From a virus: a stretch of DNA of 64,000 bases. The position numbers and the translations under genes were made by a program. Shown one piece after another: positions 1-64,000 of the stretch. Numbering within the stretch: position 1 is the first letter of the stretch; each line of letters starts with the position of its first letter. The notes under the pieces were generated by a model. That model saw only the letters and a list, made by a program, of their open reading frames with translations. It made no database searches and was not told where the DNA came from. Location of the stretch: positions 24,929-88,928 of IMG/VR virus record IMGVR_UViG_3300005663_001084. The stretch is one strand, 5' to 3'.

Positions 1-530
1 ATGCCCGAACACGCGAACAGTTTGTAGGCTTGTCGGTACATGCGGGTGAACTGGAAGCCTGCCACCTTGCTGATCGCGTAGGGTGATTGGGGATCGAGCG
101 GTGTCTCCTCACTTTGTGGGGCGTCGGTCGAAGCGTTCCCGAACATCTCACTCGTGCCTGCAAAGTAGAAACGACAGTCCGGTGCGAGATGCCGCAAAGC
201 CTCCAACAGATGCAATGTGCCGACGGCGTTGATCTGGAACGTATCGAACGGAGAGTCGAACGACTCCTTGACGAAGCTCTGGGCTCCGAGATGGTAGCAC
301 TCGTCCGGCATCACGTTCCGCACCACGTCGAATACGCTGGCGTAGACCTGCAAATCTCCGCTGTGCAACACCAGATCGTTCGCAATGTGGTGGATGCGAC
401 CTGCCCGATCTGCCGGGTCTTCGACAGCCGCTCTCCTGACGAGCCCGTGAACTTCGTAGCCCTTCTCCAGCAGAAGCTCAGACAGATACGATCCATCCTG
501 CCCCGTGATTCCAGTAATGAATGCTCTCAT
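1..530 (-). CDS. gmd: GDP-mannose 4,6-dehydratase, N-terminal part; the C-terminus lies beyond the window start
   Basis: The reverse-complement translation from ATG 528-530 reads MRAFITGITGQDGSYLSELLLEKGYEVHGLVRR...YHLGAQSFVKESFDSPF...SPYAISKVAGF. This carries the Rossmann GxxGxxG and the Gmd and SDR signature blocks. The plus-strand ORF 87..689 is its antisense. Confidence 0.85.
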   Translation of the reverse strand, partial: MRAFITGITGQDGSYLSELLLEKGYEVHGLVRRAAVEDPADRAGRIHHIANDLVLHSGDLQVYASVFDVVRNVMPDECYHLGAQSFVKESFDSPFDTFQINAVGTLHLLEALRHLAPDCRFYFAGTSEMFGNASTDAPQSEETPLDPQSPYAISKVAGFQFTRMYRQAYKLFACSG

Positions 531-559
531 GGTCGGCCCCAGCCCCTTCGGCCATCCGG

Positions 560-886
560 TCACCCCGGCGGCATGTCGTCCGGCTCTCCAGTGTTTAGAT
601 CGAGGTGCTCGCCTTCGCCCTCATCTGGATACTCGGACAGACCCGCAGTCCCATGGACGCGCAGATCGGTTTCGTGGACCAGCTTGTAGAACTCCGCCCA
701 CATCGACTCCTCGTACTCCTCGGCCGACATGTCGTCAGGCGGAGCGGTCTGAGCCCCGATCTTCTGATTCGGCGTGCCGGTCTTCTCGTCGTGGTAATCC
801 GCGAAGGCACGCAGCGCCTCGCTGAGACCGCCCTCGAAATCGTCGGGCAGTCTGAAGTACAGCATGCCGAAGTGAAGGATCTTCAT
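560..886 (-). CDS. hypothetical acidic protein
   Basis: Internal Met (MKILHFG...) of ORF 560..1066. Its start overlaps the stop of the upstream gene as ATGA at 884-888. Confidence 0.5.
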   Translation of the reverse strand: MKILHFGMLYFRLPDDFEGGLSEALRAFADYHDEKTGTPNQKIGAQTAPPDDMSAEEYEESMWAEFYKLVHETDLRVHGTAGLSEYPDEGEGEHLDLNTGEPDDMPPG

Positions 887-1185
887 CACGCCTTCTCCAG
901 GTTCATCAGCATCTCGATGGCCTCGCTCAGCAGCGACCTCGGGATCGACGTATCTTCCCACCAGCCGTCTGCATCCTCCAGCATCGACACGCCCAGCACA
1001 AAGCCGTTTGGCTCGCCCCGGGTGAGGCAGGGCCTCGGGTAGGTGCCAATAGACAGCAGCGGCCACTCCGCGTCGCTTGGACGGTAGATCCGCTTCTCCA
1101 ACATCTGGTCGAGTGACTTCACCGGCCGGGCCAGGATGTCCAGGTCCTCAACTTTGACGCGGGTCCACTCGATGCTCATACCCAT
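886..1185 (-). CDS. hypothetical protein
   Basis: ORF directly downstream of a class-1 leaderless promoter. The second ATG (MSIEWT) lies 6 nt after the GATAAC -10. Confidence 0.55.
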   Translation of the reverse strand: MGMSIEWTRVKVEDLDILARPVKSLDQMLEKRIYRPSDAEWPLLSIGTYPRPCLTRGEPNGFVLGVSMLEDADGWWEDTSIPRSLLSEAIEMLMNLEKA

Positions 1186-1230
1186 GTTATCGGGACGGAG
1201 GGGCTATTCGGGCAGGTAAATTTACACGGC
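1186..1230 (-). promoter_or_regulatory. class-1 conserved promoter, minus-strand copy
   Basis: The reverse complement reads taCCTGCCcGAATAGCCccTCCgtcCCGATAACatgggtATG. This matches the window-wide consensus. Confidence 0.6.
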
Positions 1231-1737
1231 GGCTTTTCTACCTCGCTTTCGCTTGGCCTTGATACGGTCGATGGCGTCGAAAACGATCCGAAGCTCATCG
1301 AGGTGCTTCCAGCGTTCGCGCCACTGCTCGGCCTCCTGCAACGCAATTGCCAACAGGTTCGCGCGCCGATCCGCGTCGCTGAGGATCTCCACGGTGGGAA
1401 AGTACGCCCCGCCCTGGGACGTGGGATTCTCCGTGTAGAACGCGCGCACGACTGTGGGCTCCTGCTTCCCCATGGGCTTGCGGTAGATCGTGACTTCGAT
1501 GTTCCGGATGAGGAGCCGCGCCTGCTCCAAGCGATGATCGTTGGCTGCGCTATGATTATCCCAAGTGAAGAAACTGTGCATCGGACTCTTCTTCGCGTGT
1601 GCTCGTCGCAGAACCTCCTCGGGGAGAATCCCGCCCTCGTCTTTCCGGATGGTTTCGAGTTCCTGACCGATGTCGTTGGCCAGCGCTTTCTGTACCTTCG
1701 TGTACCGAGATCCCTTTTTGAAATTGTACTTCGCCAT
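1222..1737 (-). CDS. hypothetical protein
   Basis: ORF 1222..1794. The internal start MAKYNFKK is preceded by GGAGG 6 nt upstream. Confidence 0.55.
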   Translation of the reverse strand: MAKYNFKKGSRYTKVQKALANDIGQELETIRKDEGGILPEEVLRRAHAKKSPMHSFFTWDNHSAANDHRLEQARLLIRNIEVTIYRKPMGKQEPTVVRAFYTENPTSQGGAYFPTVEILSDADRRANLLAIALQEAEQWRERWKHLDELRIVFDAIDRIKAKRKRGRKAAV

Positions 1738-1802
1738 GATGACCTCCAGGAAAAAGTTGGAGGGAGGACCCCTCCATGGAGCCCTCCCTCGCAACCAAGA
1801 AA

Positions 1803-2123
1803 CTACCCAGCCGCAGCGCTGTGCGACTTACGTGTCTTGCCGCCGCTGGCGACCTGGAAGCCGCCCCACGTGCCGCCCTTCTCCGTACGCCATTCGCCGA
1901 GGCCGACGGAGATACCCGCTTCCGCCAGCAAGTTCACGATGGTCGTCTCGTCGATACGATCCGCGTTGAACAGGATCGACACATTGGTCTTCCATCCCGC
2001 AGGGAACTCCCCTCGGTAGCGAAGATCCATTGGACGTGCCGGGCCTACCGATCCATGCCTAACTGCCACTTCTGTCAAACCAACCCTCAACGCTGGAGAC
2101 ACAGCGCTGCCTACCCAACCCAA
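1803..2123 (-). CDS. hypothetical protein
   Basis: ORF in the same orientation as its neighbours; no recognisable motif. Confidence 0.3.
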   Translation of the reverse strand: MGWVGSAVSPALRVGLTEVAVRHGSVGPARPMDLRYRGEFPAGWKTNVSILFNADRIDETTIVNLLAEAGISVGLGEWRTEKGGTWGGFQVASGGKTRKSHSAAAG

Positions 2124-2130
2124 ATTCAGA

Positions 2131-2622
2131 TCATTCCCCTTCCGGCGGAATAATGGCGGCTATCAACATCTCTCCAAGTTTTGGCCAGTACTCCTTAAAT
2201 TTGGAGCCGCCTTTGATATACGTTATCCTGTAGCCACTATCCTCAGCCGAGTTCGTAGGCCCATTTTTAATGGCGACCCACCCATGCGCCTCCCAGCACT
2301 TCAACACCTCGACACGCTGCAAAGTTCGCAACTCAAACTCCGCCACGGCCAACTGATTGTGGCTGAAGTAGCAGTCGTTATCTTCGCGCCACAGGCAAGT
2401 TCGTTTGATGACGTCCAGGATGACGTTCTCTCTCAGCATTCCAACCAAGAGAGGCATTGCCATAAGACTGGTCAGGATATCGATCTGCTGCTGCTTGTCT
2501 GTTGTGAATTTGTGCTCCGCCAAGATATCCAACACAGCGCGAGTCAGACTCAACGCAGCGAGCCGACGCGTAGAGCCGCTGTTCAGAGGGACCTTGGTAA
2601 CCGTGATACTGTCTCTACCCAT
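2131..2622 (-). CDS. hypothetical protein; paralog of 9076..9558
   Basis: Start MGRDSITV lies directly after a class-1-like promoter. The C-terminal half aligns with 9076..9558: CWEAHGWV and YWESKGWV, and YWPKLGEML and YWPKLLEML. Confidence 0.6.
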   Translation of the reverse strand: MGRDSITVTKVPLNSGSTRRLAALSLTRAVLDILAEHKFTTDKQQQIDILTSLMAMPLLVGMLRENVILDVIKRTCLWREDNDCYFSHNQLAVAEFELRTLQRVEVLKCWEAHGWVAIKNGPTNSAEDSGYRITYIKGGSKFKEYWPKLGEMLIAAIIPPEGE

Positions 2623-2665
2623 AATAATATCATCGGATTGGCCGAGCATCCTGCTCAGACCAAAT
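2623..2665 (-). promoter_or_regulatory. class-1-like leaderless promoter
   Basis: The reverse complement reads ggCCAATCCGATGATattattATG. The -10 and spacer are conserved; the upstream part has diverged. Confidence 0.5.
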
Positions 2666-2699
2666 CCGAAAAATATTTGGAGACCGCTGAATTTTAGGA

Positions 2700-3092
2700 T
2701 CAGCGCAACCTGCGCCCGGTGCCGCCACGGTCCAGTTCTCCCCAGGGGAAGTACCAGATCTCGAAGTCGTCCGGGAGGTGCTCCGCCAGCCGCTTCGCGA
2801 CGTGATTTGCCTTCCGGGCGGCCATACGCTGCTCGAAAGCCCACGGCGTGAGGCTGGCCATGCGCTTCGTAACGTCGATGCGCCCGGCAAACTGCGGGGG
2901 TCCTTCCATGCCAACGTCGAGGTGGTAGGTGTCCGGATCGACACCTTCCTGGCTGGCGAAGCTGAACTGACCATCTGACCACTTCCAGGCGTCGAAGTCC
3001 TTGGAGCCGCTGCGGTAGTGGCCGATGTCGGTGTAGTGCTGAGGAGCGGCCTCGCAGAGCAGCTTACGGATGACTTGGCGGGTGGAGTCCAT
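2700..3092 (-). CDS. L-family protein 1; shares its C-terminal domain with 3092..4057
   Basis: N-terminus MDSTRQVIRKLLCEAA. ATGA-coupled to the upstream gene. Confidence 0.7.
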   Translation of the reverse strand: MDSTRQVIRKLLCEAAPQHYTDIGHYRSGSKDFDAWKWSDGQFSFASQEGVDPDTYHLDVGMEGPPQFAGRIDVTKRMASLTPWAFEQRMAARKANHVAKRLAEHLPDDFEIWYFPWGELDRGGTGRRLR

Positions 3093-4057
3093 CAGTACAT
3101 TCTCTGCCCAGGCCTGCCGCGTTGCTGCCCGCTGAAGTACCAGACCGCCTCGACCTCGGGGAACCGGTCGACGAGCCGCTTCACGACGACCTTCGCTTTC
3201 CGTGCAGCGATGGGATTGTCGAGCAGGTCCCAGGCCGTGATGCTGGCCTCGCGCCGCTGAGGGTCGTAGCGTCCGCCGAAGTCAGGAGCGCCCTGAGTGT
3301 CGTAAATCAGGTTGTGGAACTTGTTCGGATCGACGCCTTCATCGCTGGCAACGCGCAGCCGACCTTCGTCCCAGATCCACGCGTCGGTACCTTCGCCGTG
3401 GCCGACGGTGAGGTAGTTGGCGGGGGCTTCGTCCAGGACCGCCTCGGCCCGGACCAGGGATTTGTCCTGGATCTCGTAGCCCTCAACGGCACCGACGTTC
3501 GCATAGTCGAAGCCTTGCAGGACCGCAACTTTCTGTTCGGCGAACCGACCGTGGACGATGTAGTAGGCAGCCTGCCCAACGACCTCGGTGAACAGCGCAG
3601 GCCGGGCTTCCACGGTAGCCAGCTTGGCGTGCGTGTTGTACGCGGCGAGTTCCCCACGGAGTGTGAACGGCTGACCGCGGGCGATGTGCGTGAAGTAATC
3701 GTGGACGGTCCGGAATAGCAGATTGTCCTCGACGCTGAAGACCGGGTGCTCAGAATCTCCGCTGTAGATTTTTAGAACGCCTGTCTCGCGGAAGTCCCGC
3801 TGCATTTCTTCAGACGACTCGTACGGGTCCTCGTCCGTGTACTCGACACGGGACCGGCCCAGGAACCGGCGAAACAGAATTTTGTTGCTGCTGTTGAGCG
3901 CCTCCCAGTGGCGGGCCGCGTCCGGGTCGTAACTGGGAGCCTCCTCGTAGGCGTCAGCGACGAGCCGCGCGTACTCGTTAAAATCTTTAAGTTCGAGCTT
4001 CTCGCGCACGTCCGCTTCGAGAAGCAGCTTCCGGATGGCTGTGCGGGTAGCGTCCAT
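3092..4057 (-). CDS. L-family protein 2 (321 aa)
   Basis: N-terminus MDATRTAIRKLLLEAD. The C-terminal approximately 110 aa are homologous to protein 1 (EGVDP..., AARKA..KRL...WYF). Confidence 0.7.
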   Translation of the reverse strand: MDATRTAIRKLLLEADVREKLELKDFNEYARLVADAYEEAPSYDPDAARHWEALNSSNKILFRRFLGRSRVEYTDEDPYESSEEMQRDFRETGVLKIYSGDSEHPVFSVEDNLLFRTVHDYFTHIARGQPFTLRGELAAYNTHAKLATVEARPALFTEVVGQAAYYIVHGRFAEQKVAVLQGFDYANVGAVEGYEIQDKSLVRAEAVLDEAPANYLTVGHGEGTDAWIWDEGRLRVASDEGVDPNKFHNLIYDTQGAPDFGGRYDPQRREASITAWDLLDNPIAARKAKVVVKRLVDRFPEVEAVWYFSGQQRGRPGQRMY

Positions 4058-4431
4058 CAGATCTTCACGTCCTTCCGCAACGAAATGTGGACACCGGGGT
4101 TGATCTCGTCCAGCTTCAACCTGAGCTTGATGACCTCGACCTGATGCGGCCTGAGATTACGATCCCGCGCGGCGTAGAACGCGGCGTCCTTCGGGCTGTC
4201 AGCAACATACGTACCTGCCCGCAGAACGTCGTAATCACTGCGCTTCGGACGACCGTGATACAGTTCGACGGTCCCATCGAGCAGGATCGGGATGCCGTGG
4301 CGCTCCAGGTACTCGCCTACGGTTTCCTTGCCGAGAACCGGGTGGTCGAGCCAGACGCGGTTCAGACCCCCCTCGTCGTCGGCATCAGCCTCGTAGAGGA
4401 TCTTCCGGATGGCTTGGCGGGTGGCGTCCAT
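4057..4431 (-). CDS. L-family protein 3; possible H-Y-E ADP-ribosyltransferase- or Tpt1-like fold
   Basis: N-terminus MDATRQAIRKILYEAD. Motifs LYHGRP, GTYVADS and VEV. Confidence 0.65.
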   Translation of the reverse strand: MDATRQAIRKILYEADADDEGGLNRVWLDHPVLGKETVGEYLERHGIPILLDGTVELYHGRPKRSDYDVLRAGTYVADSPKDAAFYAARDRNLRPHQVEVIKLRLKLDEINPGVHISLRKDVKI

Positions 4432-4907
4432 CAGCGGCCCTCGATCTTGTCCGCGACGTTCACCATCTGCGAGAGCATGTTCCGGTAGCCGCCGCCGTGT
4501 TCGATGTTGGGGACGTCCGCGCTGTGAACCGCATCGATCTCGGTCTCACCGCGCTGAAGCGCCTCAATCGCCCGGTGGTGACCGTCCAGTATGAACCAGG
4601 CAGCGCGCTTTTCGAGCTTGCTGACCAGGAGCGGACTCTTAGCAGCATGGTAGGATAACTCCCCTTTCTCGATTTCACTGAAGGTTTTATCAATCTTCGG
4701 TTCCCAGGCGTACAGGCTGCGCAGCCGGACGCGCCAGGGTTTTCCCTTGATCGCGGCCTCAGCCAACAGACGCTTCACAAGATCGGGTGGGTAGCCCCGG
4801 TCAGAGCAGCCAGGAGGGGGTGCGGAGATCGAGCCGTCGCCGACCTGTTGGAAGACGCCGCGACCCTCGTTGAGGATGGAGCGAATGGCTTTGCGGGTGG
4901 GGTCCAT
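4431..4907 (-). CDS. L-family protein 4 with ParB/DGQHR-like nuclease domain
   Basis: N-terminus MDPTRKAIRSILNEG. Motif WFILDGHHRAIEALQRG, which is the ParB/Srx-type DGxHR signature. Confidence 0.7.
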   Translation of the reverse strand: MDPTRKAIRSILNEGRGVFQQVGDGSISAPPPGCSDRGYPPDLVKRLLAEAAIKGKPWRVRLRSLYAWEPKIDKTFSEIEKGELSYHAAKSPLLVSKLEKRAAWFILDGHHRAIEALQRGETEIDAVHSADVPNIEHGGGYRNMLSQMVNVADKIEGR

Positions 4908-4976
4908 CAGTCGTTTAGCATCCGCCGGGATTGTCCTCGTGGAATGAACTCGTCAGGTCGGCGTAGTGCATCGCAG

Positions 4977-5414
4977 TCAGTCTTCCTTGCCACCGCATAC
5001 GAGGGCGTTGTAGGTCAGCGCCACAGTCAGCAGGTTGTTGTGCTCGTAGGACAGCTTGGGGATCTCCAGCGACCGGAGGGTCATCTGCGGCTCGCCGTCG
5101 ATGTAGAGCATCCATCGGCCGGTGCGCACCGGCTCCCAGTCCGGGGAGTCCGGGCTGGTCTCGATGAGGTCGTTGCCGTCCCGGTCGAGGAACTTCAGCA
5201 CCATCTCGGGGACACGGCTCAGCAGGATCTGCCGGAACGAGACGGGCACCTCGAAGGCGACCCCCTCGTCGCGCATGTACTGGAGGACTTTCTCAGTGGC
5301 CTCTTCACCGATCCGGTCAGCGAGGTTCTGCGCCCACGGGTGGTCCATGGTCATCAGGTCGTAGGGCGCAGCGTCGAGGATCTGGAAGACGTTGCTGGGC
5401 TTCGGGAAGGGCAT
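4977..5414 (-). CDS. hypothetical protein
   Basis: ORF. Upstream sequence is TTGGCC-N18-TATACT followed by an AGGAGA ribosome-binding site. Confidence 0.5.
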   Translation of the reverse strand: MPFPKPSNVFQILDAAPYDLMTMDHPWAQNLADRIGEEATEKVLQYMRDEGVAFEVPVSFRQILLSRVPEMVLKFLDRDGNDLIETSPDSPDWEPVRTGRWMLYIDGEPQMTLRSLEIPKLSYEHNNLLTVALTYNALVCGGKED

Positions 5415-5480
5415 GGCAGGTCTCCTGGTAGGTGGCAGATAGTATACCCGACCACCGGACAGGAGGCCAACAGTCAGATA

Positions 5481-6059
5481 TCAGGTCCCGATCTGGTCGG
5501 CGTCCACGTACTTGACCTGCTGTCCGCAGCCGATGCAACGGTCGAGCATCTCGATCCGTCCGTCGTCATCCCGGCGGAGCAGCAGTGTGCCCACCACGCA
5601 GAACGGACACTCCCGCGAGAACGAGTCTGCCCGCACCGGCTCCAGGTCAGCGTAGTAGATCCGGAGGATAGGCTTCTCGATGTTACTTGGCTTCGTCGGC
5701 TCAAGTTTCGTCGAAATCAGCACCCGGCTGTAATAGTCGCCCCGGAACCCCTCAGAGTCGAAACGGGTCCGCTTGGGATCGATAGCATCCGTCGGGTCCA
5801 TGTAACCCACCCGAGCGCCTGCGTCCTCCAGATGACCGCCGATGATACGAGCCAAGGTGGTCTTCCCGCAGCCGAGGATACCGCTCAAGGAGATCTCGAC
5901 CATGCCGTGGCCTTCGACGTTGCAATCTTTCACGAGCGCATCCACCTTCTCGGCCATCTCCGGAGAGAAGACCTCGTTCCCACGAACAGTGCTCTCCAGG
6001 ATCTCGTCCTGCGCGCCGTACACGCGGTCTACCAGCTTCTTCCTGTGATCGTCGTCCAT
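5481..6059 (-). CDS. P-loop NTPase, possibly (d)NMP-kinase-like, with C-terminal zinc ribbon
   Basis: Walker A GILGCGKTTLARIIG. C-terminal CPFC...CIGCG. Confidence 0.55.
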   Translation of the reverse strand: MDDDHRKKLVDRVYGAQDEILESTVRGNEVFSPEMAEKVDALVKDCNVEGHGMVEISLSGILGCGKTTLARIIGGHLEDAGARVGYMDPTDAIDPKRTRFDSEGFRGDYYSRVLISTKLEPTKPSNIEKPILRIYYADLEPVRADSFSRECPFCVVGTLLLRRDDDGRIEMLDRCIGCGQQVKYVDADQIGT

Positions 6060-6103
6060 CGCTACTCCAAGTTGATCGGATCTTCAAGGTCATTCATAGT
6101 CAG

Positions 6104-6592
6104 TTACTCCTCAAGAATCTCCGGGTCGTCCAGAACCAAGCCGACGGCGACCCCGGCGGCCAGCCCCCACTTGAACTCGTCCATAAACTCAGGCATCTCA
6201 GCGTCACGCGCGAGAAGATCCGTCTGCGGGTACACCGCTTCAAGCGCATCGAACATCCGGATCATCGCCAAACTTTGCTTGGCGTCCGGCCCGTACAGCC
6301 CGATCCCGTTGAGGCTAAGGCGAACCATGTCGAGCGCAGCTTCGATGATGTGGGTAGTCGCCCTGTCCCCGTACTGCTCACGGAATGCCTGCATCGCCTT
6401 CTCAGCGACCTGGATTACCATCTTCTTCCCGCTGGTCAAGGTGACGATCCGGCACGTGGACGGCAGGACTAAGTTCCCGTCAGCGTCAAAAGATGACTGG
6501 TTGAGCTTGCAATCCCACAGAGCGATGATCCGCTCGAAGTCCTTCAGCGTGAAAGTGAGGGGGTTAGTGGTATCAGCCGCTGTACCGCTCAT
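6104..6592 (-). CDS. hypothetical protein
   Basis: ORF, ATGA-coupled to its downstream gene. Confidence 0.5.
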   Translation of the reverse strand: MSGTAADTTNPLTFTLKDFERIIALWDCKLNQSSFDADGNLVLPSTCRIVTLTSGKKMVIQVAEKAMQAFREQYGDRATTHIIEAALDMVRLSLNGIGLYGPDAKQSLAMIRMFDALEAVYPQTDLLARDAEMPEFMDEFKWGLAAGVAVGLVLDDPEILEE

Positions 6593-6771
6593 CGGGGTGT
6601 CTCCTTCTTCCTCAACGCCAGCATACCGCCCGTCGACGAGAGCAGAATCAGCATCGACGCTCCAAAGCCTGTGAGCAAGTGACTCTCCAACGACTGGCCC
6701 GTGGCTCCCAGGTACAGGAAGAACACGGCCATGAGCGTCAGCATGGTGACGTTAATTTTGACCAGCAGCAT
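6589..6771 (-). CDS. small membrane protein (60 aa)
   Basis: Internal start MLLVKINVTMLTLMAVFFLYLG, which is hydrophobic. Confidence 0.4.
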   Translation of the reverse strand: MLLVKINVTMLTLMAVFFLYLGATGQSLESHLLTGFGASMLILLSSTGGMLALRKKETPR

Positions 6772-7022
6772 CACGCCTCCAGTGGAATCGCCGGGACCCA
6801 GGCCCCATGACGGTGAGCCTCGGTATGGGAGCCGTCCGACTTGGCCAGACGCTTCTCCCAGACCCGGATGGTGCGCTCCAGCAGCTTCTTGCCGCCCGCG
6901 TCCCATTGCCGGAGGCAGTCGACGGCACAGACGACCCCGCGCTCGTCGCCTTTGTACTCAGCGATCTTTTGGGCAAGATCAGCGATGGCGGCAGCCGGGT
7001 TTTTACCGAAACAGATTCTCAT
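6771..7022 (-). CDS. hypothetical protein
   Basis: ORF with stop-start overlap to its neighbours. Confidence 0.45.
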   Translation of the reverse strand: MRICFGKNPAAAIADLAQKIAEYKGDERGVVCAVDCLRQWDAGGKKLLERTIRVWEKRLAKSDGSHTEAHRHGAWVPAIPLEA

Positions 7023-7234
7023 CAGTCCTTCTCCATGTGCTCGCGGACACTCAGTTCTTCTTTAAGCACGTCGTAGTGATCCTGCCACGTGGACGAGTCC
7101 TTCGTGAGAAGCTGCGCGGTGTCCACAGGGTTGTCCCAACTGGGATTCTCCCGGCACGCAAGCAGCCGTTTGCGATAGGCCAGCAGGCGAGGCGTAGTGA
7201 GTTTTTTGAGTTCGTCAGCCGTGAGGAGCTTCAT
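7022..7234 (-). CDS. hypothetical protein
   Basis: Internal start MKLLTADELKK, ATGA-coupled. Confidence 0.4.
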   Translation of the reverse strand: MKLLTADELKKLTTPRLLAYRKRLLACRENPSWDNPVDTAQLLTKDSSTWQDHYDVLKEELSVREHMEKD

Positions 7235-7728
7235 CAGAGCCCCACATCCAGGGCTTCCTGATGCCGACAGTGATAACAAGTCGAAACCTGCGGATACTGC
7301 GTCCAGTGATGGTCTTTATGCCACTCGCGCGGGACGCCCTCCATGCCGCACAACGCCTTACCGTGGTAGAGGATGTGGACGATCAGGAACGAACGGGGCT
7401 TGGATGTCAAACCGTGCATGCGGGTGGCCGTCTCCAGGTCGTCGGCGAACGGCTGAACCAAGCGGTAGCCCACCGACTCACCGCCGCCGGACTGCGTCCC
7501 GTCGAGGGCAATCTTGAATATCACAGCGGAAGCGCCATGAGATTGGACCCGGATCAGGCCCCGGAGGCTCCTTTCACGGTCGTAGGTCGTCATCTCCATG
7601 TCGCCGTCGGGCATCGGGTCGTCGGTGAACGGGATCTCGGCGCGGGCCTGCTCGCAGGCCGCAACAAGCTCGCGGAGGGTCGTCTCGGTGAGAAGAACCC
7701 GGGCGGCGTTGATTTGGATCTCAGACAT
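7234..7728 (-). CDS. hypothetical protein
   Basis: ORF, coupled to its neighbours. Confidence 0.5.
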   Translation of the reverse strand: MSEIQINAARVLLTETTLRELVAACEQARAEIPFTDDPMPDGDMEMTTYDRERSLRGLIRVQSHGASAVIFKIALDGTQSGGGESVGYRLVQPFADDLETATRMHGLTSKPRSFLIVHILYHGKALCGMEGVPREWHKDHHWTQYPQVSTCYHCRHQEALDVGL

Positions 7729-7970
7729 CAGGCATCCCTATCCAGGTCGACCGCGTCAGCTTCCAGGTACCGCTTAGCGAAGTCGATGACCTCCAGAGTC
7801 GTGTTGAACACGAAGCGCTCAGTCGTCGCTTCCTTGCGGATCTTCTCGTCGAACCCGCGAGTTTTCTTGAGCACCTTGATATCCACGGTGAAGCCATTCT
7901 CCACGCGCTTGATCTTGATCTCCCGGTGGGAGGGAGGACCGACCTCAGGCATTATGCTAGCATTGGCCAT
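7728..7970 (-). CDS. hypothetical protein
   Basis: Internal start MANASIMPEV. Confidence 0.4.
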   Translation of the reverse strand: MANASIMPEVGPPSHREIKIKRVENGFTVDIKVLKKTRGFDEKIRKEATTERFVFNTTLEVIDFAKRYLEADAVDLDRDA

Positions 7971-8233
7971 CAGGAGTTCTCCTCGATCTCGGCAATGCGC
8001 TCCCAGACCCAGTCGGCGTGACAATGATGGGTCGTGTGCGGTCCGGTCACGTGGTAGCGCCGCCCATGCTCATGGATCTTCTGGCCCGGCTCTCGCCCTT
8101 TGGCCTCCCGGCACCGCTTACACAGGCGGGCGGCGGTACGCTTCAGTTCATCAATCCGAACCCGCGTCTCAAGCAACCTGTCCCGCTCCGCTTGGTTCGC
8201 CTCGTCTTGTTCTGCGCGCAGGTCAACCACCAT
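7970..8233 (-). CDS. hypothetical basic protein
   Basis: ORF with a CxxC...HHCH motif. Confidence 0.45.
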   Translation of the reverse strand: MVVDLRAEQDEANQAERDRLLETRVRIDELKRTAARLCKRCREAKGREPGQKIHEHGRRYHVTGPHTTHHCHADWVWERIAEIEENS

Positions 8234-8829
8234 CAGGATTCCTTATTTTTCTCGTGCACCACTCTGGCGATGGCAATCGGGCATTCGTCGTCGTGTTCCA
8301 ACTCCTCAGGGTTCACAGACCGGTTGTTGCAGAACTTGCAGGACCAGCCCCGGACCATTGACTCGATACCCTTGGGGTCCAACTCCAGCCAATCGATATC
8401 CGCACTGCCCTTGAGATCGACAAAGACACCTTCGTACCTCGCGGCCACGTCGAACAGGTTGCTGCACTCCAGGGACATGTGATCCAGGGCGCGAAGGATC
8501 TGGTCCCGGACGATCCGCTCGATCTGCGGGCCGTCGTCCACGTCCACGTCGTTATCTTCGACGAGACCCCTGATCTCACGAGACGCTTCCTCGACGCAAG
8601 CCTGGACAACGACGTCCCGCTCGGTCAGAGTCCGGACACGCGTCACACGTTCGAGCAGTTCGGCGTACTCAGGGATCGCGCTATGTGCGGGCGGCAGCCG
8701 CATCACCACTTCGCGCAGGGGCGTCTCTCGTGGCTTGACCTCGGACCCCGGTGTGACAACGGGTTTCTTGGTCGTGGAGAACACGATGTGTTCGTAATCA
8801 TCGACCCCTTTGAATTCGTCAGGCATCAA
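8233..8829 (-). CDS. hypothetical protein
   Basis: ORF with C-terminal CKFC...ECP cysteines. Confidence 0.5.
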   Translation of the reverse strand: MMPDEFKGVDDYEHIVFSTTKKPVVTPGSEVKPRETPLREVVMRLPPAHSAIPEYAELLERVTRVRTLTERDVVVQACVEEASREIRGLVEDNDVDVDDGPQIERIVRDQILRALDHMSLECSNLFDVAARYEGVFVDLKGSADIDWLELDPKGIESMVRGWSCKFCNNRSVNPEELEHDDECPIAIARVVHEKNKES

Positions 8830-9041
8830 TCAGGCCTCCTGGACCCCTGACCGAAGCCCTTCTCCGGCTCGGCCCCTTCCGCGTGGAAAGTGTGGTCCTG
8901 GCGAATCGCGGCAGGCAGGACCACGGTGGAGAGCCACTTGATGGCGTCTGCGACCGCGCGAGCGTGGCCATGGTCCATGGCCGAGAACGTCTCCTTGCGC
9001 TGCGGAAAGCTGCCCATTGTCTCGATTTTGATCAGACCCAT
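8826..9041 (-). CDS. hypothetical protein
   Basis: ORF coupled to 8233..8829. Confidence 0.4.
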   Translation of the reverse strand: MGLIKIETMGSFPQRKETFSAMDHGHARAVADAIKWLSTVVLPAAIRQDHTFHAEGAEPEKGFGQGSRRPD

Positions 9042-9075
9042 CGCAGTTCCTCTTCGGCCTCGAACTCCACGTCAA

Positions 9076-9558
9076 TCACGCAATGGCAGGAAGCGTGACA
9101 GCGCGGAGCATCTCCAGGAGTTTGGGCCAATACTCCTCAACTGGAGATCCATCTTCGATGTACCGCATGCAGTACACGAAATCCTCTTCGGAGCGTTTGG
9201 CATGCAACTCGACCCAACCCTTCGACTCCCAGTACTTTAGAACCTCAATACGCTGCAAATACACCAACTCTGTGTGCAGCGCTTCCAACCGGCTTTGAGT
9301 GAAGTGGTGGCTATCCACAGTACTCAGCAGGCAGTTCCGGTCAACGACTTCCAGAATGGTCTCCAGGCTGAGCGTACCGACCAGGGCAGGTAGCTTCTTC
9401 AGCTTGTTCATAATCTCCAAGACCTGCTCATCGCGTACCGAGAAATCCCAGTCTTCCAGGATTCCCTGCACTGCGGTTCCCAGACTAGCTGCGGCCGTAA
9501 GCCGGTAGGCCTCCTCACAACGGGGCATCAGAATCCTGTCGTCATCTGGTCTGCTCAT
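9076..9558 (-). CDS. hypothetical protein; paralog of 2131..2622
   Basis: The ATG sits 6 nt after the GATAAT of a class-1 promoter. Shares the YWPKLLEML block with its paralog. Confidence 0.6.
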   Translation of the reverse strand: MSRPDDDRILMPRCEEAYRLTAAASLGTAVQGILEDWDFSVRDEQVLEIMNKLKKLPALVGTLSLETILEVVDRNCLLSTVDSHHFTQSRLEALHTELVYLQRIEVLKYWESKGWVELHAKRSEEDFVYCMRYIEDGSPVEEYWPKLLEMLRAVTLPAIA

Positions 9559-9605
9559 AACAGTATTATCGGATCGGGGCGGCTATTTAGCCAAGGAAAA
9601 TTATC
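9559..9605 (-). promoter_or_regulatory. class-1 conserved leaderless promoter
   Basis: The reverse complement reads aattttccTTGGCTAAATAGCCgcCCcGATCCGATAATactgttATG. Confidence 0.65.
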
Positions 9606-11514
9606 CGGCAGCGTTTAACCGCTCAACCGCCTTGGAGAACGCAAGAACACGTAAGTAGGTAGTGTCTCTCACTTTTCCTGAAATCGCCTCGATGATCTTT
9701 TTTGCAGTACACTCGGCGATCCTGGCCCCTCTGGACAGTTCCTTCACAGAGTATCCCGCACACAGCGAGCGCATCACATGCGTGTCGACGAACACGGGAA
9801 GGTCCTCCCAGTGCCGGAGGCATACCTGCATCAGCATCCGCTTAAACAAATCCTTTTCCACACTGACCTGGGCACGCGCTATGCCGGAGACAAGCGCGCT
9901 GCCCTTCCGAGCCCTAGGTTGCCGTGGGCGATTTACCTTCGGACGCTTGACCACGCGAGTCCTCGCCTCTTTCAAGGCCTCGGCCGCTTGCGTGATCTGA
10001 TCAGCCCAGTGCTGCCGAACCCGACGGCCGGGCTTGTCCAAGTCGTAGAGGTACTCGTAAATGGTGTACCGTTTCATCCCGGTCACTTCCGCTACAACGC
10101 TGGCGGCCATCCCTCGAATCAGTGGCGCAATCTCCGAGAGCAGCACCGACCGTATAGGATTACAACGCAGTTGTACTTCCCGAGCCACCTTCGCTGCACA
10201 AGCACCCACGCAGTACCGGGACCGCCAGTTGAGCGGGAGGTCCGCCTTGCAGACGCAACACGCACGATAAGCCAGGGGCAGGTCTGGGCGAACGGTACCA
10301 AAAGCTGCCTGACTCACACGAACAATTCCCACGCTGACCTCGGCCACAACCTTTTGCTGCGTCTGCCCGGCGGCGTAGCGTTCGCGGATATCGCGGATGA
10401 GATCGTCATCGTCGAACCAATCCGGCTTTGGCTCTCGCAGCAACGCCTGTAACCGATACCGCTCCTTCTGCTTGGCTTCTACGAATTTCTCCAAACATTT
10501 CGTAGAACAATAAACCCAGCGACTGGGCGGCAAAGGAGACTTCCCACACTGCTTACATACGGTGCCAACCTGACTTTCCTTCCGCTCCTTCTTTAGCTCC
10601 CTCGACCGCCGAACCCCAGCGACCGCGCGCACCTGGGCGTGTCCCGCCGCGACACACTCACCCGTACAGTACTTGATGTACTTTCTTGGTCTTCCGAATC
10701 GGACGTAGAAGCGGTTGCATTTCGCACACCGTGGAGCGACCCGACCGCGACGCGTTCGCTGCTTCTTGCTTGGTGTAACCGGTTTATTGCCTATGAGGAA
10801 GTTTGCCGCATCTGCCTGCATTCCGTCGTAAGCGACGTCCAGCGCGGCTTTGCGAAGACGCACGCGCATAGCCTTCTGCCCACAGCCCCTACGCTGCGTC
10901 GAGCTTGGGCAGAACAGGGGCAGCTTGCCACCCTTCGGCGGTCGGCGAGCTTTGAATGTTTTTTCACAGTGCGCACAGACGATACTGATTGCACGAAGCG
11001 GGATCAGGGGAAGGTGCTTGTACGTCTTTCCAACCGCGACAGCGTATACCGATGCCGAGCAGACATCGAACTCCTCGGCCAGGGAATAGGATGTCTGACC
11101 ATCCGCCCAACGATCCCGGACTTCCATTACCTCGGCGTCGCTAAACAGTCCTCTACTGCCCCGACGACTCCGCCCTCTCGGGATAGTCCTTGCCCGGACG
11201 TCGTTTTCTATGGCACGCGCCTTACGGATTGCATACTTGGACGCGGCCTCACCGATCTGAGGGTACAGCGCCCGGTAGCTCCGCTTCTTAACGACGTCTT
11301 TGCAGGCGTCGTCACAGTACTGCTGATTGTAATTCTCGGCGTAAAAAGGCCCCTCGCAGGCGTTACACTCTCGGGCAGTGTCCCAGGCCCAGGTCTTACC
11401 CCGCAAAATATTACCGACGCAGGACTTATCTACGCTGTACGTCTTCGCAATACGTGCCCGGCTCCACCCCTGCCGGGCGCGCTTCCGAATCAGATCCGCC
11501 CGGCGGCGAGTCAT
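9601..11514 (-). CDS. multi-domain DNA-binding protein with four to five tandem HTH plus zinc-ribbon modules
   Basis: Repeated HTH-like segments: RARQGWSRARIAKTYSV, RDRWADGQTSYSLAEEF, RERYAAGQTQQKVVAEV. Each is followed by Cxx C...YC(S/T)xxC zinc ribbons. The start is taken at the internal Met MTRRRADL. Confidence 0.6.
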   Translation of the reverse strand: MTRRRADLIRKRARQGWSRARIAKTYSVDKSCVGNILRGKTWAWDTARECNACEGPFYAENYNQQYCDDACKDVVKKRSYRALYPQIGEAASKYAIRKARAIENDVRARTIPRGRSRRGSRGLFSDAEVMEVRDRWADGQTSYSLAEEFDVCSASVYAVAVGKTYKHLPLIPLRAISIVCAHCEKTFKARRPPKGGKLPLFCPSSTQRRGCGQKAMRVRLRKAALDVAYDGMQADAANFLIGNKPVTPSKKQRTRRGRVAPRCAKCNRFYVRFGRPRKYIKYCTGECVAAGHAQVRAVAGVRRSRELKKERKESQVGTVCKQCGKSPLPPSRWVYCSTKCLEKFVEAKQKERYRLQALLREPKPDWFDDDDLIRDIRERYAAGQTQQKVVAEVSVGIVRVSQAAFGTVRPDLPLAYRACCVCKADLPLNWRSRYCVGACAAKVAREVQLRCNPIRSVLLSEIAPLIRGMAASVVAEVTGMKRYTIYEYLYDLDKPGRRVRQHWADQITQAAEALKEARTRVVKRPKVNRPRQPRARKGSALVSGIARAQVSVEKDLFKRMLMQVCLRHWEDLPVFVDTHVMRSLCAGYSVKELSRGARIAECTAKKIIEAISGKVRDTTYLRVLAFSKAVERLNAAG

Positions 11515-12152
11515 CTTTTGCGTTTTTTGCTTGCCTTGGTGCGCAATAGCTGTTGGATCTTCTTGATCACGGTGCCCCGAGTGACGCGGTACCGCGTTCC
11601 GGTCGACATAATGGCCCATACGACGCCCTTGTCATCCAGTTCCGCGTCCGCGACGAACGGGACGGTCTTGCGGGTCCGGTTGAGCGGCAGCTTCGGCCTA
11701 GTGAACCCGAGCGCATCCGACAGAGGACGCGGGTCGGCGATCTCCAGGGCTTTGTCGATGGCCTTGTCGATCTTGACCCGGGTGATGCCGCCCTGGTTCT
11801 GCTTGACCCGCAGCATGTTCAGGTAGCTCGCACCGATCCCGCGCATCATGGCCACCTTGAGCGACTTGTCGGGCAGGTTCCCCCGGCCGACTTCGAGCAT
11901 CACCTTGAGGTGCTCCAGGCTGCGGAACAGGACGCCGTGCTCGACGAGGCAGCGGTCCGTGAACTTGACGAACTCCTCGGGGGGCAGCTTATCAGACACT
12001 TCGACCATGATGTACGAGACCTCCAGAAGGAAGTCGGACTCGGCCTCCCCGTACTGGTCGATGATGCGCATCGCGGCGGCTGCGGACTTGACTGCGCGGA
12101 TCTCCTTCATCGTGGTGTAGGACAGCTTGCGGCGCGTTTTAACTTTGGGCAC
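11511..12152 (-). CDS. hypothetical protein
   Basis: ORF; basic C-terminal tail KKRKR. Confidence 0.5.
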   Translation of the reverse strand: MPKVKTRRKLSYTTMKEIRAVKSAAAAMRIIDQYGEAESDFLLEVSYIMVEVSDKLPPEEFVKFTDRCLVEHGVLFRSLEHLKVMLEVGRGNLPDKSLKVAMMRGIGASYLNMLRVKQNQGGITRVKIDKAIDKALEIADPRPLSDALGFTRPKLPLNRTRKTVPFVADAELDDKGVVWAIMSTGTRYRVTRGTVIKKIQQLLRTKASKKRKR

Positions 12153-12585
12153 GGTGCTTCTCCTTGTGTGGAGGTAACATTTTGTACGTAGATTCCATCA
12201 GGTCCACCTCGACCAGCTTCGCCAGTTCGTCCGGTAGGGCCATGATGCTCGTGATGATGTCAAAGTGGTCGGTGACGCCTTCTGCGGTGATGCCATCAGA
12301 CATGCCGTCCGCGATCCAGTCCATCAGGATCAGGAAGTCCGTCAGATCGTAGGCAAACCCACTGTCTGCGTGTCGACGCTCCCAATAGCGATCCAGGTAC
12401 TTCTCGGCGCGGACAACTGCCCCAGCATCGCACAGGGAGGGGTACGCATCGCAGTGCTGAACGGTCATCTGCTCGACGGTGGCCGTCAGCCACTGCTTGA
12501 TCTCGTAGCCAGTGCAGATATCAGCGATCTGGGGTACTTCGGCGTCCATACCTGTATCATCGGGGTGGCCGGAATCGAAGCTCAT
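12139..12585 (-). CDS. hypothetical acidic protein
   Basis: ORF directly downstream of a class-1 promoter. Confidence 0.5.
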   Translation of the reverse strand: MSFDSGHPDDTGMDAEVPQIADICTGYEIKQWLTATVEQMTVQHCDAYPSLCDAGAVVRAEKYLDRYWERRHADSGFAYDLTDFLILMDWIADGMSDGITAEGVTDHFDIITSIMALPDELAKLVEVDLMESTYKMLPPHKEKHRAQS

Positions 12586-12640
12586 AATAGTACTATCGGA
12601 TTCGGACAGCTATTTGGTCAGGTAATTTTGTGGGTCAAGC
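12586..12640 (-). promoter_or_regulatory. class-1 conserved leaderless promoter
   Basis: The reverse complement reads cacaaaattacCTGACCAAATAGCtgTCCgaATCCGATAGTactattATG. Confidence 0.65.
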
Positions 12641-13144
12641 CATCGCCTCCACGCAGTTGTACCACCGGCAGGAGCCCTGAGCAATGCCCGACAGCGGCAG
12701 TCCACACCCAGGGCAGGGCCTCAACGCGGGCCGGTCCAGTTGGAACTCAGACTCCAGGCCGCTCGCCTCGTAGATGCTGCCAGTCAGCAGGTACGGCGGC
12801 ACCCAGCCCGTACCCCGGCGACCCTCCTCGAAGCCCTTCATCTCGCAGTCGGAAGGGATCTCCTCGTGAAGAACCGTGAGCCGGTGGGCCGTCACGGGGC
12901 ACCAATCGTGGATCTTGGCGGCCAGCCGCGCGAACCATTCGATGGGCTGTGTTTCCTCCAGGTCCTCGGGCTCGATTACGTCCTCCAGGATCATCGTGTC
13001 GGCCAGAGCCTGCGGGGTGGAACCGATGTCGTCCAGCGTGAAGTAGCGGACCTTGGTAGGGAAATGACTGTGCCATATCCACTTGCCGAGATTGAATAGC
13101 TCGCTGTTGTCGATATTGAGAAGGTAGCAGATGTTGGCCCTCAC
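12635..13144 (-). CDS. hypothetical protein
   Basis: ORF with a C-terminal CPGC...CRWYNC cysteine cluster. Confidence 0.5.
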   Translation of the reverse strand: MRANICYLLNIDNSELFNLGKWIWHSHFPTKVRYFTLDDIGSTPQALADTMILEDVIEPEDLEETQPIEWFARLAAKIHDWCPVTAHRLTVLHEEIPSDCEMKGFEEGRRGTGWVPPYLLTGSIYEASGLESEFQLDRPALRPCPGCGLPLSGIAQGSCRWYNCVEAMA

Positions 13145-13217
13145 GCCTTCTCCAGACTACCCGTTTTCGTCACAGAGCCAGCAGGAGCGGCAAGTTGAAT
13201 AGTCATCCCGATTCCGT

Positions 13218-13544
13218 TCAGTGGACGAGGGATATGGACTGGAGTAATTCAGCGGTTTCGTGGATGTCCTTGTTGCGGGTGACGATATGATGTGCGGAAG
13301 CGTGCGCGGTCTGCTGACGGGCGAGGGGGAGTTCTCGGTAGACGTGAACGACGTATCCATTACTTCCCTTCTTCAGACCCCGGTGGGCCAACGTCGTGAC
13401 GATGCCATTGTGAAAAGTCAGAAAGAAGCAGTTTTCCGCGCGGGGTCCATTGTGGGGGAGGGTAGTCTCTGCCACGGCTGCACGGGTCTTCTGTACGTCG
13501 TCAAGTTCAGACCACCTCTTCCAGTCTTTCGTCGGGCGCTTCAT
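13218..13544 (-). CDS. hypothetical protein
   Basis: ORF; a GAGGAC-type ribosome-binding site lies upstream. Confidence 0.45.
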   Translation of the reverse strand: MKRPTKDWKRWSELDDVQKTRAAVAETTLPHNGPRAENCFFLTFHNGIVTTLAHRGLKKGSNGYVVHVYRELPLARQQTAHASAHHIVTRNKDIHETAELLQSISLVH

Positions 13545-13592
13545 GTCGGGTCCTCGTCTGACGTCTCCTAAATCATAAAGAGGTAGCAGATG

Positions 13593-13700
13593 TTACCCAT
13601 CAGCCTTCATCTGGTCCTTGGCTTTCTTGCGTTCCTTACGACGCGCCTGCCTGCGGCGCTTCTGAGACGCACTCGCATGTCTGATCTTTGTCCTGGCCAT
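13593..13700 (-). CDS. possible small basic peptide (35 aa)
   Basis: MARTKIRHASASQKRRRQARRKERKKAKDQMKADG, with a strong GGAGAGG ribosome-binding site 4 nt upstream. Absent from the ORF track because it is shorter than 60 aa. Confidence 0.3.
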   Translation of the reverse strand: MARTKIRHASASQKRRRQARRKERKKAKDQMKADG

Positions 13701-13774
13701 TTATCCTCTCCAATGTTCGGCCGCGAAGAGCCGGGCAAGACCAACGAGTATCCAAACCCACCAGTACTTGTCGC

Positions 13775-14113
13775 TCACGTCGGCCTCTTCAGCAGGCCCG
13801 GCTCCATGCGATTGTACCCGGAGTGCGGGTAGGCGCAGATGCGGCAGCTTAGCTGCGGAATGACCGACGTATGGCCGCAGTTGGGACAGTCAAAGAACCG
13901 GTTCAAGTCGGCCTCCGCCGCCTTTCTCACGGTTTCTTCGTAGCGCGCCTCCATCAGGTCCTGCGCAGCCTCAAACGCTTCCATTGCCTCAAGAATCTGG
14001 CGATACTCCGCATCGCTGAACTCACACAAGGTTCCGTGGGACTCGTCTTCCTCATCCTCGATCACCGAGAAATGCGGGTAGTGCTCGTCGCAGTCGATTG
14101 AGATCTTGGGCAT
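13775..14113 (-). CDS. zinc-ribbon protein
   Basis: Internal start MPKISIDCDEHYP. Cysteines CPNCGH...CRIC. Confidence 0.45.
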   Translation of the reverse strand: MPKISIDCDEHYPHFSVIEDEEDESHGTLCEFSDAEYRQILEAMEAFEAAQDLMEARYEETVRKAAEADLNRFFDCPNCGHTSVIPQLSCRICAYPHSGYNRMEPGLLKRPT

Positions 14114-14145
14114 GGGACGCGCTCCTCTCCTACCCTGTGGCATCT

Positions 14146-14364
14146 TCAGGCCACGTGGCCTGTCGGTTTCTTGATGGACTCCTCCAGGACGGCCTTCACC
14201 TCGATGCGCCAGCGCCCGTGCCAACCGCACTTGTCACAATCCAGAGTCAGATCCTCGTCGCGACCCATGTGCCCGCAGTCTACGCTGAACTTCGAGCCGC
14301 AGCCCGGACAGGTGGCCCTCACGTGCATGTGGCTAATTTCGCAGTAGTCGATCTTGACGTCCAT
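14146..14364 (-). CDS. zinc-ribbon protein (72 aa)
   Basis: CPGCGSK...CDKCGWHG. Its ATG abuts a class-1 promoter. Confidence 0.5.
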   Translation of the reverse strand: MDVKIDYCEISHMHVRATCPGCGSKFSVDCGHMGRDEDLTLDCDKCGWHGRWRIEVKAVLEESIKKPTGHVA

Positions 14365-14418
14365 AACAGTGTTATCGGATCGGGACGGCTATTTGGTCAG
14401 ATAATTTTGCGGGTCAGA
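14365..14418 (-). promoter_or_regulatory. class-1 conserved leaderless promoter
   Basis: The reverse complement reads cgcaaaattatCTGACCAAATAGCCgTCCcgATCCGATAACactgttATG. Confidence 0.65.
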
Positions 14419-14437
14419 GGAGGGAGAGAAATTTCGC

Positions 14438-14773
14438 TTAGTTGCCCCTCGTACGCGGCTGCCGCGTCTCGGGGTCCATCTCGTACGTCATCACTTCGTT
14501 GCAGAAAGTAATCGTCCCGCCGCCAGACAGTTTGCCGTCCCACACCTTGCCCCACGTCTCGTCTTCCCGCGAGCCAGTGATTGTGACACGGAACCCTACG
14601 TGTTCGCCTTCAGCGAGAACCCATGATGCCCCCGTCCAGTCTACACCTTCCGCCGGTTCCGCAACCCGCTGTCCCAGCGGATAACACAGCACCGTCTTGT
14701 TGCTAGGCATGGGAGTCTCGTCTTCAGGAGCCTCAGTGAGGAGGTGTCGGAGAGCTTTGCGGGTCTGATCCAT
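14438..14773 (-). CDS. L-family protein 5 (111 aa)
   Basis: Internal start MDQTRKALRHLLTEAPE of ORF 14438..15253. Confidence 0.65.
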   Translation of the reverse strand: MDQTRKALRHLLTEAPEDETPMPSNKTVLCYPLGQRVAEPAEGVDWTGASWVLAEGEHVGFRVTITGSREDETWGKVWDGKLSGGGTITFCNEVMTYEMDPETRQPRTRGN

Positions 14774-14836
14774 GGGCAGCAGTATACCTGGATATTCGAG
14801 GATTGCGAAATTGAAACGGGCAAAAATTTTGTGTGG
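14774..14836 (-). promoter_or_regulatory. class-2 upstream motif with a TATACT leaderless -10
   Basis: The reverse complement reads CACACAAAATTTTTGCCCGTTTCAATTTCGCAatcctcgaatatccaggTATACTgctgcccATG. Confidence 0.55.
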
Positions 14837-14837
14837 C

Positions 14838-15362
14838 TCAGGTCTGTAGGTCCAGGCGCAGGAAGATGGCTTCGTAATTCTCCCGGGACTCGCGATGCGT
14901 CTCCACAAAGCCAAAACGCTCGTACAAGTGGTGGGCCGCCCGCTCGTCGTCGAGATCAGACGTAAACAGCTTGAGGCACTCGTAGCCCTCATCCTTGGCC
15001 CGCTGAATCGTGAAGCGCAGCAAATCGGTCCCCAGGCCCTGCTTCCGGTGGTCGGGATGAACGCAGAACCAACCGACCCAGATCGCCTCGGGCGTAGGAA
15101 TCTCGTTGTAGAAGCCAGTAACCCCAGTGACCACACCGTTTTCAATAGCAACCCAGTAGCGAATGTCGGAGCACTCGTGGGCTTCCATGAAATCGGTGTG
15201 GGACCCAGGACGGGTGGCCTCCTCAAAGCAGCGCTTGATGGATTCCTGGTCATCGTCCTTGAACACCTGCTGCGTCAACAGCATGGCCTGATCGGCGAAC
15301 TCAGCGGTGAGCGGCAAGGGCTTCACAACAGTATTATTGGATCGGAAGGCCTGTTTACCCAA
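14838..15362 (-). CDS. GNAT family N-acetyltransferase
   Basis: Motif VHPDHRKQGLGTDLL (GNAT motif A) and C-terminal YERFGF. A GTG start near 15326, 6 nt after the promoter GATAAT-like -10, is equally likely. Confidence 0.7.
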   Translation of the reverse strand: MGKQAFRSNNTVVKPLPLTAEFADQAMLLTQQVFKDDDQESIKRCFEEATRPGSHTDFMEAHECSDIRYWVAIENGVVTGVTGFYNEIPTPEAIWVGWFCVHPDHRKQGLGTDLLRFTIQRAKDEGYECLKLFTSDLDDERAAHHLYERFGFVETHRESRENYEAIFLRLDLQT

Positions 15363-15375
15363 GGAAATCCGACTC
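15327..15375 (-). promoter_or_regulatory. class-1 leaderless promoter variant
   Basis: The reverse complement reads atttccTTGGGTAAAcAGgCCtTCCgATCCaATAATactgttGTG. Confidence 0.5.
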
Positions 15376-15867
15376 GGGAAACCTCTTCGCGCGTCGCATG
15401 AGAGCCTCAGGCGTCATCCGGGGGTGCATCAGGTCGGTGACATCGACCTTGATGGCCTCCCGCTGATCCCAGACGTCGAGGTAGACCGTGTCGCCCAGCG
15501 TCAGGCCGGGCAGCAGGACGCGCAGGCGATTCAGAACCTCGGAGTCGAGCGTGGGCACCGTAATCCCGTCGTCGTAGCCGCGAATCCAGCCGTGTTCTAG
15601 CGCTTCGGCCTCAACCCGTTGGCGGTCGTGGGGATCGTCGGAAACCGTGCTCACCTCGTCCAGCAACTCCTCGATGCCCGGGTCGCCAGGGTACATCTCA
15701 GGAAAGCGCCTCAAGGCCTCAGCGGCGTGCGTCGTCCAGCCACTCCCAGTCCAGCCACTCCCAATGTTGATGTACTCGCCGTCGGGCAGGAGCCACCAGC
15801 GGCCCAGCCATGTGGACTCGCGGGCCTCGGTGAGGATGGAACGGATGGCGTGACGGGTGGAATCCAT
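15355..15867 (-). CDS. L-family protein 6; WxLPDG-domain paralog of protein 7
   Basis: N-terminus MDSTRHAIRSILTEAR. Motifs WWLLPDGEYINIGSGW and HGWIRGYDDG. Confidence 0.7.
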   Translation of the reverse strand: MDSTRHAIRSILTEARESTWLGRWWLLPDGEYINIGSGWTGSGWTTHAAEALRRFPEMYPGDPGIEELLDEVSTVSDDPHDRQRVEAEALEHGWIRGYDDGITVPTLDSEVLNRLRVLLPGLTLGDTVYLDVWDQREAIKVDVTDLMHPRMTPEALMRRAKRFPESDFLG

Positions 15868-16391
15868 TAGGCCTGCCGCGTGACTTGGGCAGGATGCTTT
15901 GCCAGCAGAACCGTCTCCACATCGGCGTACATGTACCCACTGCCATATTCGAGCAGGATTTTGCCCTTCGTGGCACCCCGGTCGAGCAGGAACGTCTGTA
16001 TACGCCTCAGCGACTCAGCATCGAACTCCAGCATGTCGAAGCCGCCGGTATCGGTTACACGAATCCAGCCATCCCGGATCGCCACCTGCTCAGGGTTGTT
16101 CATGTAGCGCGCGACGAAGTCAGGCTTCTTGGCGTACTCCCGAGCAATATCGGCGTGGACGTCGTACCAGGGGCCGTCGAAGGTCTCGTCCATGATGTCC
16201 TGCTCAGAGGCCGACAGGAACCCCCAGTCGATCTCAGCAGCGACGGCCAGAGCAGCCGCCTCGTGATTCCAGCCACTGTCTTCAACAGTCACAACCTCGC
16301 CATCAGGCAGAATCCAGTAATCAGCACGGAGCACGTCGGCAGCATCGGACTCAGTGAGCAGCTTTCGGATGGCGTGACGGGTCTGATCCAT
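15867..16391 (-). CDS. L-family protein 7; WxLPDG-domain paralog of protein 6
   Basis: N-terminus MDQTRHAIRKLLTESD. Motifs YWILPDGEVVTVEDSGW and DGWIRVTDTGG. Confidence 0.7.
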   Translation of the reverse strand: MDQTRHAIRKLLTESDAADVLRADYWILPDGEVVTVEDSGWNHEAAALAVAAEIDWGFLSASEQDIMDETFDGPWYDVHADIAREYAKKPDFVARYMNNPEQVAIRDGWIRVTDTGGFDMLEFDAESLRRIQTFLLDRGATKGKILLEYGSGYMYADVETVLLAKHPAQVTRQA

Positions 16392-16460
16392 GGCGAAAAC
16401 ATCATATCAGGGAATCCGGGGATCTCGAAATTGAAACGGCCCAAAATTTTGTGTGTTCGG
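16392..16460 (-). promoter_or_regulatory. class-2 upstream motif
   Basis: The reverse complement reads CGAACACACAAAATTTTGGGCCGTTTCAATTTCGAGatccccggattccctGATATGatgttttcgccATG. Confidence 0.5.
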
Positions 16461-16461
16461 A

Positions 16462-16992
16462 TCAGGCCTCATCCCGTTGGATAGCCTCGTCAAGCGCCTT
16501 TACCCAGCCCGACCACTTGTTGTGCCTGCGCTGCGTTGTTTCGAGAGACGTCTCGGCACGCCGGATCTGTCTGGTGTCGGCCTCCTTACGGGCCTTGTTA
16601 AGCCACTCTTGAGCGTTGCGAAGGCGGGTCTCAGTCTGCACCTGATATTTGTAGCAGTAGCCGCGCAGGCTCGCCAGAGGGGAGGTGTGCAGTTCCATAC
16701 CGCAGTGCGGACAGAAGCGGGTGTCTCGGTTTTGTCCGCAACAGAAACGACGTCCGGCCATGGGGAGAGGACCGATCATACCACGTGCCCAGGTACTGAT
16801 CTCGGCCTCCGTCGCCGAACCGCAGCGGGGGCGCGCGAGCAAGCGAACAGACAAGGCCTCGCGCGGGTGCTCGCCGTCAAGCAGGTCGCGGCCGACTTTT
16901 ATGTCAGATGAGGATAAGACATTCTTCGCCCCGGTAGTCAGGTCGTCGAAGCCCGGCAAGTCTCGCACAGGTGTGTCCAGCGGGACGTCCAT
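16462..16992 (-). CDS. zinc-ribbon protein (176 aa)
   Basis: Internal start MDVPLDTPV lies exactly 6 nt after the GATAAT of a class-1 promoter. Cysteines CPHCGMEL and CCGQNRDTRFC. Confidence 0.55.
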   Translation of the reverse strand: MDVPLDTPVRDLPGFDDLTTGAKNVLSSSDIKVGRDLLDGEHPREALSVRLLARPRCGSATEAEISTWARGMIGPLPMAGRRFCCGQNRDTRFCPHCGMELHTSPLASLRGYCYKYQVQTETRLRNAQEWLNKARKEADTRQIRRAETSLETTQRRHNKWSGWVKALDEAIQRDEA

Positions 16993-17040
16993 AACAGTAT
17001 TATCGGCCTGCGAGGGCAATTTGGGCAGGTGAAAATCAGG
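16993..17040 (-). promoter_or_regulatory. class-1 leaderless promoter variant
   Basis: The reverse complement reads gattttcaCCTGCCCAAATtGCCcTCgcaggCCGATAATactgttATG. Confidence 0.55.
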
Positions 17041-17761
17041 AAACCAGGATCTTAATGCCCAGCCCGGCCTCCAGCTTCTCAACGGTAGAGCGACGAACAG
17101 CCTTCTTGCTCTGATAGAATATGTGATAGATCGTGTCTTCCGGCACGCCACAAGTCCGCGCAGTCTCGGCCAGATTTCGATCACGCAGAACTTCTCGGAC
17201 GACCTCAACTGGAACGTTGCGGCCTGCATCCGGACGTGGCATGTCCTCGGAGGCGTGACGTTTTCCATGACAGTCGGAGCAGAGCCAAAGCACATCCAGG
17301 CGACGGCTGTAGTCCTCGTGGTGAGCCTCCAGCCGCCCATCGGCACCACACTCCGAACAGCAGTCCGGTTTGACCATACGGCCACGCAGAACAGCGCTCT
17401 CAACCGCACTGCGCGCCAGATAGCGGTCACGGTGCTTGGCATACGAACGGTTCCTGTACTCGCGTTGCTGCTTGTTGATGTGCTCTCGATTATTCGTGGC
17501 GTAGGCCTTCGCAGAAGAATTACGACAGTCCCGGCACTGATTCGCGAGACCGTCGGCCTTCTTTCGATTTCGATGGTGGGCAGAGATGGGTTGGGTCTGG
17601 CGGCACTTCGAGCAACGCTTTACAGCCACGTCCTTACAGTGCGGACACAAAGTCAGGCCCTCGTCTATCGCATCAGCGAGACGTATGATCCTTGGCTCAG
17701 CCATGCAGCTTGCGATCACGTGGTAGTGCTCGTCTTGGCCAGCGAAGTAGGAAATAAGCAT
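17036..17761 (-). CDS. HNH endonuclease with N-terminal Cys-rich region and C-terminal HTH
   Basis: HNH signature CSECGADGRLEAHHEDYSRRLDVLWLCSDCHGKRH. C-terminal segment TARTCGVPEDTIYHIF. Confidence 0.65.
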   Translation of the reverse strand: MLISYFAGQDEHYHVIASCMAEPRIIRLADAIDEGLTLCPHCKDVAVKRCSKCRQTQPISAHHRNRKKADGLANQCRDCRNSSAKAYATNNREHINKQQREYRNRSYAKHRDRYLARSAVESAVLRGRMVKPDCCSECGADGRLEAHHEDYSRRLDVLWLCSDCHGKRHASEDMPRPDAGRNVPVEVVREVLRDRNLAETARTCGVPEDTIYHIFYQSKKAVRRSTVEKLEAGLGIKILVS

Positions 17762-18060
17762 AATGTATCCTCAAAACGTATCTTCTCCAACGTACCAGGA
17801 AATTAGGCGATTTCAAAGAGTAAAGGTGAAAAATTTCTGTGTGTTCGCCTGGGCCACCCCCACCCACCCCCTTTCTATCCCACAGGGGACCCCTGATATC
17901 CAAGGGATAGAAAGGACCCCCCTCCCAGGGGCCGGTGTACCGGCCTGGGGCGTCACTGGGCTGCCCACCGGCCCGCAGAGCGGGCTTGTGGGTCACAGGT
18001 GGCTGGGAGTGAGCGACAACAGGTGTTGAGGTGCACAGGTGAGCGGCAACGATGTTCCAC

Positions 18061-18108
18061 GGGGAACAAAGCGGCCCCTGATTGCGAGACATGGCAATCA
18101 GGGGCCGC
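18061..18108 (-). terminator. possible intrinsic terminator hairpin
   Basis: Perfect 15-bp stem GCGGCCCCTGATTGC, 8-nt loop, then GCAATCAGGGGCCGC. A TTTGTT tract follows on the minus strand. Confidence 0.45.
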
Positions 18109-18369
18109 TGGTGTATTGAGGCCGGAAGGCCGAGGTCAGACCACAGCCCTCCGGCTGGACAGGACCTGCTCGTCTCTGGTGGACGGGTGCAGGAGCTTGG
18201 GCTCACTCTACCTCTGGCTGATGGGCGTGTCAACCCTAGCGTTGGGCTGGCAGTCAGGCTGGCTGACCGAATAGAACCCCTCCGTTGATAGCGCTTCGCT
18301 AGGCCTCTCTTATAGAGAGAGTCTAGCGAGAGGCTGTACCCAGATAAAGATCATCCAGCGCTCCTTAGC

Positions 18370-18398
18370 TCTTGACAGACAGAGCCACAGAGTATAAG
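18370..18398 (+). promoter_or_regulatory. sigma70-like promoter for the HNH gene
   Basis: TCTTGACA-N15/17-TATAAG. A GGAGAG ribosome-binding site lies 7 nt before ATG 18427. Confidence 0.45.
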
Positions 18399-18426
18399 CT
18401 CCCTGAACCAGTTACGGAGAGCCAGA

Positions 18427-18954
18427 ATGGAAGAGCAGTGGAGGGTTATCCCCAGCGTCCCGTACTACGAGATCAGCGACCATGGTAGGGTTAGACGACT
18501 GGTGCCAGCTATTGGTACCTGGGTTGGCAGGGTCAAGACACCCTACGTCACAGCCAACGGCTACCTGAAGATCTCGTTGTCCGTGGACAAGAAGAGGTTC
18601 CAGCGCTTCGTCCACAGGTTGGTGGCAGAGGCGTTCATCGGTCCGATCCCAGACCTGCACCACGTCCATCACCTGGACCACGACAAGCAGAACAACCGGG
18701 CCACGAACCTGGAATGCCTGTCCCGCCGCCAGAACCAGCAGCTTACCCACACCACGCCGGTCAAGCGCAGCGCCATGGGCGGCATCCCTGAGATGCTGGT
18801 CCAGGCCTGGGCCAGGGGCTGGATGTTATGCGACGTGGCCGCTCAGCTTGAAGTGGACGAGGCACAGCTTAGCCGCTGGCTGCTACGGGAGGAGCTACCC
18901 AACGGTCGGCAGGCTGAGATCAGCCAGCGCCTGTGGTCGCTCGTGATAGGCTAG
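18427..18954 (+). CDS. HNH homing endonuclease (NUMOD4 plus HNH_3 type)
   Basis: Motifs PYYEISDHGRVRRL and HHVHHLDHDKQNNRATNLECLSRRQN. Confidence 0.75.
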   Translation: MEEQWRVIPSVPYYEISDHGRVRRLVPAIGTWVGRVKTPYVTANGYLKISLSVDKKRFQRFVHRLVAEAFIGPIPDLHHVHHLDHDKQNNRATNLECLSRRQNQQLTHTTPVKRSAMGGIPEMLVQAWARGWMLCDVAAQLEVDEAQLSRWLLREELPNGRQAEISQRLWSLVIG

Positions 18955-19176
18955 GCTACGAGGAGGACCAGCGCTGTGACAAGACCCACGCCAACCACGC
19001 CCAGGAATGCTAGGAGGATCAGGAGCCAGAACCCCAGGTACGCCATCATCGCCGCGAAGATGATCTTCTCCAGGAAGCGCAGCATCAGGCCACTCCCGTT
19101 AAGAAGCAGTAGATCCCCACGGCCACGATGAGGACGATCAGGAACAGGGTGAGGTCGTCGAGTTGGGGCTCGTGCA

Positions 19177-20166
19177 TCAGGCCACCGCCTCGACCAGACG
19201 GCCAGGGCCGGTGGGCTCAGTTACGAGGTCGCCGCCGAACAGCGCGTGGTACCGCGTCGTCGCCTCGACCCAGGCCTCAGCCACGTGGCAGTTGGGAATG
19301 CGCTTGCCCTTCACGCCGCTGAGGTAGCGGGCCAGGGCCTTCAGGTCGAAGCAGGCCGGGGTCGGCCGCACGGTCAGTTGTTCGTACTCGCCATGGTAGC
19401 CGTCGCTGAGAACGATCAGCTTGAACTCGAACTCCAGCCTCCACATATCGGTATCATCTGACACGGTCATATTGCCATGGCTGGTCTCTATGACACCCCC
19501 GGCCAGTGGCCCCTCCCACGTTATGGTGTAGCCAGTCGAGGTGTAGCCCTCACGCGGCTCCACATTCATGCGTGAGAGGCCGTAGCGTTCCTGTGACGCC
19601 ACGATCTCCACGTCACCATAGGCTCGCTTGGTCCGCTGGCTGAGGAAGTTCTCCTGAAGCGCAGCGGGCGGGTTGAGCAGTACGTCGATGATCCGGCGGG
19701 CCAGTGGCCGCAAGCCGTCACGATACTGATCCACCCGGTCGATGCTGGCGTAGTCGACCTCGTAGTTGTTGAGCGTATCCATGTAGCCGATTTGCCCGCG
19801 ACCGTCCGGACGGTCGCTGATCTCGTTGTTCACGTTCCAGGTCTTCCCGGCATCGCGCCCCTCGGCCCGGGTTGTCTCCCACATGTCGTCCATGCGCCGC
19901 TGGCAGAAGATCTGGACGAACTTCTCCAGGTGGTTCTCGTCGCTCGCCAGCATGGCCAGGGTCTCCGGCCGGTGGCCCGAGATCCACTCCAGCAGGACCA
20001 TCACGCCGTATTGGTAGTAATCATCCTGGCACAGGGACGGGTCGCGCGTGATCCTGGCGAAGCGGGCCGCCACGCGGCCGATGATGATATCGCTGCGCGA
20101 CAGCACATCTGAGAGGACAGCGTCGGATGACACCGGCGCGTCCGGCAACGGGAATTTAGGTGGCAT
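19177..20166 (-). CDS. hypothetical protein (329 aa)
   Basis: Long ORF on its own between two non-coding regions. No confident motif. Confidence 0.5.
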   Translation of the reverse strand: MPPKFPLPDAPVSSDAVLSDVLSRSDIIIGRVAARFARITRDPSLCQDDYYQYGVMVLLEWISGHRPETLAMLASDENHLEKFVQIFCQRRMDDMWETTRAEGRDAGKTWNVNNEISDRPDGRGQIGYMDTLNNYEVDYASIDRVDQYRDGLRPLARRIIDVLLNPPAALQENFLSQRTKRAYGDVEIVASQERYGLSRMNVEPREGYTSTGYTITWEGPLAGGVIETSHGNMTVSDDTDMWRLEFEFKLIVLSDGYHGEYEQLTVRPTPACFDLKALARYLSGVKGKRIPNCHVAEAWVEATTRYHALFGGDLVTEPTGPGRLVEAVA

Positions 20167-20919
20167 GGGGTGGGGCTCTCCTGCACTCGGGTCCTATCCG
20201 CCAGTCACCATACCGGGACGCGCCACGCGCGTCAAGGACTTTTCGTGAGATTTGCTACATTTTCTTGTGGGAGTTTATCAACAGGTCGTCAACAACGCCT
20301 CCTCCGCCCGGCCGCCAGCGTAGTCAGAGCCAATACCTGTGTAGCATACGTCCAGTCTCACCGGGGTGGAGCGGAGGAGGGGCCAACGAAGTGTTCAGAA
20401 ACTCGCGGAAATCTCGCGTGCCAGCGTGACCCCTCGCACCCCCGACACTTATCTTCTGTCTATGTGTAGGCTATCACTACACTTAGTTGTGTAACACGTT
20501 ACATTGCTACATATAGCATGCTACATCCTTCTCACCTGCCCGATCCCCAGGTCGCTGCACCGTGACCACCCGACATCTGTGTCCGCCGGTGGCGGCTGGT
20601 GACTCTGTAACCCGTTGGCCTCATTGACCTCACTCATTGTTGCACTTTTGTTGCAGTCTTATTTCAATGGGCTGCCGGTAGCCGCTGTCCAAGTTGAGCC
20701 GCTGTCTGGACTGGGGGCGCTGGGCTGTCCACATCTTGGACTGCCAGCTTATCCACATACTGTCAACATGACCATGTCGTTATGGCGCAGTGACACACCT
20801 AACGCATCCCAATCCAGTTCAATTTGGAGCCTATTATTTACATTGAGCCGTTGTTGTTGCAGTTATTTACAGTTACTGCGTTGAGGGCACCGGCCGCACG
20901 GCGGCCCGGCCCATGGGAG

Positions 20920-20970
20920 GGTGGGAGGATTTACATGACCAAAAAGCCGTCCGAATCCGATAATACCTGT
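20920..20970 (+). promoter_or_regulatory. class-1 conserved leaderless promoter
   Basis: ttaCATGACCAAAAAGCCgTCCgaATCCGATAATAcctgtATG. It lies inside track ORF 20824..21969. Confidence 0.6.
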
Positions 20971-21969
20971 ATGACCACCGCAGCGACCACCGACGTAGAC
21001 ACGCTCTTCAACCGGTTCGCCAAGATGGCCTCGGACACGTTCAAGCCCACCGGCCTGTACCCGGACAGTGCAGTGCTGTCGATGCTTCAGCGGGCTGAGG
21101 TGTTCTGCTTCCCCTCCATGCTCACCGCTGAAGAGAGGCCCGAAAGCGCCACGATCCTGAAGACTCGCCTGCCCCATAAGGCCTGTGCTATGGTCTCCCC
21201 TCGGGCAGTCACAGTGTTCGGTGGTCAAACCTTACACCACGGTCGCCAAGGCATCGATATCGATACAATCGAGAACCTGGACTCAGCGTGGGGTGCTAGG
21301 CTCAAGCGAATCGCTGACAGTACGCAAACAGATCTCAACACGAGTCTCGACAGCGTAAAGCTCTGGACAGGGTTCGACTCTGTCGTCATGTACTACCCGG
21401 GCGAGAAGACGAGTGGCGACCTGTTGGCCTACGGGTGGGCGTTGCTGGTTGAGGACGACACCAGTGGTGGTGCAACGAGGATAATCATGCCGCCAAAAGT
21501 GGTGATCATGCGTACCGGCAGGAAGCCCGAGCTACTGGTGAGCGACAGGCAGGACCACGGGATGTCTCATCAGGACGTTAAACTCGTGATAGAGAGCATG
21601 GAGCGCCACGCCATGATCGGTATGGGAGAGGTGGCTGTAGCCTCCGCTCCAATCAGTCGTGTCGTCCTGCGGGAACGTCCTGTCAAGAAGCCCAAGCGTC
21701 CTAGCCGGTACATCGGCCGGGTGGGCGAGAAGCCGAGGACCATCCTCATCGATCCCAGTAACCGTGAGTCCATTCAATACGTTGGTTTGGGTGGGCATCG
21801 TGGTCCGCTGCTCGAAGGCCACAAGCGCCGTGGCCACCACCGGACTTACCGGTCTGAGCGCTATAAGAAGATGCGGGGCAAAACCGCCTGGGTAAAGCCG
21901 ACGTGGATCGGACCCCGAAACTGGACGGACCATGGACGCGTCTACATCGTACAGGTAGTAGGAGGATGA
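20971..21969 (+). CDS. hypothetical protein (332 aa)
   Basis: Start moved to MTTAATTDV because a leaderless promoter ends 6 nt upstream. The first 49 codons of the track ORF are the promoter read through. Confidence 0.55.
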   Translation: MTTAATTDVDTLFNRFAKMASDTFKPTGLYPDSAVLSMLQRAEVFCFPSMLTAEERPESATILKTRLPHKACAMVSPRAVTVFGGQTLHHGRQGIDIDTIENLDSAWGARLKRIADSTQTDLNTSLDSVKLWTGFDSVVMYYPGEKTSGDLLAYGWALLVEDDTSGGATRIIMPPKVVIMRTGRKPELLVSDRQDHGMSHQDVKLVIESMERHAMIGMGEVAVASAPISRVVLRERPVKKPKRPSRYIGRVGEKPRTILIDPSNRESIQYVGLGGHRGPLLEGHKRRGHHRTYRSERYKKMRGKTAWVKPTWIGPRNWTDHGRVYIVQVVGG

Positions 21970-21973
21970 CAAC

Positions 21974-22276
21974 GTGACTGAGATCAACTGGCGTAGTGCC
22001 GACGAGCACATGATTGCTGATGTGGATGACGTGAAGCTGACCGCCTACAACCCTATCAACCAGTCTGCCTGGAACGTGGTGGCCAAGCGCCCCGCGTTCG
22101 AGGTCGACTACGATGATGTGAAGCGGCAGAGGATTCAGGAAGTCGAAGTCACGATGAAGGTCGTTGCTCAGGGTGCCGACACCGAGTCCCTGAACAGTGT
22201 GGGGCAGCGGGCTCTGGATGCTCTGGAAGGGATGCGCCGCCGTCTGGAGACCGATGTTACTACGGTAGGCGTGTGA
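21974..22276 (+). CDS. hypothetical protein
   Basis: ORF following 20971..21969. GGAGGATGA lies upstream. Confidence 0.45.
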   Translation: MTEINWRSADEHMIADVDDVKLTAYNPINQSAWNVVAKRPAFEVDYDDVKRQRIQEVEVTMKVVAQGADTESLNSVGQRALDALEGMRRRLETDVTTVGV

Positions 22277-22292
22277 GGGTCAGAGGCGGGTA

Positions 22293-22709
22293 CTACCGGC
22301 CAGTAACTACGTAGCGGCTCTTGAGTTCGTCCCCGTCAACACTGGGATGGCTGTAGTAGACGCCTCCCTCGGAGGTGTACAGATCCACGTCGAGGGTACT
22401 GGTGAACTGGTCTACCGTAGGATCTAGGATGTGACTGCCGACGATCACCCATGTGTGGTCCCACTCCTCAAGCTCCTCGAATCCGGGCCGGTCTCCTGTG
22501 ACTGTGATGAACTGGCCGCCTTGGATCTTTGCCTGGATTCCTTTGGCGCGGAGAAGTTTGACGAGTCCCTCGGCGGTCTCGCTGCAATCCCCGAACTGGG
22601 CAACGTCGCACACGAACTGCTTACGGGCCTGCTTGGCAAGATCAATGGTGGCGTCCGTGATCGACTCAGTGAGCATCCTGCGTATGACTGTTCTGGTGGA
22701 GTCCATCAC
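22293..22709 (-). CDS. L-family protein 8
   Basis: N-terminus MMDSTRTVIRRMLTESI. Confidence 0.65.
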   Translation of the reverse strand: MMDSTRTVIRRMLTESITDATIDLAKQARKQFVCDVAQFGDCSETAEGLVKLLRAKGIQAKIQGGQFITVTGDRPGFEELEEWDHTWVIVGSHILDPTVDQFTSTLDVDLYTSEGGVYYSHPSVDGDELKSRYVVTGR

Positions 22710-23098
22710 ATGGCTCTCAACTTCTCAATGAACTCTACGACTTCCAGGTCTGCGAATTCCCTGTCCTGAAGCCACTCGTACGTGTCGCAGGGGACCTCGT
22801 AAGCCATAATGGACCGCGCACCCGACATCATTCTGGCAATCAGCCTGTGGTGTCCGTCCAGGAGTTTGCCGCACGCGATCCAGATCGGCGGAATGTCTTT
22901 GGCCTGCCGGAGCGCCGCGATCTTCTCCGGGTCCTGGTGTAGCTCGTAGGTCAGTATCTGCCTTGGGTCCTCTTCAACCAATTCGGCGGTCAGGTCGATC
23001 CCGGCTGCGCGGGCTTCGTCAACGACCTCCCGTTCCCAGTCCTTGAGAGGGTCGGCCTCGGTGAGCATCCTGCGTATGGCTGTTCTGGTTGGGTCCAC
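22706..23098 (-). CDS. L-family protein 9 with ParB/DGQHR-like domain
   Basis: GTG start. N-terminus (V)DPTRTAIRRMLTEAD. Motif KLLDGHHRLIARMMSG. Confidence 0.65.
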   Translation of the reverse strand: MDPTRTAIRRMLTEADPLKDWEREVVDEARAAGIDLTAELVEEDPRQILTYELHQDPEKIAALRQAKDIPPIWIACGKLLDGHHRLIARMMSGARSIMAYEVPCDTYEWLQDREFADLEVVEFIEKLRAM

Positions 23099-23145
23099 GG
23101 CAGGCAGTATACCCGGTGGGCCTCAGCATGGCGAGTAGAGCCTCT
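23099..23145 (-). promoter_or_regulatory. TATACT leaderless promoter
   Basis: The reverse complement reads TTGACTcacc...ccaccgggTATACTgcctgccGTG. Compare the 14774 copy, gTATACTgctgcccATG. Confidence 0.45.
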
Positions 23146-23153
23146 TAGGTGAG

Positions 23154-23495
23154 TCAAGCCTGCGGCAGGGTGGGTCTGCGTGCCTCTTCAGACCACAGAA
23201 GGTTGTAGATGGACCCCCTGTCCAGGATCTCGCTCTGTTCGTACTCCTCGCCATACCACAGCAGGACGTCGTCGTCGCCCTCTTTACAAAGCGCCAGCAG
23301 TTCGTATCTTTGCTCCTGATGGCGTAGCATCGTCACCCTGATGTAGTAGGCCGTGTATCCGTCTTCAAAGTCATCCGGCGGATCGCTGCATTCCACCTTG
23401 AAGTCGTCGCCCCATTGGTTGAGGGCTGTCTCGAAGGCCTCGATTACGTCGTCAGTCCGGTCAGTCATACCATGGGCCTCCGTACCTGGGGTCAC
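23154..23495 (-). CDS. hypothetical acidic protein
   Basis: ORF. Confidence 0.45.
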   Translation of the reverse strand: MTPGTEAHGMTDRTDDVIEAFETALNQWGDDFKVECSDPPDDFEDGYTAYYIRVTMLRHQEQRYELLALCKEGDDDVLLWYGEEYEQSEILDRGSIYNLLWSEEARRPTLPQA

Positions 23496-23636
23496 GTCGC
23501 TTCTCCTTGGCTCGCTTCGCCTTCTGGTCCCTGAGTCGCTTGAGATCCTTCAGCGTGAACTGTGGCTTCTCGCCGCCCGCCTTGCAGATCTTCACGTAGT
23601 TCGCGTAGATCTCGGTCAGCAACTTGTCGCTCTCGA

Positions 23637-23867
23637 TCACGGCTGTGGGTCCTGCGGCCGGGCGAACTCTAACGCAACGCAGGTGTCGCAGACGTCGACG
23701 AAGGTCCATTTGTACTCATGGGTTCTGGCCATCCGGTACTCCCACCCGTGGTGCTTGGCCTCCGCTCTCAACTGGGCTGCCCCGAAGTTGGGCTGCTGGA
23801 GACCGCCGAAGTCTGAGAACTGGCGGCCGCAGTGGTCACACAGCAGGTGAACGGGGCGCTGGATCAT
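23637..23867 (-). CDS. zinc-ribbon protein
   Basis: Internal start MIQRPVHLLCDHCGRQF. Cysteines CDTC. Confidence 0.4.
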   Translation of the reverse strand: MIQRPVHLLCDHCGRQFSDFGGLQQPNFGAAQLRAEAKHHGWEYRMARTHEYKWTFVDVCDTCVALEFARPQDPQP

Positions 23868-24103
23868 CAGGCCGCCTTCGAGCGTGCCGTTATCAGCAGA
23901 CACCCGTGCTTGAAGTCGGCTCCGGTGTTCCGCAGCATGTCGGCCATGTGAGCGAGGTTGATCGTTTCGGCAAGGGCACAGGTGGCTACCGTGGGCACCT
24001 CGTAGTAGATGTAACCCGGCCCTTCCTCCACGCCATACGTCACGACCACCACAGCCTCGTCGGGAAGGTCTCCGATTGCCGCCTTCAATTCTCCCACGTT
24101 CAT
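23867..24103 (-). CDS. hypothetical protein
   Basis: Internal start MNVGELKAAIGDLP, coupled to its neighbours. Confidence 0.4.
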   Translation of the reverse strand: MNVGELKAAIGDLPDEAVVVVTYGVEEGPGYIYYEVPTVATCALAETINLAHMADMLRNTGADFKHGCLLITARSKAA

Positions 24104-24681
24104 ACCTGCTCCCTGATCTTCTTCTGGCCGGAGCCGAGACAGACAGGACACTGTACAGTCCCATCGTCACGGGGGCCTGCAAGGATCTGAATCTCCCCAC
24201 TCCCTTTGCACCGCTCGCACTTACTGACTTCCTTGATACCTTTCCGTAGCGTCACCGGCGCGGGCATACGCAACGCCGAGAGCGGCACTGACTGCTCGTC
24301 GATGTGCTCCCGTACCCTATCGATGTGGTCCCGGATCGCGTACATGGCCTCGCAGCGCATCTTCGCAGTAGCGTGGGCCATCTTGAAATCAAGGGAGTAG
24401 TTGCCCCATTGTGGTCCCTCTAGTTCACTGGCTGCCCGGATTAACTCGTCCATGTATTCGTCGCACAATCCCATTTCCGCAATCTTCACCTCGGCTTGCG
24501 CGACGGCGTCACGCGAGTGACAGAAGTCAGGAAGATGGTCGTCCCCTATCGACTCGCCACGGCCACGCCCATACGGATGCCAGAGTCGCCAGCCGTGCGG
24601 GTTCGCGTCGAACTCCCACTGCATGACGTGTTCGGCCACGAATTGGTTGTACTCCCACGTCTCCATCTTCTTGTCAATCAC
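24100..24681 (-). CDS. hypothetical protein; paralog of 25434..25799
   Basis: Shared blocks QAEVKIAEMGL and RAEAKIARMGI, and AKMRCEAMYAIRDHI and ARERCEAMYAMREQI. C-terminal CERCKGSG...CPVCLGSG. Confidence 0.5.
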   Translation of the reverse strand: MIDKKMETWEYNQFVAEHVMQWEFDANPHGWRLWHPYGRGRGESIGDDHLPDFCHSRDAVAQAEVKIAEMGLCDEYMDELIRAASELEGPQWGNYSLDFKMAHATAKMRCEAMYAIRDHIDRVREHIDEQSVPLSALRMPAPVTLRKGIKEVSKCERCKGSGEIQILAGPRDDGTVQCPVCLGSGQKKIREQV

Positions 24682-24721
24682 TGCTGGTTCTCCTTCAGAG
24701 CCGGTAGTTGGTCACGCTGGA

Positions 24722-24964
24722 TCATGCCGTCACGCCCATCTCCTTCAGCTTTTCAAAGACATCCTCGGGGATCTTCTCCCAGAAGACGATGTGCCGGAGC
24801 TTGTAGCCGCCCTGCTGAGGTTTATGGAGCCAGAGCAGCGGGTGCTTGCTAGTGATGAGGCTGCGGAAGGCGGGGCCTTGGACATGCCCGCCGTGGTCAG
24901 GCGTGCTCAGGTAGTACTGCGTCTCTTCGGTGTAGCAGACGTAGTATCGGGTCCGGCTGGGCAT
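24722..24964 (-). CDS. hypothetical protein
   Basis: ORF. Confidence 0.4.
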   Translation of the reverse strand: MPSRTRYYVCYTEETQYYLSTPDHGGHVQGPAFRSLITSKHPLLWLHKPQQGGYKLRHIVFWEKIPEDVFEKLKEMGVTA

Positions 24965-25437
24965 CAGTAAAATCCTCCGTCTGGACTGTCAGCGCCATCC
25001 TCGACCCTCAAATTGTTGGTCCTCGTTGAGGGTGTGAACGTCTGCCCGCACCCGATACACTGAATCTCTCCTGACAATCCCGACATATCATCCTTCCACT
25101 TGTAGATCGGAGCGAATACGACCTCGGCGCTGTTGGCCCCACAGTGGGGACATATTTCATCGGGATGCTTGGGGTCCTTCTCCTCCGGCCACGTCTCGCC
25201 CTTGGGGTCGGCTGGATACTTCAGGTCGCCCTGGGGGTAGGTGAAATGGTCCATGCGGTCGACGGCCTCCTTCAGTCTGGCCTCTGACCGCTTCAGCCGC
25301 TCGCCCTGCATCTTGGCGATCTCCGCGCGGGCTGCCTTCATCGCGTTGTCGACTCCCTCGGCGCGGCCGATGCGGTAGCCGACCGCTATGCCCACCACGT
25401 GGGCGATCAGTATGTAGACCAGAGTCTCGATCATCAT
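24964..25437 (-). CDS. membrane-anchored zinc-ribbon protein
   Basis: N-terminal transmembrane segment MMIETLVYILIAHVVGIAVG. Cysteines CPHCGAN...CIGCGQ. Confidence 0.45.
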   Translation of the reverse strand: MMIETLVYILIAHVVGIAVGYRIGRAEGVDNAMKAARAEIAKMQGERLKRSEARLKEAVDRMDHFTYPQGDLKYPADPKGETWPEEKDPKHPDEICPHCGANSAEVVFAPIYKWKDDMSGLSGEIQCIGCGQTFTPSTRTNNLRVEDGADSPDGGFY

Positions 25438-25799
25438 GCTGCCCTCGCTCTCTCAATCTGTTCCCGCATGGCGTACATGGCCTCGCAGCGCTCGCGGGCG
25501 GTGGCTGTAACCATTGCGAGTTTGGCACGCACGGTCAACTCCTTCAGTCCCAGGGCACTGAGAATAACGTCGCGCAGCGAGAGCCAGTATCGAGCAGGAA
25601 TCCCCATCCTTGCGATCTTCGCCTCGGCTCGCGCGGCGGCGTTGAGGTCGGTGGTGAACAAGGGACAAGTAGGCGCATTAACCCAGGCTCTGCCTTTGGG
25701 GTCGTTTTCATCCTTCTTCCAAGCGCGGTTGCCAATCATCACGGACTCGACGCCAAAGACGGCGTTCCAGACCCACGCATCCAGTTCGGAGTCAGTCAT
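25434..25799 (-). CDS. hypothetical protein; paralog of 24100..24681
   Basis: Internal start MTDSELDAWVW. Shares the blocks listed for its paralog. Confidence 0.45.
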   Translation of the reverse strand: MTDSELDAWVWNAVFGVESVMIGNRAWKKDENDPKGRAWVNAPTCPLFTTDLNAAARAEAKIARMGIPARYWLSLRDVILSALGLKELTVRAKLAMVTATARERCEAMYAMREQIERARAA

Positions 25800-26071
25800 T
25801 TCAAGGCCTCGTCGATCTGCTCCGGCGTGAAGCTCTCCGGTGCGCGGTCGGCCTGCTTCCAAAGGGCACGACCTACCTCCTTCAGCCGCTCGATCTCGTC
25901 CAGCAGGGTCGCGGTCCTGTAGGCCAGATCGTGCGCCCGTGTCACGCACAACTCCCGGTTGCCTTGGCTCCGGTGACGTTGGTAGGATGCCAACAGTTCC
26001 CTCGTTCTCGCCAGATCGGTTTCGGTCAGGTGGTCAGTCCTCATAGTGCCGGTTCTCCTTGCTTCGGTCAC
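25796..26071 (-). CDS. hypothetical protein
   Basis: ORF. Confidence 0.4.
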   Translation of the reverse strand: MTEARRTGTMRTDHLTETDLARTRELLASYQRHRSQGNRELCVTRAHDLAYRTATLLDEIERLKEVGRALWKQADRAPESFTPEQIDEALK

Positions 26072-26271
26072 GTCTTCTCCTCGACGACAGACAGTTCCAG
26101 AGAATCGCCCAGAAGCCTCGCTGTGACGGTATTGGACGTATGCGTCGTGTCCCAGTCTCTGCTGGCCAAATCCAACAACGCCTCCTCGGCGAGACGAACA
26201 GCTTCGTCTTTGGATTTGGCCATGACGTTTACATCGACAAGCACATTGAATGTGACCCGGTATCTAGCCAT
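26068..26271 (-). CDS. hypothetical protein
   Basis: ORF. Confidence 0.35.
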   Translation of the reverse strand: MARYRVTFNVLVDVNVMAKSKDEAVRLAEEALLDLASRDWDTTHTSNTVTARLLGDSLELSVVEEKT

Positions 26272-26713
26272 CGTGGGCTGCCATCTGGTCGGCCTCTTCC
26301 CGGCTGGTCACCGAGTCGCAGTTCTTGCCGTCGTATCGCTCGGCGTGCTCGCAGCAAACATCGTACTCGGCCACCACGCCCCAGCAGTTGACGTCGATCC
26401 GCTTCGTGGCTCGCTCGTGGCAGCAGTAGCACTGCTGGTCGAAGTCGAGAAGGCCGGTCTTCTTCGTGTAGCTCGTGTGCCACATGCGACCGTACCGTTC
26501 GTTGAGGTAGGCCTCGCGATTCTCCTGCTCGGCCCGGTGAATGTGGTTCTGCTCTACCTGACAGAAGCAGCGGGTGGCCTCCGGGTCGACGTGGTGCCAG
26601 CCGTCATCTTGCTTCTCGACGTCCCAGCCATCGCCGCACTGCTTGCAGCGGCTCCAGGTCAGCGACTTGATCCCGTCGGCCCGGCCACGGTAGTAGTCCT
26701 GAGACTCAGGCAT
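26264..26713 (-). CDS. Cys/His-rich protein
   Basis: Internal start MPESQDYYRGR. Many CxxC and CCH motifs. Confidence 0.45.
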   Translation of the reverse strand: MPESQDYYRGRADGIKSLTWSRCKQCGDGWDVEKQDDGWHHVDPEATRCFCQVEQNHIHRAEQENREAYLNERYGRMWHTSYTKKTGLLDFDQQCYCCHERATKRIDVNCWGVVAEYDVCCEHAERYDGKNCDSVTSREEADQMAAHDG

Positions 26714-27149
26714 CGGTGGGCTCCGGCTCGAACAGAGCGTCGCTGGCTTGTCGACGAGGACACGTACTCCGATGCGTCGATAGAGGTTCACTGTGCAGCA
26801 GGACAGGACACTGGCATGTGCCGTTCCGGATCGTGGTCAGGATCTTGCGAAGGCGGTCGTTCTCAGCGTCCCGGGCCTTGATCTGTAGTACGTTCATGGC
26901 GTTGCCCGTCAGATCCAAGGCCGCCTTCAGCGATTGAACCTTGTCCTTCAGCCGGTCCTCGCGCTTCTCGTGAAAGGCTCCCTCGGCTCGGTTCAACAGT
27001 TCGACGTACCGGTCGTTGTAGGCCTGGAGCCGCCGGACCTCGTCGATGCACTCCTCCAGGTAGTCAGCCACCGGGTCCTCACCTGTGGGACTCGCAGCCC
27101 TGAGGCGGCGCGCAGCTTGCTCCACTTCAGTCAGGCGCTCGGACGTCAT
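26706..27149 (-). CDS. coiled-coil protein
   Basis: Internal start MTSERLTEVEQAARRL. Confidence 0.4.
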   Translation of the reverse strand: MTSERLTEVEQAARRLRAASPTGEDPVADYLEECIDEVRRLQAYNDRYVELLNRAEGAFHEKREDRLKDKVQSLKAALDLTGNAMNVLQIKARDAENDRLRKILTTIRNGTCQCPVLLHSEPLSTHRSTCPRRQASDALFEPEPTDA

Positions 27150-27230
27150 GGTCAGGTCTCCGTATGCAAGAACACCCGCAACCCTGGCATTTCTCACGAA
27201 TATCCCGTTTAAGTGCCATTGTGGGTCTCC

Positions 27231-27575
27231 TTACCTGGGGTCCTTCGGCGGCATCGACACATTCGGCACCTTGCACTGAAGGCGGCCGGTCCGTACTCCT
27301 TCGAGATTCAGATTCGGCATCTCAGGCGGCTCCATCTTCACCGCGCACACGCCGAACTCGTCAGGCGACATCCGCACCATCGAACATTCCCCCTCGCCCT
27401 TTGGTTTGCACATGGACGTGAAGTGCTGCGGCACCGGGTACCCGCGCTTCATGCACCACTCGTTGATCCGCATCCGTGCCCCGATGTCGCCTTCCGCCAG
27501 TACCACAATCATCCCCTGGTGCTGTGGCATGTTCAGCTTCGCGAGGTACATCGTCACATCCTTATACGATTTCAT
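27231..27575 (-). CDS. hypothetical protein
   Basis: Internal start MKSYKDVTMYLAKL. Confidence 0.4.
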   Translation of the reverse strand: MKSYKDVTMYLAKLNMPQHQGMIVVLAEGDIGARMRINEWCMKRGYPVPQHFTSMCKPKGEGECSMVRMSPDEFGVCAVKMEPPEMPNLNLEGVRTGRLQCKVPNVSMPPKDPR

Positions 27576-27832
27576 GTCGGCTCCGGGGTGTGGGCTCTGT
27601 AGGCCAGCGCCTGTAGGTGCTCGACCTGATCCTGGTGGCTGGCGAAGTACTTCTCGCCGCCCTCCTCGATGGTGGCCAGGATCTTCTTCAGGCGGTCGAT
27701 CTCGGCGTCCTTTTCCTTGATCAGGCAATCGACATGGTAGAGCTTGCCGGTTTCGTCCAGGTGTTGTGCCGCACCGTAGGCAACTACTTCGTTACAGAAG
27801 GCGCAGTCTCGGTAGTTATTGGAGTCAGTCAT
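27572..27832 (-). CDS. hypothetical protein
   Basis: Internal start MTDSNNYRDCAFCNEVV. Confidence 0.4.
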   Translation of the reverse strand: MTDSNNYRDCAFCNEVVAYGAAQHLDETGKLYHVDCLIKEKDAEIDRLKKILATIEEGGEKYFASHQDQVEHLQALAYRAHTPEPT

Positions 27833-27833
27833 C

Positions 27834-28037
27834 TCACTCCTCCTTCGCATCTTCAGTCCGATCAAAATACCCCTTCCCATCCTTGATTGTGTACCAATGT
27901 AATTTGCACTTCCCCGGACCACTTGTATCTTCCGGATACGGAAGTCCGATCCTGCTAGGCATTAGTCCACCGTAAAGCTCGTGAACAATCCCATCGAGCG
28001 GCCCGCCGACGAAAAGAATCTGCCGGGGGGAACTCAT
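27834..28037 (-). CDS. hypothetical protein
   Basis: ORF. Confidence 0.35.
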   Translation of the reverse strand: MSSPRQILFVGGPLDGIVHELYGGLMPSRIGLPYPEDTSGPGKCKLHWYTIKDGKGYFDRTEDAKEE

Positions 28038-28333
28038 CCGGATACCCCGCCGTCTTCGGCCTCTCTAGCCTCTCTAGCCTCTCTAGCCTCTCTGGCCCGT
28101 ATGGCTGCGAGGGCTCTGTCGCGGTCTACGTCGTTGGCGTGGACATGCCAATGCTGCGACTTACGCGCTGCGGCCAACTCCTGCCGCAGCCCTTCGGCGT
28201 ACTCATCCAGCGCGGCGGTGATGACTCTCTCAGTACAGCCACTATGGAGACCTCCAAAACGTCGGCAACAACTCTCCAAGAGTGTCATTACAGTCTCGTC
28301 CACGATCTTGTCCCGCAGTTCGTTGGTCATCAC
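28034..28333 (-). CDS. NELRDK-family protein (member A) with AREAREAREARE repeat
   Basis: Blocks MMTNELRDKIV and AALDEYAEGLRQELAAAR. The C-terminal (ARE)x4 is encoded by a 9-bp tandem repeat. Confidence 0.5.
   Translation of the reverse strand: MMTNELRDKIVDETVMTLLESCCRRFGGLHSGCTERVITAALDEYAEGLRQELAAARKSQHWHVHANDVDRDRALAAIRAREAREAREAREAEDGGVSG
28063..28098. repeat. 9-bp tandem repeat (CCTCTCTAG) x4 inside a CDS
   Basis: gcctctctagcctctctagcctctctagcctctctggcc. Confidence 0.8.
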
Positions 28334-28605
28334 TCCTCCCCTTCGTCTTCAGCCTGCGATTCGCGCCAGCGTTTGAGCAGGGCCTCGCGGGCTTTCTCGT
28401 CCATCCGCATCATCGAAAGCGGGTAGTACCGCGCGCCGTCGTCATCCGTGATCCTCACGTGAGGCTCGGCGAATCGTTTGATCCCCTCGCGCACTCCAAC
28501 TCTGTAACCCACCCCGATGCCAATCAGGAAAGCGACAAACGCGCAAACGATCACCATACAAAACCACGACCAATCCCATAATGAGTCCGGCTTTGCCATC
28601 TTCAC
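28330..28605 (-). CDS. membrane protein
   Basis: Transmembrane segment WFCMVIVCAFVAFLIGIGVGY. Confidence 0.4.
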   Translation of the reverse strand: MKMAKPDSLWDWSWFCMVIVCAFVAFLIGIGVGYRVGVREGIKRFAEPHVRITDDDGARYYPLSMMRMDEKAREALLKRWRESQAEDEGEE

Positions 28606-29216
28606 TCCTCCCCGCCGCCTTCAGCTAGCTCGGCCTCGATGCCTTCCAGGATTTTTGTAGCGGCCTCACGCTCGGCATCGCTGACAGGTCCAGTACCGAG
28701 TACGATAAGAATCTCTCCATTATCCCCGGTTATGCCGATCTGTTGACCACTGGCGGAATCTCGAAGAAACCCCAGCGCGTCCTTTTGGTACTGTTCTTTG
28801 GTTAGGACCTTCATTTTTCCTGTGTCGTCTTCGTCCCGCAACTTCTCCTCGTCGTCTTTGGCTTGTATGGTAGCGAGAGCTTTCTTAGCGCAGTGAGCCC
28901 ACTGCGCTATGTCTAGGTACCAAGTCAAAGCCTTACGCGCGACGGCCAACTTGATTCGGTAGCCTTCGTTTTGAACCCGATAATTCTCTGCCAACATTTT
29001 AACAGACCGCAAACAAGCAGATTGATCTTCTAGCTCGTGCCGCAACCCCTCGGCGTATTCGTTCAGCGCGGCGGCGATGATGGGACTCACCTTTTCATAT
29101 GCTTTGTTCCGCAACGCCGCGTATTCTTTACAATCCATGTCGCAGCGGTCGCCGAAAACGCCGGACACAGCCGCTGTTATCTTCCGTGCGATATTTTCCT
29201 GTCGTTCGTCGCTCAT
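28602..29216 (-). CDS. NELRDK-family protein (member B)
   Basis: Block AALNEYAEGLRHELEDQ. Confidence 0.5.
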   Translation of the reverse strand: MSDERQENIARKITAAVSGVFGDRCDMDCKEYAALRNKAYEKVSPIIAAALNEYAEGLRHELEDQSACLRSVKMLAENYRVQNEGYRIKLAVARKALTWYLDIAQWAHCAKKALATIQAKDDEEKLRDEDDTGKMKVLTKEQYQKDALGFLRDSASGQQIGITGDNGEILIVLGTGPVSDAEREAATKILEGIEAELAEGGGEE

Positions 29217-29244
29217 CGTTCTTCCTTTCCGCCGTCTTCGACGG

Positions 29245-29349
29245 CTACCACCATCCCGTGATGACCCCGGCGATGAGAATCATATACCACACGACTATCA
29301 AGATCCCAATAATGAGCCACACCTCCGGTGGCGGGGTGTCCGGGTTCAT
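29245..29349 (-). CDS. possible small membrane peptide (34 aa)
   Basis: MNPDTPPPEVWLIIGILIVVWYMILIAGVITGWW, ATGA-coupled to 29346..29654. Not in the ORF track. Confidence 0.3.
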   Translation of the reverse strand: MNPDTPPPEVWLIIGILIVVWYMILIAGVITGWW

Positions 29350-29654
29350 GCCTTCTCGCCTTTGTCGGCCTGCATGGCTTTGAGCGCTTCACGGGCGGTG
29401 TCGGCCTGCCCCTGCGCCCAGGGTGATGCACCGCCACTATAGCGTCTGATTTCCTTCAGTGCGGTCATCGCCACATCCAAATTATCCCGCAGCCCCTTGG
29501 CGTACTCGTCCAGCGCGTCGGCGATGATGGGAACTGCCACGTCCCAGCGCACCGAGATATGGTTTGCGCCATAAAAAGTGCAATCTTCTTCGAGAGTCTC
29601 CGACAATGCCCGCGCGATCTTGTCCCGCAGTTCGTTGGAGTCAGGCATCTTCAT
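29346..29654 (-). CDS. NELRDK-family protein (member C)
   Basis: Blocks MKMPDSNELRDKIA and ADALDEYAKGLRDNL. Confidence 0.5.
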   Translation of the reverse strand: MKMPDSNELRDKIARALSETLEEDCTFYGANHISVRWDVAVPIIADALDEYAKGLRDNLDVAMTALKEIRRYSGGASPWAQGQADTAREALKAMQADKGEKA

Positions 29655-30096
29655 CCTCCCCGCCGTCCTTGTAAGCCTCTTGAATGAGCTTCAATCCTTT
29701 GCGTATCTGGTCTGGGTTGTCGCTCTCGGAGATCTTGTGCAGCACGACTGAACGAATCTTGGCCAGGAATTCGACTTTATCAATGATTAGAGCCTCTTCG
29801 GGCTGCATGGCTGCGAGAGTTTCTCGGGTAATCTCGCGACACCGAATAGTCTCTTCGGACTTACCGGTAATCCATGTAGTACATATTTCTTGGATCTTAC
29901 CCAATGCCTCCCGACTTACGGCCAACTTCTCTCGCAGCCCCTCGGCATACTCGTCCAGTGCGGCCGCGACGTAGCTAGGTAACTTGTCCAGGCCTTGGAT
30001 CATGCGTGGCTCGTGGACAAGCCATGCGTCGGCCCATTTATGTGACCACTCGTCCGCGACCTTGTCCCGCAGTTCGTTTTTGTCAGGCATCTCCAT
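29641..30096 (-). CDS. NELRDK-family protein (member D)
   Basis: Internal start MEMPDKNELRDKVA. Block AALDEYAEGLREKL. Confidence 0.5.
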   Translation of the reverse strand: MEMPDKNELRDKVADEWSHKWADAWLVHEPRMIQGLDKLPSYVAAALDEYAEGLREKLAVSREALGKIQEICTTWITGKSEETIRCREITRETLAAMQPEEALIIDKVEFLAKIRSVVLHKISESDNPDQIRKGLKLIQEAYKDGGEDEDA

Positions 30097-30400
30097 CTCC
30101 CACTTTCTCTTTGATCGCGTCCAGGGCATCTTGCGCGGCCAGCACGTGACATAAAAAACCGTGTCGAGGCTCGGTAACATCTTCATCGGTAATCACGTGC
30201 GGGCAGCTACAGCCTCTGGCGATGATGAACTTAAAAGCATTTGCAGCCACGTACAGGGCTTCGACCTGCTTTTGGCCCCGAGAGTCTTTCAGCCTCCTCA
30301 CCATCACCCCGCGATGATGAAGGCAATACCTCTTACTGTCGAGCCTTGGGTCAGTGTAGATACCAATAGTGCCACAGTCCAGAAATTCACATTTAGCCAT
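30083..30400 (-). CDS. Cys/His-rich protein
   Basis: MAKCEFLDCG...CLHH...CSCPH. Confidence 0.45.
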   Translation of the reverse strand: MAKCEFLDCGTIGIYTDPRLDSKRYCLHHRGVMVRRLKDSRGQKQVEALYVAANAFKFIIARGCSCPHVITDEDVTEPRHGFLCHVLAAQDALDAIKEKVGDGDA

Positions 30401-30422
30401 GCTCAGTTCTCCTCGTCGTCCA

Positions 30423-30962
30423 TCATAAGATGCGTCCGTCCTCGTAAGCCTTCGCGAACTCCTTCGCGAACTCCGGGCTCAGGTCCATCAGGGCATGTCG
30501 GATGGCGTTGGCTGTCCGGCCCGGGTCCCGGCCTTCCAGGAACGTCTCCTTGCAGCTATCCACGAAGCGCTGGAGAGGGTGGTTCAGGTCGTCTGCCCGC
30601 TCTAAAGCATTTAGCGCTCCACGGGCGATGTCATAGACTGAGCCTTTACTTCGGTCGGTCTCGGCCATGAGGATATTGATGGTGCTCTGGTCGATTTTTA
30701 GTAAGTCGTATCCATCTTGAGTCAGCTTGCGTTGCAGGTCGAGCGCCTCAGTCAAACGCTCGACCTCGGCCTGCTGGGCGTCGAGCGCATCCAGTAGCCG
30801 TCCGGACTCCTGGGCCAACTCCCACGCGAGGCGCACCGGACCGTTCATATCGGTCAGGTTTACCCCGTGCATCGTGTTCAGCTTCTGCATGCGGGCGAAC
30901 CTGCTCTTTAGGTTGTCCCGCTTTTCCTGGAGTAGCACGTCATCCATCGTCAGGCTCCTCAT
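30423..30962 (-). CDS. hypothetical protein
   Basis: ORF. Confidence 0.45.
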   Translation of the reverse strand: MRSLTMDDVLLQEKRDNLKSRFARMQKLNTMHGVNLTDMNGPVRLAWELAQESGRLLDALDAQQAEVERLTEALDLQRKLTQDGYDLLKIDQSTINILMAETDRSKGSVYDIARGALNALERADDLNHPLQRFVDSCKETFLEGRDPGRTANAIRHALMDLSPEFAKEFAKAYEDGRIL

Positions 30963-31221
30963 CCATTATGTCGCCCAGCCGGTCGAACAGGTAGTCCGCC
31001 TTTAGATCGACGTTGATCGCCGTGAAGCGTAACCGCTGGCAAACATTAGATATGGGAAACATATCGCCTTCGACACCTCCGGGACCAGCGGCTGACTCAG
31101 CCAGTGCTCGGATAATGTGGAAACACTCACGCAGTGCCTCCTCGGCGTCGCCCAGGTTCTCGATGAGGTCCATTCTGAAGCGGCCCCGGTCGTCTACGAT
31201 GCTGGCGAATGATCCTGCCAT
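30940..31221 (-). CDS. hypothetical protein
   Basis: Internal start MAGSFASIVDD. Confidence 0.4.
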   Translation of the reverse strand: MAGSFASIVDDRGRFRMDLIENLGDAEEALRECFHIIRALAESAAGPGGVEGDMFPISNVCQRLRFTAINVDLKADYLFDRLGDIMDEEPDDG

Positions 31222-31370
31222 CAGACTGCTCCCGTGCAGATCAGGGTGACCAGGACCCCGGCCGCGCCGCCGAGTACGACACCGATCCAGAAGGACATCC
31301 ACTGTTTGAAGCGGACCTCCCGGACCAACTGCATCGTGTGGAACTCTCTAAGCTCGTGGTCAGTGGCCAT
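31221..31370 (-). CDS. possible small membrane protein (49 aa)
   Basis: MATDHELREFHTMQLVREVRFKQWMSFWIGVVLGGAAGVLVTLICTGAV. Its stop overlaps the start of the downstream gene. Not in the ORF track. Confidence 0.35.
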   Translation of the reverse strand: MATDHELREFHTMQLVREVRFKQWMSFWIGVVLGGAAGVLVTLICTGAV

Positions 31371-31626
31371 CGGTTGACTCCTGCGGCTCGAACAAAGCGC
31401 TGGTCACGATCTCCTTCACCGCGCTCACGTTACCCATGATGACGTAGTGGCGGGCGCAGATCAGGGCGTGCCGGAGCCGGTTGATCTCGTTGACGCACTC
31501 CTTCATGTCGACGGTGTAGGTATTCTCCCAGTGGCCATCATCCGGGTCCACCGTGGCCACGAACTTCTGGTGCTCCCGCAGGCGCTTCAAGGTCATCAGG
31601 GCTGGGGTTCCTTGCTCCATGACCAT
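31360..31626 (-). CDS. hypothetical protein
   Basis: The ATG lies 6 nt after the GATAAT of a class-1 promoter. Confidence 0.5.
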   Translation of the reverse strand: MVMEQGTPALMTLKRLREHQKFVATVDPDDGHWENTYTVDMKECVNEINRLRHALICARHYVIMGNVSAVKEIVTSALFEPQESTDGH

Positions 31627-31665
31627 ATTATCGGATCGGCAGGGCAGTTTGCCCAGAATTTCTTG
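31627..31665 (-). promoter_or_regulatory. class-1 leaderless promoter, minus-strand member of a divergent pair
   Basis: The reverse complement reads aaattCTGGGCAAActGCCcTgCCgATCCGATAATatggtcATG. Confidence 0.6.
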
Positions 31666-31698
31666 CCCAAATAGCCCTCTGAATCCGATAATACAGGC
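31650..31698 (+). promoter_or_regulatory. class-1 leaderless promoter, plus-strand member of a divergent pair
   Basis: gaatttcTTGCCCAAATAGCCcTCtgaATCCGATAATAcaggcATG. Confidence 0.65.
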
Positions 31699-31953
31699 AT
31701 GAAGACCAAGACGGCCCGGCCCATGTATCTGATCGTGCCCGACAACGCGCCGCCCTACGTACTCAAAGGCAGGATGACTGTGGCCATCAAGGACAAGCTC
31801 GGTGGCTCGCGCAACAAGCTGCTCAAGATTGAAGACGGTGTCGCGTCGCAGCTATCTATGACCGGACACTTCACCGAGAAGGACCCGTGGTCCTGGGTCG
31901 AGGTGCCACGGCAGACGTTCGCGACGCCGGAGAAGGAGGCTCCCAGTGACTGA
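31699..31953 (+). CDS. hypothetical protein
   Basis: Leaderless start 6 nt after the -10. Confidence 0.55.
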   Translation: MKTKTARPMYLIVPDNAPPYVLKGRMTVAIKDKLGGSRNKLLKIEDGVASQLSMTGHFTEKDPWSWVEVPRQTFATPEKEAPSD

Positions 31954-32194
31954 GCCCGACGGCACACCGATCCAGCCCCTCGCCGCCGACGTGGTCCCGC
32001 GTATGATCCCCGAGCGTGAGGAGTGGCCGGATGCCTGTTGCGACGAGTGCGGTAATCAGCAGCACATTTGCAGTGGTGAGGGCTGGGTCTTTAACGAGCA
32101 GTACTACCGCGATACGAAGACGAACCGGGTGCTCTGCCCTCAGTGCGCGGTCGACGTGCTCCAGGGTGTAGAGCACGTGGAGGAGAAACCGTGA
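31946..32194 (+). CDS. zinc-ribbon protein
   Basis: CCDECGNQ...CPQCA. Confidence 0.5.
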   Translation: MTEPDGTPIQPLAADVVPRMIPEREEWPDACCDECGNQQHICSGEGWVFNEQYYRDTKTNRVLCPQCAVDVLQGVEHVEEKP

Positions 32195-32373
32195 AGTGTC
32201 CCAAGTGCGGAGCAGAGAACACCAGCTTGTACGGCTACTTCGATGAGCCAGAGACGATGCGCTGCAACGCCTGCCTCGACCGGCGGGAGCGCTGGGTCAG
32301 GCTCGCCATGTTGGTTGGGCTGGTGACGGCTTTCGTGATACTAATCGTGATGCTGAGGGGGCTGCTTCAATGA
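32191..32373 (+). CDS. zinc-ribbon plus transmembrane protein (60 aa)
   Basis: GTG start after GGAGGAGA. CPKCGAE...CNAC, then transmembrane segment LAMLVGLVTAFVILIVML. Confidence 0.45.
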   Translation: MKCPKCGAENTSLYGYFDEPETMRCNACLDRRERWVRLAMLVGLVTAFVILIVMLRGLLQ

Positions 32374-32849
32374 CGCTTGACCTAGAGAAGATCAAAGAAG
32401 CCCTGGCGTCACGCCCGACCAACTGCCCGTACTGCAAGATCTCCGTGCCGGGTTCGGTCCAGATGGCGTGCACGAACCTGGAGGATGACTGCGAGTTTCA
32501 GATCTGGTGCAGTGGCTGTTGGGCGCACGGACCGACGTGTAGCACTTTGCAAAGTGCACTCGACGGCTGGAACAGAGTGGCTGACGCGTCAGACGACAAG
32601 GCGCTTGACGAGTACGAGATCGCGAACCTCATGGGCCTGTTGATGCGGTCGGCCGAGCATGACAACGGCGACTGGTTTTGCCAAGTCATGTACAAGCTGA
32701 TCGCCGAGTGCCGGGTGCAGGGCCTGAAGATGCTCGACAACAACTTCGGCGACCGGATCAACGTGGAGACCCTCGCGCTCATGTCTTCAACCCAGTGGAC
32801 GCTGCGCCCCGGCCAGCAAATGCTGAGCGGAGGCTGCCAAGATGGCTGA
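32370..32849 (+). CDS. Cys-rich protein
   Basis: CPYCKI...CSGCWAHGPTC. Confidence 0.5.
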   Translation: MTLDLEKIKEALASRPTNCPYCKISVPGSVQMACTNLEDDCEFQIWCSGCWAHGPTCSTLQSALDGWNRVADASDDKALDEYEIANLMGLLMRSAEHDNGDWFCQVMYKLIAECRVQGLKMLDNNFGDRINVETLALMSSTQWTLRPGQQMLSGGCQDG

Positions 32850-32854
32850 AGGAG

Positions 32855-33052
32855 ATGAAGATGGCGAGTGAAGTTTCCAACGAGACGATGATCGAAGAAT
32901 CTCTGGAGGTCGCGTCGGATGCCCTGAACGACTGGGAGTACAAGTTTCTGATAAGCATCAAGGAACGGGTCGACCAGGGCCGCGAACTCACAGACAATCA
33001 GCAGGACAAGCTGGACCAGATCTACAAGAAGGTCTGCGACTCTCCGTACTAA
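32855..33052 (+). CDS. hypothetical acidic protein
   Basis: MKMASEVSNE, with GGAG directly upstream. Confidence 0.45.
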   Translation: MKMASEVSNETMIEESLEVASDALNDWEYKFLISIKERVDQGRELTDNQQDKLDQIYKKVCDSPY

Positions 33053-33358
33053 ATGGCGCGGAACAACATGACTGTGAAGTACTTCAAGCTGAAGGTGGCA
33101 GGGCTCTCCGTGTTCTTCGTGGTGATGGTAACCTGGGGGCTCGGAGCCTCCATCAAGAACCACAACCAGCATATGGCTAACCTGTACGCTGCCGAAGACC
33201 AGCCCTTCGTCAATCAAGCAGGCCAGCACGTCGTCACGATTACCAACTACCGACTGGCCGCGTGGCTGAAGCGGCACCCAGAAGCAGTGGTCGTCGCCTT
33301 AACGTCCCACCATGGTGGGACGGCCATCGTGGTCTACACAATTTACGAGGTGGAGTAG
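33053..33358 (+). CDS. membrane-anchored protein
   Basis: Transmembrane segment LSVFFVVMVTWGLGA. Confidence 0.45.
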   Translation: MARNNMTVKYFKLKVAGLSVFFVVMVTWGLGASIKNHNQHMANLYAAEDQPFVNQAGQHVVTITNYRLAAWLKRHPEAVVVALTSHHGGTAIVVYTIYEVE

Positions 33359-33525
33359 ATGATCAAGATCCCGCAAATACTCAACTGGATACTAGCCGTC
33401 ACGGCCGGTACCGCACTGATCGCCGCTGCTCAGTACCACGACAGCACCTTCGTGTGTGTCATTGGCGGCGTGCTGTCGGTGTTGGGCCTGATCGGACTGC
33501 TGAAAGAGATGGCTGGCGACTGATG
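33358..33525 (+). CDS. small membrane protein (55 aa)
   Basis: MIKIPQILNWILAVTAGTALIAAAQ...VIGGVLSVLGLIGLL. Not in the ORF track. Confidence 0.35.
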
Positions 33526-33548
33526 GGCAAGGTGAGGTGCGGTAGTCT

Positions 33549-33800
33549 TTGGTTAGGTCCGACATGGGAGATACAACGATGACTGAGGATCGCAATTGTC
33601 GGGTGTGGGTGTCAAGGGGGGATCTGATTCTACTGCTGGCTGCGTTGGCGTTCCTGCTCCTATGCACGATCACGATTGGCCTGAGCAGCATCAACAACAC
33701 CCTGGAACAGATCCGGGACCGCCTGCCCGCGCCCGTGGTTGAGAAGGAGAAGCCAGGACTGACGACAACGCCATCGTTGGCGACTGACTGGCCTCGTTGA
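33549..33800 (+). CDS. membrane protein
   Basis: Transmembrane segment LILLLAALAFLLLCTITIGL. Confidence 0.4.
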   Translation: MVRSDMGDTTMTEDRNCRVWVSRGDLILLLAALAFLLLCTITIGLSSINNTLEQIRDRLPAPVVEKEKPGLTTTPSLATDWPR

Positions 33801-33809
33801 GGAGGTACT

Positions 33810-33986
33810 ATGAAAATCTCACTCGCTGCAATCATAATCACGTTCCTGTCAGTGGCTATTTGCGTTGTCGAAGGCTTGGCTTGGTATCCTGACAATGAGG
33901 TTTTTGCTGGCATCTTCACGAACCACTTGCTTCTAGGTATTGTCCTCTTTGTAGTCATCGAGATGAGCTTTAGGAGACACAACTGA
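33810..33986 (+). CDS. small membrane protein (58 aa), AT-rich
   Basis: MKISLAAIIITFLSVAICVVEGLAWYPDNEVFAGIFTNHLLLGIVLFVVIEMSFRRHN. GC is markedly lower than the surroundings. Not in the ORF track. Confidence 0.35.
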   Translation: MKISLAAIIITFLSVAICVVEGLAWYPDNEVFAGIFTNHLLLGIVLFVVIEMSFRRHN

Positions 33987-34053
33987 TGGGCTGGATGTAC
34001 TGCGGACAGGACGACTTGGGCCGGGACATCGGCTACGGCGAGGAGGTTGCGAA

Positions 34054-34299
34054 GTGCTGACTCTCTGCGCCCATATCGGATGTCCGGCAAAGATCCTGCT
34101 CACCATCGAGCACATAATGACCGAAGGTATCGTTTGGTACTGCCGTCGCCACACGCCTGCGTCAGCCAGCAAGGCCAAGGCACAGTATCTGTTCGACAAG
34201 TGCGTGAAGGAACTGGGGGCGTTAGGCTACGAGATCCTGGACAGCCACGAGTCTCTGGAGCCGGTGGGGATCTTTCTCATCGAGGACAACGATGAGTGA
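34054..34299 (+). CDS. hypothetical protein
   Basis: ORF with cysteines CAHIGCP...YCRRH. Confidence 0.4.
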   Translation: MLTLCAHIGCPAKILLTIEHIMTEGIVWYCRRHTPASASKAKAQYLFDKCVKELGALGYEILDSHESLEPVGIFLIEDNDE

Positions 34300-34543
34300 C
34301 ACTGTGGTCGACTTGGTGGCCTCGTTCAAGTACTTCAATGTCCATGGGTGGCCACGGAAGAAACACCGCAAAACCCGGGACTACACGGTCGTCTGCAAGA
34401 AGGGCTCCACCCTGGGTGAGATCGTGTTCTACAGTAACTGGCGGCAGCACGTCCTGGTCCCAACATCGGGCACAGTTTGGAGCAAGGGCTGCCTCGCCAA
34501 CGTGAACGAGTTCATCGAAGGTATTGGAAGGAAGTGGAGGTGA
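34292..34543 (+). CDS. hypothetical protein
   Basis: ORF. Confidence 0.4.
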   Translation: MSDTVVDLVASFKYFNVHGWPRKKHRKTRDYTVVCKKGSTLGEIVFYSNWRQHVLVPTSGTVWSKGCLANVNEFIEGIGRKWR

Positions 34544-34546
34544 CTT

Positions 34547-34765
34547 GTGAAAGAAGCTGAAGCGACAAACGGTGAGAAGCTGAAGGCTTTAGTGGCATCG
34601 TTTAATCTCAGATGTACCTTGACGACCGCCCTGAAGCACATAGAGCCATTTGGCCCGGAACGTACGTGCTGGGATGAGTGGGCAGACCAGCTTAAACGCT
34701 TCCAGACGGAGGCTGCATTCCCTCCCGATCCCTTCTGGTCTCCGCCACCTAAGCCTAAAGCGTAA
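34547..34765 (+). CDS. hypothetical protein
   Basis: GTG start after GGAGGTGA. Confidence 0.35.
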   Translation: MKEAEATNGEKLKALVASFNLRCTLTTALKHIEPFGPERTCWDEWADQLKRFQTEAAFPPDPFWSPPPKPKA

Positions 34766-34774
34766 CTTTTCTAC

Positions 34775-34815
34775 ATTTTCTCCTAGCCAAATAGCCTTCC
34801 CAATCCGATAGTACT
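34775..34815 (+). promoter_or_regulatory. class-1 conserved promoter
   Basis: ttttctCCTAGCCAAATAGCCtTCCcaATCCGATAGTActc. It sits ahead of the NAD salvage operon. Confidence 0.6.
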
Positions 34816-34856
34816 CATAGCGGGTTTAACCGATACCGCACGCATGGAGACACCAG

Positions 34857-35786
34857 ATGAAAGAAGTCAGCCCCCCGGCGGCAGATGTCGGCGTCCTAGT
34901 CGGCAGGTTCCAAGTCCACAAACTCCACGAAGCACACCTGGAACTGATCAGGCACGTGGTCAAGCACCACGACCGCGTGATGATCTTCCTGGGCATGTCG
35001 CCGTGCCGCGTCACGAGGAACAACCCCCTCGACTTCGACGCCCGCAAAGCGATGATCCAGGACGCCTTCCCGGACGTAAGTGTCTACTACGTCAGGGACT
35101 GCCGACCCGATGACCTGTGGTCTAAGCGCCTCGACAACATGATCTATGAGCACATCAAGCCGGGCGCGAAGGTCCTGCTGTACGGTGGGCGCGACGCGTT
35201 CATCAAGCACTACGAAGGCAAGATCCCCACGCGCGAGTTGGAGCAGGAGGTCTTCATCTCGGGCACCGCCGTGCGCAACACCATCGCCAACACCGTGCCC
35301 AAGACGACCGACTTCCGCGCCGGGGTCATCTGGGCCTCCCAGAATCAGTACCCGCGTGCCATCCCCACCGTCGACGTGGCCGTCTGGGACGAGACCGGCG
35401 AGAAGCTCCTACTGGCCCGCAAGCCCGACGAGGATCTCTACCGCTTCATCGGCGGCTTTGCCACTGGCCCAACGTACGAGTCCGACGCGCGGCGCGAGGT
35501 CGACGAGGAAGCGCACATCGCCATCACCGATCCAGTCTACGTGGGCTCGCATCAGGTCGACGACTGGCGCTACCGCAGCGAGGCCGACAAGATCGTCACG
35601 CTCCTATTCGAGGCCAAGCGGCTCAGCGGCAACCCACGTCCCGACGATGACATCGCTGAACTCAAGTGGTTTGATTTCGCAACACTCCGCGACGAAATGG
35701 TCGTCCCGGAGCACCGTCCACTCCTCAAGATGCTTCAATGCAAGAGGGAGACACACCATGAAGACGAACATCGTACTGGCGACTGA
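34857..35786 (+). CDS. nadM: bifunctional NMN adenylyltransferase/Nudix hydrolase (NadM-Nudix type)
   Basis: N-terminal cytidylyltransferase-fold block VLVGRFQVHKLHEAHLELI. Nudix box GGFATGPTYESDARREVDEEAHI. The 3' end overlaps the nadV start. Confidence 0.8.
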   Translation: MKEVSPPAADVGVLVGRFQVHKLHEAHLELIRHVVKHHDRVMIFLGMSPCRVTRNNPLDFDARKAMIQDAFPDVSVYYVRDCRPDDLWSKRLDNMIYEHIKPGAKVLLYGGRDAFIKHYEGKIPTRELEQEVFISGTAVRNTIANTVPKTTDFRAGVIWASQNQYPRAIPTVDVAVWDETGEKLLLARKPDEDLYRFIGGFATGPTYESDARREVDEEAHIAITDPVYVGSHQVDDWRYRSEADKIVTLLFEAKRLSGNPRPDDDIAELKWFDFATLRDEMVVPEHRPLLKMLQCKRETHHEDEHRTGD

Positions 35787-37140
35787 CAGCTACAAGCTCA
35801 CCCACTGGAATCAGTACCCACGCGGCACGGAGAAGGTCTACTCCTACTTCGAGGCGAGGCCCGGCGCGAAGTACCGCGACACCGTGTTCTTCGGTCTCCA
35901 GTACATCATCGCCGAGTACCTCGCAGGCCACGTCGTCACGACCCAGAAGATCGACGAGGCCGAGGCGTTGGCAGCCCAGCACTTCGGCAATCCGAACATC
36001 TTCAACCGCGCCCGCTGGGACCACATCGTCGACCAGCACGACGGCCGCCTGCCTGTCCGCATCAAGGCGGTGCCCGAGGGCACGCCGGTCCCTGTCAACA
36101 ACGTGATGATGACCATCGAGAACACGGACCCGGCCTGCTACTGGCTGACCAACCACCTGGAGACGATCCTCACGCACGTGTGGTACCCGTCCACCGTGGC
36201 CACGCAGAGCCGGGAGGCCAAGCGGATCTGCAAGAGGTACCTCGAAGAGACTGCCGAGTCCGCTGGCGGCCTGGACTTCATGCTGCACGACTTCGGCTAC
36301 CGTGGCGTGTCGTCGGTGGAGTCGGCTGGCCTCGGCGGCGCTGGTCACCTCGTCAACTTCCACGGCACTGACACCATCGCGGCGATGGAACTGCTGCGTC
36401 AGTACTACGATGCCGACGTACCCGCGTTCAGCGTACCGGCCACCGAACACAGCGTGATGACCGCGCACGGTGCAGACGGTGAGAACTGGGTGCTGTCGCA
36501 ACTGCTCGATGCCTACCCTACCGGCATCCTGTCCATCGTGATCGACTCGTACGACTACCGGAAGTTCATCAAGATGGCAGGCACGACGTTCAAGGATCGC
36601 ATCCTTGCCCGCGACGGCAAGGTCGTCTTCCGTCCCGACAGCGGAGATCCGTGCGAGGTGACACTGGAGGTCCTGGAACTGCTGGGCGAGTACTTCGGGT
36701 CAGCCGACGGTAAGCCCGGCTACAAGATCCTGCACCCCCAGGTCGGCGTGATCTGGGGCGATGGCATCGATCTCGAAGACATGGAGCGCATCCTGGCCGA
36801 CATCACCTACGCGGGTTGGAGCGCCGAGAACATGGTGTTCGGCATGGGCGGCGGCCTGCTCCAGAAAGTCAACCGCGACATCCAGCGCTTCGCGTTCAAG
36901 AGCAGCTACCAGGAGCGCGGCGGCGAAGGCCACGACATCTTCAAGGAGCCCATCGACAAGACCAAGACCAGCAAGAAGGGCCGACTGAAGCTGGTGCGCC
37001 TCGAAGGCGCGCACGGCTCCACGCTGACCACCGTCGGCATCGATGATCCACGCGAGGACCTGCTGGAGACGGTCTTCGAGGGCGGTCAGGTCCTGAAACG
37101 TTACAGCCTGGACGAGATCCGCGCGAGAGCAGCACTGTAA
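35758..37140 (+). CDS. nadV: nicotinamide phosphoribosyltransferase (NAMPT/NadV)
   Basis: MKTNIVLATDSYKLTHWNQYP...FGYRGVSS...HGTDT. It is co-linear with the NAMPT family throughout. The track ORF 35146..37140 is over-extended into the nadM alternate frame. Confidence 0.85.
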   Translation: MKTNIVLATDSYKLTHWNQYPRGTEKVYSYFEARPGAKYRDTVFFGLQYIIAEYLAGHVVTTQKIDEAEALAAQHFGNPNIFNRARWDHIVDQHDGRLPVRIKAVPEGTPVPVNNVMMTIENTDPACYWLTNHLETILTHVWYPSTVATQSREAKRICKRYLEETAESAGGLDFMLHDFGYRGVSSVESAGLGGAGHLVNFHGTDTIAAMELLRQYYDADVPAFSVPATEHSVMTAHGADGENWVLSQLLDAYPTGILSIVIDSYDYRKFIKMAGTTFKDRILARDGKVVFRPDSGDPCEVTLEVLELLGEYFGSADGKPGYKILHPQVGVIWGDGIDLEDMERILADITYAGWSAENMVFGMGGGLLQKVNRDIQRFAFKSSYQERGGEGHDIFKEPIDKTKTSKKGRLKLVRLEGAHGSTLTTVGIDDPREDLLETVFEGGQVLKRYSLDEIRARAAL

Positions 37141-37184
37141 CACCCAGAAGCAGCCCCGGATGCACGTTATTGGCCCGGGGTTGC

Positions 37185-37221
37185 TTTTTACCTGCCCGAA
37201 TAGCCATCCCGATCCGATGAT
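37185..37221 (+). promoter_or_regulatory. class-1 conserved promoter
   Basis: tttaCCTGCCCGAATAGCCaTCCcgATCCGATGATatg. Confidence 0.55.
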
Positions 37222-37692
37222 ATGGGTGGAGACAAGCAGATGCACAAGAACTACCTGGAGATCGACCCGCGCGGCGGGCCAACCAACGTACCTGCCGGTC
37301 AGGTCTTTGGTGGCGTGCGCTTCACGTTACTGAAGGGAGCCACAGAACAGCGAGTGGAAGTCAACTCGCTGTTCTGTGGACCGGCAGTGATCAGCAGGAT
37401 CAACTTGGACCCGCACGGCGCGACCTCGGCGGTGGTCTACCAGCTTGTTCACGATGGCCAGATCACATGCGTCTGGCACCAAAGACACCTTGGGCCAGCC
37501 CTCCAGATCTTTGACCGGCGCTACGACATCTCCCGGGACCGCGAGGCCGAACGGCGTGGCGAGAACCTGAAGGAGTTCGGCGAGCAGTCGGCCCGGGCAC
37601 TGGTGGGCATGACCAGGGCCGACCGGATGAGCATCATGCACCGAGCTATGGTGCCCGGTGCAGGCGAGGAGGCGTGGACATGGGTCAAGTAA
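37222..37692 (+). CDS. hypothetical protein
   Basis: ORF. The alternative start ATG 37240 (MHKNY) follows GGAG. Confidence 0.45.
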   Translation: MGGDKQMHKNYLEIDPRGGPTNVPAGQVFGGVRFTLLKGATEQRVEVNSLFCGPAVISRINLDPHGATSAVVYQLVHDGQITCVWHQRHLGPALQIFDRRYDISRDREAERRGENLKEFGEQSARALVGMTRADRMSIMHRAMVPGAGEEAWTWVK

Positions 37693-37898
37693 AGAAGGTA
37701 ACCTTGGAACTCGACGTGGAACTGACCGAGGAGCAGCTTCAGAAGATCTTGATCGCCTGCGCGCAGACCATCGCAGAGAAGCTGGGCGAGGGTCACGACG
37801 TACAGGTGATACAGAATCCTGTTGCGTTCCCCACTATGACTGGCCTGTCCCACATCGTCATGGAGCACAGCATCGTGGCGGTCGACCTGGAGAGGTAA
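37674..37898 (+). CDS. hypothetical protein
   Basis: ORF. Confidence 0.35.
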   Translation: MDMGQVKKVTLELDVELTEEQLQKILIACAQTIAEKLGEGHDVQVIQNPVAFPTMTGLSHIVMEHSIVAVDLER

Positions 37899-37900
37899 CA

Positions 37901-38518
37901 GTGGAATACTACGAGTCACATTGCCCTGACTGTAACGCGACCTACCGTTGGGTTGGCTACAAGACTGGCATCGGCAAGACGCCCGAGCAGCTTGCTGCTA
38001 TGAATCGCCTGCACACTACCTGCGAGAGATGCGGCAGCACGAACCTGAAGACTGGGCTCGACCACGGCAGCCCGGAAGCGCAGGCGTACGACTCGGCGTT
38101 GAAAGGCACGATCAGCAGAATGCTACAGCCCACCCAGGAGGTGCGGACAGTCAAGACGACCGAGACCAAGCTCAGTGACGATGTGTGCCTGACTTGCCTT
38201 TTCTCCCACATGGAGCAGGTGTCTGTTGAGGATGGGAAGCTGAAAGTCCTTGGTCGGCTCGGCTATCCACCCGTTCTCAAGGGCTCTGTGGAGGCTGACT
38301 TTAAGATCGAGGTGGAACCTGAGACGGGCCATTTACGGGCACTCGTGGCTGGCCCGATCCGAACGGATTCTCATCCCATCAAGTACCGTGTGGACGTGGC
38401 TGAATTGGGGATGAGAGTGCACTGGATTGGAGATGCAAAAAGACGATGGCTAATGAGACGGACTGGGAAGAAACGTTGGAGGAACTTTGATGGCGGTGAC
38501 CCCCCTTCGAGAACATAG
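37901..38518 (+). CDS. zinc-ribbon protein
   Basis: GTG start after GGAGAGG. CPDCNATY...CERCGS. Confidence 0.45.
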   Translation: MEYYESHCPDCNATYRWVGYKTGIGKTPEQLAAMNRLHTTCERCGSTNLKTGLDHGSPEAQAYDSALKGTISRMLQPTQEVRTVKTTETKLSDDVCLTCLFSHMEQVSVEDGKLKVLGRLGYPPVLKGSVEADFKIEVEPETGHLRALVAGPIRTDSHPIKYRVDVAELGMRVHWIGDAKRRWLMRRTGKKRWRNFDGGDPPSRT

Positions 38519-38566
38519 GCCCCCTCGGCGTCAATGACCACGATGTGAAGTACGGAGACAACCAAG

Positions 38567-38785
38567 ATGACACTCAACGGTGAAGCGCGAGGGATCGCAG
38601 ATCTGCATCGCTGCCAGATCCAGGGCTACCTCAAGGCGGTCAAGGCTACGCTGTACTCGCTGGAGGAAGACTGCTCGCTGTTCAAGCATATGCCCAAGAC
38701 GCACATTCAGATCGGTAACCTGCTCTCCCAACTTGGACACGTCATGGCTGAGTGTGACGACGAGTTCTTGACGCAGGCACGCTGA
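38567..38785 (+). CDS. hypothetical protein
   Basis: ORF. Confidence 0.4.
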   Translation: MTLNGEARGIADLHRCQIQGYLKAVKATLYSLEEDCSLFKHMPKTHIQIGNLLSQLGHVMAECDDEFLTQAR

Positions 38786-39078
38786 TGGTCCCCCCGATCC
38801 ATCTCAACGACTCCGGCCCACGCGTCGCCCACTGGATCTTCTGTCCACGCTGTGGGTGGCAGACGCCCAAGCCCAACAGCGCCTGCGCCAATACCTGTTG
38901 CGGTAATGACCTCCACTACGCTGACCTGAGTCAGGCTGACCTCGACGAGATGGAGCGCGACGGCCTCACCGTCAAGGAGTTGGTCGACCGCTACTGGCAG
39001 AAGAGACGGGACGCTCAGCCGAAGCCTAAGAAGTTGCCGGACGAGGACCCGTACGACTGGAAGCCGCCGGAGGAGTAG
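38785..39078 (+). CDS. zinc-ribbon protein
   Basis: CPRCGWQTP...CANTCCG. Confidence 0.45.
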   Translation: MVPPIHLNDSGPRVAHWIFCPRCGWQTPKPNSACANTCCGNDLHYADLSQADLDEMERDGLTVKELVDRYWQKRRDAQPKPKKLPDEDPYDWKPPEE

Positions 39079-39079
39079 G

Positions 39080-39283
39080 ATGAGCGAGTTGATCACGTTC
39101 TCCGAGGAACTGATCCCCCAGGTCGTCAGGATCATGCGGATGGGGATCGTCGTGGCCATGAAGCGAGAGGACAAGAGAGGCAACCGCGAAGAGCGTGCCC
39201 TTGTGAAACGTGCTGCGGTGGCGCTGGAAGAGCAGTGCGTCTCGCTTATGGAGTACTGGGACCAGATGCAGAGCGAGGACTGA
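39080..39283 (+). CDS. hypothetical protein
   Basis: ORF. Confidence 0.4.
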   Translation: MSELITFSEELIPQVVRIMRMGIVVAMKREDKRGNREERALVKRAAVALEEQCVSLMEYWDQMQSED

Positions 39284-39285
39284 CT

Positions 39286-39636
39286 GTGGGCGAAGCAAGG
39301 TCGTTGGTTCCCGGCAAGCCCCTCATCTGCCAAGTGTGCGAGAAGAACGAGGCCAAAGGCGTCTGCTGCGTGCCCAGCGTCCCATACTCGGCAGCGTACT
39401 GTCAGGAGTGTCTGAACGCCAATGCACACCCCTGGTTTATCATCGTGGCCAACACAGCCTGCGTGGGCAGCTACGAGGACTGCGCCCCGTGGTGGAAAGA
39501 GATGGTCGAGGATACCTGCAAGCACCTGGGCAAGACTCTGGAAGAGTTCAAGGCCGAGGTTCTCAAGGACGTCGAGGATATGGAGCGGAGTCTGCTGGAG
39601 CAACTGGGAGATCCGGATAACGGACAGGAGGACTGA
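39286..39636 (+). CDS. Cys-rich protein
   Basis: GTG start. CQVCEKNEAKGVCCVP...CQECLN. Confidence 0.45.
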   Translation: MGEARSLVPGKPLICQVCEKNEAKGVCCVPSVPYSAAYCQECLNANAHPWFIIVANTACVGSYEDCAPWWKEMVEDTCKHLGKTLEEFKAEVLKDVEDMERSLLEQLGDPDNGQED

Positions 39637-39671
39637 CACGTGTACGACTACGCAGATTTTCGTCCGGCCGC

Positions 39672-40103
39672 CTAAGCACCGTACTTCTCTCGTACGGTCT
39701 CCGCATACTTGGGCACCACAGCCACCGGGATCTGCTCGAAGCCTGCGTCACGCAGCACAGCGAAGCGGTGGCGACCGTTGGTGAATCCGGGCAGGCCGGA
39801 CTCGTACGGCCCAATCTCGGGCATGATGATCGGCACGTCCGGGTTGTCGTGGAACCACTGCTGGAACTTCTCATACCTGTTGCTGATCGTAGGCCCGGTG
39901 CCGCCGGGGCCTACGTAGTCCGACGACTGCGCCCAGGCCGCGTCGAACTTGGCCACGTCCACTACGACCTCAACATCGGTACCGGCACGTTCAGGTTTGA
40001 CGAACAGACGACCGCCAACATTGAACTTCTTGTGAGGAGAACTCTCCGGAGGCCGCTCCGCTGCCTCGGTCAGGATGTGGCGTATGGCTCGGCGCGCGTC
40101 CAT
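39672..40103 (-). CDS. L-family protein 10 with ParB-like domain
   Basis: N-terminus MDARRAIRHILTEAA. Motif GFTNGRHRFAVLRDAGF. Confidence 0.65.
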   Translation of the reverse strand: MDARRAIRHILTEAAERPPESSPHKKFNVGGRLFVKPERAGTDVEVVVDVAKFDAAWAQSSDYVGPGGTGPTISNRYEKFQQWFHDNPDVPIIMPEIGPYESGLPGFTNGRHRFAVLRDAGFEQIPVAVVPKYAETVREKYGA

Positions 40104-41095
40104 CAGTCACCTGCCTGACGCTGACGTTCCCGGCGGGCGAACAGCTTAGTCTTCTCTTTCTCCGCACGGCGTACAGACACAATCTTCACACTGGCATACT
40201 TGGTGCGTAGTTGATTGATCGCTTCGTGCCACCTGTCCACGCTTTTCATCACGTCGGTCCAGGTGTCGAAGGCGTAGCCTCGCTTACCCAAAAACGGAAA
40301 CTCCCCTGTCTTCTTCCAGTGCGGGTAAGCATCCATGTACTTCTGCTCAGGGCTGATCACCCAGATATCACTGGACTCCGGAACTTTAAGGGCACCGGAC
40401 TTCACTGCCCACTCGACCTCGGCAGAGTACAACGCGCCCATGTTCTTCACGCCCTGATGAAACCACTTCTTCCATTCGGAAGCGTCTGGGAAGTCCGGCT
40501 GGTCGTAGTCCAGGTGGCTCGTAATTGCTCTTCGGTATGGGTCGTCTGAGTTGTGCTCTTCATCCAGGAACTGCAAGAACAGCCTGACCATATCGTCGAC
40601 GCTGTTTATCCTGCGCCCTGATCTCGCGATCCAGTGGCCAAAACTCTGTAGTGGCCCGCTGTACTGGAATCCGTAGTGTTGCTGCGCCGCCCCGAAATCT
40701 CTGAGCGCTTTCAGGACGTAACTTCCCATCTTCGTAAGGATCTGCTGTGGGTCTCCGGGACTGTTGAACAGACGGCCGAGGGCTTCCATGTTGTTGGCCA
40801 TGAGGTACGCTGGATCGTCGTACCGGATCATCGATACGTCGTTGAGGGCGGCCACGTCATCGCCGGGCATGCGGATCAGGAGTTCGCGGAGTTGTCCCCA
40901 GTCCATGATCATGTCCTGAATGGACGTGGCCCCGATACCCTTCAGCCCTTCGAGGCGACCGCTCATCAGATTAGCGAGCATCTCGTCATAGTTATAGGAC
41001 CCGAAGTCCAGCGCGAGGTAGAAGTATTGAGGCACGGCAGCGTCGGCTGCCTCGGTCAGCATGATGCGGCGCATGGCTGTGCGGGTGGGGTCCAT
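40103..41095 (-). CDS. L-family protein 11 (330 aa)
   Basis: N-terminus MDPTRTAMRRIMLTEAA. ATGA-coupled. Confidence 0.7.
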   Translation of the reverse strand: MDPTRTAMRRIMLTEAADAAVPQYFYLALDFGSYNYDEMLANLMSGRLEGLKGIGATSIQDMIMDWGQLRELLIRMPGDDVAALNDVSMIRYDDPAYLMANNMEALGRLFNSPGDPQQILTKMGSYVLKALRDFGAAQQHYGFQYSGPLQSFGHWIARSGRRINSVDDMVRLFLQFLDEEHNSDDPYRRAITSHLDYDQPDFPDASEWKKWFHQGVKNMGALYSAEVEWAVKSGALKVPESSDIWVISPEQKYMDAYPHWKKTGEFPFLGKRGYAFDTWTDVMKSVDRWHEAINQLRTKYASVKIVSVRRAEKEKTKLFARRERQRQAGD

Positions 41096-41718
41096 CAGTA
41101 GTAGCTCGGGTTGTAGGGCCGGTCCTCGCCGTACTGCTCGACCAGGGCACGCAGGCTGTCGTCCAAATGCTCGACGGCCTCGCGATACTTGCTGTTGTTG
41201 AGTGGGTAGTACAGGGTGCCTGTCCGCTCGTAGACTACGAGAATCCCCAACGTCGCCTCGGCCAGCTTGATGACCACGTCGTAGCAGGCGTCAGCCGCCG
41301 CGCGGTACAGCGGGTCCTCCACCTGGAGCGAGCCCTTCATCCTGGTGGCGCGCTTGCGTAGCCGTGTCGCGGCCTTCTGCATCGACTCCAACGACTCGTC
41401 CTTGTACTTGCTGACCTCCAGGTGCTCGCGGTACACGTCGCGTACATACTCTTCGTTGACGTGGCGGATGATGCCCATCTCTTCGTTGATGTGGCCGACC
41501 TCGATGCGGAGCGGGCTGGCCTTCGCATAGACCGCAGAGCCCAGCGAGCCCAGGATGCAGTGGACCGCCTCGGCGATGCGCTGGAGGCCAATCTCGTACT
41601 CGGTGTATGCCTGGAACCAGCCGCCTTCTGGCAGGCCGCCGTAGATCGTGCCAAGGGCGCAGTGGTCAGGCGCAGCTTCGGTCAGCATCTGGCGTATGAC
41701 GTGGCGTGTCTGGTCCAT
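41095..41718 (-). CDS. L-family protein 12
   Basis: Internal start MDQTRHVIRQMLTEAA of ORF 41095..41817. Confidence 0.65.
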   Translation of the reverse strand: MDQTRHVIRQMLTEAAPDHCALGTIYGGLPEGGWFQAYTEYEIGLQRIAEAVHCILGSLGSAVYAKASPLRIEVGHINEEMGIIRHVNEEYVRDVYREHLEVSKYKDESLESMQKAATRLRKRATRMKGSLQVEDPLYRAAADACYDVVIKLAEATLGILVVYERTGTLYYPLNNSKYREAVEHLDDSLRALVEQYGEDRPYNPSYY

Positions 41719-41722
41719 CGCG

Positions 41723-43399
41723 TTACTCGAACAGGTGGATCTCTTTCGGATTGAACTCAGCTTCAAGGACTCCCTGAAGTTTGCCGGTCCACTTGTACTG
41801 ACCGGGGTTGACAACACTGAGCCTGCCGGTGTCGCCCTCGAAGTGGCCTTTCCAACGGCTATCGACAGGAGGGTCCAAGTAGTCCCAGACTAGGTTGTGC
41901 GACCACGTGGGCAGTTCACCGTGCTCCTGAAAATACTCTTCCATGGCTTCGTCGTCTTCCAGGTCGAAGTCAACCAAGTCTTCCATGATCTGTTGATGGC
42001 GCTCGACTTGACCGTGATTCAGCACCCATATCTCATGTGTTCTTGGGTCTGTATAATCCATCTCGAACTCGTCGCCAGGATCGACATGGTACGCCTCGTT
42101 GCCATGCCCAAGCTCGAAGTAGAATATCGCTGTACTTTCGTCACCAACCGTGTGCGGGACGACAGGAGACTCGGTCAGCAGGATACCGCGCATGATCTGC
42201 CGCATCGAGTCCGCCACGTGCCGCTCGCGTCCGCGCTGTCCGTAGGCGGGCTCCCCGAACTCGTCCGGCCACGGCGTGTCTTTGTACGACTGAAACTGTG
42301 GATCATCCAAGAACGTGCCAAGGTGTTTCCACCGCAGACGCAGGAGTTCCTCAGGAAGAAGCTCGTGCGTTCGGCTTTGGTTAAGCGGCCACGGGTTGGT
42401 GGGCCTTTCCTCGTCTCCCGGCATGAGGTCGCGTACGCTGCCGGGCTTGACGACGAACGTCGGTCCCACGCGCTCGATGTACTGCCTCCAGAACTCGGGG
42501 TCCGGCTTGCCGTAGAGTACCGTGTAGCGCTGGTACATGTCCGCGCCGGTCCTGGGCATCTGTCTCCAGTGCCATGCGTTGTCGTTCTGGACCGCCCAGA
42601 GGATCTTGTTGGCTCCCCGAAAGCCCACGTCCTGGTCAAGCCGGATGTTGCTGGCCCCAAACATCGCGCCTTTTGTATGCTTGGCGATCTGACCGCGCAC
42701 GGCCCGGAGCAGCTTCTCGTGCGCCTCGCGGACGATTGGCGTCGTCTTGGCTGTCCCACTCCAAGGATCGGTTGCCTTCTCTTCAATCGCCGCGCGCATC
42801 CAAGCTCGGATCATTTCCTTGTATGGGCGGAAGAGTCTCAGGGCGAACTCGCCGGGCATGCGCCGTTCGAGCTTCTCGTTCAAGAACCCGATGAAGTCCT
42901 CGAAGCTCGGCATCATGGCCCCGTCTACCTTGTCGTACCACTCCTTGTCCCAGTGCGCTGCCCCGGTCGCCTTCCGGTAGCTCTCCCAGTCAAGACTGTC
43001 AAGCGCGATCAGGATGGCCTGGGCCGTGTCCGACGAGGGGATGTTCTGGCCCACTCGGCGCATGAAGAGCGTGAGAGGGATGCTGGCCGAAAGCTGGTCT
43101 TCGTCGAACAGCGCGGTCCGCGTCTCGACCTGGAGGCCGAACACGACCGGCGCGCCGCCGAACTTCTCGGCTGCCTTTCTGGCTTCGCTCTCTGCCGTCA
43201 TCGCGTTCTGTGTAGCATAGATGCCTCCGTACGAGGCGATGGTGCCGCGCTCGGGATCGTACTGGCGCTGCTCGGGAGGAATGTCGGCACGCAGGCCCTC
43301 CTTGAAGACCAGACGGGCGCGGCCTGAAGACGTTCCGTGATAGTAGATCTCGCGGGCTTCGGTGAGCATCCTACGTATGGCTTGTCGGGCTGCGTCCAT
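41723..43399 (-). CDS. L-family protein 13 (about 558 aa); possible H-Y-E ADP-ribosyltransferase-like N-terminal domain; internal second leader motif
   Basis: N-terminus MDAARQAIRRMLTEARE. Candidate ART motifs YYHGTSSGR and YGGIYAT. Internal copy SMRQIMRGILLTES. The C-terminal approximately 170 aa are homologous to protein 14 (FYFELGHGN...LPTWSH...KGHFEGDTGRLS...EIHLFE). Confidence 0.7.
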   Translation of the reverse strand: MDAARQAIRRMLTEAREIYYHGTSSGRARLVFKEGLRADIPPEQRQYDPERGTIASYGGIYATQNAMTAESEARKAAEKFGGAPVVFGLQVETRTALFDEDQLSASIPLTLFMRRVGQNIPSSDTAQAILIALDSLDWESYRKATGAAHWDKEWYDKVDGAMMPSFEDFIGFLNEKLERRMPGEFALRLFRPYKEMIRAWMRAAIEEKATDPWSGTAKTTPIVREAHEKLLRAVRGQIAKHTKGAMFGASNIRLDQDVGFRGANKILWAVQNDNAWHWRQMPRTGADMYQRYTVLYGKPDPEFWRQYIERVGPTFVVKPGSVRDLMPGDEERPTNPWPLNQSRTHELLPEELLRLRWKHLGTFLDDPQFQSYKDTPWPDEFGEPAYGQRGRERHVADSMRQIMRGILLTESPVVPHTVGDESTAIFYFELGHGNEAYHVDPGDEFEMDYTDPRTHEIWVLNHGQVERHQQIMEDLVDFDLEDDEAMEEYFQEHGELPTWSHNLVWDYLDPPVDSRWKGHFEGDTGRLSVVNPGQYKWTGKLQGVLEAEFNPKEIHLFE

Positions 43400-43403
43400 T
43401 GCG

Positions 43404-45230
43404 CTACTCAAAAACGTGAATTTCAGTCGGGCTGAACTCGGAGCGGAGCATTCCGATCAACTGGTTGGTGAGTTTGAAGCGTCCAGGGTTCATGGCGCTG
43501 AGCCTTCCGGTGTCACCCTCATAATGACCTTTCCAGTACTGGTCGGGGTTCGGCCAGAGCATACCATGCGACCACGTGGGCAAGCCTCGTCCCTTCTCTT
43601 CTTGTTGATCGACGTAAGCCTGCAACGCTTCGGGATCGCTTAGGTCAACACCCTCGTCCTCGATGTTAGGCATGTTAAGCTGATGGTAACGCTGGATTTC
43701 GCCGTGCATCAGAACCCAAATCTCATGGGTCAGCGGATCGGTGTACTCCATCCCGTCGTCATACGAGGTGTTCCCGTGTCCGAGGTCGAAGTAAAATACG
43801 GATGTACCTTCATCGTCGATCTTGTGGAGCGTGACATCGCTGGCGACGACAGATTCGGGGAGGCTCTCCTTGTCCATCACCACAAGAGCCGGAAGCGCCT
43901 CGACACCCAGGACGTGGAGAGCGTCGTACCGGTGGCTGCCCTCCAGGACGTACGGGCCTTCTTTGTCGACAACCACGATCAGCGGCACGATCCAACCACT
44001 TGCAGCGATCTGCTGCGCCAGTTCGCGGGCCGCCTCGTTGTCATCTCCAGAAGTCTCGAAAGCAGACAAGGGAACGGCGCGGATGCCGGACAGCACCTCG
44101 TAGTCCAGAAGACTGGCCGCGATGGAACTGGTATTTGGAACTTCGTCACCCACGCGGAGGCCGCTGACCTCGTCACCAGCCCGTGGGTAGAGTTCGTCCT
44201 CCTGGGCCTCGGCGAGTATTCGACGTATCACACGTCGGCTTTCGGTCAGCGCCTCGTCCTGCCCGGCGTAAAACCTGCGGATCGCACCCATGATGCGGCG
44301 CGAGTTTTCTCCGGGATCGAACATGTAGGACTTATTCCGTTCGGCCTTCCAGTAGTAGTCGTTACGCTCGTCGAATTCGCCCAGGCCGTCCTCCATATCG
44401 ACCGGCATGCCCTCGGCGCTGAAGTTATCGATCCAGCCCTCCAAGGTCCGGTACTGCGCCGAGGTGGGCTGGACCATCATGTCGAGGCCGCCGTCTTCAG
44501 GCATCAGACGGATCGCGCCCAGGCTCATAAACTCCTGCATGCCGCGCGTGCCGCCCCCGCCGTAACCGATGTTCCGATGGTCAAAGCCGCGCCCGTAGCC
44601 GCCGCCCCCGCCCGAGATCATGTCGCCGTCAGGCAGCAAGTAGAACGCATCGGTGAAGCTGCTCGTGATCCCGAACCGGCCCTTGGCTTTCTCGAACGGG
44701 TCGGCCTCGTCCTCCGCGTCCTCTACGCCGGGCCAGTCCTCCATGGACAGCGGCATCTCGTTGTCTAGCTTTCGGAGAACCTGGAGCGGGATCTCGCGGT
44801 ACCTGGACTCCTGGCCGTTCTGCACACTACGGAATACGGAGCGAGCGTACTCTCCGGCCGACCAGCCGAACTCGTCACTGATCACTCCAATGATCCGGGC
44901 GTGGAAGTCCAGCAGTATCTGGGGTTCGTTCTGGACGAGCGCAGCCATCTCTCCCGGATTCCAGTTGAGTGCGTCGTAGACCGCGCTCCAGATAGTCCGG
45001 TGCTCACCCTCGTCGAACGTAGCCAGCGTGTACTCGGGGAACAGTTCAGTGACAATCCTCTCGTAGCGCTGCCAGTCGTAGTCCCTGTCCTCCTCACGGT
45101 TTACCGCGTCCAGGAAGAACTCCCGCAGGTGATCGTACGTCATGTTCCAGACGTGCCGAGGCTGGGTGGGAGCCTCAACGCTGGCCTGCTCGGCCAACAC
45201 CTGCCGCATCACTAGGCGAGTGGCATCCAT
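43404..45230 (-). CDS. L-family protein 14 (about 608 aa) with internal leader copy, ParB-like domain and a C-terminal domain shared with protein 13
   Basis: N-terminus MDATRLVMRQVLAEQ. Internal copy ESRRVIRRILAEAQ. ParB-like motif YVLEGSHRYDALHVLG. C-terminal FYFDLGHGN...LPTWSH...EIHVFE. Confidence 0.7.
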   Translation of the reverse strand: MDATRLVMRQVLAEQASVEAPTQPRHVWNMTYDHLREFFLDAVNREEDRDYDWQRYERIVTELFPEYTLATFDEGEHRTIWSAVYDALNWNPGEMAALVQNEPQILLDFHARIIGVISDEFGWSAGEYARSVFRSVQNGQESRYREIPLQVLRKLDNEMPLSMEDWPGVEDAEDEADPFEKAKGRFGITSSFTDAFYLLPDGDMISGGGGGYGRGFDHRNIGYGGGGTRGMQEFMSLGAIRLMPEDGGLDMMVQPTSAQYRTLEGWIDNFSAEGMPVDMEDGLGEFDERNDYYWKAERNKSYMFDPGENSRRIMGAIRRFYAGQDEALTESRRVIRRILAEAQEDELYPRAGDEVSGLRVGDEVPNTSSIAASLLDYEVLSGIRAVPLSAFETSGDDNEAARELAQQIAASGWIVPLIVVVDKEGPYVLEGSHRYDALHVLGVEALPALVVMDKESLPESVVASDVTLHKIDDEGTSVFYFDLGHGNTSYDDGMEYTDPLTHEIWVLMHGEIQRYHQLNMPNIEDEGVDLSDPEALQAYVDQQEEKGRGLPTWSHGMLWPNPDQYWKGHYEGDTGRLSAMNPGRFKLTNQLIGMLRSEFSPTEIHVFE

Positions 45231-45688
45231 CAGCCCCAGGCTTCCTTGTCGTGCTGTACCAGCGCGCGGGTCATGTCCTGGGTGAGCGGCTCGACGTTGA
45301 TGGTGTCTTCCGACGGGACCGCAGCCATCCGCTTGAGCCACTGCCCTTCCGCCCCGGCCTGCGAAAGCGGGTCTGCCGTGTCGACCTCCCACTCCTCGCC
45401 GCTCGGGCTGAACGTGACAATGGAGATGTCGCCGCTCCCCATGGCCTGATTCAGATCCCAGTCCATCTTCGAGGCCCAGCGTATGGCGTCGAACTTGTTA
45501 TCGAACGCGAAGATTTCACCCTGGCCGTAGCGCTCGCCAGTCCCAGACATGGCCCAGTTGGAGGGCTGCATCGGGACGAGCCCACGCTTCTGGATATCTG
45601 AGACCCGGTCAGTGGGGGTGACGTGGTAGTACTCGACGCCCTGGGCCTCGGTGAGTATCCGTCTGAGGGCTCTGCGGGTGGGGTCCAT
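45230..45688 (-). CDS. L-family protein 15; possible ART-like fold
   Basis: Internal start MDPTRRALRRILTEAQ. Motifs YYHVTPTDR, GEIFAFD and EEWEVD. Confidence 0.6.
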   Translation of the reverse strand: MDPTRRALRRILTEAQGVEYYHVTPTDRVSDIQKRGLVPMQPSNWAMSGTGERYGQGEIFAFDNKFDAIRWASKMDWDLNQAMGSGDISIVTFSPSGEEWEVDTADPLSQAGAEGQWLKRMAAVPSEDTINVEPLTQDMTRALVQHDKEAWG

Positions 45689-45727
45689 GGAGGTGAATCT
45701 TACTCGTTTTGGCATCCCCGAGTCAAT
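45689..45727 (-). promoter_or_regulatory. sigma70-like promoter for the 45688-to-39672 L-family operon
   Basis: The reverse complement reads TTGACT-N18-TAAGATtcacctccATG. Confidence 0.5.
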
Positions 45728-45729
45728 TT

Positions 45730-45775
45730 GGTAGAAATTCCCTGCCGAAATAGCCCTCCGAATCCGATGATATAG
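45730..45775 (+). promoter_or_regulatory. class-1 conserved promoter, divergent from the previous one
   Basis: agaaattcCCTGCCGAAATAGCCcTCCgaATCCGATGATAtagg. Confidence 0.6.
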
Positions 45776-45840
45776 GTATAAGCCCGGCAGTGGCATCCCG
45801 ATGTGGGGCGACCTACTGCTTGGCACGGTACGGTGCGGTG

Positions 45841-46206
45841 ATGATCTTCAAGGACCTGATCAAACAAGACGAGTTTGCCGGGCACATGGTGTTATGCGTG
45901 CTCACTGCGCACGCCCAGGACGTGGCCAACGGCGACTTCCGCAAGGTCCCCGGCTGGGAGAACATAGACGGCAGGGAACTCGACATCATTCTGAGCATTG
46001 ACGGTGTTGAGGTTCCGTTCCAGCCCGCCATGGAGCGTATGGCCGAATGCCGCGAGGAGTGGATCAAGAAAGAGGCGTTCAATCTGTTCCAGGAGAAGCT
46101 GAGCGGCAAGTTCCCCGAAATCGGAGACCTGCTGGAACAGATCGAACAGAAGATCCGCGACGTTGCGCGCGAGACGTTGGGAATCGAACTGGAAGAGGAC
46201 TACTAA
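45841..46206 (+). CDS. hypothetical protein
   Basis: Internal ATG start MIFKDLIKQ. Confidence 0.45.
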   Translation: MIFKDLIKQDEFAGHMVLCVLTAHAQDVANGDFRKVPGWENIDGRELDIILSIDGVEVPFQPAMERMAECREEWIKKEAFNLFQEKLSGKFPEIGDLLEQIEQKIRDVARETLGIELEEDY

Positions 46207-46608
46207 GTGCGCAAGCCCAACCTGACCGTCGACGAGCTACTGGAGGACATCGAGTGCGAGGGTCTGCGCGAAGCTCAGGAGATCGTTTGCAAGTTCTGCG
46301 GTCATCCCTCCCACTCGGACACCTCGATCAGCAGACTGATCGAGGTTGCCCTGAGTCGTCTGGGAAATCACGACCACCCATCGGATGCTACACTCAAAGA
46401 CTCAGTTAAGTTCTACCAACTGAACTACTACATCACCCTCCTGGAGTACTGCCCGAACTGTGTCTGCGGCGGCGGGGACACCTGCTCGCCATGCCACTGG
46501 TTTCTGGTCACGGCCTCAGAGATCCTGCGCATGGCGGCGCTAGTCAAGACGATCCGACACATCCAGAAAGACGAGGACAAACCATGGCCTACGAATACGA
46601 AACCCTGA
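46207..46608 (+). CDS. Cys-rich protein
   Basis: GTG start. CKFCGH...CPNCVCGGGDTCSPCH. Confidence 0.45.
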   Translation: MRKPNLTVDELLEDIECEGLREAQEIVCKFCGHPSHSDTSISRLIEVALSRLGNHDHPSDATLKDSVKFYQLNYYITLLEYCPNCVCGGGDTCSPCHWFLVTASEILRMAALVKTIRHIQKDEDKPWPTNTKP

Positions 46609-46850
46609 AGCCCCAACTCCTCACCGACGACGGGCAGCGCATGTTCATCCAGGGCCGCGACGAGGTACTCAAGCTGATGCCGAACCGCAGCGACTCCGTT
46701 CTTATGGGTCGGGCTTTGGATTTCTTCAAGGCCGGGGACAGTTGGCTGAAGATGGCCTGTGTGGATCGTATGGTCGAGATCGGAGACCTCCACGAGATCT
46801 CTGGCGACAACGTCGTTGCCCAACACCGAGTATTCGTGAGAGCGCGGTAA
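46584..46850 (+). CDS. hypothetical protein
   Basis: Internal start MAYEYETLKP. Confidence 0.4.
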   Translation: MAYEYETLKPQLLTDDGQRMFIQGRDEVLKLMPNRSDSVLMGRALDFFKAGDSWLKMACVDRMVEIGDLHEISGDNVVAQHRVFVRAR

Positions 46851-46852
46851 TC

Positions 46853-47335
46853 ATGCCAGAAGATCACGACTGGAAAGCGATCAGCCAACTGATGGAGCAG
46901 GCGTCCGTCCTGGCCCAGCGGTACAATCTGTGCATCTGGAACGGCATCAAAGCTGACGGCAGCAGGCACATCGAAGCCTACCGCATGAAGCGTGGCGAGA
47001 AGGACGTTGTGCTGACTACCCCGAGCATGGAAAAAATGATCGAGAAGCTCACCGTGATGGCTGTAGAGGGGAAGCTGGAACATCACGACCGCGCCGTCGA
47101 AGACATCGACCCAGAGATCTGGCACCTGCACATCGACAGCGCTGCGTTCAATCTGCTGCACAAGACACAGGATCTGCACCAGACGTTCAGTCATCTGATC
47201 GGCCCGGTAGGGCTGGTGTACGACCGGTACTGCGTCATCGACATGCAGCTACGGAACCTGTGCCTATCTATCCAAAACCTAACCAGTTCGATACGCAAAG
47301 TCCCCATTCGAGAAAGAGAGAAGAAGCATGGATAA
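46853..47335 (+). CDS. hypothetical protein
   Basis: Internal start MPEDHDWKAIS. Confidence 0.45.
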   Translation: MPEDHDWKAISQLMEQASVLAQRYNLCIWNGIKADGSRHIEAYRMKRGEKDVVLTTPSMEKMIEKLTVMAVEGKLEHHDRAVEDIDPEIWHLHIDSAAFNLLHKTQDLHQTFSHLIGPVGLVYDRYCVIDMQLRNLCLSIQNLTSSIRKVPIREREKKHG

Positions 47336-48002
47336 TCCGATCATCGTGGCCCTCGATGGCATCGACATGTCGAAGGCTATCGCTCTCGCGCAGCTATTGA
47401 AGGATGACGTGTGGGGGTTCAAGGTCAACGACCTGTTCTTCCAGCACGGCATCCAGGCTGCCAACAACCTCGGGGTCTTTGGCAACGTCATGCTCGATGG
47501 GAAGTTCCACGACATCCCGAATACCGTGGAGAACACCACGAAGAAGATCGCAATCTTCGGCCACCCGGCTCCCGGCATCGTTACCATACACGCCTCCGGC
47601 GGCCCTGCGATGATACGGGCTGCTGTTGAGTACCTTCCGGGAAAGGTTGCGGCTGTCACCGTGCTCACGTCATTAGACGAGGACGCCTGCATGCACGTTT
47701 ACAACGTGCGGCCTGAGGTTGCCGTCAAGCGCCTCGCCAGTATGGCCCACGAATACGGAGCCAGCTTCATTGTGTGCAGCCCTCTGGAACTTGCCGCGCT
47801 CAAAGACATCCCTCGTCCCAAGATCGTCCCAGGCATCCGCCCGCTCTGGTACCAGGAGGCTGACGATCAGGCGCGGAAAATGACTCCTGCCGAGGCAATG
47901 GAAGCCGGGGCCGGGTTCCTGGTCATGGGCCGTCCGATCCTGCGCGCGGACGATCCGGTCGAAGCCGCGCAGCGCACACTCGAAGAGATCAAGAAGGGGT
48001 AA
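47328..48002 (+). CDS. pyrF: orotidine 5'-phosphate decarboxylase
   Basis: IVALDGIDM...FKVN; LDGKFHDIPNTV (catalytic DxKxxDIPNT); HASGG; VTVLTS; PGIRP; GRPI. All OMPDC signature blocks are present, in order. Confidence 0.85.
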   Translation: MDNPIIVALDGIDMSKAIALAQLLKDDVWGFKVNDLFFQHGIQAANNLGVFGNVMLDGKFHDIPNTVENTTKKIAIFGHPAPGIVTIHASGGPAMIRAAVEYLPGKVAAVTVLTSLDEDACMHVYNVRPEVAVKRLASMAHEYGASFIVCSPLELAALKDIPRPKIVPGIRPLWYQEADDQARKMTPAEAMEAGAGFLVMGRPILRADDPVEAAQRTLEEIKKG

Positions 48003-48004
48003 CT

Positions 48005-48823
48005 ATGTCACGCGACTGGAAGAACACAGGACTCTACCAGGAGTTCAACCAGGACGATGCGGACACCCGCGTCGAACGGTTCATTGAGGCCGCCGCCAAG
48101 CTGACCGTCGAGTTCCTGGAGGACCAGGATGCCTTCTGGCATTGGGACGGCCACAAGCACGTGGCGGAGTTGACCAGCGGCAAGCTGAGCAACTTCTTCG
48201 CCAACTGCACGCCGATCTTCACACACCCCGGCATCCAGAAGGACATCGCACACGCACTGTGCGAGAAGCTGGTGCGCAGCGTGTACGTCGGGATGGATAA
48301 GTTCCTGGGGAAGCCCGCAGGATACCACGGTCAGCCACGTATACTCACCGACGATAGGCTGTTCAAGACGCACCCTAACCGCTGGGTCGTCGGCTCCGCC
48401 ATGGGCAGCATCGGCCTCGCGCAGTCCATCGCCTCGGTCCTGGGCCAGGGCTGGAAGGCCGCATTCGCCGACAAAGGTGGCGACGGCATGGAACTCAAGC
48501 GGTTCGACCTGGGGGAAGCGCCCATGGTCCTGCTCTGCGAGGATGTGTTCACAACCGGTGGGACCATCAAGTCGACGATCATGGCCGTCGAGAAGAAGCA
48601 CGAGGACGTTCTCTTCGTGCCCGAGGTCCCGACCATCATCAACCGCAACCCGGGCTACTCCTTCCAGGTCAAGCAGGGTGGACCCGGCTTCCACTTCCCG
48701 GCGCTCATCACCAAGGTCGCTGAAACCTGGGACGATGTCACCAGCCTGCCCGAGCGCATGAAAGGCTGCGTCCCGATCCGGCCGAAAGTAGGATGGAAAA
48801 AACTAACAACCGCGATGTTATAG
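48005..48823 (+). CDS. type-I phosphoribosyltransferase, putative orotate PRTase, with a roughly 100-aa N-terminal extension
   Basis: PRPP-binding motif VLLCEDVFTTGGTIKS. Adjacent to pyrF. Confidence 0.6.
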   Translation: MSRDWKNTGLYQEFNQDDADTRVERFIEAAAKLTVEFLEDQDAFWHWDGHKHVAELTSGKLSNFFANCTPIFTHPGIQKDIAHALCEKLVRSVYVGMDKFLGKPAGYHGQPRILTDDRLFKTHPNRWVVGSAMGSIGLAQSIASVLGQGWKAAFADKGGDGMELKRFDLGEAPMVLLCEDVFTTGGTIKSTIMAVEKKHEDVLFVPEVPTIINRNPGYSFQVKQGGPGFHFPALITKVAETWDDVTSLPERMKGCVPIRPKVGWKKLTTAML

Positions 48824-48832
48824 GGGTTTGGA

Positions 48833-49351
48833 ATGGCAGAAAACACGTACCGTTGCTCCGTATGTGAACGAGACTTGCCGGAGTCAAGTTTCCATAAGCA
48901 ATCCAGAAAAGCAGGCAAAGCAGTTCGGCGTCGTCCTGTGGGCTACAAGTGCAGGACATGCCGGACGGAGTACAGAAAGCGGTGGTACCGGAATGGCGGA
49001 AATGCCAGTGTCAAAAGCACGAATCAGCGGCAAAGGTTGACTAATCCAAAGATCAGAATGCTGCATGCCGCGCGGAAGAGAGCGAAAAAGTTGGGACTGC
49101 CGTGCTCTCTGAGCAAGGAAGACTTCGAGATCCCGAAGATCTGCCCTGTTTTAGGTATCCATCTTGAGATTACTCTCGGAGGGATTACCACAAACACACC
49201 GACCATGGATCGGGTAGATAACTCAAAGGGGTATGTTCCTGGAAACGTCCAGGTCATCTCTTGGAGAGCAAACATGATTAAGCGGGACGCAACTATCCCT
49301 GAGTTGGAAGCGATTATTCGGTACATGCGGAAATTCTCCCCGGCTGCATAA
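48833..49351 (+). CDS. HNH homing endonuclease, lower-GC gene
   Basis: Motif MDRVDNSKGYVPGNVQVISWRANMIK. N-terminal CSVCER...CRTCRTEY. Confidence 0.7.
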   Translation: MAENTYRCSVCERDLPESSFHKQSRKAGKAVRRRPVGYKCRTCRTEYRKRWYRNGGNASVKSTNQRQRLTNPKIRMLHAARKRAKKLGLPCSLSKEDFEIPKICPVLGIHLEITLGGITTNTPTMDRVDNSKGYVPGNVQVISWRANMIKRDATIPELEAIIRYMRKFSPAA

Positions 49352-49387
49352 CTGGCGAGCGCTGGCCGACGAGAAGCTGGAGAAGTA

Positions 49388-49600
49388 GTGGGCAGCGAGA
49401 CGCTACCTTACGAGTGTTGGGCGATCATGTCTACGAACGAGAGCCCACGTGTCGTGCGGATCAACGGCCAGTTGGCAGTGTACGACAACCAGCCCGCCGC
49501 GTTGTTTAAGCTGGGTGACATCCTAGAGGCCAACCCAGGCAAGCAACACGCATACGCAGTCAGGCCTGCCACCGTCACCCTGGAGTTTCGAGATGAGTAA
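49388..49600 (+). CDS. hypothetical protein
   Basis: GTG start. Confidence 0.35.
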   Translation: MGSETLPYECWAIMSTNESPRVVRINGQLAVYDNQPAALFKLGDILEANPGKQHAYAVRPATVTLEFRDE

Positions 49601-49973
49601 AAAGTTCGAGCGCGCACGCGTCCGGGTCAAGGGGAACTACGACACGGGAGGCAGGCTGGGCTGGCAAATCGGACCCGAGATCTATGCTGAGCAGTGGTGG
49701 ATTCCTGTGCTCTGGGACGACGACGAAGATCCAGATTGCTTCAAGAAGGTTGGGCTCAACTTCCTGGATCACGGCCAGGAGCAGCGCGAACTCCGACAGA
49801 ACATCCTCGACATAGTCACCGACCTCGTGTCTAAGTTCATGTACTACAACCGAGAAGAAGAAGATGACACGCTCTCAGTCGAACGCCTGGAGCAGGCTTT
49901 CAAAGATGGCGTGATCACCCACGAAGAGGTGGCCGCCCACTTCCTGAAGGAACTGAAGGGCAAGAATGGATGA
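49593..49973 (+). CDS. hypothetical protein
   Basis: ORF. Confidence 0.45.
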   Translation: MSKKFERARVRVKGNYDTGGRLGWQIGPEIYAEQWWIPVLWDDDEDPDCFKKVGLNFLDHGQEQRELRQNILDIVTDLVSKFMYYNREEEDDTLSVERLEQAFKDGVITHEEVAAHFLKELKGKNG

Positions 49974-50361
49974 CATCCCACCACCACTACCACCACCATC
50001 ACCACTAACACGCGCTGATGTCGCCGCCGAAGTCGCTGAGTCCTTCAAGGACTACTACGACGAAGAGGATCGTGGCAAGCTGGAGGTGGCCAGCGTCGAG
50101 GGCATCGACCAGTACGTCCGCAGTCTGAACCTGTACTTCGTCATGGGCGAAATGGACGCAGACAGCGGCGGTCGTGGCTGGATTGCAGAGATCTGGGTCG
50201 ACGAAGCCAAGGCCGAGGAGCGTGCTACGTACATCGAAAAACGCGGTAAGCCTATCTACAAGTACCCGACCTTCTTCAGCGTCCAGGAAATCAACCTTGG
50301 CGAGGAGTTAGAGATCCACAACGAGGACAGAGACCCCCTGCCTCCGCAGCAGCTACCCTGA
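49966..50361 (+). CDS. hypothetical protein
   Basis: ORF with N-terminal Pro-rich repeat PPPLPPPSPL. Confidence 0.45.
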   Translation: MDDIPPPLPPPSPLTRADVAAEVAESFKDYYDEEDRGKLEVASVEGIDQYVRSLNLYFVMGEMDADSGGRGWIAEIWVDEAKAEERATYIEKRGKPIYKYPTFFSVQEINLGEELEIHNEDRDPLPPQQLP

Positions 50362-50371
50362 GGATCGCATA

Positions 50372-50563
50372 GTGCACCTGTATATGCTCTACTGCCTGAC
50401 GACGCACCGCGCCTTCCTGTGGCACTCGCCCAAGCGGGACGACACTGCGGCCGTCGCGAAGGCCAAGACGTTGCTGGTCAAGGGTGGGCACGGAAAGCTG
50501 TACAAAGGGCCGACCGGCGTGGACGAGATGGATTTCCTGGAGAACGTCTATGGCCCGCTATAA
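50372..50563 (+). CDS. hypothetical protein
   Basis: GTG start. Confidence 0.35.
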   Translation: MHLYMLYCLTTHRAFLWHSPKRDDTAAVAKAKTLLVKGGHGKLYKGPTGVDEMDFLENVYGPL

Positions 50564-50885
50564 CGATCTGCTTAACGAGCGCCCTCTCCCTGAGATGAAG
50601 TACCGCTGCTGGTTCCGTAAGGAAGATCCCAGAAAAAGGGGAGAAGTAGTCGAGGCAACCAATATCGAGGCTGCTGCCAAGATATTCGCTGAAGAGTGGG
50701 GCGATTGGGAGGAGGGTGTCTTCGACATCCTGGTCAATCCCGTGCGCACCGGTAAGATCTACAATGTCAAAGTCTCAGTGTGGCTGGAGCTAAACACTGA
50801 GACGGACAAGGTCACGCTGACCCGCATCAAGCTGGAAGGCCGCGAGAAGCCGAAGCGAAGGCCGCGCAAGAAGAAGAAGAAGTGA
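50550..50885 (+). CDS. hypothetical basic protein
   Basis: Internal start MARYNDLLNER. C-terminal tail KRRPRKKKKK. Confidence 0.45.
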   Translation: MARYNDLLNERPLPEMKYRCWFRKEDPRKRGEVVEATNIEAAAKIFAEEWGDWEEGVFDILVNPVRTGKIYNVKVSVWLELNTETDKVTLTRIKLEGREKPKRRPRKKKKK

Positions 50886-51094
50886 CCTGGGGATCTCCCA
50901 GGTCGACCTGCGCCCCCGGCCATCGGCGCATTGAGGTGTGTACCAAAATGGCAGCAGACCAAAATGATGCTGACAAAGACGTTATAAAGTTTTCCCCAAT
51001 CCTTGAACACGGTTATCCCCATGATGAGTTACGCGACCTAGCAGAGTTCCGGCAGAAAGTGCTGGCCAGCCTTATGATCAAGCCGTGGCAGATT

Positions 51095-51136
51095 TTTCCT
51101 GACCGATTTAGTCCTCCCAATCCGATAATACATAGT
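51095..51136 (+). promoter_or_regulatory. class-1 conserved promoter inside track ORF 50882..51355
   Basis: tttcCTGACCGAtTTAGtCCtCCcaATCCGATAATAcatagtATG. It sits in a roughly 240-bp AT-rich stretch. Confidence 0.55.
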
Positions 51137-51355
51137 ATGAGCATGACGACAGACGAAGTTGTTGCCTGGATGCTGGAGATGGCGGAGAGGCGCGTTCCCT
51201 TCCGCTTGGAGTACAACATCAACTACGGCGCGAACAATCGCATAGGCTGGAGCGTGTCCATCTACGGTCACATTGTGGTCGAGTTCGCCCCGACGTTCAC
51301 AGAAGCCATCGCAGAGGCAAAACGAAAGTACGCCGAGGTCCTGGCTGATGAGTGA
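51137..51355 (+). CDS. hypothetical protein (72 aa)
   Basis: Start MSMTTDEV is 7 nt after the -10. The upstream part of the track ORF is most likely intergenic. Confidence 0.5.
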   Translation: MSMTTDEVVAWMLEMAERRVPFRLEYNINYGANNRIGWSVSIYGHIVVEFAPTFTEAIAEAKRKYAEVLADE

Positions 51356-51653
51356 CGAGAAGCAGGCCTTTGGTATACTCGGCCGGACGGGCCAGTTCGA
51401 TGGACCGTGGAATTGGTACAGGTTCGACTATGCCGAGGACAAGTTAGTGGTCTCGGCAGAGCCCGTATTCCCGTGGAACACCGTGCACATGGCTCAGCAG
51501 GAAGCGATGAAGTTGATGAAGCAGGAGCCGGACCTCTGGACGACCCAGGTCGTGATCCAGCCCGATGGCTGGGGTCCGAACCTGCCGTACGAGAACAACA
51601 CAACCACCGGGGAGCACCTCGGCTTTGCTCCCTCAGCAGGAGGTAACTGGTAA
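51348..51653 (+). CDS. hypothetical protein
   Basis: Internal start MSDEKQAFGIL. Confidence 0.45.
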   Translation: MSDEKQAFGILGRTGQFDGPWNWYRFDYAEDKLVVSAEPVFPWNTVHMAQQEAMKLMKQEPDLWTTQVVIQPDGWGPNLPYENNTTTGEHLGFAPSAGGNW

Positions 51654-52105
51654 TGGGCGACTACGACGGACCCCCGATGATCCGCGCAGACGTGCGAATC
51701 AAGGGTTTTCAGATAAGCATCATGCGTGCGCTGAGCGAGGAGGTGCGGCCCTTCGCCGAGGACATCCAGCGGCAGGTCGAGCACGCGATCCAGAACATGG
51801 ATCTGGAAAAAGAGCTTGCGGATGTCGTCTCTTACCAAGCCAAAGAAACCATCCGGGACATGGTCAAGCGCCAGTTCCGCGACACCATCCACCAGGAGAA
51901 GTGGGAACAGAAGTTCCAGGCTCTCGTCGAGGAGTACGCCGACAAGTACCTGAACGAACTCGTCGAGGCAGAGGTTAAGCACCGAGTCCGAGACACCGTG
52001 TACAGCGTGATAGGCACGAAAATGCGCGCCACGCTCGGAGAGAAGGTCGAAACCTACGTCAAGGAACTGCTACATGACTCGGAAGGAAGCGGTCAGCCTG
52101 ATTAA
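51653..52105 (+). CDS. hypothetical protein
   Basis: ORF, ATGA-coupled. Confidence 0.5.
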   Translation: MGDYDGPPMIRADVRIKGFQISIMRALSEEVRPFAEDIQRQVEHAIQNMDLEKELADVVSYQAKETIRDMVKRQFRDTIHQEKWEQKFQALVEEYADKYLNELVEAEVKHRVRDTVYSVIGTKMRATLGEKVETYVKELLHDSEGSGQPD

Positions 52106-52273
52106 GGCCCGGCTCGGCGATATCGAGCATTGGTCTGCGGAGTTCAAGGAGCGTTGCACGGACGGCGTCCTGCGGCGGGACTTGATCTTGTTCGAGAAAC
52201 AGTGCAAGGTGTTTAGCGACGAGCTATTCATCCTGTGCCTGAAGACGCACGGCCATCTTGTGAGAGACGACGT

Positions 52274-52711
52274 ATGTCAGACGACAGCCCCCTCGACTAC
52301 GACCGGGTCCTGAACCGGATTGTCGACGGTATCGAAGGTATGCTGCCCGACCCGTTACAGTGGAGTTCGGACCGCGTCAAGACAATCATACGAGCGATCC
52401 TGGTCGAGGTGGAAGAGGTCGTCCACATCTCCTCGCACAACGCGGGATGCGCCATCGCGGCCAACAAGCTGCTCGACATCGCCAAGACAGGCAGGCACGG
52501 CGGAACCTTCGGGGGCGAGTCCATGGAGGCTTGCGCCCAGGAGATCCTCAAGCTGCACGCCGACCACCTGCGCATGGAGAAGCTGGAACGAGGCGATTCT
52601 CTCTGCATCGAGAGAGGAACCCCGATCACCACACGTCAGTTAGTCCTTCCCGAGGGGGACACGCTGCGAGAGCAAATCGACAAGGCCGAATTTACCAACG
52701 AGGTGACCTGA
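52274..52711 (+). CDS. hypothetical protein
   Basis: Internal start MSDDSPLDYDR. Confidence 0.45.
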   Translation: MSDDSPLDYDRVLNRIVDGIEGMLPDPLQWSSDRVKTIIRAILVEVEEVVHISSHNAGCAIAANKLLDIAKTGRHGGTFGGESMEACAQEILKLHADHLRMEKLERGDSLCIERGTPITTRQLVLPEGDTLREQIDKAEFTNEVT

Positions 52712-52790
52712 TGGACGTAGACGAACAGTTCGACAAGATCATCCAGGACGCGATCACCGAGGCGTCTGGGATCGACTGCTCCATCAAGGT

Positions 52791-53312
52791 TCAGTCGTAG
52801 AAGACGTTCTCAGTCTTGCCGCCATAGAACATGTGAGCGGCGGCAAGACGATTTCCAAAGGGTCCGTAGAAATTCTGGTTCGAGGCCAACCAGAATTCTC
52901 CACCTCTGCGGAGAATGTACGCAGCGTGCCAGTCACCGCTCTTGCTGCCTACGTACACGCGCCAGCTTTCGGAGTACCTGTCCTTCAACACACACTCGGC
53001 GATTCGCATCATGTCGTCGCAGTCGCCGTAGTTCAGGACCACGCTGACCCAAGGCACGCTGGAGTAGTCGAGTCTGCCGCCCCAGGGGTCCTGCTTCCAC
53101 TTGAAGCCGCGCTCCTTGTACCACGCTGCAAGCTGGTAGCCGGTCCGGAACTGACCGCGCATCAGCCGCAGTTCTCGTACAGCCCGGCGGCGCTTGAAGA
53201 AGTAACGAACGTACTGGCCAAGTCCCAGGAACCAGTCCCGGACGCGAACGCCCTTGTCGAAGACGAGATCGGCTGCCTCGGGGTGGCGAGCCAGCCAGCG
53301 GGGTGCAGACAT
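52791..53312 (-). CDS. hypothetical protein; possible Cys peptidase-like fold
   Basis: Internal start MSAPRWLARHP. Motif VLNYGDCDDMMRIAEC...DWHAAY suggests a Cys-His pair, but the call is weak. Confidence 0.4.
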   Translation of the reverse strand: MSAPRWLARHPEAADLVFDKGVRVRDWFLGLGQYVRYFFKRRRAVRELRLMRGQFRTGYQLAAWYKERGFKWKQDPWGGRLDYSSVPWVSVVLNYGDCDDMMRIAECVLKDRYSESWRVYVGSKSGDWHAAYILRRGGEFWLASNQNFYGPFGNRLAAAHMFYGGKTENVFYD

Positions 53313-53322
53313 GTGGGTCTCC

Positions 53323-53739
53323 TTATGGCTGAATCCGGTACGCCGCCCCGTCCCACTCCCCACCCAGCTTCTCCCAGGCTCTCGCAGCGGCTTTGGTAAG
53401 CTGAACGTCGCTCCTGACTGCCAGACCATAGTATCCGGCCAGCGCCTTGAGCACACGGCCGTACAAACCCTGGCCTCGGTACTCATCATCGATGTTGGCG
53501 TTCCGGACGACCAGGAGGCCTTTATCCCAGCCGTGGAACAGGTGACCTTCGCCGACGCCCTCACCATCGTGAAACACCATCCAGTTGATGGAGTTAATGG
53601 CGTAGGGCTCGACACTGACAGTGAACCCGTCTCCGATGCTGAACTCGGCAGGCTGTTCCTTGCCGATCATGGCCAAGGTATGGTCATCGGCCTCGTGGAG
53701 TTCCCGGGTCACAATCTGGTGTACAGGCGGGGCTTCCAT
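53323..53739 (-). CDS. GNAT family N-acetyltransferase
   Basis: Motif A DDEYRGQGLYGRVLKAL. Confidence 0.6.
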   Translation of the reverse strand: MEAPPVHQIVTRELHEADDHTLAMIGKEQPAEFSIGDGFTVSVEPYAINSINWMVFHDGEGVGEGHLFHGWDKGLLVVRNANIDDEYRGQGLYGRVLKALAGYYGLAVRSDVQLTKAAARAWEKLGGEWDGAAYRIQP

Positions 53740-53782
53740 GCCAGAATCCTAGCATAGCGCCGATCTCTCAGCAAATCCCCAG

Positions 53783-53825
53783 TTTTCACCTAGCCAAATA
53801 GCCTTCCCAATCCGATAACATAGTT
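53783..53825 (+). promoter_or_regulatory. class-1 conserved promoter
   Basis: ttttcaCCTAGCCAAATAGCCtTCCcaATCCGATAACAtagttATG. The ATG opens only a 14-codon ORF before the real gene at 53903. Confidence 0.6.
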
Positions 53826-53902
53826 ATGGAGCCTCTCCTACAGGACCAGTTCACAGAATCCAGGCATTGAGCCGGTAGAGACAGAACCCCCGGAGTACTA
53901 CG

Positions 53903-54382
53903 ATGAGTGACAAGAGTGTTGTCGCGTTTGATCCCGATGCCCTCAAGAAGGCGATCCGTGGCCGCGTCCAAGCCGCCTTCGTCGACATGATCCCGGACGA
54001 GGCCTGGGACAAGATGGTCAGCGGGGAGATCGACAGCTTCTTCAAGGAACCGCAGAAAGTCGTCACGGCGGAGGAGAAGCGCCACAGCCGGAATCAGTCC
54101 TGGCAGAGCGACCAGTACGAAATCTCCCGCGTCGAGATGACGCCTTTCCGGCAGGTCGTCTACGATCAACTTCGGCCGCTCGTCATCGCCGAAATCGTGA
54201 AACGCATCAATTCCGCCAATTTCGAGTCTGTGTGGTTTAACGAAGGCGAGCACCGGCTCGGACCCTTTTTTGAAAAGATCCTCCGGGACTGTGTACCCGA
54301 AATGGTGGCTCTCATGTTCAAGGGCGTTTTCGCCCGTGCAGCCGGTGCCACGATGGAGAGCCTCAGGAACCAGCAGTTCTAA
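53903..54382 (+). CDS. hypothetical protein
   Basis: GGAG lies 8 nt upstream. Confidence 0.5.
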   Translation: MSDKSVVAFDPDALKKAIRGRVQAAFVDMIPDEAWDKMVSGEIDSFFKEPQKVVTAEEKRHSRNQSWQSDQYEISRVEMTPFRQVVYDQLRPLVIAEIVKRINSANFESVWFNEGEHRLGPFFEKILRDCVPEMVALMFKGVFARAAGATMESLRNQQF

Positions 54383-54696
54383 TGTGCGTCCACGTCACTA
54401 TGCAAGATATCCGGCTGGGCAAGCCTGACAGCCCGGCATACGGCCCAATCGCTTTGGCAGTTGGCCGCGCCCAGGGTGGCGGCGTAGCCAGCGTCTACTA
54501 CTCCGACATTCTCACGACACGGGGGATCTTCGAGACGCCGGAAGAGGTGTGCCAGTGGATATTGGCATTTGACCACGGAGAGGCCTCGGGATATTTACCA
54601 CCCCCATTTACCTTCACTCTAAAAAATAAAGCCCGTTTTGAAGCGTACCCGATGCCCGATCCTCCCTGGCCCCGGTGGTTGTGGAGGTGGGACTGA
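54382..54696 (+). CDS. hypothetical protein
   Basis: ORF, coupled. Confidence 0.45.
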   Translation: MCVHVTMQDIRLGKPDSPAYGPIALAVGRAQGGGVASVYYSDILTTRGIFETPEEVCQWILAFDHGEASGYLPPPFTFTLKNKARFEAYPMPDPPWPRWLWRWD

Positions 54697-54959
54697 TGCA
54701 CGACTTGTCCGAAGAACACATCGCTACGCTCCGGCTTGCGGATAAGCAGGGCGGACTCACGTTCCAATGCGAGAAGAATGGTCCCCATCTCCTAACCGTG
54801 CTCGATGAAGACGCCCCCTGCTCTCGGCCGGTCGCGGCTGACCTGTCACGTTGGGGACTCATCCAGGTAGTCGGTGCCTCGGATACACAGATAGGGTACA
54901 AACTCACTGACGAAGCCAAAGAGTGGCTTCGAGAACACCCGGAGACTGATGATGCGTAA
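54696..54959 (+). CDS. hypothetical protein
   Basis: Internal start MHDLSEEH. Confidence 0.4.
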   Translation: MHDLSEEHIATLRLADKQGGLTFQCEKNGPHLLTVLDEDAPCSRPVAADLSRWGLIQVVGASDTQIGYKLTDEAKEWLREHPETDDA

Positions 54960-55383
54960 ACCCAGCGACGAGTTCTGGGCAGCCTTCCGTTGCGGCGGAA
55001 GCCTCGTCATCCTGTGCGAGCACTGCGGACGGACACACTTCTGTACCACTTCCGGGGCTGTCGACTACAACGAAGGTGAACTGGAAGAGCTACTGGAGAA
55101 GGCCAAGAAAGACCCCGACATGTACCGTGAAGACGGCACGTACAGCAGCATCGAGTGGGGATACATCGGCGGGAAGCAGTCTGTCATGCACTGCCCCTGC
55201 AACGAAGAGAAGATCGCTCCCTACGAACAGTTCATCATCGTCCACGCCGAACAGATCCTGGAGTATCTCCAGAGCCGAGCTAATAAAAAACTCAGGAGTT
55301 CTCAGAGCCTCATGGACAAGGTCAACGAGACACTTAACGCCACAGAGGAAGCAGACAATGCGAGTAACCGTAGCCCCGAATGA
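54949..55383 (+). CDS. zinc-binding protein
   Basis: CEHCGRTHFC...HCPC. Confidence 0.45.
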   Translation: MMRKPSDEFWAAFRCGGSLVILCEHCGRTHFCTTSGAVDYNEGELEELLEKAKKDPDMYREDGTYSSIEWGYIGGKQSVMHCPCNEEKIAPYEQFIIVHAEQILEYLQSRANKKLRSSQSLMDKVNETLNATEEADNASNRSPE

Positions 55384-56566
55384 ACCGCCCGAGTCCTGGA
55401 CCTCATCGGTTTTCCTCGCCGGTCCCACGCCACGCAAAGAGGGCGACACCCGCTGGCGTGACAAAGCTATCGCGGAGTTCAAGAAGAGAGGCTTCGACGG
55501 TGTGATCCTCGACCCCGAGCGTGAGGACTGGCCCGAAGACAAAGAGGGCTACGAAGAGCAGATCCACTGGGAGCAGGAGATGCGCGAGCGGTGCGACGTA
55601 ATCCTGTTCTTCGTCCCGCGCCACATGGAACTGGCCCCCGGACTGACGACCAACATCGAGTTCGGCCAGGACCTATCAGGCTGGAAGGTCGTCTACGGCA
55701 GGCCCAACGACGCGGTCAAGATGGACTACATGGATCTCATCTACAAGCAGCGCTACAAGGTGGTCCACGAGACGTCCATCGAGGCCACGGTCCAGGCCGC
55801 CATGGACATGATCGAGACGCTCACGGAGAAGATCCACGACGTCGAGGCGGAGACGAGTGCGCTGCGTGAGGACGGCGAGACCTATGTGCCTCTTCACATC
55901 TGGTCGTCTCCCCAGTTCCAGTCCTGGTACAAGGCTCAGCTTGCCGTGGGCAACCGTCTTGACGCCGCCCGCGTGGAGTACGCGTTCGTGATGCCCAAGG
56001 CAGGGCTGCTGTTCATGTTCGTACTGTGGGTCAAGGTCTGGATCGAGGCAGAGCAGCGGCACAAGGAGAACGAGTTCATCGTCAGCCGCACCGACATCTC
56101 CACCATCGTGGCGTACAAGAAGGCGCTGTCCGGATCGCTGGCCGACACTGAACTGGTCCTGGTCCAGGAGTTCCGCAGCCCGGTCCGTAACAGCAGCGGC
56201 TTCGTCTACGAGTTGCCCGGTGGGTCAAGCATCAAGCCTGGGCAGGACCCGCTACAGATCGCGGCCGAAGAACTCCACGAGGAAACCGGCATCAAGATCG
56301 ACGACCCGAAGCGGTTCGTTCAGGTCATGCCGAAGCAGCTTGTCGCCACCATGCTCACGCACCAAGCCCACGTCTTCGCCATCGAACTGACCGAGGAGGA
56401 GATGGCTGTCGCGCGGGCCAAGGACGCGGCCGACGAGACCCACGGTCTGGAAGAGGACTCGGAGAAGACCTACGTCCGGGTCACGACGTTCGGTGAGCTT
56501 CCCGACCGCGATGTCGACTGGTCGACCATCGGGATGATCACCACGGCCCTACGCCAGGAACTCTGA
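55358..56566 (+). CDS. fusion of nucleoside 2-deoxyribosyltransferase-like (DNPH1/NDT fold) and Nudix hydrolase
   Basis: N-terminal SVFLAGPTP...CDVILFFVP...TNIEFG. C-terminal Nudix-like box GGSSIKPGQDPLQIAAEELHEETG. The start was moved from the over-extended track ORF 55076. Confidence 0.5.
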   Translation: MRVTVAPNEPPESWTSSVFLAGPTPRKEGDTRWRDKAIAEFKKRGFDGVILDPEREDWPEDKEGYEEQIHWEQEMRERCDVILFFVPRHMELAPGLTTNIEFGQDLSGWKVVYGRPNDAVKMDYMDLIYKQRYKVVHETSIEATVQAAMDMIETLTEKIHDVEAETSALREDGETYVPLHIWSSPQFQSWYKAQLAVGNRLDAARVEYAFVMPKAGLLFMFVLWVKVWIEAEQRHKENEFIVSRTDISTIVAYKKALSGSLADTELVLVQEFRSPVRNSSGFVYELPGGSSIKPGQDPLQIAAEELHEETGIKIDDPKRFVQVMPKQLVATMLTHQAHVFAIELTEEEMAVARAKDAADETHGLEEDSEKTYVRVTTFGELPDRDVDWSTIGMITTALRQEL

Positions 56567-56567
56567 C

Positions 56568-56864
56568 ATGCCTCCAGCGATTATGATGTCTTACGACCGT
56601 GTGCAGGTCTTCCGGTTTGGCGACGGCACTGATTGGGTTGCTACGCGTGACGTCGACGAGGCCATCAAGTGGTACTGTGCCGAGAACGGGTTCGAGGATG
56701 CCGACGATGCCGGATTCGATCCGAATCCCGTCTGCCTGATGACCGAGCACTACATCGAAGGGAACAACCCTGAAGCAGGTCGGGAGACCTTCCTCGACTG
56801 CATCAAGATACGCATTAAGAATGGCTGGGAGTTCCCGGCCGTCATCAGCAGCGAGAACTCCTGA
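56568..56864 (+). CDS. hypothetical protein
   Basis: ORF. Confidence 0.45.
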   Translation: MPPAIMMSYDRVQVFRFGDGTDWVATRDVDEAIKWYCAENGFEDADDAGFDPNPVCLMTEHYIEGNNPEAGRETFLDCIKIRIKNGWEFPAVISSENS

Positions 56865-56865
56865 T

Positions 56866-57687
56866 ATGAATGATGATTACCATGGTCCTCCGCCAGGAGT
56901 TACAGCCATGAATTTCGACACCGAGCTTGTGCAGTGCATGGTCGACCGCATCTGCGATTTTCACAGGGGCCAGACCCGTAAGGCCCTGCCGATCCCGTAC
57001 ACCTTTCATCTCTTCGACGTGGCCAAGACGCTGGTCAACTGGGGCATCGAAGATGCCGACGTCATTGCCGCTGGTCTGGGGCACGACCTGATCGAGGACA
57101 CCAAGGACAGTCACCCCAGCCTGATCGCACAATTCGGCACACGTATCGCCGGGATGATCGACGAACTGACTTGGGTCAAGGAGGACGGCACCAGTCGGAC
57201 GGCCAAGGTCAAGCACTGGAAGCAGTTCGCCGAGCACTCCACCATCCAGGCCCTGGTCATCAAGGCGGCCGACCGCTACTGCAACGTCCGGGACTACGCC
57301 CGGCAGCGCAGTCGGGACAACGAGTACGAAGGCGAGTACGCGGCCCGGTATGCCTGCTATCTGTACCCGGTGTGGCGGGCGATCTACACTCGGCAGGACG
57401 AGGTCTCTCGGGTCTTCGGAGACAGGGCGCAGCGGCTCATGGACCCGGACATCCGGTGGATCATCCGCCTCATCCGCTGCGACGTGAAGATTTGCCTGGA
57501 CGTCATCAACTCCAGGACGGTCCTCATCGACGGCGCTCTGGACATCGGGCTGGGCAAGGAACTTTGCGACGCTCAGGCTGATCTGGAGAGGCTGAACCAC
57601 GAGCGCTCCAAGAACGAGAAGGAGATCCAGGCAGCCGAATTGAGGCTCCATAAGCTGAATAGGCGGGCCTCCGATGAGCCTGAGTGA
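56866..57687 (+). CDS. HD-domain phosphohydrolase of the SpoT/Mesh1 small-alarmone-hydrolase type
   Basis: FHRGQTRKALPIPYTFHLFDVAKTL...AAGLGHDLIEDT matches the RelA/SpoT HD signature. The alternative start ATG 56908 has an AGGAG ribosome-binding site. Confidence 0.65.
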   Translation: MNDDYHGPPPGVTAMNFDTELVQCMVDRICDFHRGQTRKALPIPYTFHLFDVAKTLVNWGIEDADVIAAGLGHDLIEDTKDSHPSLIAQFGTRIAGMIDELTWVKEDGTSRTAKVKHWKQFAEHSTIQALVIKAADRYCNVRDYARQRSRDNEYEGEYAARYACYLYPVWRAIYTRQDEVSRVFGDRAQRLMDPDIRWIIRLIRCDVKICLDVINSRTVLIDGALDIGLGKELCDAQADLERLNHERSKNEKEIQAAELRLHKLNRRASDEPE

Positions 57688-57714
57688 CCCTCTATACATT
57701 TTTATTGGATTTGT

Positions 57715-57750
57715 AACCGTAAATACCCCTCCAAATCCGATAATATAAGT
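57715..57750 (+). promoter_or_regulatory. class-1 promoter variant
   Basis: gtAACCGTAAATAcCCcTCCaaATCCGATAATAtaagt. ATG follows 14 nt downstream. Confidence 0.5.
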
Positions 57751-57758
57751 AGTGCTAC

Positions 57759-58166
57759 ATGGACGATGAAATACTACAGCGCGAAGTGACCCTGGCCCTG
57801 GAGAAGGAACTCCAGGGCTATCAAAGCACGGTTGACCTGCTGAAGCAGGGCTTGAAGGAGGCCAAGAACCGGGCCAACATCAAGTTCAACGTGCACCTCC
57901 GCTGCATATGGGCCGACCACGGCGGCAGGGACGCCAAGGCCGAGCGCACCCGGGACCTGGAGAAGGCTCTCAAGAACGCGGTCACCCGTTACCTCAAGAT
58001 CAACAAGCGGTCCGATGTCCAGGCCCAGTGGCAGGTCACGTTCCAGCTTCCCTGCGGAGCAGGCGGGAAGGTCCCCGACAAAGTATGGAAGCCTCTCGCC
58101 ATCAAGGTGCTGGAGAAGTACGCACCCAGTACGTCCAGCTTGCAGCGTTGGAAGGGTGAGCTATGA
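57759..58166 (+). CDS. hypothetical protein
   Basis: ORF. Confidence 0.5.
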   Translation: MDDEILQREVTLALEKELQGYQSTVDLLKQGLKEAKNRANIKFNVHLRCIWADHGGRDAKAERTRDLEKALKNAVTRYLKINKRSDVQAQWQVTFQLPCGAGGKVPDKVWKPLAIKVLEKYAPSTSSLQRWKGEL

Positions 58167-58513
58167 GCACCGCCATGCAGAAGCTGAAGGAGGAGCTTGC
58201 CACGGCCGACGCCAAGGTCGATCAGATCTCAGGTGAGCTTACGAAAGCTGTCGAAATCAGGAACTCAGTCCTCGACCGCATGTTCGAGACTGACACAGGC
58301 TTCCGCATCGGGGGCGACGCTATCCAGACGCTGTCGTATGGAAGTAGGCCTCCGCGCCGTGTGAAAATCTTGCGCCTGACTAATCGCGATTGGAGCAACG
58401 GCAAAAACTGGTGGTGCGCAGTTCAAATTTACAAGAAAGACGGGACGCTTGGAAAGAACGAGGCCCGGGTATTCAGCGCCAAGGACGAACTCGCACAGGT
58501 TGACAAGGAATAG
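58163..58513 (+). CDS. hypothetical protein
   Basis: ORF, ATGA-coupled. Confidence 0.45.
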   Translation: MSTAMQKLKEELATADAKVDQISGELTKAVEIRNSVLDRMFETDTGFRIGGDAIQTLSYGSRPPRRVKILRLTNRDWSNGKNWWCAVQIYKKDGTLGKNEARVFSAKDELAQVDKE

Positions 58514-58515
58514 CT

Positions 58516-58788
58516 ATGCCTCATGGCGAGAAGACGCGAATCGGCATCGAGATCTTCAACGCTTTTGACCTGACCCGAGGTCGAGTCGAGGAAGACTTCG
58601 AGCCCGAAGCACTGGCGTACAGAGAGTGGCCGAGCGTCCCCATCAAGGGCGACCGGATCTACCTTAGCGAGACAGACAAAACGTACGAGGTCCTGTGGCG
58701 AACCTGGAGTTCCTTGGTAGACGGCAAGGCTGTGGTGATCACGACCGGAGCGTACGTCACACTCGCAGTGCAGGAGGTAGACCACTGA
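58516..58788 (+). CDS. hypothetical protein
   Basis: ORF. Confidence 0.45.
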   Translation: MPHGEKTRIGIEIFNAFDLTRGRVEEDFEPEALAYREWPSVPIKGDRIYLSETDKTYEVLWRTWSSLVDGKAVVITTGAYVTLAVQEVDH

Positions 58789-59426
58789 TGGCCAAAGTCA
58801 CCAAAGCTCAGCGTGCCAAGGTCGCGAAGGCCCTGAATAAACTGCTGGCCGAGCGCCGGATCTCTGACGGCGGCTACGCTCCGGCCACCGAACAGGACAT
58901 CGATCAAATCCACGTCCTGTTCTGCACGATCATCGAAGCCAAGTGGGGAAGCGATCCTGATGGCGATCTGCCTGTCGAATACAAGTTGATCAACCGCCAC
59001 ACAGAAGAGCGACTTCACTACTACCCGATCCCGTACGGCCACCGGCTCAAGGACTTCGAGGCGATGCGGAATCGGGTAAGCCTGCTGATGGCCAACTTGG
59101 ACATGGCTCAGGAAGCTGTGAGCAAAATGATGCGTGGCTTCATGGACTACGACATGCCTCGGATAGGCCTCACGTACCGGAACTGGTACATGGGAGGTGC
59201 CGCGCCGCACCAACGCGGCCACTACTGGGCCGCAAGCTCGAAGCTATTCAAGGGACGTCAGGTTGTCGAAGTTACGCACGGACAACCAACCGGTCGAGGC
59301 TTGGTCGTCCGGTTGCCGGGACAGGATGAACAGATTTCGCTGGACGAGATCAAGCTCTGGGGTCCCCAAGTCCTGAATTTCGACAGTGGACCGCTACCTT
59401 GGGGAGATTCCAACGATGAAAAATAA
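58788..59426 (+). CDS. hypothetical protein
   Basis: Internal start MAKVTKAQRAK overlapping the previous stop. Confidence 0.5.
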   Translation: MAKVTKAQRAKVAKALNKLLAERRISDGGYAPATEQDIDQIHVLFCTIIEAKWGSDPDGDLPVEYKLINRHTEERLHYYPIPYGHRLKDFEAMRNRVSLLMANLDMAQEAVSKMMRGFMDYDMPRIGLTYRNWYMGGAAPHQRGHYWAASSKLFKGRQVVEVTHGQPTGRGLVVRLPGQDEQISLDEIKLWGPQVLNFDSGPLPWGDSNDEK

Positions 59427-59637
59427 GTTCTTGCCTACTCTGATGGTCTGGGTAGTGGGCTACGCACTCGGTGCCGCGTCCGTAGGGTGCATTGTAGGTA
59501 TTGTCCACGTGGTCTATAATCCTCCTGATCCGGGCGAAGCGCCCCTCGGTATGCCGATAGCAGGCCTCGGGCTGTTCACCCTTGCTTTCATCCTCGGCAT
59601 CATCCTAACGACGATGTACGATACGGAGAAGAAATGA
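59416..59637 (+). CDS. membrane protein (2 transmembrane segments)
   Basis: MKNKFLPTLMVWVVGYALGAASVGCIVGIV...GLGLFTLAFILGIIL. Confidence 0.45.
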   Translation: MKNKFLPTLMVWVVGYALGAASVGCIVGIVHVVYNPPDPGEAPLGMPIAGLGLFTLAFILGIILTTMYDTEKK

Positions 59638-59906
59638 CCAACGAACACAAAGATGGGTGGAAACCCTCGCTCACATCGAAGTGTGCTGTCTGCAACGAGC
59701 GCCGGGCCGAGATCAACCTGAATAGCGTCACCGGGCACACCGGACAGTACTACGACATGTCTCCCGAGGCCATGTCGCAGACCCTGCGGTTCTGCAAGAA
59801 CAGTACCAAGTGCCGCGAGGTCGCGGGCGCGATGGTCCGCCTGAAGATGCCGTACGACCACCCAGAATGCTGGCGAGCGGAGCAAAAGAAGCTCGACGGC
59901 AGATGA
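59634..59906 (+). CDS. Cys-rich protein
   Basis: CAVCNERR...FCKNSTKC...HPECW. Confidence 0.45.
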   Translation: MTNEHKDGWKPSLTSKCAVCNERRAEINLNSVTGHTGQYYDMSPEAMSQTLRFCKNSTKCREVAGAMVRLKMPYDHPECWRAEQKKLDGR

Positions 59907-59910
59907 TTCT

Positions 59911-59955
59911 GTAAAATTTCCTTGCGTAAATACCCCTTCCGATCCGATAACATTG
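59911..59955 (+). promoter_or_regulatory. class-1 promoter variant
   Basis: aaatttcCTTGCGTAAATAcCCcTtCCgATCCGATAACAttgg. An AGGAGG ribosome-binding site follows. Confidence 0.5.
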
Positions 59956-59970
59956 GTAGGAGGACTGCTC

Positions 59971-61107
59971 ATGCCTGACCTGCTAAGCTCTGACGACTGG
60001 GAAAAGCGACTCTTCGGAGACTATAGACGTCAGTGGTGGGCGGGTGCAGAAGTCTATCGCATGGGCTCCACCCTCGACGAGCCTGTCCTCGAAGCAGATC
60101 AGGCTGCCCTCGATGCTTGGCGTGAGAAAGTCACCGATCCTCAGGCGATCAAGGCTTTCGAGGACGAGTACCTGTGCACGCGCCCGCGACAAGACGAGGC
60201 CCGGCAGCAGGCCAAGACCAAACTGTTCCGTGCGGCCTACGGCAAGTCTTCTCTTACTGACGCTACCAAAGTGTGGATGCAGGCGGAGATGCTGCGCAAG
60301 GAAAGGCAGGCCGACAGCGGCACCACGTCTCCCGAAAATGTCTCCGGCGTCGTCACAACCAAGTTCACCAGTGCCACGCAGGGCAAAGTCGACGTGGTCG
60401 ACGGCAGTAACGACGTCCATGTCAGCACCCACGACGGTGCGACACAGTGTACGTTCACCGTCGAGATCCCCGGCGTCGACCAGTGGATCGTCGACGAGTA
60501 CCGGCGGAACCTGAAGACACTGCGGGACATCTACGGAGACCAGATCAGCGATGTCGTCCTGCCGGAGCAGACCGAAGAGGCGCTACGTGAGTTCAACGAG
60601 AACTTCCGGCGGCACGCCAGCAGTCTGTACAGCAGTCCCGAAGTCGTGAAGACAACCGACTTGCTTGGCATGCTCCTGCTGGATACGCTGGGTACGCTGG
60701 CAACGGGAGTCAGCGTCAACTACTGGAGCCTGCAACGTTACACCTTGAAAGACCTGGGCGAAGAGCGGCAGGCACTGGGCATCCCAGTTGGGTGCGCCGC
60801 CCAAGGCCGGAACATCGTGATTCGCAAGGCCGGTAAGAACTACCCGCACGTCAACGGTCACGAGTGGCACATTGATCACACAGAGTGTAGCGCCAGTCTC
60901 ATCTCCCCCGCGTTCCCGACGTATGAGCGGGCGAACGCGGTGGCCGAACAACTTATCAACAACTGTCAGTGGGGGCTGTCAGGCTACGAACCTGGAGAGG
61001 TTTTCAACAACTTCCCCGCTCACATGGGCGAGTACATGCAGTACATGACTCGTCGTGACGTGGACTTTGTGGATTACCAGACGTGGCTGCTACGCTTCCA
61101 TCGTTAA
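59971..61107 (+). CDS. hypothetical protein (379 aa)
   Basis: ATG start MPDLLSSDDW after AGGAGG. The track start 59953 is a TTG. Confidence 0.55.
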   Translation: MPDLLSSDDWEKRLFGDYRRQWWAGAEVYRMGSTLDEPVLEADQAALDAWREKVTDPQAIKAFEDEYLCTRPRQDEARQQAKTKLFRAAYGKSSLTDATKVWMQAEMLRKERQADSGTTSPENVSGVVTTKFTSATQGKVDVVDGSNDVHVSTHDGATQCTFTVEIPGVDQWIVDEYRRNLKTLRDIYGDQISDVVLPEQTEEALREFNENFRRHASSLYSSPEVVKTTDLLGMLLLDTLGTLATGVSVNYWSLQRYTLKDLGEERQALGIPVGCAAQGRNIVIRKAGKNYPHVNGHEWHIDHTECSASLISPAFPTYERANAVAEQLINNCQWGLSGYEPGEVFNNFPAHMGEYMQYMTRRDVDFVDYQTWLLRFHR

Positions 61108-61508
61108 TGGCCCAGCGAGAGATCATTCATCGGCTGTCCAAATGCTTCCAGGCCCTGCCTCGCAGAGACTGGTTGGGCAACTTGGTGTGGCATGCCAAGA
61201 AGGGCAACCCGGTCCTGTGCGGGTCGACCGATCACGACTGGTACATCAAGTACGGGTTCGGATCGCCTGCTGTCATGGCCGTCACGCGCGCCGACCTCAC
61301 TAAGTTCCAGCCCACCATGAAAGTCGACGAGCTTCCGGCCCATATCCGGCACCAAGTCGTTGCGGCGTTCGAGTCGCTCTGCGTACCATACGGCTACGAT
61401 GTCTACATGGATACGTTGGAAGCGGCCTCGCAAGCGGATGTCTACGAGGCCATCCTGTCGCTGGAAGGGTCGGACTTCGAGGAAGACTCAGTTCCGAAGG
61501 GCACGTAG
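61107..61508 (+). CDS. hypothetical protein
   Basis: Internal start MAQREIIHRL overlapping the stop (TAATG). Confidence 0.45.
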   Translation: MAQREIIHRLSKCFQALPRRDWLGNLVWHAKKGNPVLCGSTDHDWYIKYGFGSPAVMAVTRADLTKFQPTMKVDELPAHIRHQVVAAFESLCVPYGYDVYMDTLEAASQADVYEAILSLEGSDFEEDSVPKGT

Positions 61509-61805
61509 GACCGTGTCCCGAACGCCGCCCTTCTTCTGGGGCGGCTCACCCAGATCCAGTTCGCCCTGAACCTCTTTCGGCTCCGGCTTGACCGGCTTCT
61601 CCTCAGGCTCCGGCTCGGAATGCTGGACTAGCTGGCCCGGCTTGGTCCGAGCGTGCACACTGCGACGGGAAGTCTCATTCTGGACGTCCTCCCAGTCCAC
61701 CTTGTAGCGCTCGGACGCCTTGAAGATGGACTGCATGAAGGGAAGGCCACGCTGGCGACGAAGCTGGGATGCGAAGTCGGCGGCTCTTTCGATACGGTCA
61801 GGCAT
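61488..61805 (-). CDS. hypothetical protein
   Basis: ORF. Confidence 0.45.
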   Translation of the reverse strand: MPDRIERAADFASQLRRQRGLPFMQSIFKASERYKVDWEDVQNETSRRSVHARTKPGQLVQHSEPEPEEKPVKPEPKEVQGELDLGEPPQKKGGVRDTVLRALRN

Positions 61806-61818
61806 GATTGGTCCTCAG

Positions 61819-62295
61819 TTATGGGCCGAACAGGGTACGGACCTGGATCTTCGACTCCAGTGTAGCCTGCTTGCTCTCGAACTTGTAGCGGCGAAGCTCT
61901 CCGGGGTTGATGATGTCGAGGAAGTCCCGGTAAGGAACCTCGAAGATCTGCATGCCCCTGCCGCCGGGACCACTGATGTCGATGTAGAACTGGGTACCCA
62001 TCTCCCGGACGCCTGCGTCGAGGTAGGTCTGCTGGACTCGGCGGAGCAGATCCTTGGTGAGCGTCTGCGCCTCAAATCCAGTCCCGACTAAGCGCGCCCA
62101 GCCCTGAGCCTTGGCCCAGTCCTCGTAGGTGCCGCCCTCCAGGTCCTTGTTGAAGCGCTCGCGGTAGTAATCCCCGGCGACCGCTTCGTGCCGACGCTGT
62201 CCGGTCACGGGCAGGATGGTCCCGTCAGGCAGGAGCCAACTGTACGTGGCGTCTGCCTCAAGCAGGAGCGTAGTGACGTCGTGCTGCGAGGTCAT
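61819..62295 (-). CDS. WxLPDG-domain protein; homolog of L-family proteins 6 and 7 but lacking the leader
   Basis: Internal start MTSQHDVTTLLLEADATYSWLLPDGTILPVTGQRRHEAVAGDYY. Compare YWILPDGEVVTV in protein 7. Confidence 0.5.
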   Translation of the reverse strand: MTSQHDVTTLLLEADATYSWLLPDGTILPVTGQRRHEAVAGDYYRERFNKDLEGGTYEDWAKAQGWARLVGTGFEAQTLTKDLLRRVQQTYLDAGVREMGTQFYIDISGPGGRGMQIFEVPYRDFLDIINPGELRRYKFESKQATLESKIQVRTLFGP

Positions 62296-62316
62296 ACTTG
62301 ACTTTCTTCCTGGGGT

Positions 62317-63219
62317 TTGTACAATAGGATCATGTACAAGACCTGCACAAACCCGACGTGCCAACAGTCTAACCCACAGTCGGTCTCAAACTTCGCTATC
62401 GACCGGCGTGTCAAGACGAAGATATCTTATCAGGCTAGGTGCAGGGACTGCAAGCGGCAAGCCGCCCGGGAGAACAGGCGGAAACGTGTACAGGAGAGCA
62501 AGGGTCTTTATTCTCGATGGAGTACGATGAAAACTCGGTGCTATAACAAGAACTGCGACGCGTATAAGTACTATGGAGCCCGAGGGATTGAGGTATGTAA
62601 AGGCTGGAGAGAATCCTACGGAGCCTTTGAGGCGTGGGCTCTAGCCTCCGGCTACGACCCGAAGAAGACGCTGGACCGCGTAGACTGCACCGGACCGTAC
62701 TCCCCAGATAACTGCCGGTGGGCGACGTGCCAGGAGCAGGCACTAAACACTCGTAGGACGAATCCTGGAAGACACAAGCCAAAGCCCAGAAAGAGTAAGT
62801 CCAGCAGAGCCCCTCTCGAAGTAGTGATGAAAAGACGCTGGTACGATATGCGAAACAGATGCAGCAATCCGAACAACAGAGCGTACCTCCACTACGGGGG
62901 CAGAGGCATTCTCATAGCCTCAGAGTGGCAGGACTTTGCCACCTTCCGCATTTGGCTGATCAGCCAGGGTTTCAAGGTAGAACTTACATTGGATCGTGTC
63001 GACGTAAACGGATCGTACTCCCCAGAAAACTGTCGGCTTGCAACAAGAACACAGCAAGCCAGAAACACACGACAGGTTAGGTTGTCCAGAGAAAAGGCAG
63101 CAGAGATCAGGATACTCTCTGCCCAAGGTGTATCCGGTAGGCAGATCGCCAAGCGATTTGGAGTTACGCCACCAACCATTTACTCAGTGCTAAACGGAAG
63201 ACTTTGGCGCACGCCATAG
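62317..63219 (+). CDS. tandem-domain DNA-binding protein (actinophage HNH-like/YGGRGI family) with C-terminal HTH; lower GC
   Basis: Two repeats of RW..M..RC.N.....Y.YYG(A/G)RGI.VC..W..F..F........LDRVD..G.Y.P.NCR.AT, followed by RQIAKRFGVTPPTIYSVLNG. Confidence 0.5.
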   Translation: MYNRIMYKTCTNPTCQQSNPQSVSNFAIDRRVKTKISYQARCRDCKRQAARENRRKRVQESKGLYSRWSTMKTRCYNKNCDAYKYYGARGIEVCKGWRESYGAFEAWALASGYDPKKTLDRVDCTGPYSPDNCRWATCQEQALNTRRTNPGRHKPKPRKSKSSRAPLEVVMKRRWYDMRNRCSNPNNRAYLHYGGRGILIASEWQDFATFRIWLISQGFKVELTLDRVDVNGSYSPENCRLATRTQQARNTRQVRLSREKAAEIRILSAQGVSGRQIAKRFGVTPPTIYSVLNGRLWRTP

Positions 63220-63663
63220 ACGACACCAACCTTCTGGTCGAATCCAATTCCTTATTTGTGAACATAAATTCTTCCCGTTCGAGACTTTCATGTACGAAAA
63301 TTCACAATTCCCGCAGCGCTGAGTCTCGCTGGCCGACTCGTCGGTGTACTCGGCGTCGGCAGGGTCCATCTTGTACGCGTCGGTGCCGCTGCCCAGGATG
63401 TAGTAGAGCAGGGGCTCACGCATCTGGACCTCGGGCGGCAGGCGGGACCAGTCGCGGATCACCTTCTTGACCGGGGAGGGAGCCTGGGTTCCGGCCTCCG
63501 GATAGCCGCGCACCCGGACCGGCTTCTCCGGTGCAGGGTCCGGTTGCGGATTGAGGTCGCGGGGCTCGACGGTGCCCTGCGACATCATCTCTTCGTCGTC
63601 CTCAGGCGGGAGCGGGGCCTGCTCGTTCAGCAGCTTCCGCATCGCCCTGCGTGTCTGGTCCAT
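63190..63663 (-). CDS. L-family protein 16
   Basis: N-terminus MDQTRRAMRKLLNEQA. C-terminal CGNCEF...C. Confidence 0.65.
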   Translation of the reverse strand: MDQTRRAMRKLLNEQAPLPPEDDEEMMSQGTVEPRDLNPQPDPAPEKPVRVRGYPEAGTQAPSPVKKVIRDWSRLPPEVQMREPLLYYILGSGTDAYKMDPADAEYTDESASETQRCGNCEFSYMKVSNGKNLCSQIRNWIRPEGWCRLWRAPKSSV

Positions 63664-64000
63664 TCATCTGCACTCCGAGTTCCTGAAGTTCCTCGTCCCA
63701 GTCCGAGGTGTCACGGTCCGAGAGTTCCTGAAGGAGCGTGGCGTCGATACTGTAGCGGCCCTCTAGGTAGTCAGCCATGCCGCCGGTCTGGTGCGTGAGG
63801 TTGACGATCTCATTTAGCTTACCGAAAAGCTGCTGCATAGGAAACTGCTGGGCGTCGGCCTCGATCTTCTCCAGTACCTCAACCCCGTCCTCGATCCGTT
63901 CGCGCGTGGCCTCGATACCCAGAGGCTGCCAGTGATCCCACCACACGGGGAAGACGAACGTCTGGTACAGTTCCCGCAGGAAGCTGCTAGGATCGGCGTC
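63602..64000 (-). CDS. hypothetical protein; the ORF continues past the window end
   Basis: The open frame extends upstream of the track start 63946 with no stop before position 64000. Confidence 0.35.
   Translation of the reverse strand, partial: DADPSSFLRELYQTFVFPVWWDHWQPLGIEATRERIEDGVEVLEKIEADAQQFPMQQLFGKLNEIVNLTHQTGGMADYLEGRYSIDATLLQELSDRDTSDWDEELQELGVQMNGPDTQGDAEAAERAGPAPA

Follow-up and report, generated by a model that had tools for sequence, protein, structure and literature searches.

The region analysed here, positions 17762-18426 of a 64,000-nucleotide window (the whole stretch of DNA that was studied), is a 665-bp gap between two divergent nuclease genes, at 17036-17761 on the minus strand and 18427-18954 on the plus strand. 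The element that carries it was recovered from marine sediment at Loki's Castle (LCGC14; the longest recorded contig measures 224,854 bp) and belongs to a family of large uncultured phage-like elements, represented by ten related metagenome contigs (L011-L014, L036, L037 and L040-L043). An earlier note on this DNA described the gap as non-coding and free of tRNA-like structure, and both statements are borne out: no gene is called within it on identical public contigs, the longest ORF across it has a GC3 of 0.57, against roughly 0.6-0.85 in most neighbouring ORFs, ORFs crossing it gave no match in Pfam and PHROG scans, and ARAGORN found no tRNA or tmRNA gene in the 64 kb. An Rfam scan, proposed in the same note, yielded no match at gathering score in the whole window and, within 16800-19300, four chance matches (E 1.8-8.7) to riboswitch or eukaryotic models, none of them related. 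No paralogous copy of the region was detected in the window by blastn-short. Folding of 17850-18360 compared with shuffled sequences gave z-scores of -5.0 (plus strand) and -5.8 (minus strand).

Comparative alignment, likewise proposed previously, was carried out and placed a long non-coding module at the same position in all ten related contigs, most of which lack both flanking homing-endonuclease genes. In each of these loci a gene-poor gap of 570-1050 bp follows the gene for a 329-aa protein and its small ORFs, and the sole ORF read within a relative's gap is an endonuclease gene (L042). Nucleotide identity to the window is as high as 87%, over 18103-18235, in the HNH-less L012; protein identity in the neighbouring gene of the relatives lacking endonuclease genes is 52-55%. 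There is no conserved ORF in the module among the relatives, and its indels are not multiples of three. Conservation of the region is not tied to the endonuclease genes, since relatives devoid of them retain the module. Identical contigs from three samples of PRJNA259156 are invariant across the 665 bp, with three mismatches nearby in one contig, and so provide no comparative signal. Searches of wider collections did not extend the family: neither blastn with 17000-19000 nor tblastn with the 329-aa neighbour matched any of 50,697 phage records, the NAMPT gene as a tblastn query retrieved distant large phages only (≤ 48% identity) and no close relative, and in IMG/VR neither the neighbour protein nor its alignment recovered a relative. 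DNA-pattern scans of IMG/VR returned chance matches or none for the terminator hairpin and for the inverted-repeat box, 21 matches, all chance, for GCAGGTCCTGTCCAG, and two unrelated matches for the GCCCGC hairpin; JGI metagenome scans with a protein and a DNA pattern, and a scan of GTDB genomes, found nothing.

The left-hand flanking gene (17036-17761, minus strand) encodes a 241-aa endonuclease VII/HNH-like homing endonuclease (phrog_2340, E 4e-26) that is found, among the relatives, in this genome only. Its counterpart is missing in L011, where the DNA match stops at 17798, and in L012 and L013 beyond the module, and in other assemblies of this population the contigs are broken within it. 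The stretch 17762-17847 (minus strand) comprises the 5'UTR of this gene, with a GAGGAT Shine-Dalgarno-like sequence, and a promoter-like "class-2" motif, which we read as driving the gene. The motif, noted before as a partial copy at 17795-17847, is present at 17792-17843; it is 52 nt long and represents the third and weakest (67%) of three copies (the others at 14784-14835 and 16404-16455), each just upstream of a minus-strand gene, and it also follows the module in L011, L012, L013 and L043. On the right, the 175-aa HNH_3 plus NUMOD4 homing-endonuclease gene (Pfam E 4e-18 and 2e-6; 18427-18954, plus strand) is antisense to the surrounding operon, and its presence varies among relatives. The stretch 18361-18426 (plus strand), with an HNH promoter (TTGACA, 18372-18377) and leader (GGAGAG, 18416-18421), forms the right-hand part of an HNH insertion cassette that is present in L011 at 72% identity and absent from L012, L013, L014, L036, L037 and L040-L043; loci without the HNH gene carry a conserved AATTAG...AATTAGGGTA motif in its place. 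A third insertion type lies within the module in L042 and L014. These observations are consistent with the cassette promoters and leaders making up the two ends of the region, ~90 bp at its left and ~65 bp at its right. A group I intron was considered and dropped, as there is no Rfam intron match, the flanking ORFs are complete and on the other strand, and HNH-less relatives keep the module.

Inside this frame, the left half of the module opens with an inverted repeat of TTCTATCC boxes at 17870-17915, reported previously and now found to be longer, with 12-nt arms of 100% complementarity at 17870-17881 (CCTTTCTATCCC) and 17904-17915 (GGGATAGAAAGG). Outside the module the boxes are absent from both the 64-kb window and the 13-kb loci; four more distant relatives have two direct copies and one inverted copy, and in L013 the repeat shows one compensatory C-G to G-C change. 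At 17961-17996 (minus strand) there follows a block, GTGACCCAC-AAGCCCGC-NNN-GCGGGCCGGTGG, with a GCCCGC/GCGGGC hairpin, that is nearly invariant in the window, L011, L036, L013, L014, L042 and L043 and, in showing no covariation, is uninformative on structure. The adjoining zone (17994-18050) holds three ACAGGTG heptamers and a duplicated GTGAGCGRCAAC. This arrangement was correctly recognised in the earlier note (heptamers starting at 17995, 18019 and 18035; duplicates GTGAGCGACAAC and GTGAGCGGCAAC at 18009-18020 and 18039-18050), but not its spacing, which was given as 17-20 bp and is 24 and 16 bp from start to start. ACAGGTG is not enriched across the window (12 observed, 8.6 expected); a k-mer occurring three times within 60 bp is rare (14 k-mers at six loci, compared with a shuffle mean of 0.39). 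Relatives keep the zone but not the heptamers, of which L011 has two, L036 one and L013 none, and L012 has the zone deleted; the zone in relatives contains GTGGATCAC...GTGACCCAC, which forms a hairpin. Moreover, 17850-18360 has no AT-rich unwinding element, being GC-rich throughout (0.57-0.61, average here), and cumulative GC skew shows no inflection at the region, its minimum lying near 31 kb. A replication origin or pac-like element that relies on these ACAGGTG boxes is therefore not supported. Two further candidates were dropped, namely a G-quadruplex in the G-rich tract, which is not conserved in detail, and a sigma-54 promoter in the CCTGGCAC motif, in which the -12 TTGC element is missing.

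The earlier note also raised the possibility that the region encodes a small RNA, and this idea gains support from a predicted gene on the minus strand, 18064-18198 (~135 nt, both ends being predictions), that combines its own conserved promoter, a terminator hairpin and a conserved predicted target. The promoter (18205-18233, minus strand) is the best sigma-70-type match in 16500-19500, agreeing with the consensus at 10/12 positions, with TTGACA at 18233-18228, a 17-nt spacer and TAGAGT at 18210-18205. TTGAC/T, a 17-18-nt spacer and TAnnnT are kept in seven relatives (L011, L012, L036, L013, L041, L042 and L043), in which the sequence of the spacer varies while hexamers and spacing hold; the -10 element of L014 is off-consensus (TGTGAT). 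From its 5' end the RNA would consist of an anti-Shine-Dalgarno arm (CUCCUGCAC, 18187-18195), an inner hairpin, a single-stranded and invariant 12-mer (GGUCCUGUCCAG, 18155-18166), a second hairpin (18121-18155) and a terminator hairpin (18070-18109) followed by UUGUU, all on the minus strand. The terminator stem is perfect, as had been claimed, but its size was understated at 15 bp (18071-18108): the arms, at 18070-18085 and 18094-18109, form 16 bp around an 8-nt loop and continue on the minus strand into UUGUUCC. Every sRNA-bearing relative has a hairpin at this position with a differing stem sequence, variants including CCCCUGAUUGC/GCAAUCAGGGG, CCCCGGGCUG/CAGCCCGGGG, CCCCGGGCCG/CGGCCCGGGG and GGCCCAGG/CCUGGGCC, followed by UUUGUU; hairpin and T tract are both found in L011, L012, L013, L036 and L043, and the T tract of L041 is poor. 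The short U tract in the window (UUGUU) is partly dictated by a parS-like palindrome that overlaps it.

Folding of the minus strand over 18055-18205 gave a z-score of -6.8 relative to shuffles. Since MAFFT/RNAalifold misaligned L013 when applied to whole sRNAs, homologues were folded one by one; a second MAFFT alignment (A7) was out of structural register, and accordingly no covariance model was built. Five homologues folded singly display the same order of hairpin 1, single-stranded GGUCCUGUCCA, hairpin 2 and terminator. The outer stem of hairpin 1 is paired in 7/7 sequences, with one compensatory change and with C-G to U-A and U-G changes; it was the sole stem aligning in register across the seven available homologues, and its covariation score was not significant, being reached by 151 of 500 shuffles, so that structural support rests on the homologues folding alike. 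The inner stems all differ in sequence and still pair, and the G-U pairs of the sRNA stems are workable only in a minus-strand transcript. Not all relatives retain the full gene: L040 has lost the sRNA body, and L014 and L042 have a short variant. Upstream of the promoter, a further hairpin ("HP0", 18290-18337, minus strand) was identified by RNAalifold in 11 sequences, and coincides with a complex palindrome previously placed at 18300-18345, which we confirm at 18297-18334, ahead of the HNH TTGACA. Five of six pairs in its upper stem hold in at least 10 of the 11 sequences, and compensatory U-A to C-G changes occur at two positions, in four and three sequences, respectively. No U tract follows; HP0 could be a U-less operon terminator or a 5' stabiliser.

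The predicted target is the leader of the neighbouring minus-strand operon (329-aa, 30-aa and 44-aa genes; start codon at 20166), which ends just upstream of the sRNA gene. Its promoter, TTGACG-17-TATGGT (20235-20207), and 5'UTR, GGCGGAUAGGACC-CGA-GUGCAGGAG-N11-AUG, together occupy 20167-20235 on the minus strand, with a two-part motif at 20178-20199, and the leader is conserved in 10/10 relatives that include the operon start. The pattern GGA[CT]AGGA[CT]-N1-32-G[TC][GA]CAGGA occurs exactly twice in the 64-kb window, at 20199 on the minus strand, i.e. in mRNA sense within the leader, and at 18157 on the plus strand, antisense to the sRNA; in 1000 shuffles its count averaged 0.005 and never reached two. 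The same opposite-strand pair of sites is present in L011, L012, L036, L013 and L041. In each of the six pairs tested, cofolding predicted the same duplex of two arms from which a hairpin protrudes, with a net gain of -16.6 to -22.9 kcal/mol (6/6) compared with -4 to -9 for shuffled leaders, and 0/200 shuffles per pair, which keep mononucleotide content only, reached the observed value. For the short variant of L014 and L042, pairing was no better than chance (29/200 shuffles as good), and the leader of L040 is identical to that of L041 despite the loss of the sRNA body; the conservation of the leader hence does not stem from the sRNA alone. The two halves of the motif are 2-5 nt apart in the leader (3 nt here) and 18-26 nt apart in the sRNA gene. 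Both pairing arms hardly vary, showing wobble-compatible changes only and no compensatory change in trans, so that they could also reflect a shared DNA-level site. When the window was scanned for duplexes with a long query, the leader lay outside the eight best loci listed, against a GC-rich background extending to about -62; a 19-nt query scored it at -29.7, among several near-equal matches (-33.3 to -29.6), and a seed-target search by 12-mer complement revealed no enrichment. In the leader, 11 nt separate GGAG from the AUG, a rather long distance for a Shine-Dalgarno sequence. A plus-strand copy of the promoter and leader was considered as a further candidate and dropped, having no -10 hexamer and its nearest ATG 25 nt from GGAG.

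Taken together, we consider it rather probable that the region is a conserved non-coding control module, framed in this genome by two independently inserted homing-endonuclease cassettes, whose core is a stand-alone minus-strand gene for an antisense sRNA of ~135 nt acting on the adjacent operon leader. In such a scheme, host-type RNA polymerase would start at TTGACA-17-TAGAGT (18233-18205) and stop at the 16-bp hairpin and UUGUU (18109-18064). The 5' arm of the RNA, CUCCUGCAC, would pair with GUGCAGGAG, the putative Shine-Dalgarno region, and the single-stranded GGUCCUGUCC (18157-18166) with GGAUAGGACC at the extreme 5' end of the mRNA, leaving the inner hairpin to protrude between the arms in a three-way junction. 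The most likely effect would be to block translation initiation of the first gene of the operon, and perhaps to destabilise the mRNA. In this clade that gene encodes the 329-aa protein, for which the AlphaFold model is poor (pLDDT 49.5), Foldseek matches are weak and mostly to sigma factors, and a PDB profile search returned nothing relevant; this amounts to a hint that the protein may be sigma-like. Being absent from Rfam and from the phage collections searched, the RNA would define a new family, and our reading is of a new phage antisense sRNA family embedded in a region of composite cis-elements. Very few regulatory RNAs are known in uncultured large phages, and this candidate comes with a predicted promoter, terminator and structure and a specific, testable target. 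The locus further illustrates how homing endonucleases pile up around conserved non-coding sequence, and cautions annotators against dismissing long "empty" stretches between mobile nuclease genes as insertion scars.

The module also contains signals that may act at the DNA level, as the earlier note reasonably supposed. At 18053-18068, overlapped by the T tract of the sRNA terminator, lies a 16-bp parS-like palindrome, TGTTCCACGGGGAACA, which matches the consensus TGTTNCACGTGAAACA (PMC7022226, Table 1) at 13 of 15 specified positions, one of its two mismatches falling in the core. The orthologous site is exact in L012, L013, L040, L041 and L043 and departs from the consensus at one position in L011 and L036; each locus has a single site, which always falls within the module. 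As the site is exact in relatives and weakened here, the module probably also acts, or did so in the past, as a place where a ParB protein loads. Neither canonical ParA or ParB nor a Rep gene was found among the 66 ORFs of the window, in which a 662-aa protein gave a sub-threshold ParB_N match (21.3 bits; cut-off 26.3), and the flanking genes are endonucleases rather than an initiator. Perfect DnaA boxes, TTATCCACA, directly follow parS in L040 and L041; elsewhere such signals lie not in the equivalent of 17762-18426 but in the next intergenic region, as clusters in L011 and L013 and as a perfect box with AT-rich stretches in the window, and L011 has DnaB-like and helicase genes a few kb downstream. 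The relatives' exact parS, with DnaA-box clusters one intergenic region away, suggests engagement of host chromosome-maintenance proteins; no description of host-type parS on large phage genomes emerged from the literature searched. A broader proposal, which we put forward as speculative, is that this phage-like family keeps host-type parS and DnaA-box signals around a self-regulated operon, encoding a divergent sigma-like protein, together with a two-armed antisense RNA at the 3' end of the operon that silences its leader. If so, the phage would borrow host ParB and DnaA to replicate, position or maintain its genome, or would titrate them, the sRNA would time the switch, and three or more different homing endonucleases would favour the locus as an insertion site.

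These signals also lend themselves to a reading that overlaps in part with the one preferred here and that we regard as possible, though clearly less probable: that the module serves chiefly in maintenance at the DNA level, as an origin or as a centromere close to one, with host ParB at parS, an initiator or partition protein on the TTCTATCC boxes and the box-zone hairpin, and the transcript a primer or copy-number RNA as in RNA-based plasmid and prophage origins. It would accommodate the single exact parS of five relatives, the confinement of the TTCTATCC boxes to the module with their two-direct-plus-one-inverted arrangement in four relatives, the DnaA boxes after parS or in the next intergenic region, and the replication genes of L011, and it has a precedent in mycobacteriophage prophages, where RNA-expressing origins lie by parABS (PMC7157519). 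Against this, the window's own parS is degenerate, its ORFs include no canonical ParA, ParB or Rep, the ACAGGTG repeats are unconserved, and the AT-rich element and skew inflection of an origin are absent. The RNA would moreover stop at a strong terminator without entering a potential R-loop region, and the two-part antisense copy of the operon leader is left unexplained. That copy could instead be a DNA operator, a phage regulator binding GGAYAGRA-type half-sites in the leader (where they overlap the start site), the sRNA region and the TTCTATCC boxes, and the "sRNA gene" a regulated spacer. Half-sites of the GGATAG type are indeed shared by the leader and the sRNA gene (there as GGACAGGA) and appear two to three times in the inverted repeat, L040 has the leader without the sRNA, and the near-invariance of the arms means that RNA pairing is not demonstrated by covariation in trans. 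We nevertheless judge this explanation unlikely. The half-sites are spaced differently in the two places, the extra nucleotides in the sRNA gene fold into a hairpin that stays paired despite changes in its sequence, indicating an RNA-level constraint, and G-U pairs are tolerated on the minus-strand transcript only; in addition, the copy is flanked by a conserved promoter and terminator oriented so that its transcript would be antisense, and since the second half-site coincides with the putative Shine-Dalgarno region, the existence of a copy has a natural explanation at the RNA level.

Still less probable is that the hairpins are mere terminators or insulators between converging or diverging transcription units and the inserted endonuclease cassettes, the 16-bp hairpin ending the upstream minus-strand operon with no separate RNA gene. 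The hairpin and TTTGTT do lie downstream of the 329-aa/30-aa/44-aa operon on the same strand, HP0 is a conserved hairpin directly after that operon, and a scan found terminator-like sites in excess (five, with 1.4 expected). A conserved promoter between HP0 and the 16-bp hairpin is not predicted on such grounds, however, nor are the ~90 nt conserved from promoter to terminator, the invariant single-stranded 12-mer among them, and the antisense relation to the operon leader is unaccounted for. Finally, the two flanking homing-endonuclease genes, the third insertion type in L042 and L014 and the failure of this DNA to match the phage collections searched might suggest non-functional debris, i.e. 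decayed genes or insertion scars with repeats arising by chance in GC-rich DNA. We give this scarcely any credence, and the comparative data are strongly against it: the module is kept in relatives that lack the endonuclease genes and whose neighbouring gene shows only 52-55% protein identity, the hairpins carry compensatory changes, folding z-scores run from -5 to -6.8, and what would be a decayed gene leaves no conserved ORF and indels that are not multiples of three.

Free-standing homing-endonuclease genes of the T4 seg/mob type are inserted in intergenic regions of large phages, and the HNH_3/NUMOD4 and endonuclease VII-like genes resemble them in having their own promoters, a patchy distribution and insertion into conserved sequence; here, however, they are the frame around the finding and not its content. 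The 16-bp palindrome of five relatives is an exact consensus match to chromosomal parS, the ParB/Spo0J site, but it lies on a phage-like element and not near a bacterial oriC, in single copy, and the window's version has two mismatches. Extrachromosomal prophages of mycobacteriophages have RNA-expressing non-coding origins next to parABS, with their own parA, parB and phage-specific parS repeats and with autonomous replication shown by experiment (Wetzel et al. 2020, PMC7157519). The present module differs from these in being known from sequence alone and in that its RNA has an obvious antisense target, and it is likewise non-coding, predicted to express an RNA and adjacent to a partition site.

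Among RNAs, trans-acting base-pairing sRNAs with a Rho-independent terminator, e.g. DicF, have a 5' stem-loop, a single-stranded seed and a terminator with U tail. The RNA described here shares the 5' stem-loop, a conserved single-stranded seed, the terminator and U tail and a predicted target in a ribosome-binding region, but its pairing would be two-armed, with 9-10 bp plus 10 bp around a protruding hairpin instead of a single seed. The CI RNA of P4, sar of P22 and OOP of lambda are short RNAs complementary to phage operon leaders that shut operons down; P4 CI derives from the leader itself and acts by premature transcription termination, whilst sar and OOP are cis-encoded and overlap their targets on the opposite strand. 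Our candidate is also short and complementary to an operon leader, but it is trans-encoded and on the same strand as its target; as to sequence, the comparison is that of the Rfam scan. The c4 RNA is processed from the transcript that it controls and pairs through two short stretches of complementarity at separate places, one of them covering a ribosome-binding site. In contrast, the predicted sRNA has a promoter and terminator to itself, lies at the operon's 3' end ~2 kb from its target, has no Rfam C4 match (none at gathering score, and nothing relevant at E ≤ 10), and carries no pointer to an immunity or antirepressor function. C4 antisense RNA is described as regulating Ant expression (PMC8201110, citing Citron & Schuster 1990). 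Like c4 of P1 and P7, the RNA proposed here would be a small phage RNA that controls a neighbouring operon in trans by pairing.

The 665-bp gap at 17762-18426 is bounded by two divergently oriented genes, encoding an endonuclease VII/HNH-like protein of 241 aa on the left (17036-17761, minus strand; phrog_2340, E 4e-26) and an HNH_3 + NUMOD4 homing endonuclease of 175 aa on the right (18427-18954, plus strand; Pfam E 4e-18 and 2e-6). The gap is non-coding; identical public contigs carry no gene calls inside it, ORFs crossing it gave no family match when searched and have low GC3, no tRNA was found in the window and Rfam returned no match. It folds far more strongly than shuffled sequence on both strands (z -5.0 to -6.8). 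The gap shows no differences among copies obtained in three runs of a single marine-sediment project (PRJNA259156), which therefore carry no comparative information, and no relatives were present in phage collections or IMG/VR. Relatives were instead reached through homologues of the 329-aa protein encoded next to the gap (19177-20166, minus strand), which is LCGC14_0163710 of the Loki's Castle marine sediment metagenome (longest recorded contig 224,854 bp). This yielded ten metagenome contigs (L011, L012, L013, L014, L036, L037, L040-L043), whose copies of the protein are from 80% down to 49% identical to that of the window. In all ten, the 329-aa gene is followed first by one to three tiny ORFs and then by 570-1050 bp without called genes.

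As the right-hand HNH gene is shared with L011 only and the 241-aa gene occurs in none of the ten, comparison indicates that both framing genes are insertions and that the conserved part is the non-coding module. Homing-endonuclease insertions lie at 17036-17761 and 18361-18954 in the window, 2821-3348 in L011, about 2934-3230 in L042 and about 3050-3130 in L014; an endonuclease VII-like ORF lies within the module of L042, and L014 aligns with its start. The same conserved module has been hit by three different homing-endonuclease insertions in different relatives. In other assemblies of the same population contigs break inside the 241-aa gene (window 16584, 17170, 17277, 17784), which suggests a presence/absence polymorphism.

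Alignments, a motif map and direct reading, taken on the minus strand as the direction of the surrounding operon, give the order of the module. Upstream of a hairpin that we call HP0, all relatives without the HNH gene carry the motif CCTGGC..AATTAG..CTAATTAGGGTA..CTCTTATCAT (L012 1876-1950, L036 1594-1680, L013 2631-2700, L040 6230-6290, L041 3360-3420, L042 2630-2690, L043 2080-2140), with TATAAT in L040 and L041; in L011 and the window it is replaced by the HNH cassette (18361-18954; own promoter, TTGACA at 18372-18377), and the motif could be a homing site or a promoter. HP0 itself (18290-18337), described in the earlier note as a complex palindrome, keeps five of six upper-stem pairs in at least 10 of 11 sequences, shows compensatory U-A to C-G changes at two positions (in four and three sequences) and lacks a U tract; a perfect 9-bp tandem repeat elsewhere in the window (GCCTCTCTA x4, 28058-28093) is similar to its core GCCTCTC (18303-18309). 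There follow a sigma-70-type promoter, TTGACA-17-TAGAGT (18233-18205, minus strand), the best match in the 3-kb neighbourhood, with hexamers and spacing retained in seven relatives and TGTGAT as the -10 in L014; a predicted RNA of about 135 nt (about 18198-18064); a 16-bp palindrome (18068-18053) overlapping the T tract; the ACAGGTG-box zone; an invariant GCCCGC-NNN-GCGGGC hairpin with CGGTGG; the TTCTATCC boxes; and lastly the promoter-like 'class-2' motif, which would drive the inserted 241-aa endonuclease gene here and an ordinary 111-aa gene in L011. All five elements listed in the earlier note are found in the gap with small corrections: the terminator stem has 16 bp (18070-18085/18094-18109) rather than 15, the inverted repeat, formed by the TTCTATCC boxes, has 12-nt arms (17870-17881/17904-17915), and the first bases of the three ACAGGTG boxes are 17995, 18019 and 18035.

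Folding of the predicted RNA (sRNA) gives hairpin 1, an invariant single-stranded GGUCCUGUCCAG (18166-18155), hairpin 2 (18155-18121) and a terminator consisting of a 16-bp hairpin and UUGUU, with an additional inserted hairpin in three relatives. Its orientation is set by four independent features, namely the promoter, the T tract behind the hairpin, G-U pairs that function in the minus-strand transcript only, and the complementarity of the RNA to the operon leader. Five homologues folded separately show an identical order of elements. The terminator stems vary from relative to relative with pairing always kept (CCCCUGAUUGC/GCAAUCAGGGG in the window, CCCCGGGCUG/CAGCCCGGGG in L011 and L012, CCCCGGGCCG/CGGCCCGGGG in L013, GGCCCAGG/CCUGGGCC in L036), the inner stem of hairpin 1 differs in sequence in nearly all relatives, and its outer stem is paired in 7/7, with one C-G to U-A and two wobble changes. 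With only seven sequences, the covariation score of this outer stem, reached by 151 of 500 shuffles, is not significant; accordingly, we see good support for the structure, short of proof. The sRNA body is missing from L040, and the sRNA is shortened in L014 and L042. Relatives differ by indels of 2-60 nt, which rules out a conserved small ORF. We consider it probable that the module holds a real sRNA gene, and the small-RNA idea of the earlier note now has a predicted strand, ends, structure and target.

That target would be the leader of the 329-aa operon (start codon at 20166), whose conserved promoter is TTGACG-17-TATGGT (20235-20207) in the window. The leader is conserved in relatives as GGCGGAUAGGACC and GUGCAGGAG, separated by 2-5 nt (here CGA), with the AUG about 11 nt further on. 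Its reverse complement, CUCCUGCAC-NNN-GGUCCUAUCC, corresponds to the two halves of the sRNA, CUCCUGCAC and GCAGGUCCUGUCC, which flank a hairpin of 18-26 nt; the sRNA is thus an antisense copy of the leader, split in two. A search of the 64-kb window for this two-part motif gives exactly two sites, one on each strand, against a mean of 0.005 in 1000 shuffled windows, none of which reached two; L011, L012, L036, L013 and L041 have the same two sites and no others. L041 has GGUCCUAUCC as its seed, so that the only G-U of the duplex becomes A-U. In 6/6 pairs cofolding gave 9-10 bp across the GGAG region and at least 10 bp across the mRNA 5' end, leaving the inner hairpin of the sRNA standing; the net gain was -16.6 to -22.9 kcal/mol, compared with -4 to -9 for shuffled leaders, of which 0/200 per pair matched it. 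A seed duplex scan placed the 5'UTR of the 329-aa gene among the best non-self matches. Four points call for caution: a scan with long queries did not single out the leader over the GC-rich background; the arms are near-invariant and therefore offer no compensatory change in trans; L040 retains the leader and has lost the sRNA body; and GGAG is 11 nt away from the AUG. The predicted sRNA gene closes the same operon whose leader it matches, and the most economical reading is that the sRNA would repress translation of the operon's first gene and possibly destabilise the mRNA. That this entire account is right, target included, we judge somewhat better than an even chance.

The 329-aa protein has no family match. 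Its AlphaFold model is poor (pLDDT 49.5), and Foldseek gave weak matches that are nearly all sigma factors (best ECF sigma L, E 0.065; also sigma H, E, 32, 28 and WhiG), a hint that it may be a divergent phage sigma-like protein.

The palindrome behind the terminator reads TGTTTCACGTGAAACA in L040, L041 and L043, TGTTCCACGTGAAACA in L013 and TGTTTCACGTGGAACA in L012, and in these five relatives it is an exact match, in one orientation or the other, to the consensus for ParB binding on chromosomes, TGTTNCACGTGAAACA, which PMC7022226 gives for Bacillus, Caulobacter, Hyphomonas and Burkholderia. In these relatives it has the sequence of a parS site, present once per locus and always within the module; the two 13-kb loci contain no second one. 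The window copy, TGTTCCACGGGGAACA, has two mismatches, one within the CACGTG core, and so may be weakened or dead. None of the 66 window ORFs is a canonical ParA or ParB; the only ParB-like feature is a sub-threshold ParB_N match (Pfam 21.3 bits, cut-off 26.3) in a 662-aa protein (43404-45392, minus strand), in which no parS-binding helix-turn-helix domain was detected. The site lies directly behind the sRNA, its first bases doubling as the terminator T tract, or after the box-zone hairpin instead in L040 and L041. A hairpin precedes it in every relative with a clear site, and we infer that this hairpin may shield it from incoming transcription.

The earlier note had also proposed an origin or pac-like element on the strength of the repeats, which finds no support in 17762-18426. 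The ACAGGTG triple is locally unusual, but its heptamers are not conserved (two retained in L011, one in L036, none in L013, and the zone deleted in L012), which makes a role as iterons unlikely; the conserved features of the zone are GCTCACC.GTGCACC and a hairpin, GTGGATCAC...GTGACCCAC. On the upstream side of the operon promoter, the adjacent intergenic region (20167-20934) has a perfect DnaA box (TTATCCACA, 20749-20757), near-matches at 20727 and 20275 and AT-rich stretches at 20440-20520 and 20800-20880. Orthologous regions (L011 1085-1420, L013 690-1090) have three or four tandem boxes (L011 1085-1126 plus 1412; L013 690-743), and perfect boxes immediately follow parS in L040 and L041. 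This arrangement resembles an oriC, and 20167-20934 would be the better candidate if an origin is nearby; given where the boxes lie, an origin inside 17762-18426 is unlikely and a role of the module in genome maintenance is possible.

The TTCTATCC boxes are found in this module only, at every locus, as two direct copies and one inverted in four relatives, and suggest an array of protein-binding sites ahead of the class-2 promoter. The boxes (17870-17915) are also similar to the antisense of a leader element, GGAUAGGA (20178-20199), and the right arm of the repeat, GGAUAGAAAGG, to the leader itself; this likeness may reflect additional RNA pairing sites, a common DNA operator or common descent.

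Across the window, a 'class-1' promoter motif, TTGCCC-N18-GATAAT, precedes 15 or more gene starts (e.g. 20928-20972, 31650-31711, 34776-34820, 45729-45790, 53783-53827 and, on the minus strand, 9555-9599 and 14361-14405); the ATG follows about 6 nt on, which implies that many genes of the element would have leaderless mRNAs. Thirteen to 15 minus-strand genes share the N-terminus MDxTRxAIRxxLTE (3049-3095, 4014-4060, 4388-4434, 4864-4910, 14730-14776, 15824-15870, 16348-16394, 22663-22709, 23055-23101, 41675-41721, 43356-43402, 45187-45233, 45645-45691, 63623-63663) and form a large paralogous family of unknown function. The genes of the window include NAMPT, a Nudix hydrolase, an HD phosphohydrolase and several HNH genes besides many small ORFs without known function, a content consistent with a very large phage-like element, although no capsid or terminase gene was seen within the 64 kb. 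NAMPT (phrog_448, E 3.5e-160), a Nudix-like protein and the HD phosphohydrolase form a NAD-salvage-type set as in other very large phages (35146-37140, 55076-56566, 56821-57687).

The locus offers a concrete and testable candidate for a regulatory RNA in a giant, uncultured phage-like genome, possibly linked to host ParB and DnaA. By analogy, the mode of action of the sRNA would be closest to that of phage antisense regulators and terminator-ended base-pairing sRNAs, the nearest case being c4 of P1/P7. The c4 RNA pairs through two short complementary stretches, one of which covers a ribosome-binding site. Like the predicted sRNA, c4 controls a neighbouring operon (PMC8201110). Unlike c4, the sRNA has its own predicted promoter and terminator and sits at the far end of the operon that it would target, and an Rfam search assigned it to neither C4 nor any other family. 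The parS element is of a known kind in an unusual location; in mycobacteriophage prophages, non-coding regions that express RNA also adjoin partition sites (PMC7157519), although those regions serve replication and come with parAB genes of their own.

Follow-up and report, generated by a model that had tools for sequence, protein, structure and literature searches.

The gap at 20167-20970 is a real non-coding control region, complex but of an ordinary intergenic kind; it is probably a composite that governs transcription in both directions in a large uncultivated phage. It lies between divergent genes, at 19177-20166 on the minus strand and from 20971 or 20935 to 21969 on the plus strand, within the window (the whole 64-kb stretch of DNA that was analysed), which is part of a 224,854-bp phage-like contig from marine sediment with genes for HNH endonucleases and nicotinamide phosphoribosyltransferase (NAMPT) among its phage genes. 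Comparison across eight related contigs separates the gap into three modules, M1 (20167-20485), M2 (20685-20880) and M3 (20914-20970), whose elements are collected in Table 1. M1 would control an operon whose first gene encodes a phage ECF-like sigma factor, M3 holds a promoter of the phage's own class, and M2, between the two promoters, holds DnaA-box-like sites beside an AT-rich tract.

Table 1. Features of the gap and of its flanking genes, in window coordinates; the strand cell is empty where no strand applies.
Feature	Position	Strand	Description
Putative divergent sigma-70/ECF-family sigma factor	19177-20166	-	329 aa; assigned by fold
Predicted 5' leader	20167-20199	-	33 nt; GGAUAGGAC..GUGCAGGAG..CCCC-AUG
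P_sig, sigma-70-type promoter	20207-20235	-	-35 TTGACG 20235-20230, 17-bp spacer, -10 TATGGT 20212-20207
Putative operator palindrome	20217-20233	-	GACGCGC-N3-GCGCGTC; within P_sig spacer, overlaps -35
Invariant upstream block	20236-20278	-	ATAAACTCCCACAAGAAAATGTAGCAAATCTCACGAAAAG; about -37 to -80; UP-like A-tract and TGCTACAT copy 1
DnaA-box-like pair	20275-20294	-	TGTTGATAA 20283-20275, TGTTGACGA 20294-20286; 2 bp apart, same orientation
Distal conserved block	20315-20485		77-85% identical to L001, L002, L005, L006
Low-GC patch, this phage alone	20490-20526		TGTAAC-ac-GTTACA, overlapping TGCTA/TAGCA half-sites
TTGTTGCAC-tt-TTGTTGCAG pair	20637-20657	+	11-bp period; block about 20600-20680 common to L002 alone
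DnaA-box-like cluster	20685-20768	-	TGTTGACAG 20768-20760, TGTGGATAA 20757-20749, TGTGGACAG 20733-20725, cTTGGACAG 20693-20685
AT-rich tract	20780-20880		33% GC over 60 bp; TTATTTACA twice and TTGTTGCAGT; adjoins box cluster
GC hairpin	20892-20906		GGCCGC-acg-GCGGCC; T-run on neither strand
Class-B phage promoter	20914-20970	+	ATTTACATGACCAAAAAGCCGTCCG-AATCCGATAATA-CCTGT; -35-like ATGACC 20935-20940, -10-like GATAAT 20959-20964
Rightward orphan gene	20971-21969	+	332 aa; likely leaderless ATG 20971, 5 nt after promoter

Conservation and composition of the gap

The relatives (L001-L007, L010 and L019) were retrieved via the protein family of the left gene and give a comparison set of about nine related sequences, mostly short contigs. 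Identity to the close relatives is 86-92% over the proximal 124 bp and 77-85% over the distal 171 bp, with the coding sequence at 80-86%; about 320 bp of the gap are conserved to the same degree as the neighbouring gene; the middle 275 bp are mostly without conservation. The first-pass annotation had described the region as non-coding and lying between divergent gene blocks, and both descriptions hold, as no ORF is kept across the relatives and the flanking genes diverge as given above. It had also named a protein-coding gene with homologues over the region, or lack of conservation in relatives, as findings that would speak against it; because the region is non-coding and conserved in the relatives, neither applies.

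Searches of wider collections returned no related locus. Neither megablast of 19000-22500 against collections of phages and plasmids nor tblastn of both flanking proteins against phages gave a match, and both proteins together with four DNA patterns found nothing in IMG/VR, or chance matches within coding regions. The promoter pattern had eight matches in JGI metagenomes, all unrelated, and the left-gene protein family and the class-B promoter had no match in GTDB genomes. Within the window, nhmmer detected no second copy of the proximal or the distal conserved block.

The GC content of the gap is 55.9% against a window mean of 59.1%, which is the 10th percentile of 768-bp windows, and the earlier description of an AT-rich region where GC drops sharply was overstated. 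There are just two low patches of about 60 bp each, 20472-20531 at 37% and 20818-20877 at 33%; they are among the lowest of the window, and other promoter regions in the window are equally low.

The repeats and palindromes listed in the first-pass annotation are mostly where it placed them. GTTGCAG repeats of the TTGTTGCAGT type stand at 20637, 20648 and 20854, the direct repeat TTATTTACA at 20834 and 20863 (two copies against 0.05 expected), the palindrome GTGTAG-N7-CTACAC at 20464-20482 and the palindrome TGTAAC-ac-GTTACA at 20490-20503. The last is absent from every relative, as is the whole low-GC patch to which it belongs. The GC hairpin is real too, with its coordinates about four bases away from those first given; it sits in 78 nt that are missing from L001, and the homologous place in L003 has a GCCGC-CGT-GCGGC hairpin followed by TGCCCTC. 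Taken one by one, the short palindromes are close to chance expectation, and the one at 20217-20233 alone gains weight, through its conservation in the relatives.

The predicted sigma-factor gene and its promoter

By its fold, the left gene appears to encode a divergent ECF-like phage sigma factor. The model of the 329-aa protein shows the folds of the sigma-2 and sigma-4 domains; an insertion ahead of the C-terminal helix-turn-helix forms a beta-barrel of eight strands. Profile matches occur in a minority of family members and are all sub-threshold (best E 0.0098 for Sigma70_r2 and 0.0029 for TIGR02937), so that at curated thresholds no member is assigned, and the window protein itself has no match. 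A first AF2 model, from eight close sequences, had a pLDDT of 48 and was unusable. A profile search of PDB sequences returned no sigma factor, only sub-threshold chance matches to unrelated proteins; in Foldseek the beta-barrel insertion alone matched PDB entries, as lipocalin-like noise, and BFVD yielded nothing significant.

In front of this gene a promoter consensus scan picked up P_sig, 40 nt before the ATG at 20166, with -35 and -10 hexamers at a distance within the 16-18 bp expected of a sigma-70 promoter. TTGAC and TAnnnT (A2 and T6 of the -10) are retained in eight relatives, and a homologous promoter is found in L010 and L019. From the position of the -10, transcription would start at about 20199 on the minus strand. 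The leader has a Shine-Dalgarno GGAG within 20178-20186 and GGATAGGAC at 20191-20199, and GGATAGGAC and GTGCAGGAG are invariant in eight relatives. The -35, A2/T6 of the -10 and the leader motifs persist even at 52% protein identity and where another gene leads the operon; the leader motifs are present in L003, L004 and L019, in which a different gene follows.

The spacer of P_sig is filled by the palindrome GACGCGC-cac-GCGCGTC, which lies at 20217-20233 exactly as first described. Its arms are identical and its three-base centre differs among the window, L001, L005 and L006, with L007 having the centre of L001, and over about 40 nt no position outside these three bases varies; L002 has a degraded form of the palindrome, and L003, L004 and L019 have other sequence in its place. 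Invariant arms, a centre that varies in five relatives and overlap with a conserved sigma-70-type promoter bear out the operator half of the earlier suggestion that this is an origin or operator region. Promoter-embedded palindromic operators that overlap the -35 and the spacer are common in repressor-controlled promoters of phages and bacteria, and the arrangement here (7+3+7, arms kept, centre free) resembles them, but differs in that the palindrome is extremely GC-rich (GACGCGC) and replaced in distant relatives. ORFs containing a helix-turn-helix exist in the window. Immediately upstream, the block at 20236-20278 is identical or has one to three differences in six of six close relatives, against 80-86% identity in the adjacent coding sequence.

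We propose that a host-type sigma-70 promoter fires leftwards from about 20199 and that the 17-bp spacer palindrome is most likely an operator for a dimeric regulator. The A-rich block and the two phased DnaA-box-like sites further upstream would probably act as an UP element or as factor-binding sites, and the 33-nt leader would supply an invariant motif and the ribosome-binding site. The pairing of holoenzymes with promoters, the start sites and the occupancy of the operator are all inferred. Early promoters for host RNA polymerase that drive phage-encoded sigma factors are textbook material. In the cascade of phage SPO1, early transcription by host sigma-A is followed by phage sigmas of the gp28 type (PMC13401047). 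The region under study shares with such a cascade a promoter with consensus -35, 17-bp spacer and -10, a Shine-Dalgarno leader before a gene of the phage sigma family, and a genome with a second, highly stereotyped promoter class; it differs in that the sigma factor, which appears ECF-like, lacks a close homologue and has a beta-barrel insertion, and in that the control region extends over some 300 bp, with conservation beyond what a promoter obviously needs.

Further from the gene, the distal block is partly recognisable also in L003, L004 and L019, and it contains an inverted TGCTACA copy (20340-20347) as well as the GTGTAG-N7-CTACAC palindrome. A promoter region has no obvious need for 300 bp of conservation.

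Rightward promoter and orphan gene

The promoter in M3 belongs to class B, a consensus of about 45 nt which 17 sites in the window fit; this copy has a PWM score of 62.6. The PWM distribution has no intermediate scores, and the 12-mer core was matched 20 times where 1.17 were expected. The promoter scan flagged ATGACC-18-GATAAT, and the consensus is found also in L001, including its homologous gap. A second class-B promoter within the gap was considered and dropped, as no further PWM match there scores above 8.

At 11 of the 17 class-B sites a start codon lies 5-6 nt past the core, at the head of an ORF of 72-332 codons, and such a distance implies leaderless mRNAs. The rightward gene is thus likely to have a leaderless mRNA beginning with ATG 20971, started by the phage's own promoter consensus. 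The in-frame alternative ATG at 20935, used in the public-record annotation (344 aa), has a strong GGAGGA ribosome-binding site. The product has no homologue besides itself and no family match. Extended and highly conserved phage consensus sequences are known from T4 early and T7-type promoters. Class B likewise is a long stereotyped sequence repeated before many genes, and it differs from them in having sigma-70-like hexamers (CTGACC / GATAAT) and in that most copies lie exactly 5 nt ahead of the start codon.

DnaA-box-like sites and the AT-rich tract

The 9-mers of M2 share one orientation and, together with the AT-rich tract beside them, would form a separable module that most likely binds host DnaA; this binding and its consequence are inferred. 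TGTGGATAA in the cluster is a perfect DnaA box, the cluster contains the one copy of TTATNCACA in the 64 kb, and four of the eight TGTKGAYAR sites of the window fall within the gap. Judged by a consensus that may not be that of the host, the region has one perfect and three to five degenerate boxes, all in one orientation. The best phased pair of the window lies within the cluster, and the pair at 20275-20294 ranks second among the 11-bp-phased pairs of the 64 kb; pairs rise above background, and longer arrays do not. In that upstream pair and its counterparts in the relatives position 5 of the box varies freely, and a perfect TGTGGATAA stands at the first position of the pair in L001 and at the second in L004. 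The relatives have four to five boxes with an 11-12 bp period: four in L001 (1085-1126), each 2 bp apart and with 32 of 36 matches, and five in L003 (690-743).

The AT-rich tract is 79% identical to L001 960-1071 and 72% to L003 566-675. Its 60 bp at 33% GC lie 20-50 bp from the boxes, an arrangement kept in both relatives, with other promoter regions being equally AT-rich. The homologous ATTTnnnACAG of L001 forms the upstream half of a class-B promoter there, and the tract may be either an unwinding element or a remnant of a duplicated promoter upstream half. Because a box pair of L019 sits in a different gap, the box module is separable from the promoter; a promoter region can be explained with no DnaA boxes, and M2 may therefore serve a different process. 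Two other candidate sites were discarded, an IHF site at TGTTGATAA for its poor fit to the consensus (by eye) and a CtrA-type TTAA-N7-TTAA site, seen in L004 only.

Alternative readings

Could the gap be, possibly in addition to its promoters, a replication origin that depends on host DnaA? Here DnaA would oligomerise on 20685-20768, possibly also on 20275-20294, and open 20780-20880 with the assistance of divergent transcription; we regard this as rather unlikely. The 11-12 bp period is the spacing of low-affinity DnaA arrays in E. coli oriC, where the AT-rich unwinding element is followed by box R1 reading away, an order matched by TGTGGATAA here; P1 and plasmid origins contain DnaA boxes as well, and what all of these share with our region is same-orientation TTATCCACA-like 9-mers, 2 bp apart in the relatives, by an AT-rich tract. 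The window contains a single perfect TTATCCACA, which lies in the gap, and the homologous gaps of the window, L001, L003 and L004 (about 4.5 kb) hold six perfect boxes against none in about 86 kb of flanks. All six are uniform in orientation relative to the sigma gene, the side of the array on which the AT-rich tract lies is common to the window, L001 and L003, and the L019 pair is detached from the promoter. However, the array in the window is weak, its single perfect box being accompanied by degenerate ones with no long array, repeated 13-mer-type unwinding motifs are absent, and the cluster is missing from L002. The setting, that of a lytic-type giant phage, also differs from that of oriC-type origins. 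A Pfam search of the neighbouring genes found no replication functions, and the 64 kb yielded no gene for an initiator, a helicase loader or a polymerase. Strand composition does not switch at the gap, the minimum of the cumulative GC skew being at 31-32 kb, and the skew tracks gene orientation. DnaA might also be captured without any origin function, at a site that tethers incoming DNA, titrates DnaA or recruits it to the early sigma promoter, which we consider improbable. Its closest parallel is the injection-stop (iss) region of T5, proposed to tether incoming DNA via host DnaA in a model that is itself a hypothesis (bioRxiv 10.1101/866236). Both regions are untranslated and conserved while coding regions diverge, and the paired TTATCCACA boxes of T5 with their variants TTATCAACA, TTATTAACA and TTATCCCCA are of types also seen here (bioRxiv 10.1101/866236); in addition, all relatives have two boxes between about -77 and -96 relative to the early-type promoter. 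But our box pairs are 2 bp apart and those of T5 3 bp, there is no sequence similarity, and the 131-bp inverted repeats are absent; the T5 layout, in which long inverted repeats of a terminal repeat enclose the paired boxes, is not seen. Nothing places the region near a genome end, and the main cluster, separable from the promoter, is 500 bp away from it.

An iteron-type origin, to which the first-pass annotation had pointed with its iteron-like repeats, is very improbable and already largely refuted by the comparison with relatives. The three copies of TGCTACAT on which it would rest are indeed present, at 20253, 20505 and 20519, with an inverted copy TGTAGCAT at 20340. The 8-mer is over-represented (five copies in 64 kb against 0.65 expected, a count reached in none of 100 shuffles), and in copies 2 and 3 TGCTA/TAGCA palindromes overlap in a way that resembles a protein-binding site. 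Yet three 8-bp copies spaced irregularly by 252 and 14 nt do not make an iteron array, in which direct repeats about 17-22 bp long, at least 3-4 in number, are evenly spaced; copies 2 and 3 are missing in all relatives, and the conserved copy with its inverted partner, at about -54 and -141 of the promoter, fits half-sites of a regulator. No Rep-type initiator gene is adjacent either, because the left gene has the sigma fold; the right one is an orphan with no family match. Quite improbable, if less so, is a gene in the block at 20300-20490, whether for a small non-coding RNA or for a small protein missed by annotation. The block is conserved at the level of coding sequence, has a weak plus-strand hairpin (20464-20491) that ends in a T-rich tail, is overlapped by an 89-aa plus-strand ORF (20160-20429) that is open in the window, L001 and L005, and includes a 7-codon mini-ORF (ATGCTACAC...TGA) kept in three of five relatives, as read by eye from the alignment. 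The left arm of the hairpin is unconserved, however, and the block has no Rfam match at E <= 1, no extra folding stability over shuffles on either strand (z -0.87 and +1.16) and minimal covariation, with compensatory change in 2-4 of 53-60 predicted pairs. We accordingly discarded a self-contained small-RNA gene equipped with a promoter and a terminator. The 89-aa ORF was also discarded as a gene: it runs antisense across the promoter and is broken by a frameshift in L002 and by an interruption in L006. On the minus strand every frame contains 5-9 stops.

Implications

Read as a bidirectional transcription-control region, the gap gives a concrete and testable regulatory map for a phage lineage seen only in metagenomes. 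If the sigma assignment holds, the set of class-B promoters would be a ready-made orthogonal sigma/promoter pair. A tentative extension, which we hold as possible but doubtful, is that the box array and AT-rich tract recruit host DnaA, as origin or as trap, and that this is coupled to the early promoter of a new ECF-like beta-barrel sigma factor reading at least 17 leaderless promoters. Were the DnaA module functional, this would be one of the few giant phages that rely on the host initiator.

The control region and its relatives

The gap upstream of the left gene runs from ATG 20166 (-) to ATG 20971 (+), exactly the limits set by the first-pass annotation, and comparison with relatives establishes that it is a real, conserved, modular and non-coding control region. 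Eight proteins are homologous to the left protein at 52–80% identity, and a full HMM scan added 17 more distant ones; the homologue contigs retrieved (L001–L007, L010, L019 and L020) provided the alignments and per-segment identities from which the gap was divided into modules (see table). A composite promoter/operator account of the gap is, in our opinion, likely to be correct.

The motifs listed by the annotation are all present, most of them where it had placed them, with the GC hairpin shifted by 4 bases (20892–20906). TGCTACAT (5 copies versus 0.65 expected) and TTATTTACA (2 versus 0.05) exceed chance, while the 6–7-bp palindromes are individually unremarkable. The description of the region as AT-rich applies to two ~60-bp patches at 33–37% GC but not to the gap as a whole: its GC content is 55.9%, compared with 59.1% on average across the window, which puts it at the 10th percentile among windows of that size.

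On each side of the gap, the encoded protein has an identical counterpart, annotated as hypothetical (LCGC14_0163710 and LCGC14_0163720), on a 224,854-bp marine-sediment metagenome contig, and searches of the INPHARED phage collection, PLSDB and IMG/VR returned no similar DNA or protein. The window contains no tRNAs but carries phage hallmarks, namely several HNH endonucleases, an endonuclease VII-like gene, nicotinamide phosphoribosyltransferase (NAMPT), and NUDIX and nucleotide-salvage genes, and we take it to derive from a giant phage that has not been cultivated. The NAD salvage genes at 34857–37140 (+), a cytidylyltransferase-like/NUDIX protein and NAMPT, are adjacent, the latter with an N-terminal extension of ~200 aa. 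A GNAT acetyltransferase homologue at 14447–15326 (-) is in two pieces (15326–14844 and 14827–14447), its counterpart being a single 276-aa protein in L001 and only the 162-aa first part in L019; this reflects either gene fusion/fission or a frameshift.

Features of the gap and class-B promoter cores in the window
Feature	Position	Strand	Basis	Remark
Left gene, 329 aa	19177–20166	-		driven by P_sig (predicted)
Module 1	20167–20485	read on -		control region of leftward operon
Leader, 33 nt	in module 1	-		starts with invariant GGATAGGAC, then GTGCAGGAG including ribosome-binding site
-10 element TATGGT	20212–20207	-	consensus scan
Spacer, 17 bp	between -35 and -10	-		holds palindrome GACGCGC-N3-GCGCGTC
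-35 element TTGACG	20235–20230	-	consensus scan
Invariant A-rich block, 40 nt	in module 1	-	conservation	includes TGCTACAT copy 1
Paired DnaA-box-like 9-mers	20294–20275	-	sequence match	2 bp between
Phage-specific part	20486–20600			TGCTACAT copies 2 and 3, TGTAAC palindrome
Shared segment	20600–20680			common to window and L002 only
Module 2	20685–20880		sequence match	DnaA-box-like cluster and AT-rich tract
TTATCCACA	20749–20757			sole TTATNCACA in 64 kb
CTGTCAACA	20760–20768			also within L010 490–605
Module 3, class-B promoter copy	20914–20970; core 20954–20965	+	PWM/consensus
Class-B core 12-mers	1196, 2639, 9575, 12602, 14381, 15343, 17009, 31637	-	PWM
Class-B core 12-mers	20954, 31682, 34802, 37211, 45761, 51119, 53809, 57734, 59941	+	PWM

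Predicted promoter and putative operator of the leftward operon

The proximal 124 bp of module 1 are 86–92% identical to close relatives and the next 171 bp 77–85%, comparable to the adjoining coding sequence (80–86%), so this non-coding DNA is held as tightly as a gene. Tests for a hidden gene or RNA in the distal 171-bp block were negative: its minus strand is closed in all frames, Rfam gave no match, folding energies were no better than those of shuffles and RNAalifold found almost no compensatory change. An 89-aa plus-strand ORF was rejected as a hidden gene, being frameshifted in L002 and interrupted in L006.

The predicted sigma-70-type promoter of the left gene, P_sig, was recovered independently by a consensus scan. 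L003, L004 and L019 retain TTGAC, the two leader motifs and, within the -10 hexamer, A2 and T6, and in these contigs a different small gene comes next after the promoter, with the 329-aa homologue further down the operon. A homologous promoter is still recognisable in L010, with a protein 25% identical. The palindrome arms are identical in five close relatives, and the three central bases are the sole freely varying positions within ~40 nt. Fixed arms around a variable centre characterise a protein-binding site with dyad symmetry, and we call the spacer palindrome, one of the motifs listed by the annotation, a putative operator. Conserved P_sig and the constrained arms thus support the operator half of the first-pass reading of the gap as an origin or operator. 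The conserved copy of TGCTACA, at about -54, and its inverted partner, at about -141, resemble half-sites of a regulator. Two copies of TGCTACAT outside the gap, at 57753–57760 and 52068–52075 (+), each overlap an ATG (..TGCTACATGg..); the former is flanked by a class-B -10 element on one side and by the start codon of the 57759 gene on the other, a placement suggestive of a regulator half-site that acts at other promoters.

DnaA-box-like cluster and the origin question

The boxes of module 2 are 9-mers that resemble DnaA boxes in sequence. TTATCCACA has CTGTCAACA (2 bp away), CTGTCCACA and CTGTCCAAG as neighbours in the same orientation; the gap holds 4 of the 8 TGTKGAYAR sites of the window and both of its best 11-bp-phased pairs. 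L001 has four boxes with 2 bp between each, L003 five with an 11–12 bp period, and L004 and L019 each a pair made up of one perfect and one near-perfect box. Within ~4.5 kb of homologous gaps there are six perfect boxes, versus none in ~86 kb of surrounding sequence. In the window, L001 and L003 alike, the AT-rich tract flanks the array on one and the same side. The L019 pair is located in another gap, which shows that module and promoter can be separated. This 570-bp gap, downstream of the sigma gene (L019 6186–6755), contains TTATCCACA-gt-CTGTCCACA and three tandem repeats of CCCCACTCACC.

Could the gap then be an origin, as also proposed? It is possible only via this DnaA-box module, which was absent from the original description. 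oriC has DnaA-oligomerisation arrays of boxes, which the arrangement in module 2 resembles. Module 2 is also similar to a DnaA-box-rich untranslated region of T5-like phages with the same box variants (bioRxiv 10.1101/866236). However, the array of the window itself is weak, L002 lacks the cluster, no replication genes were found near the gap, and GC skew tracks the direction of transcription and reaches its minimum at 31–32 kb. We regard an additional origin role of the module as rather unlikely. The suggestion of iterons is not supported. TGCTACAT copies 2 and 3, which form overlapping TGCTA/TAGCA palindromes, lie in the part of the gap specific to this phage. Upstream of its DnaA-box array, L003 has non-coding DNA over at least 1.19 kb, and the five direct repeats of ATGATCGAACCCGnACC there (36–422, spaced 69–128 nt apart) look more iteron-like than anything in the window. 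Elsewhere, a phased trio of DnaA-box-like 9-mers, TGGGGATAA-cc-GTGTTCAAG-ga-TTGGGGAAA, at 50990–51033 (-) has the window's best 3- and 4-box array score and lies ~90 bp upstream of the class-B promoter at 51119; the trio is similar to the boxes that precede the L003 sigma promoter.

A putative phage promoter class with predicted leaderless transcripts

The 12-mer AATCCGATAATA, which came to light through the TGCTACAT copy at 57753, occurs 20 times at ≤2 mismatches versus 1.17 expected. It forms the central part of a ~45-nt consensus, aTTTnCCTGnCCAAATAGCCnTCCn-(A/G)ATCCGATAATA (also written aTTTnCCTGnCCAAATAGCCnTCCn-RATCCGATAATA), the phage's own predicted class-B promoter with this 12-mer as its core, and a PWM scan of the window gave 17 sites with no intermediate scores. 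In 11 of the 17, a start codon exactly 5–6 nt past the core opens an ORF of 72–332 codons; with GATAAT taken as the -10 element, this spacing implies that the mRNAs from these sites would be leaderless. At the remaining sites the gene is preceded by a short leader that includes a Shine-Dalgarno sequence.

The position of the core in module 3 places the predicted start of the rightward gene at ATG 20971; the start in the annotation, ATG 20935, shares its reading frame, follows a good ribosome-binding site and doubles as the class-B -35-like box. In L001 this promoter recurs at the corresponding position as well as elsewhere. The upstream half of the L001 promoter has a homologous counterpart in part of the TTATTTACA/GTTGCAG tract; relative to L001, the window has 78 extra nt, GC hairpin included, between this half and the core, and these repeats can partly be explained as duplicated promoter halves. 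At 31626–31693 two class-B promoters, one on each strand, stand back to back at a distance of 44 bp, coinciding with the cumulative GC-skew minimum.

A divergent sigma-like protein

The 329-aa protein itself has no Pfam or PHROG match. Sub-threshold profile matches among family members (Sigma70_r2, TIGR02937 and several named ECF sigmas) all point in the same direction, and an AF2 model from a 24-sequence alignment (pLDDT 79.8) has an eight-strand beta-barrel (residues about 179–266) inserted between preceding helices and a C-terminal helix-turn-helix. We conclude that the left gene probably encodes a divergent, ECF-like factor of the sigma-70/ECF family, a fold-level assignment since the matches fall below curated sequence thresholds. 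Immediately downstream of the left gene, an HNH/NUMOD4 homing-endonuclease gene (18427–18954, +) runs antisense within the leftward operon; L001 has it too, at the corresponding position and with 77% identity. A second protein of L019 (213 aa, 1926–2567) contains a Sigma70_r4 domain, is encoded behind a class-B promoter and has no homologue in the window, and in L010 (490–605) a ~45-nt unit with AACTGTCAACAGACAAA and AACTGTCACAGAT is tandemly duplicated directly upstream of the distant sigma homologue.

The 329-aa protein has only about 25 homologues among 1.8 billion representative proteins and no close structural analogue in the PDB or BFVD. This putative sigma factor with a barrel insertion, together with the set of predicted leaderless promoters, represents the more interesting by-product of the analysis of the gap.
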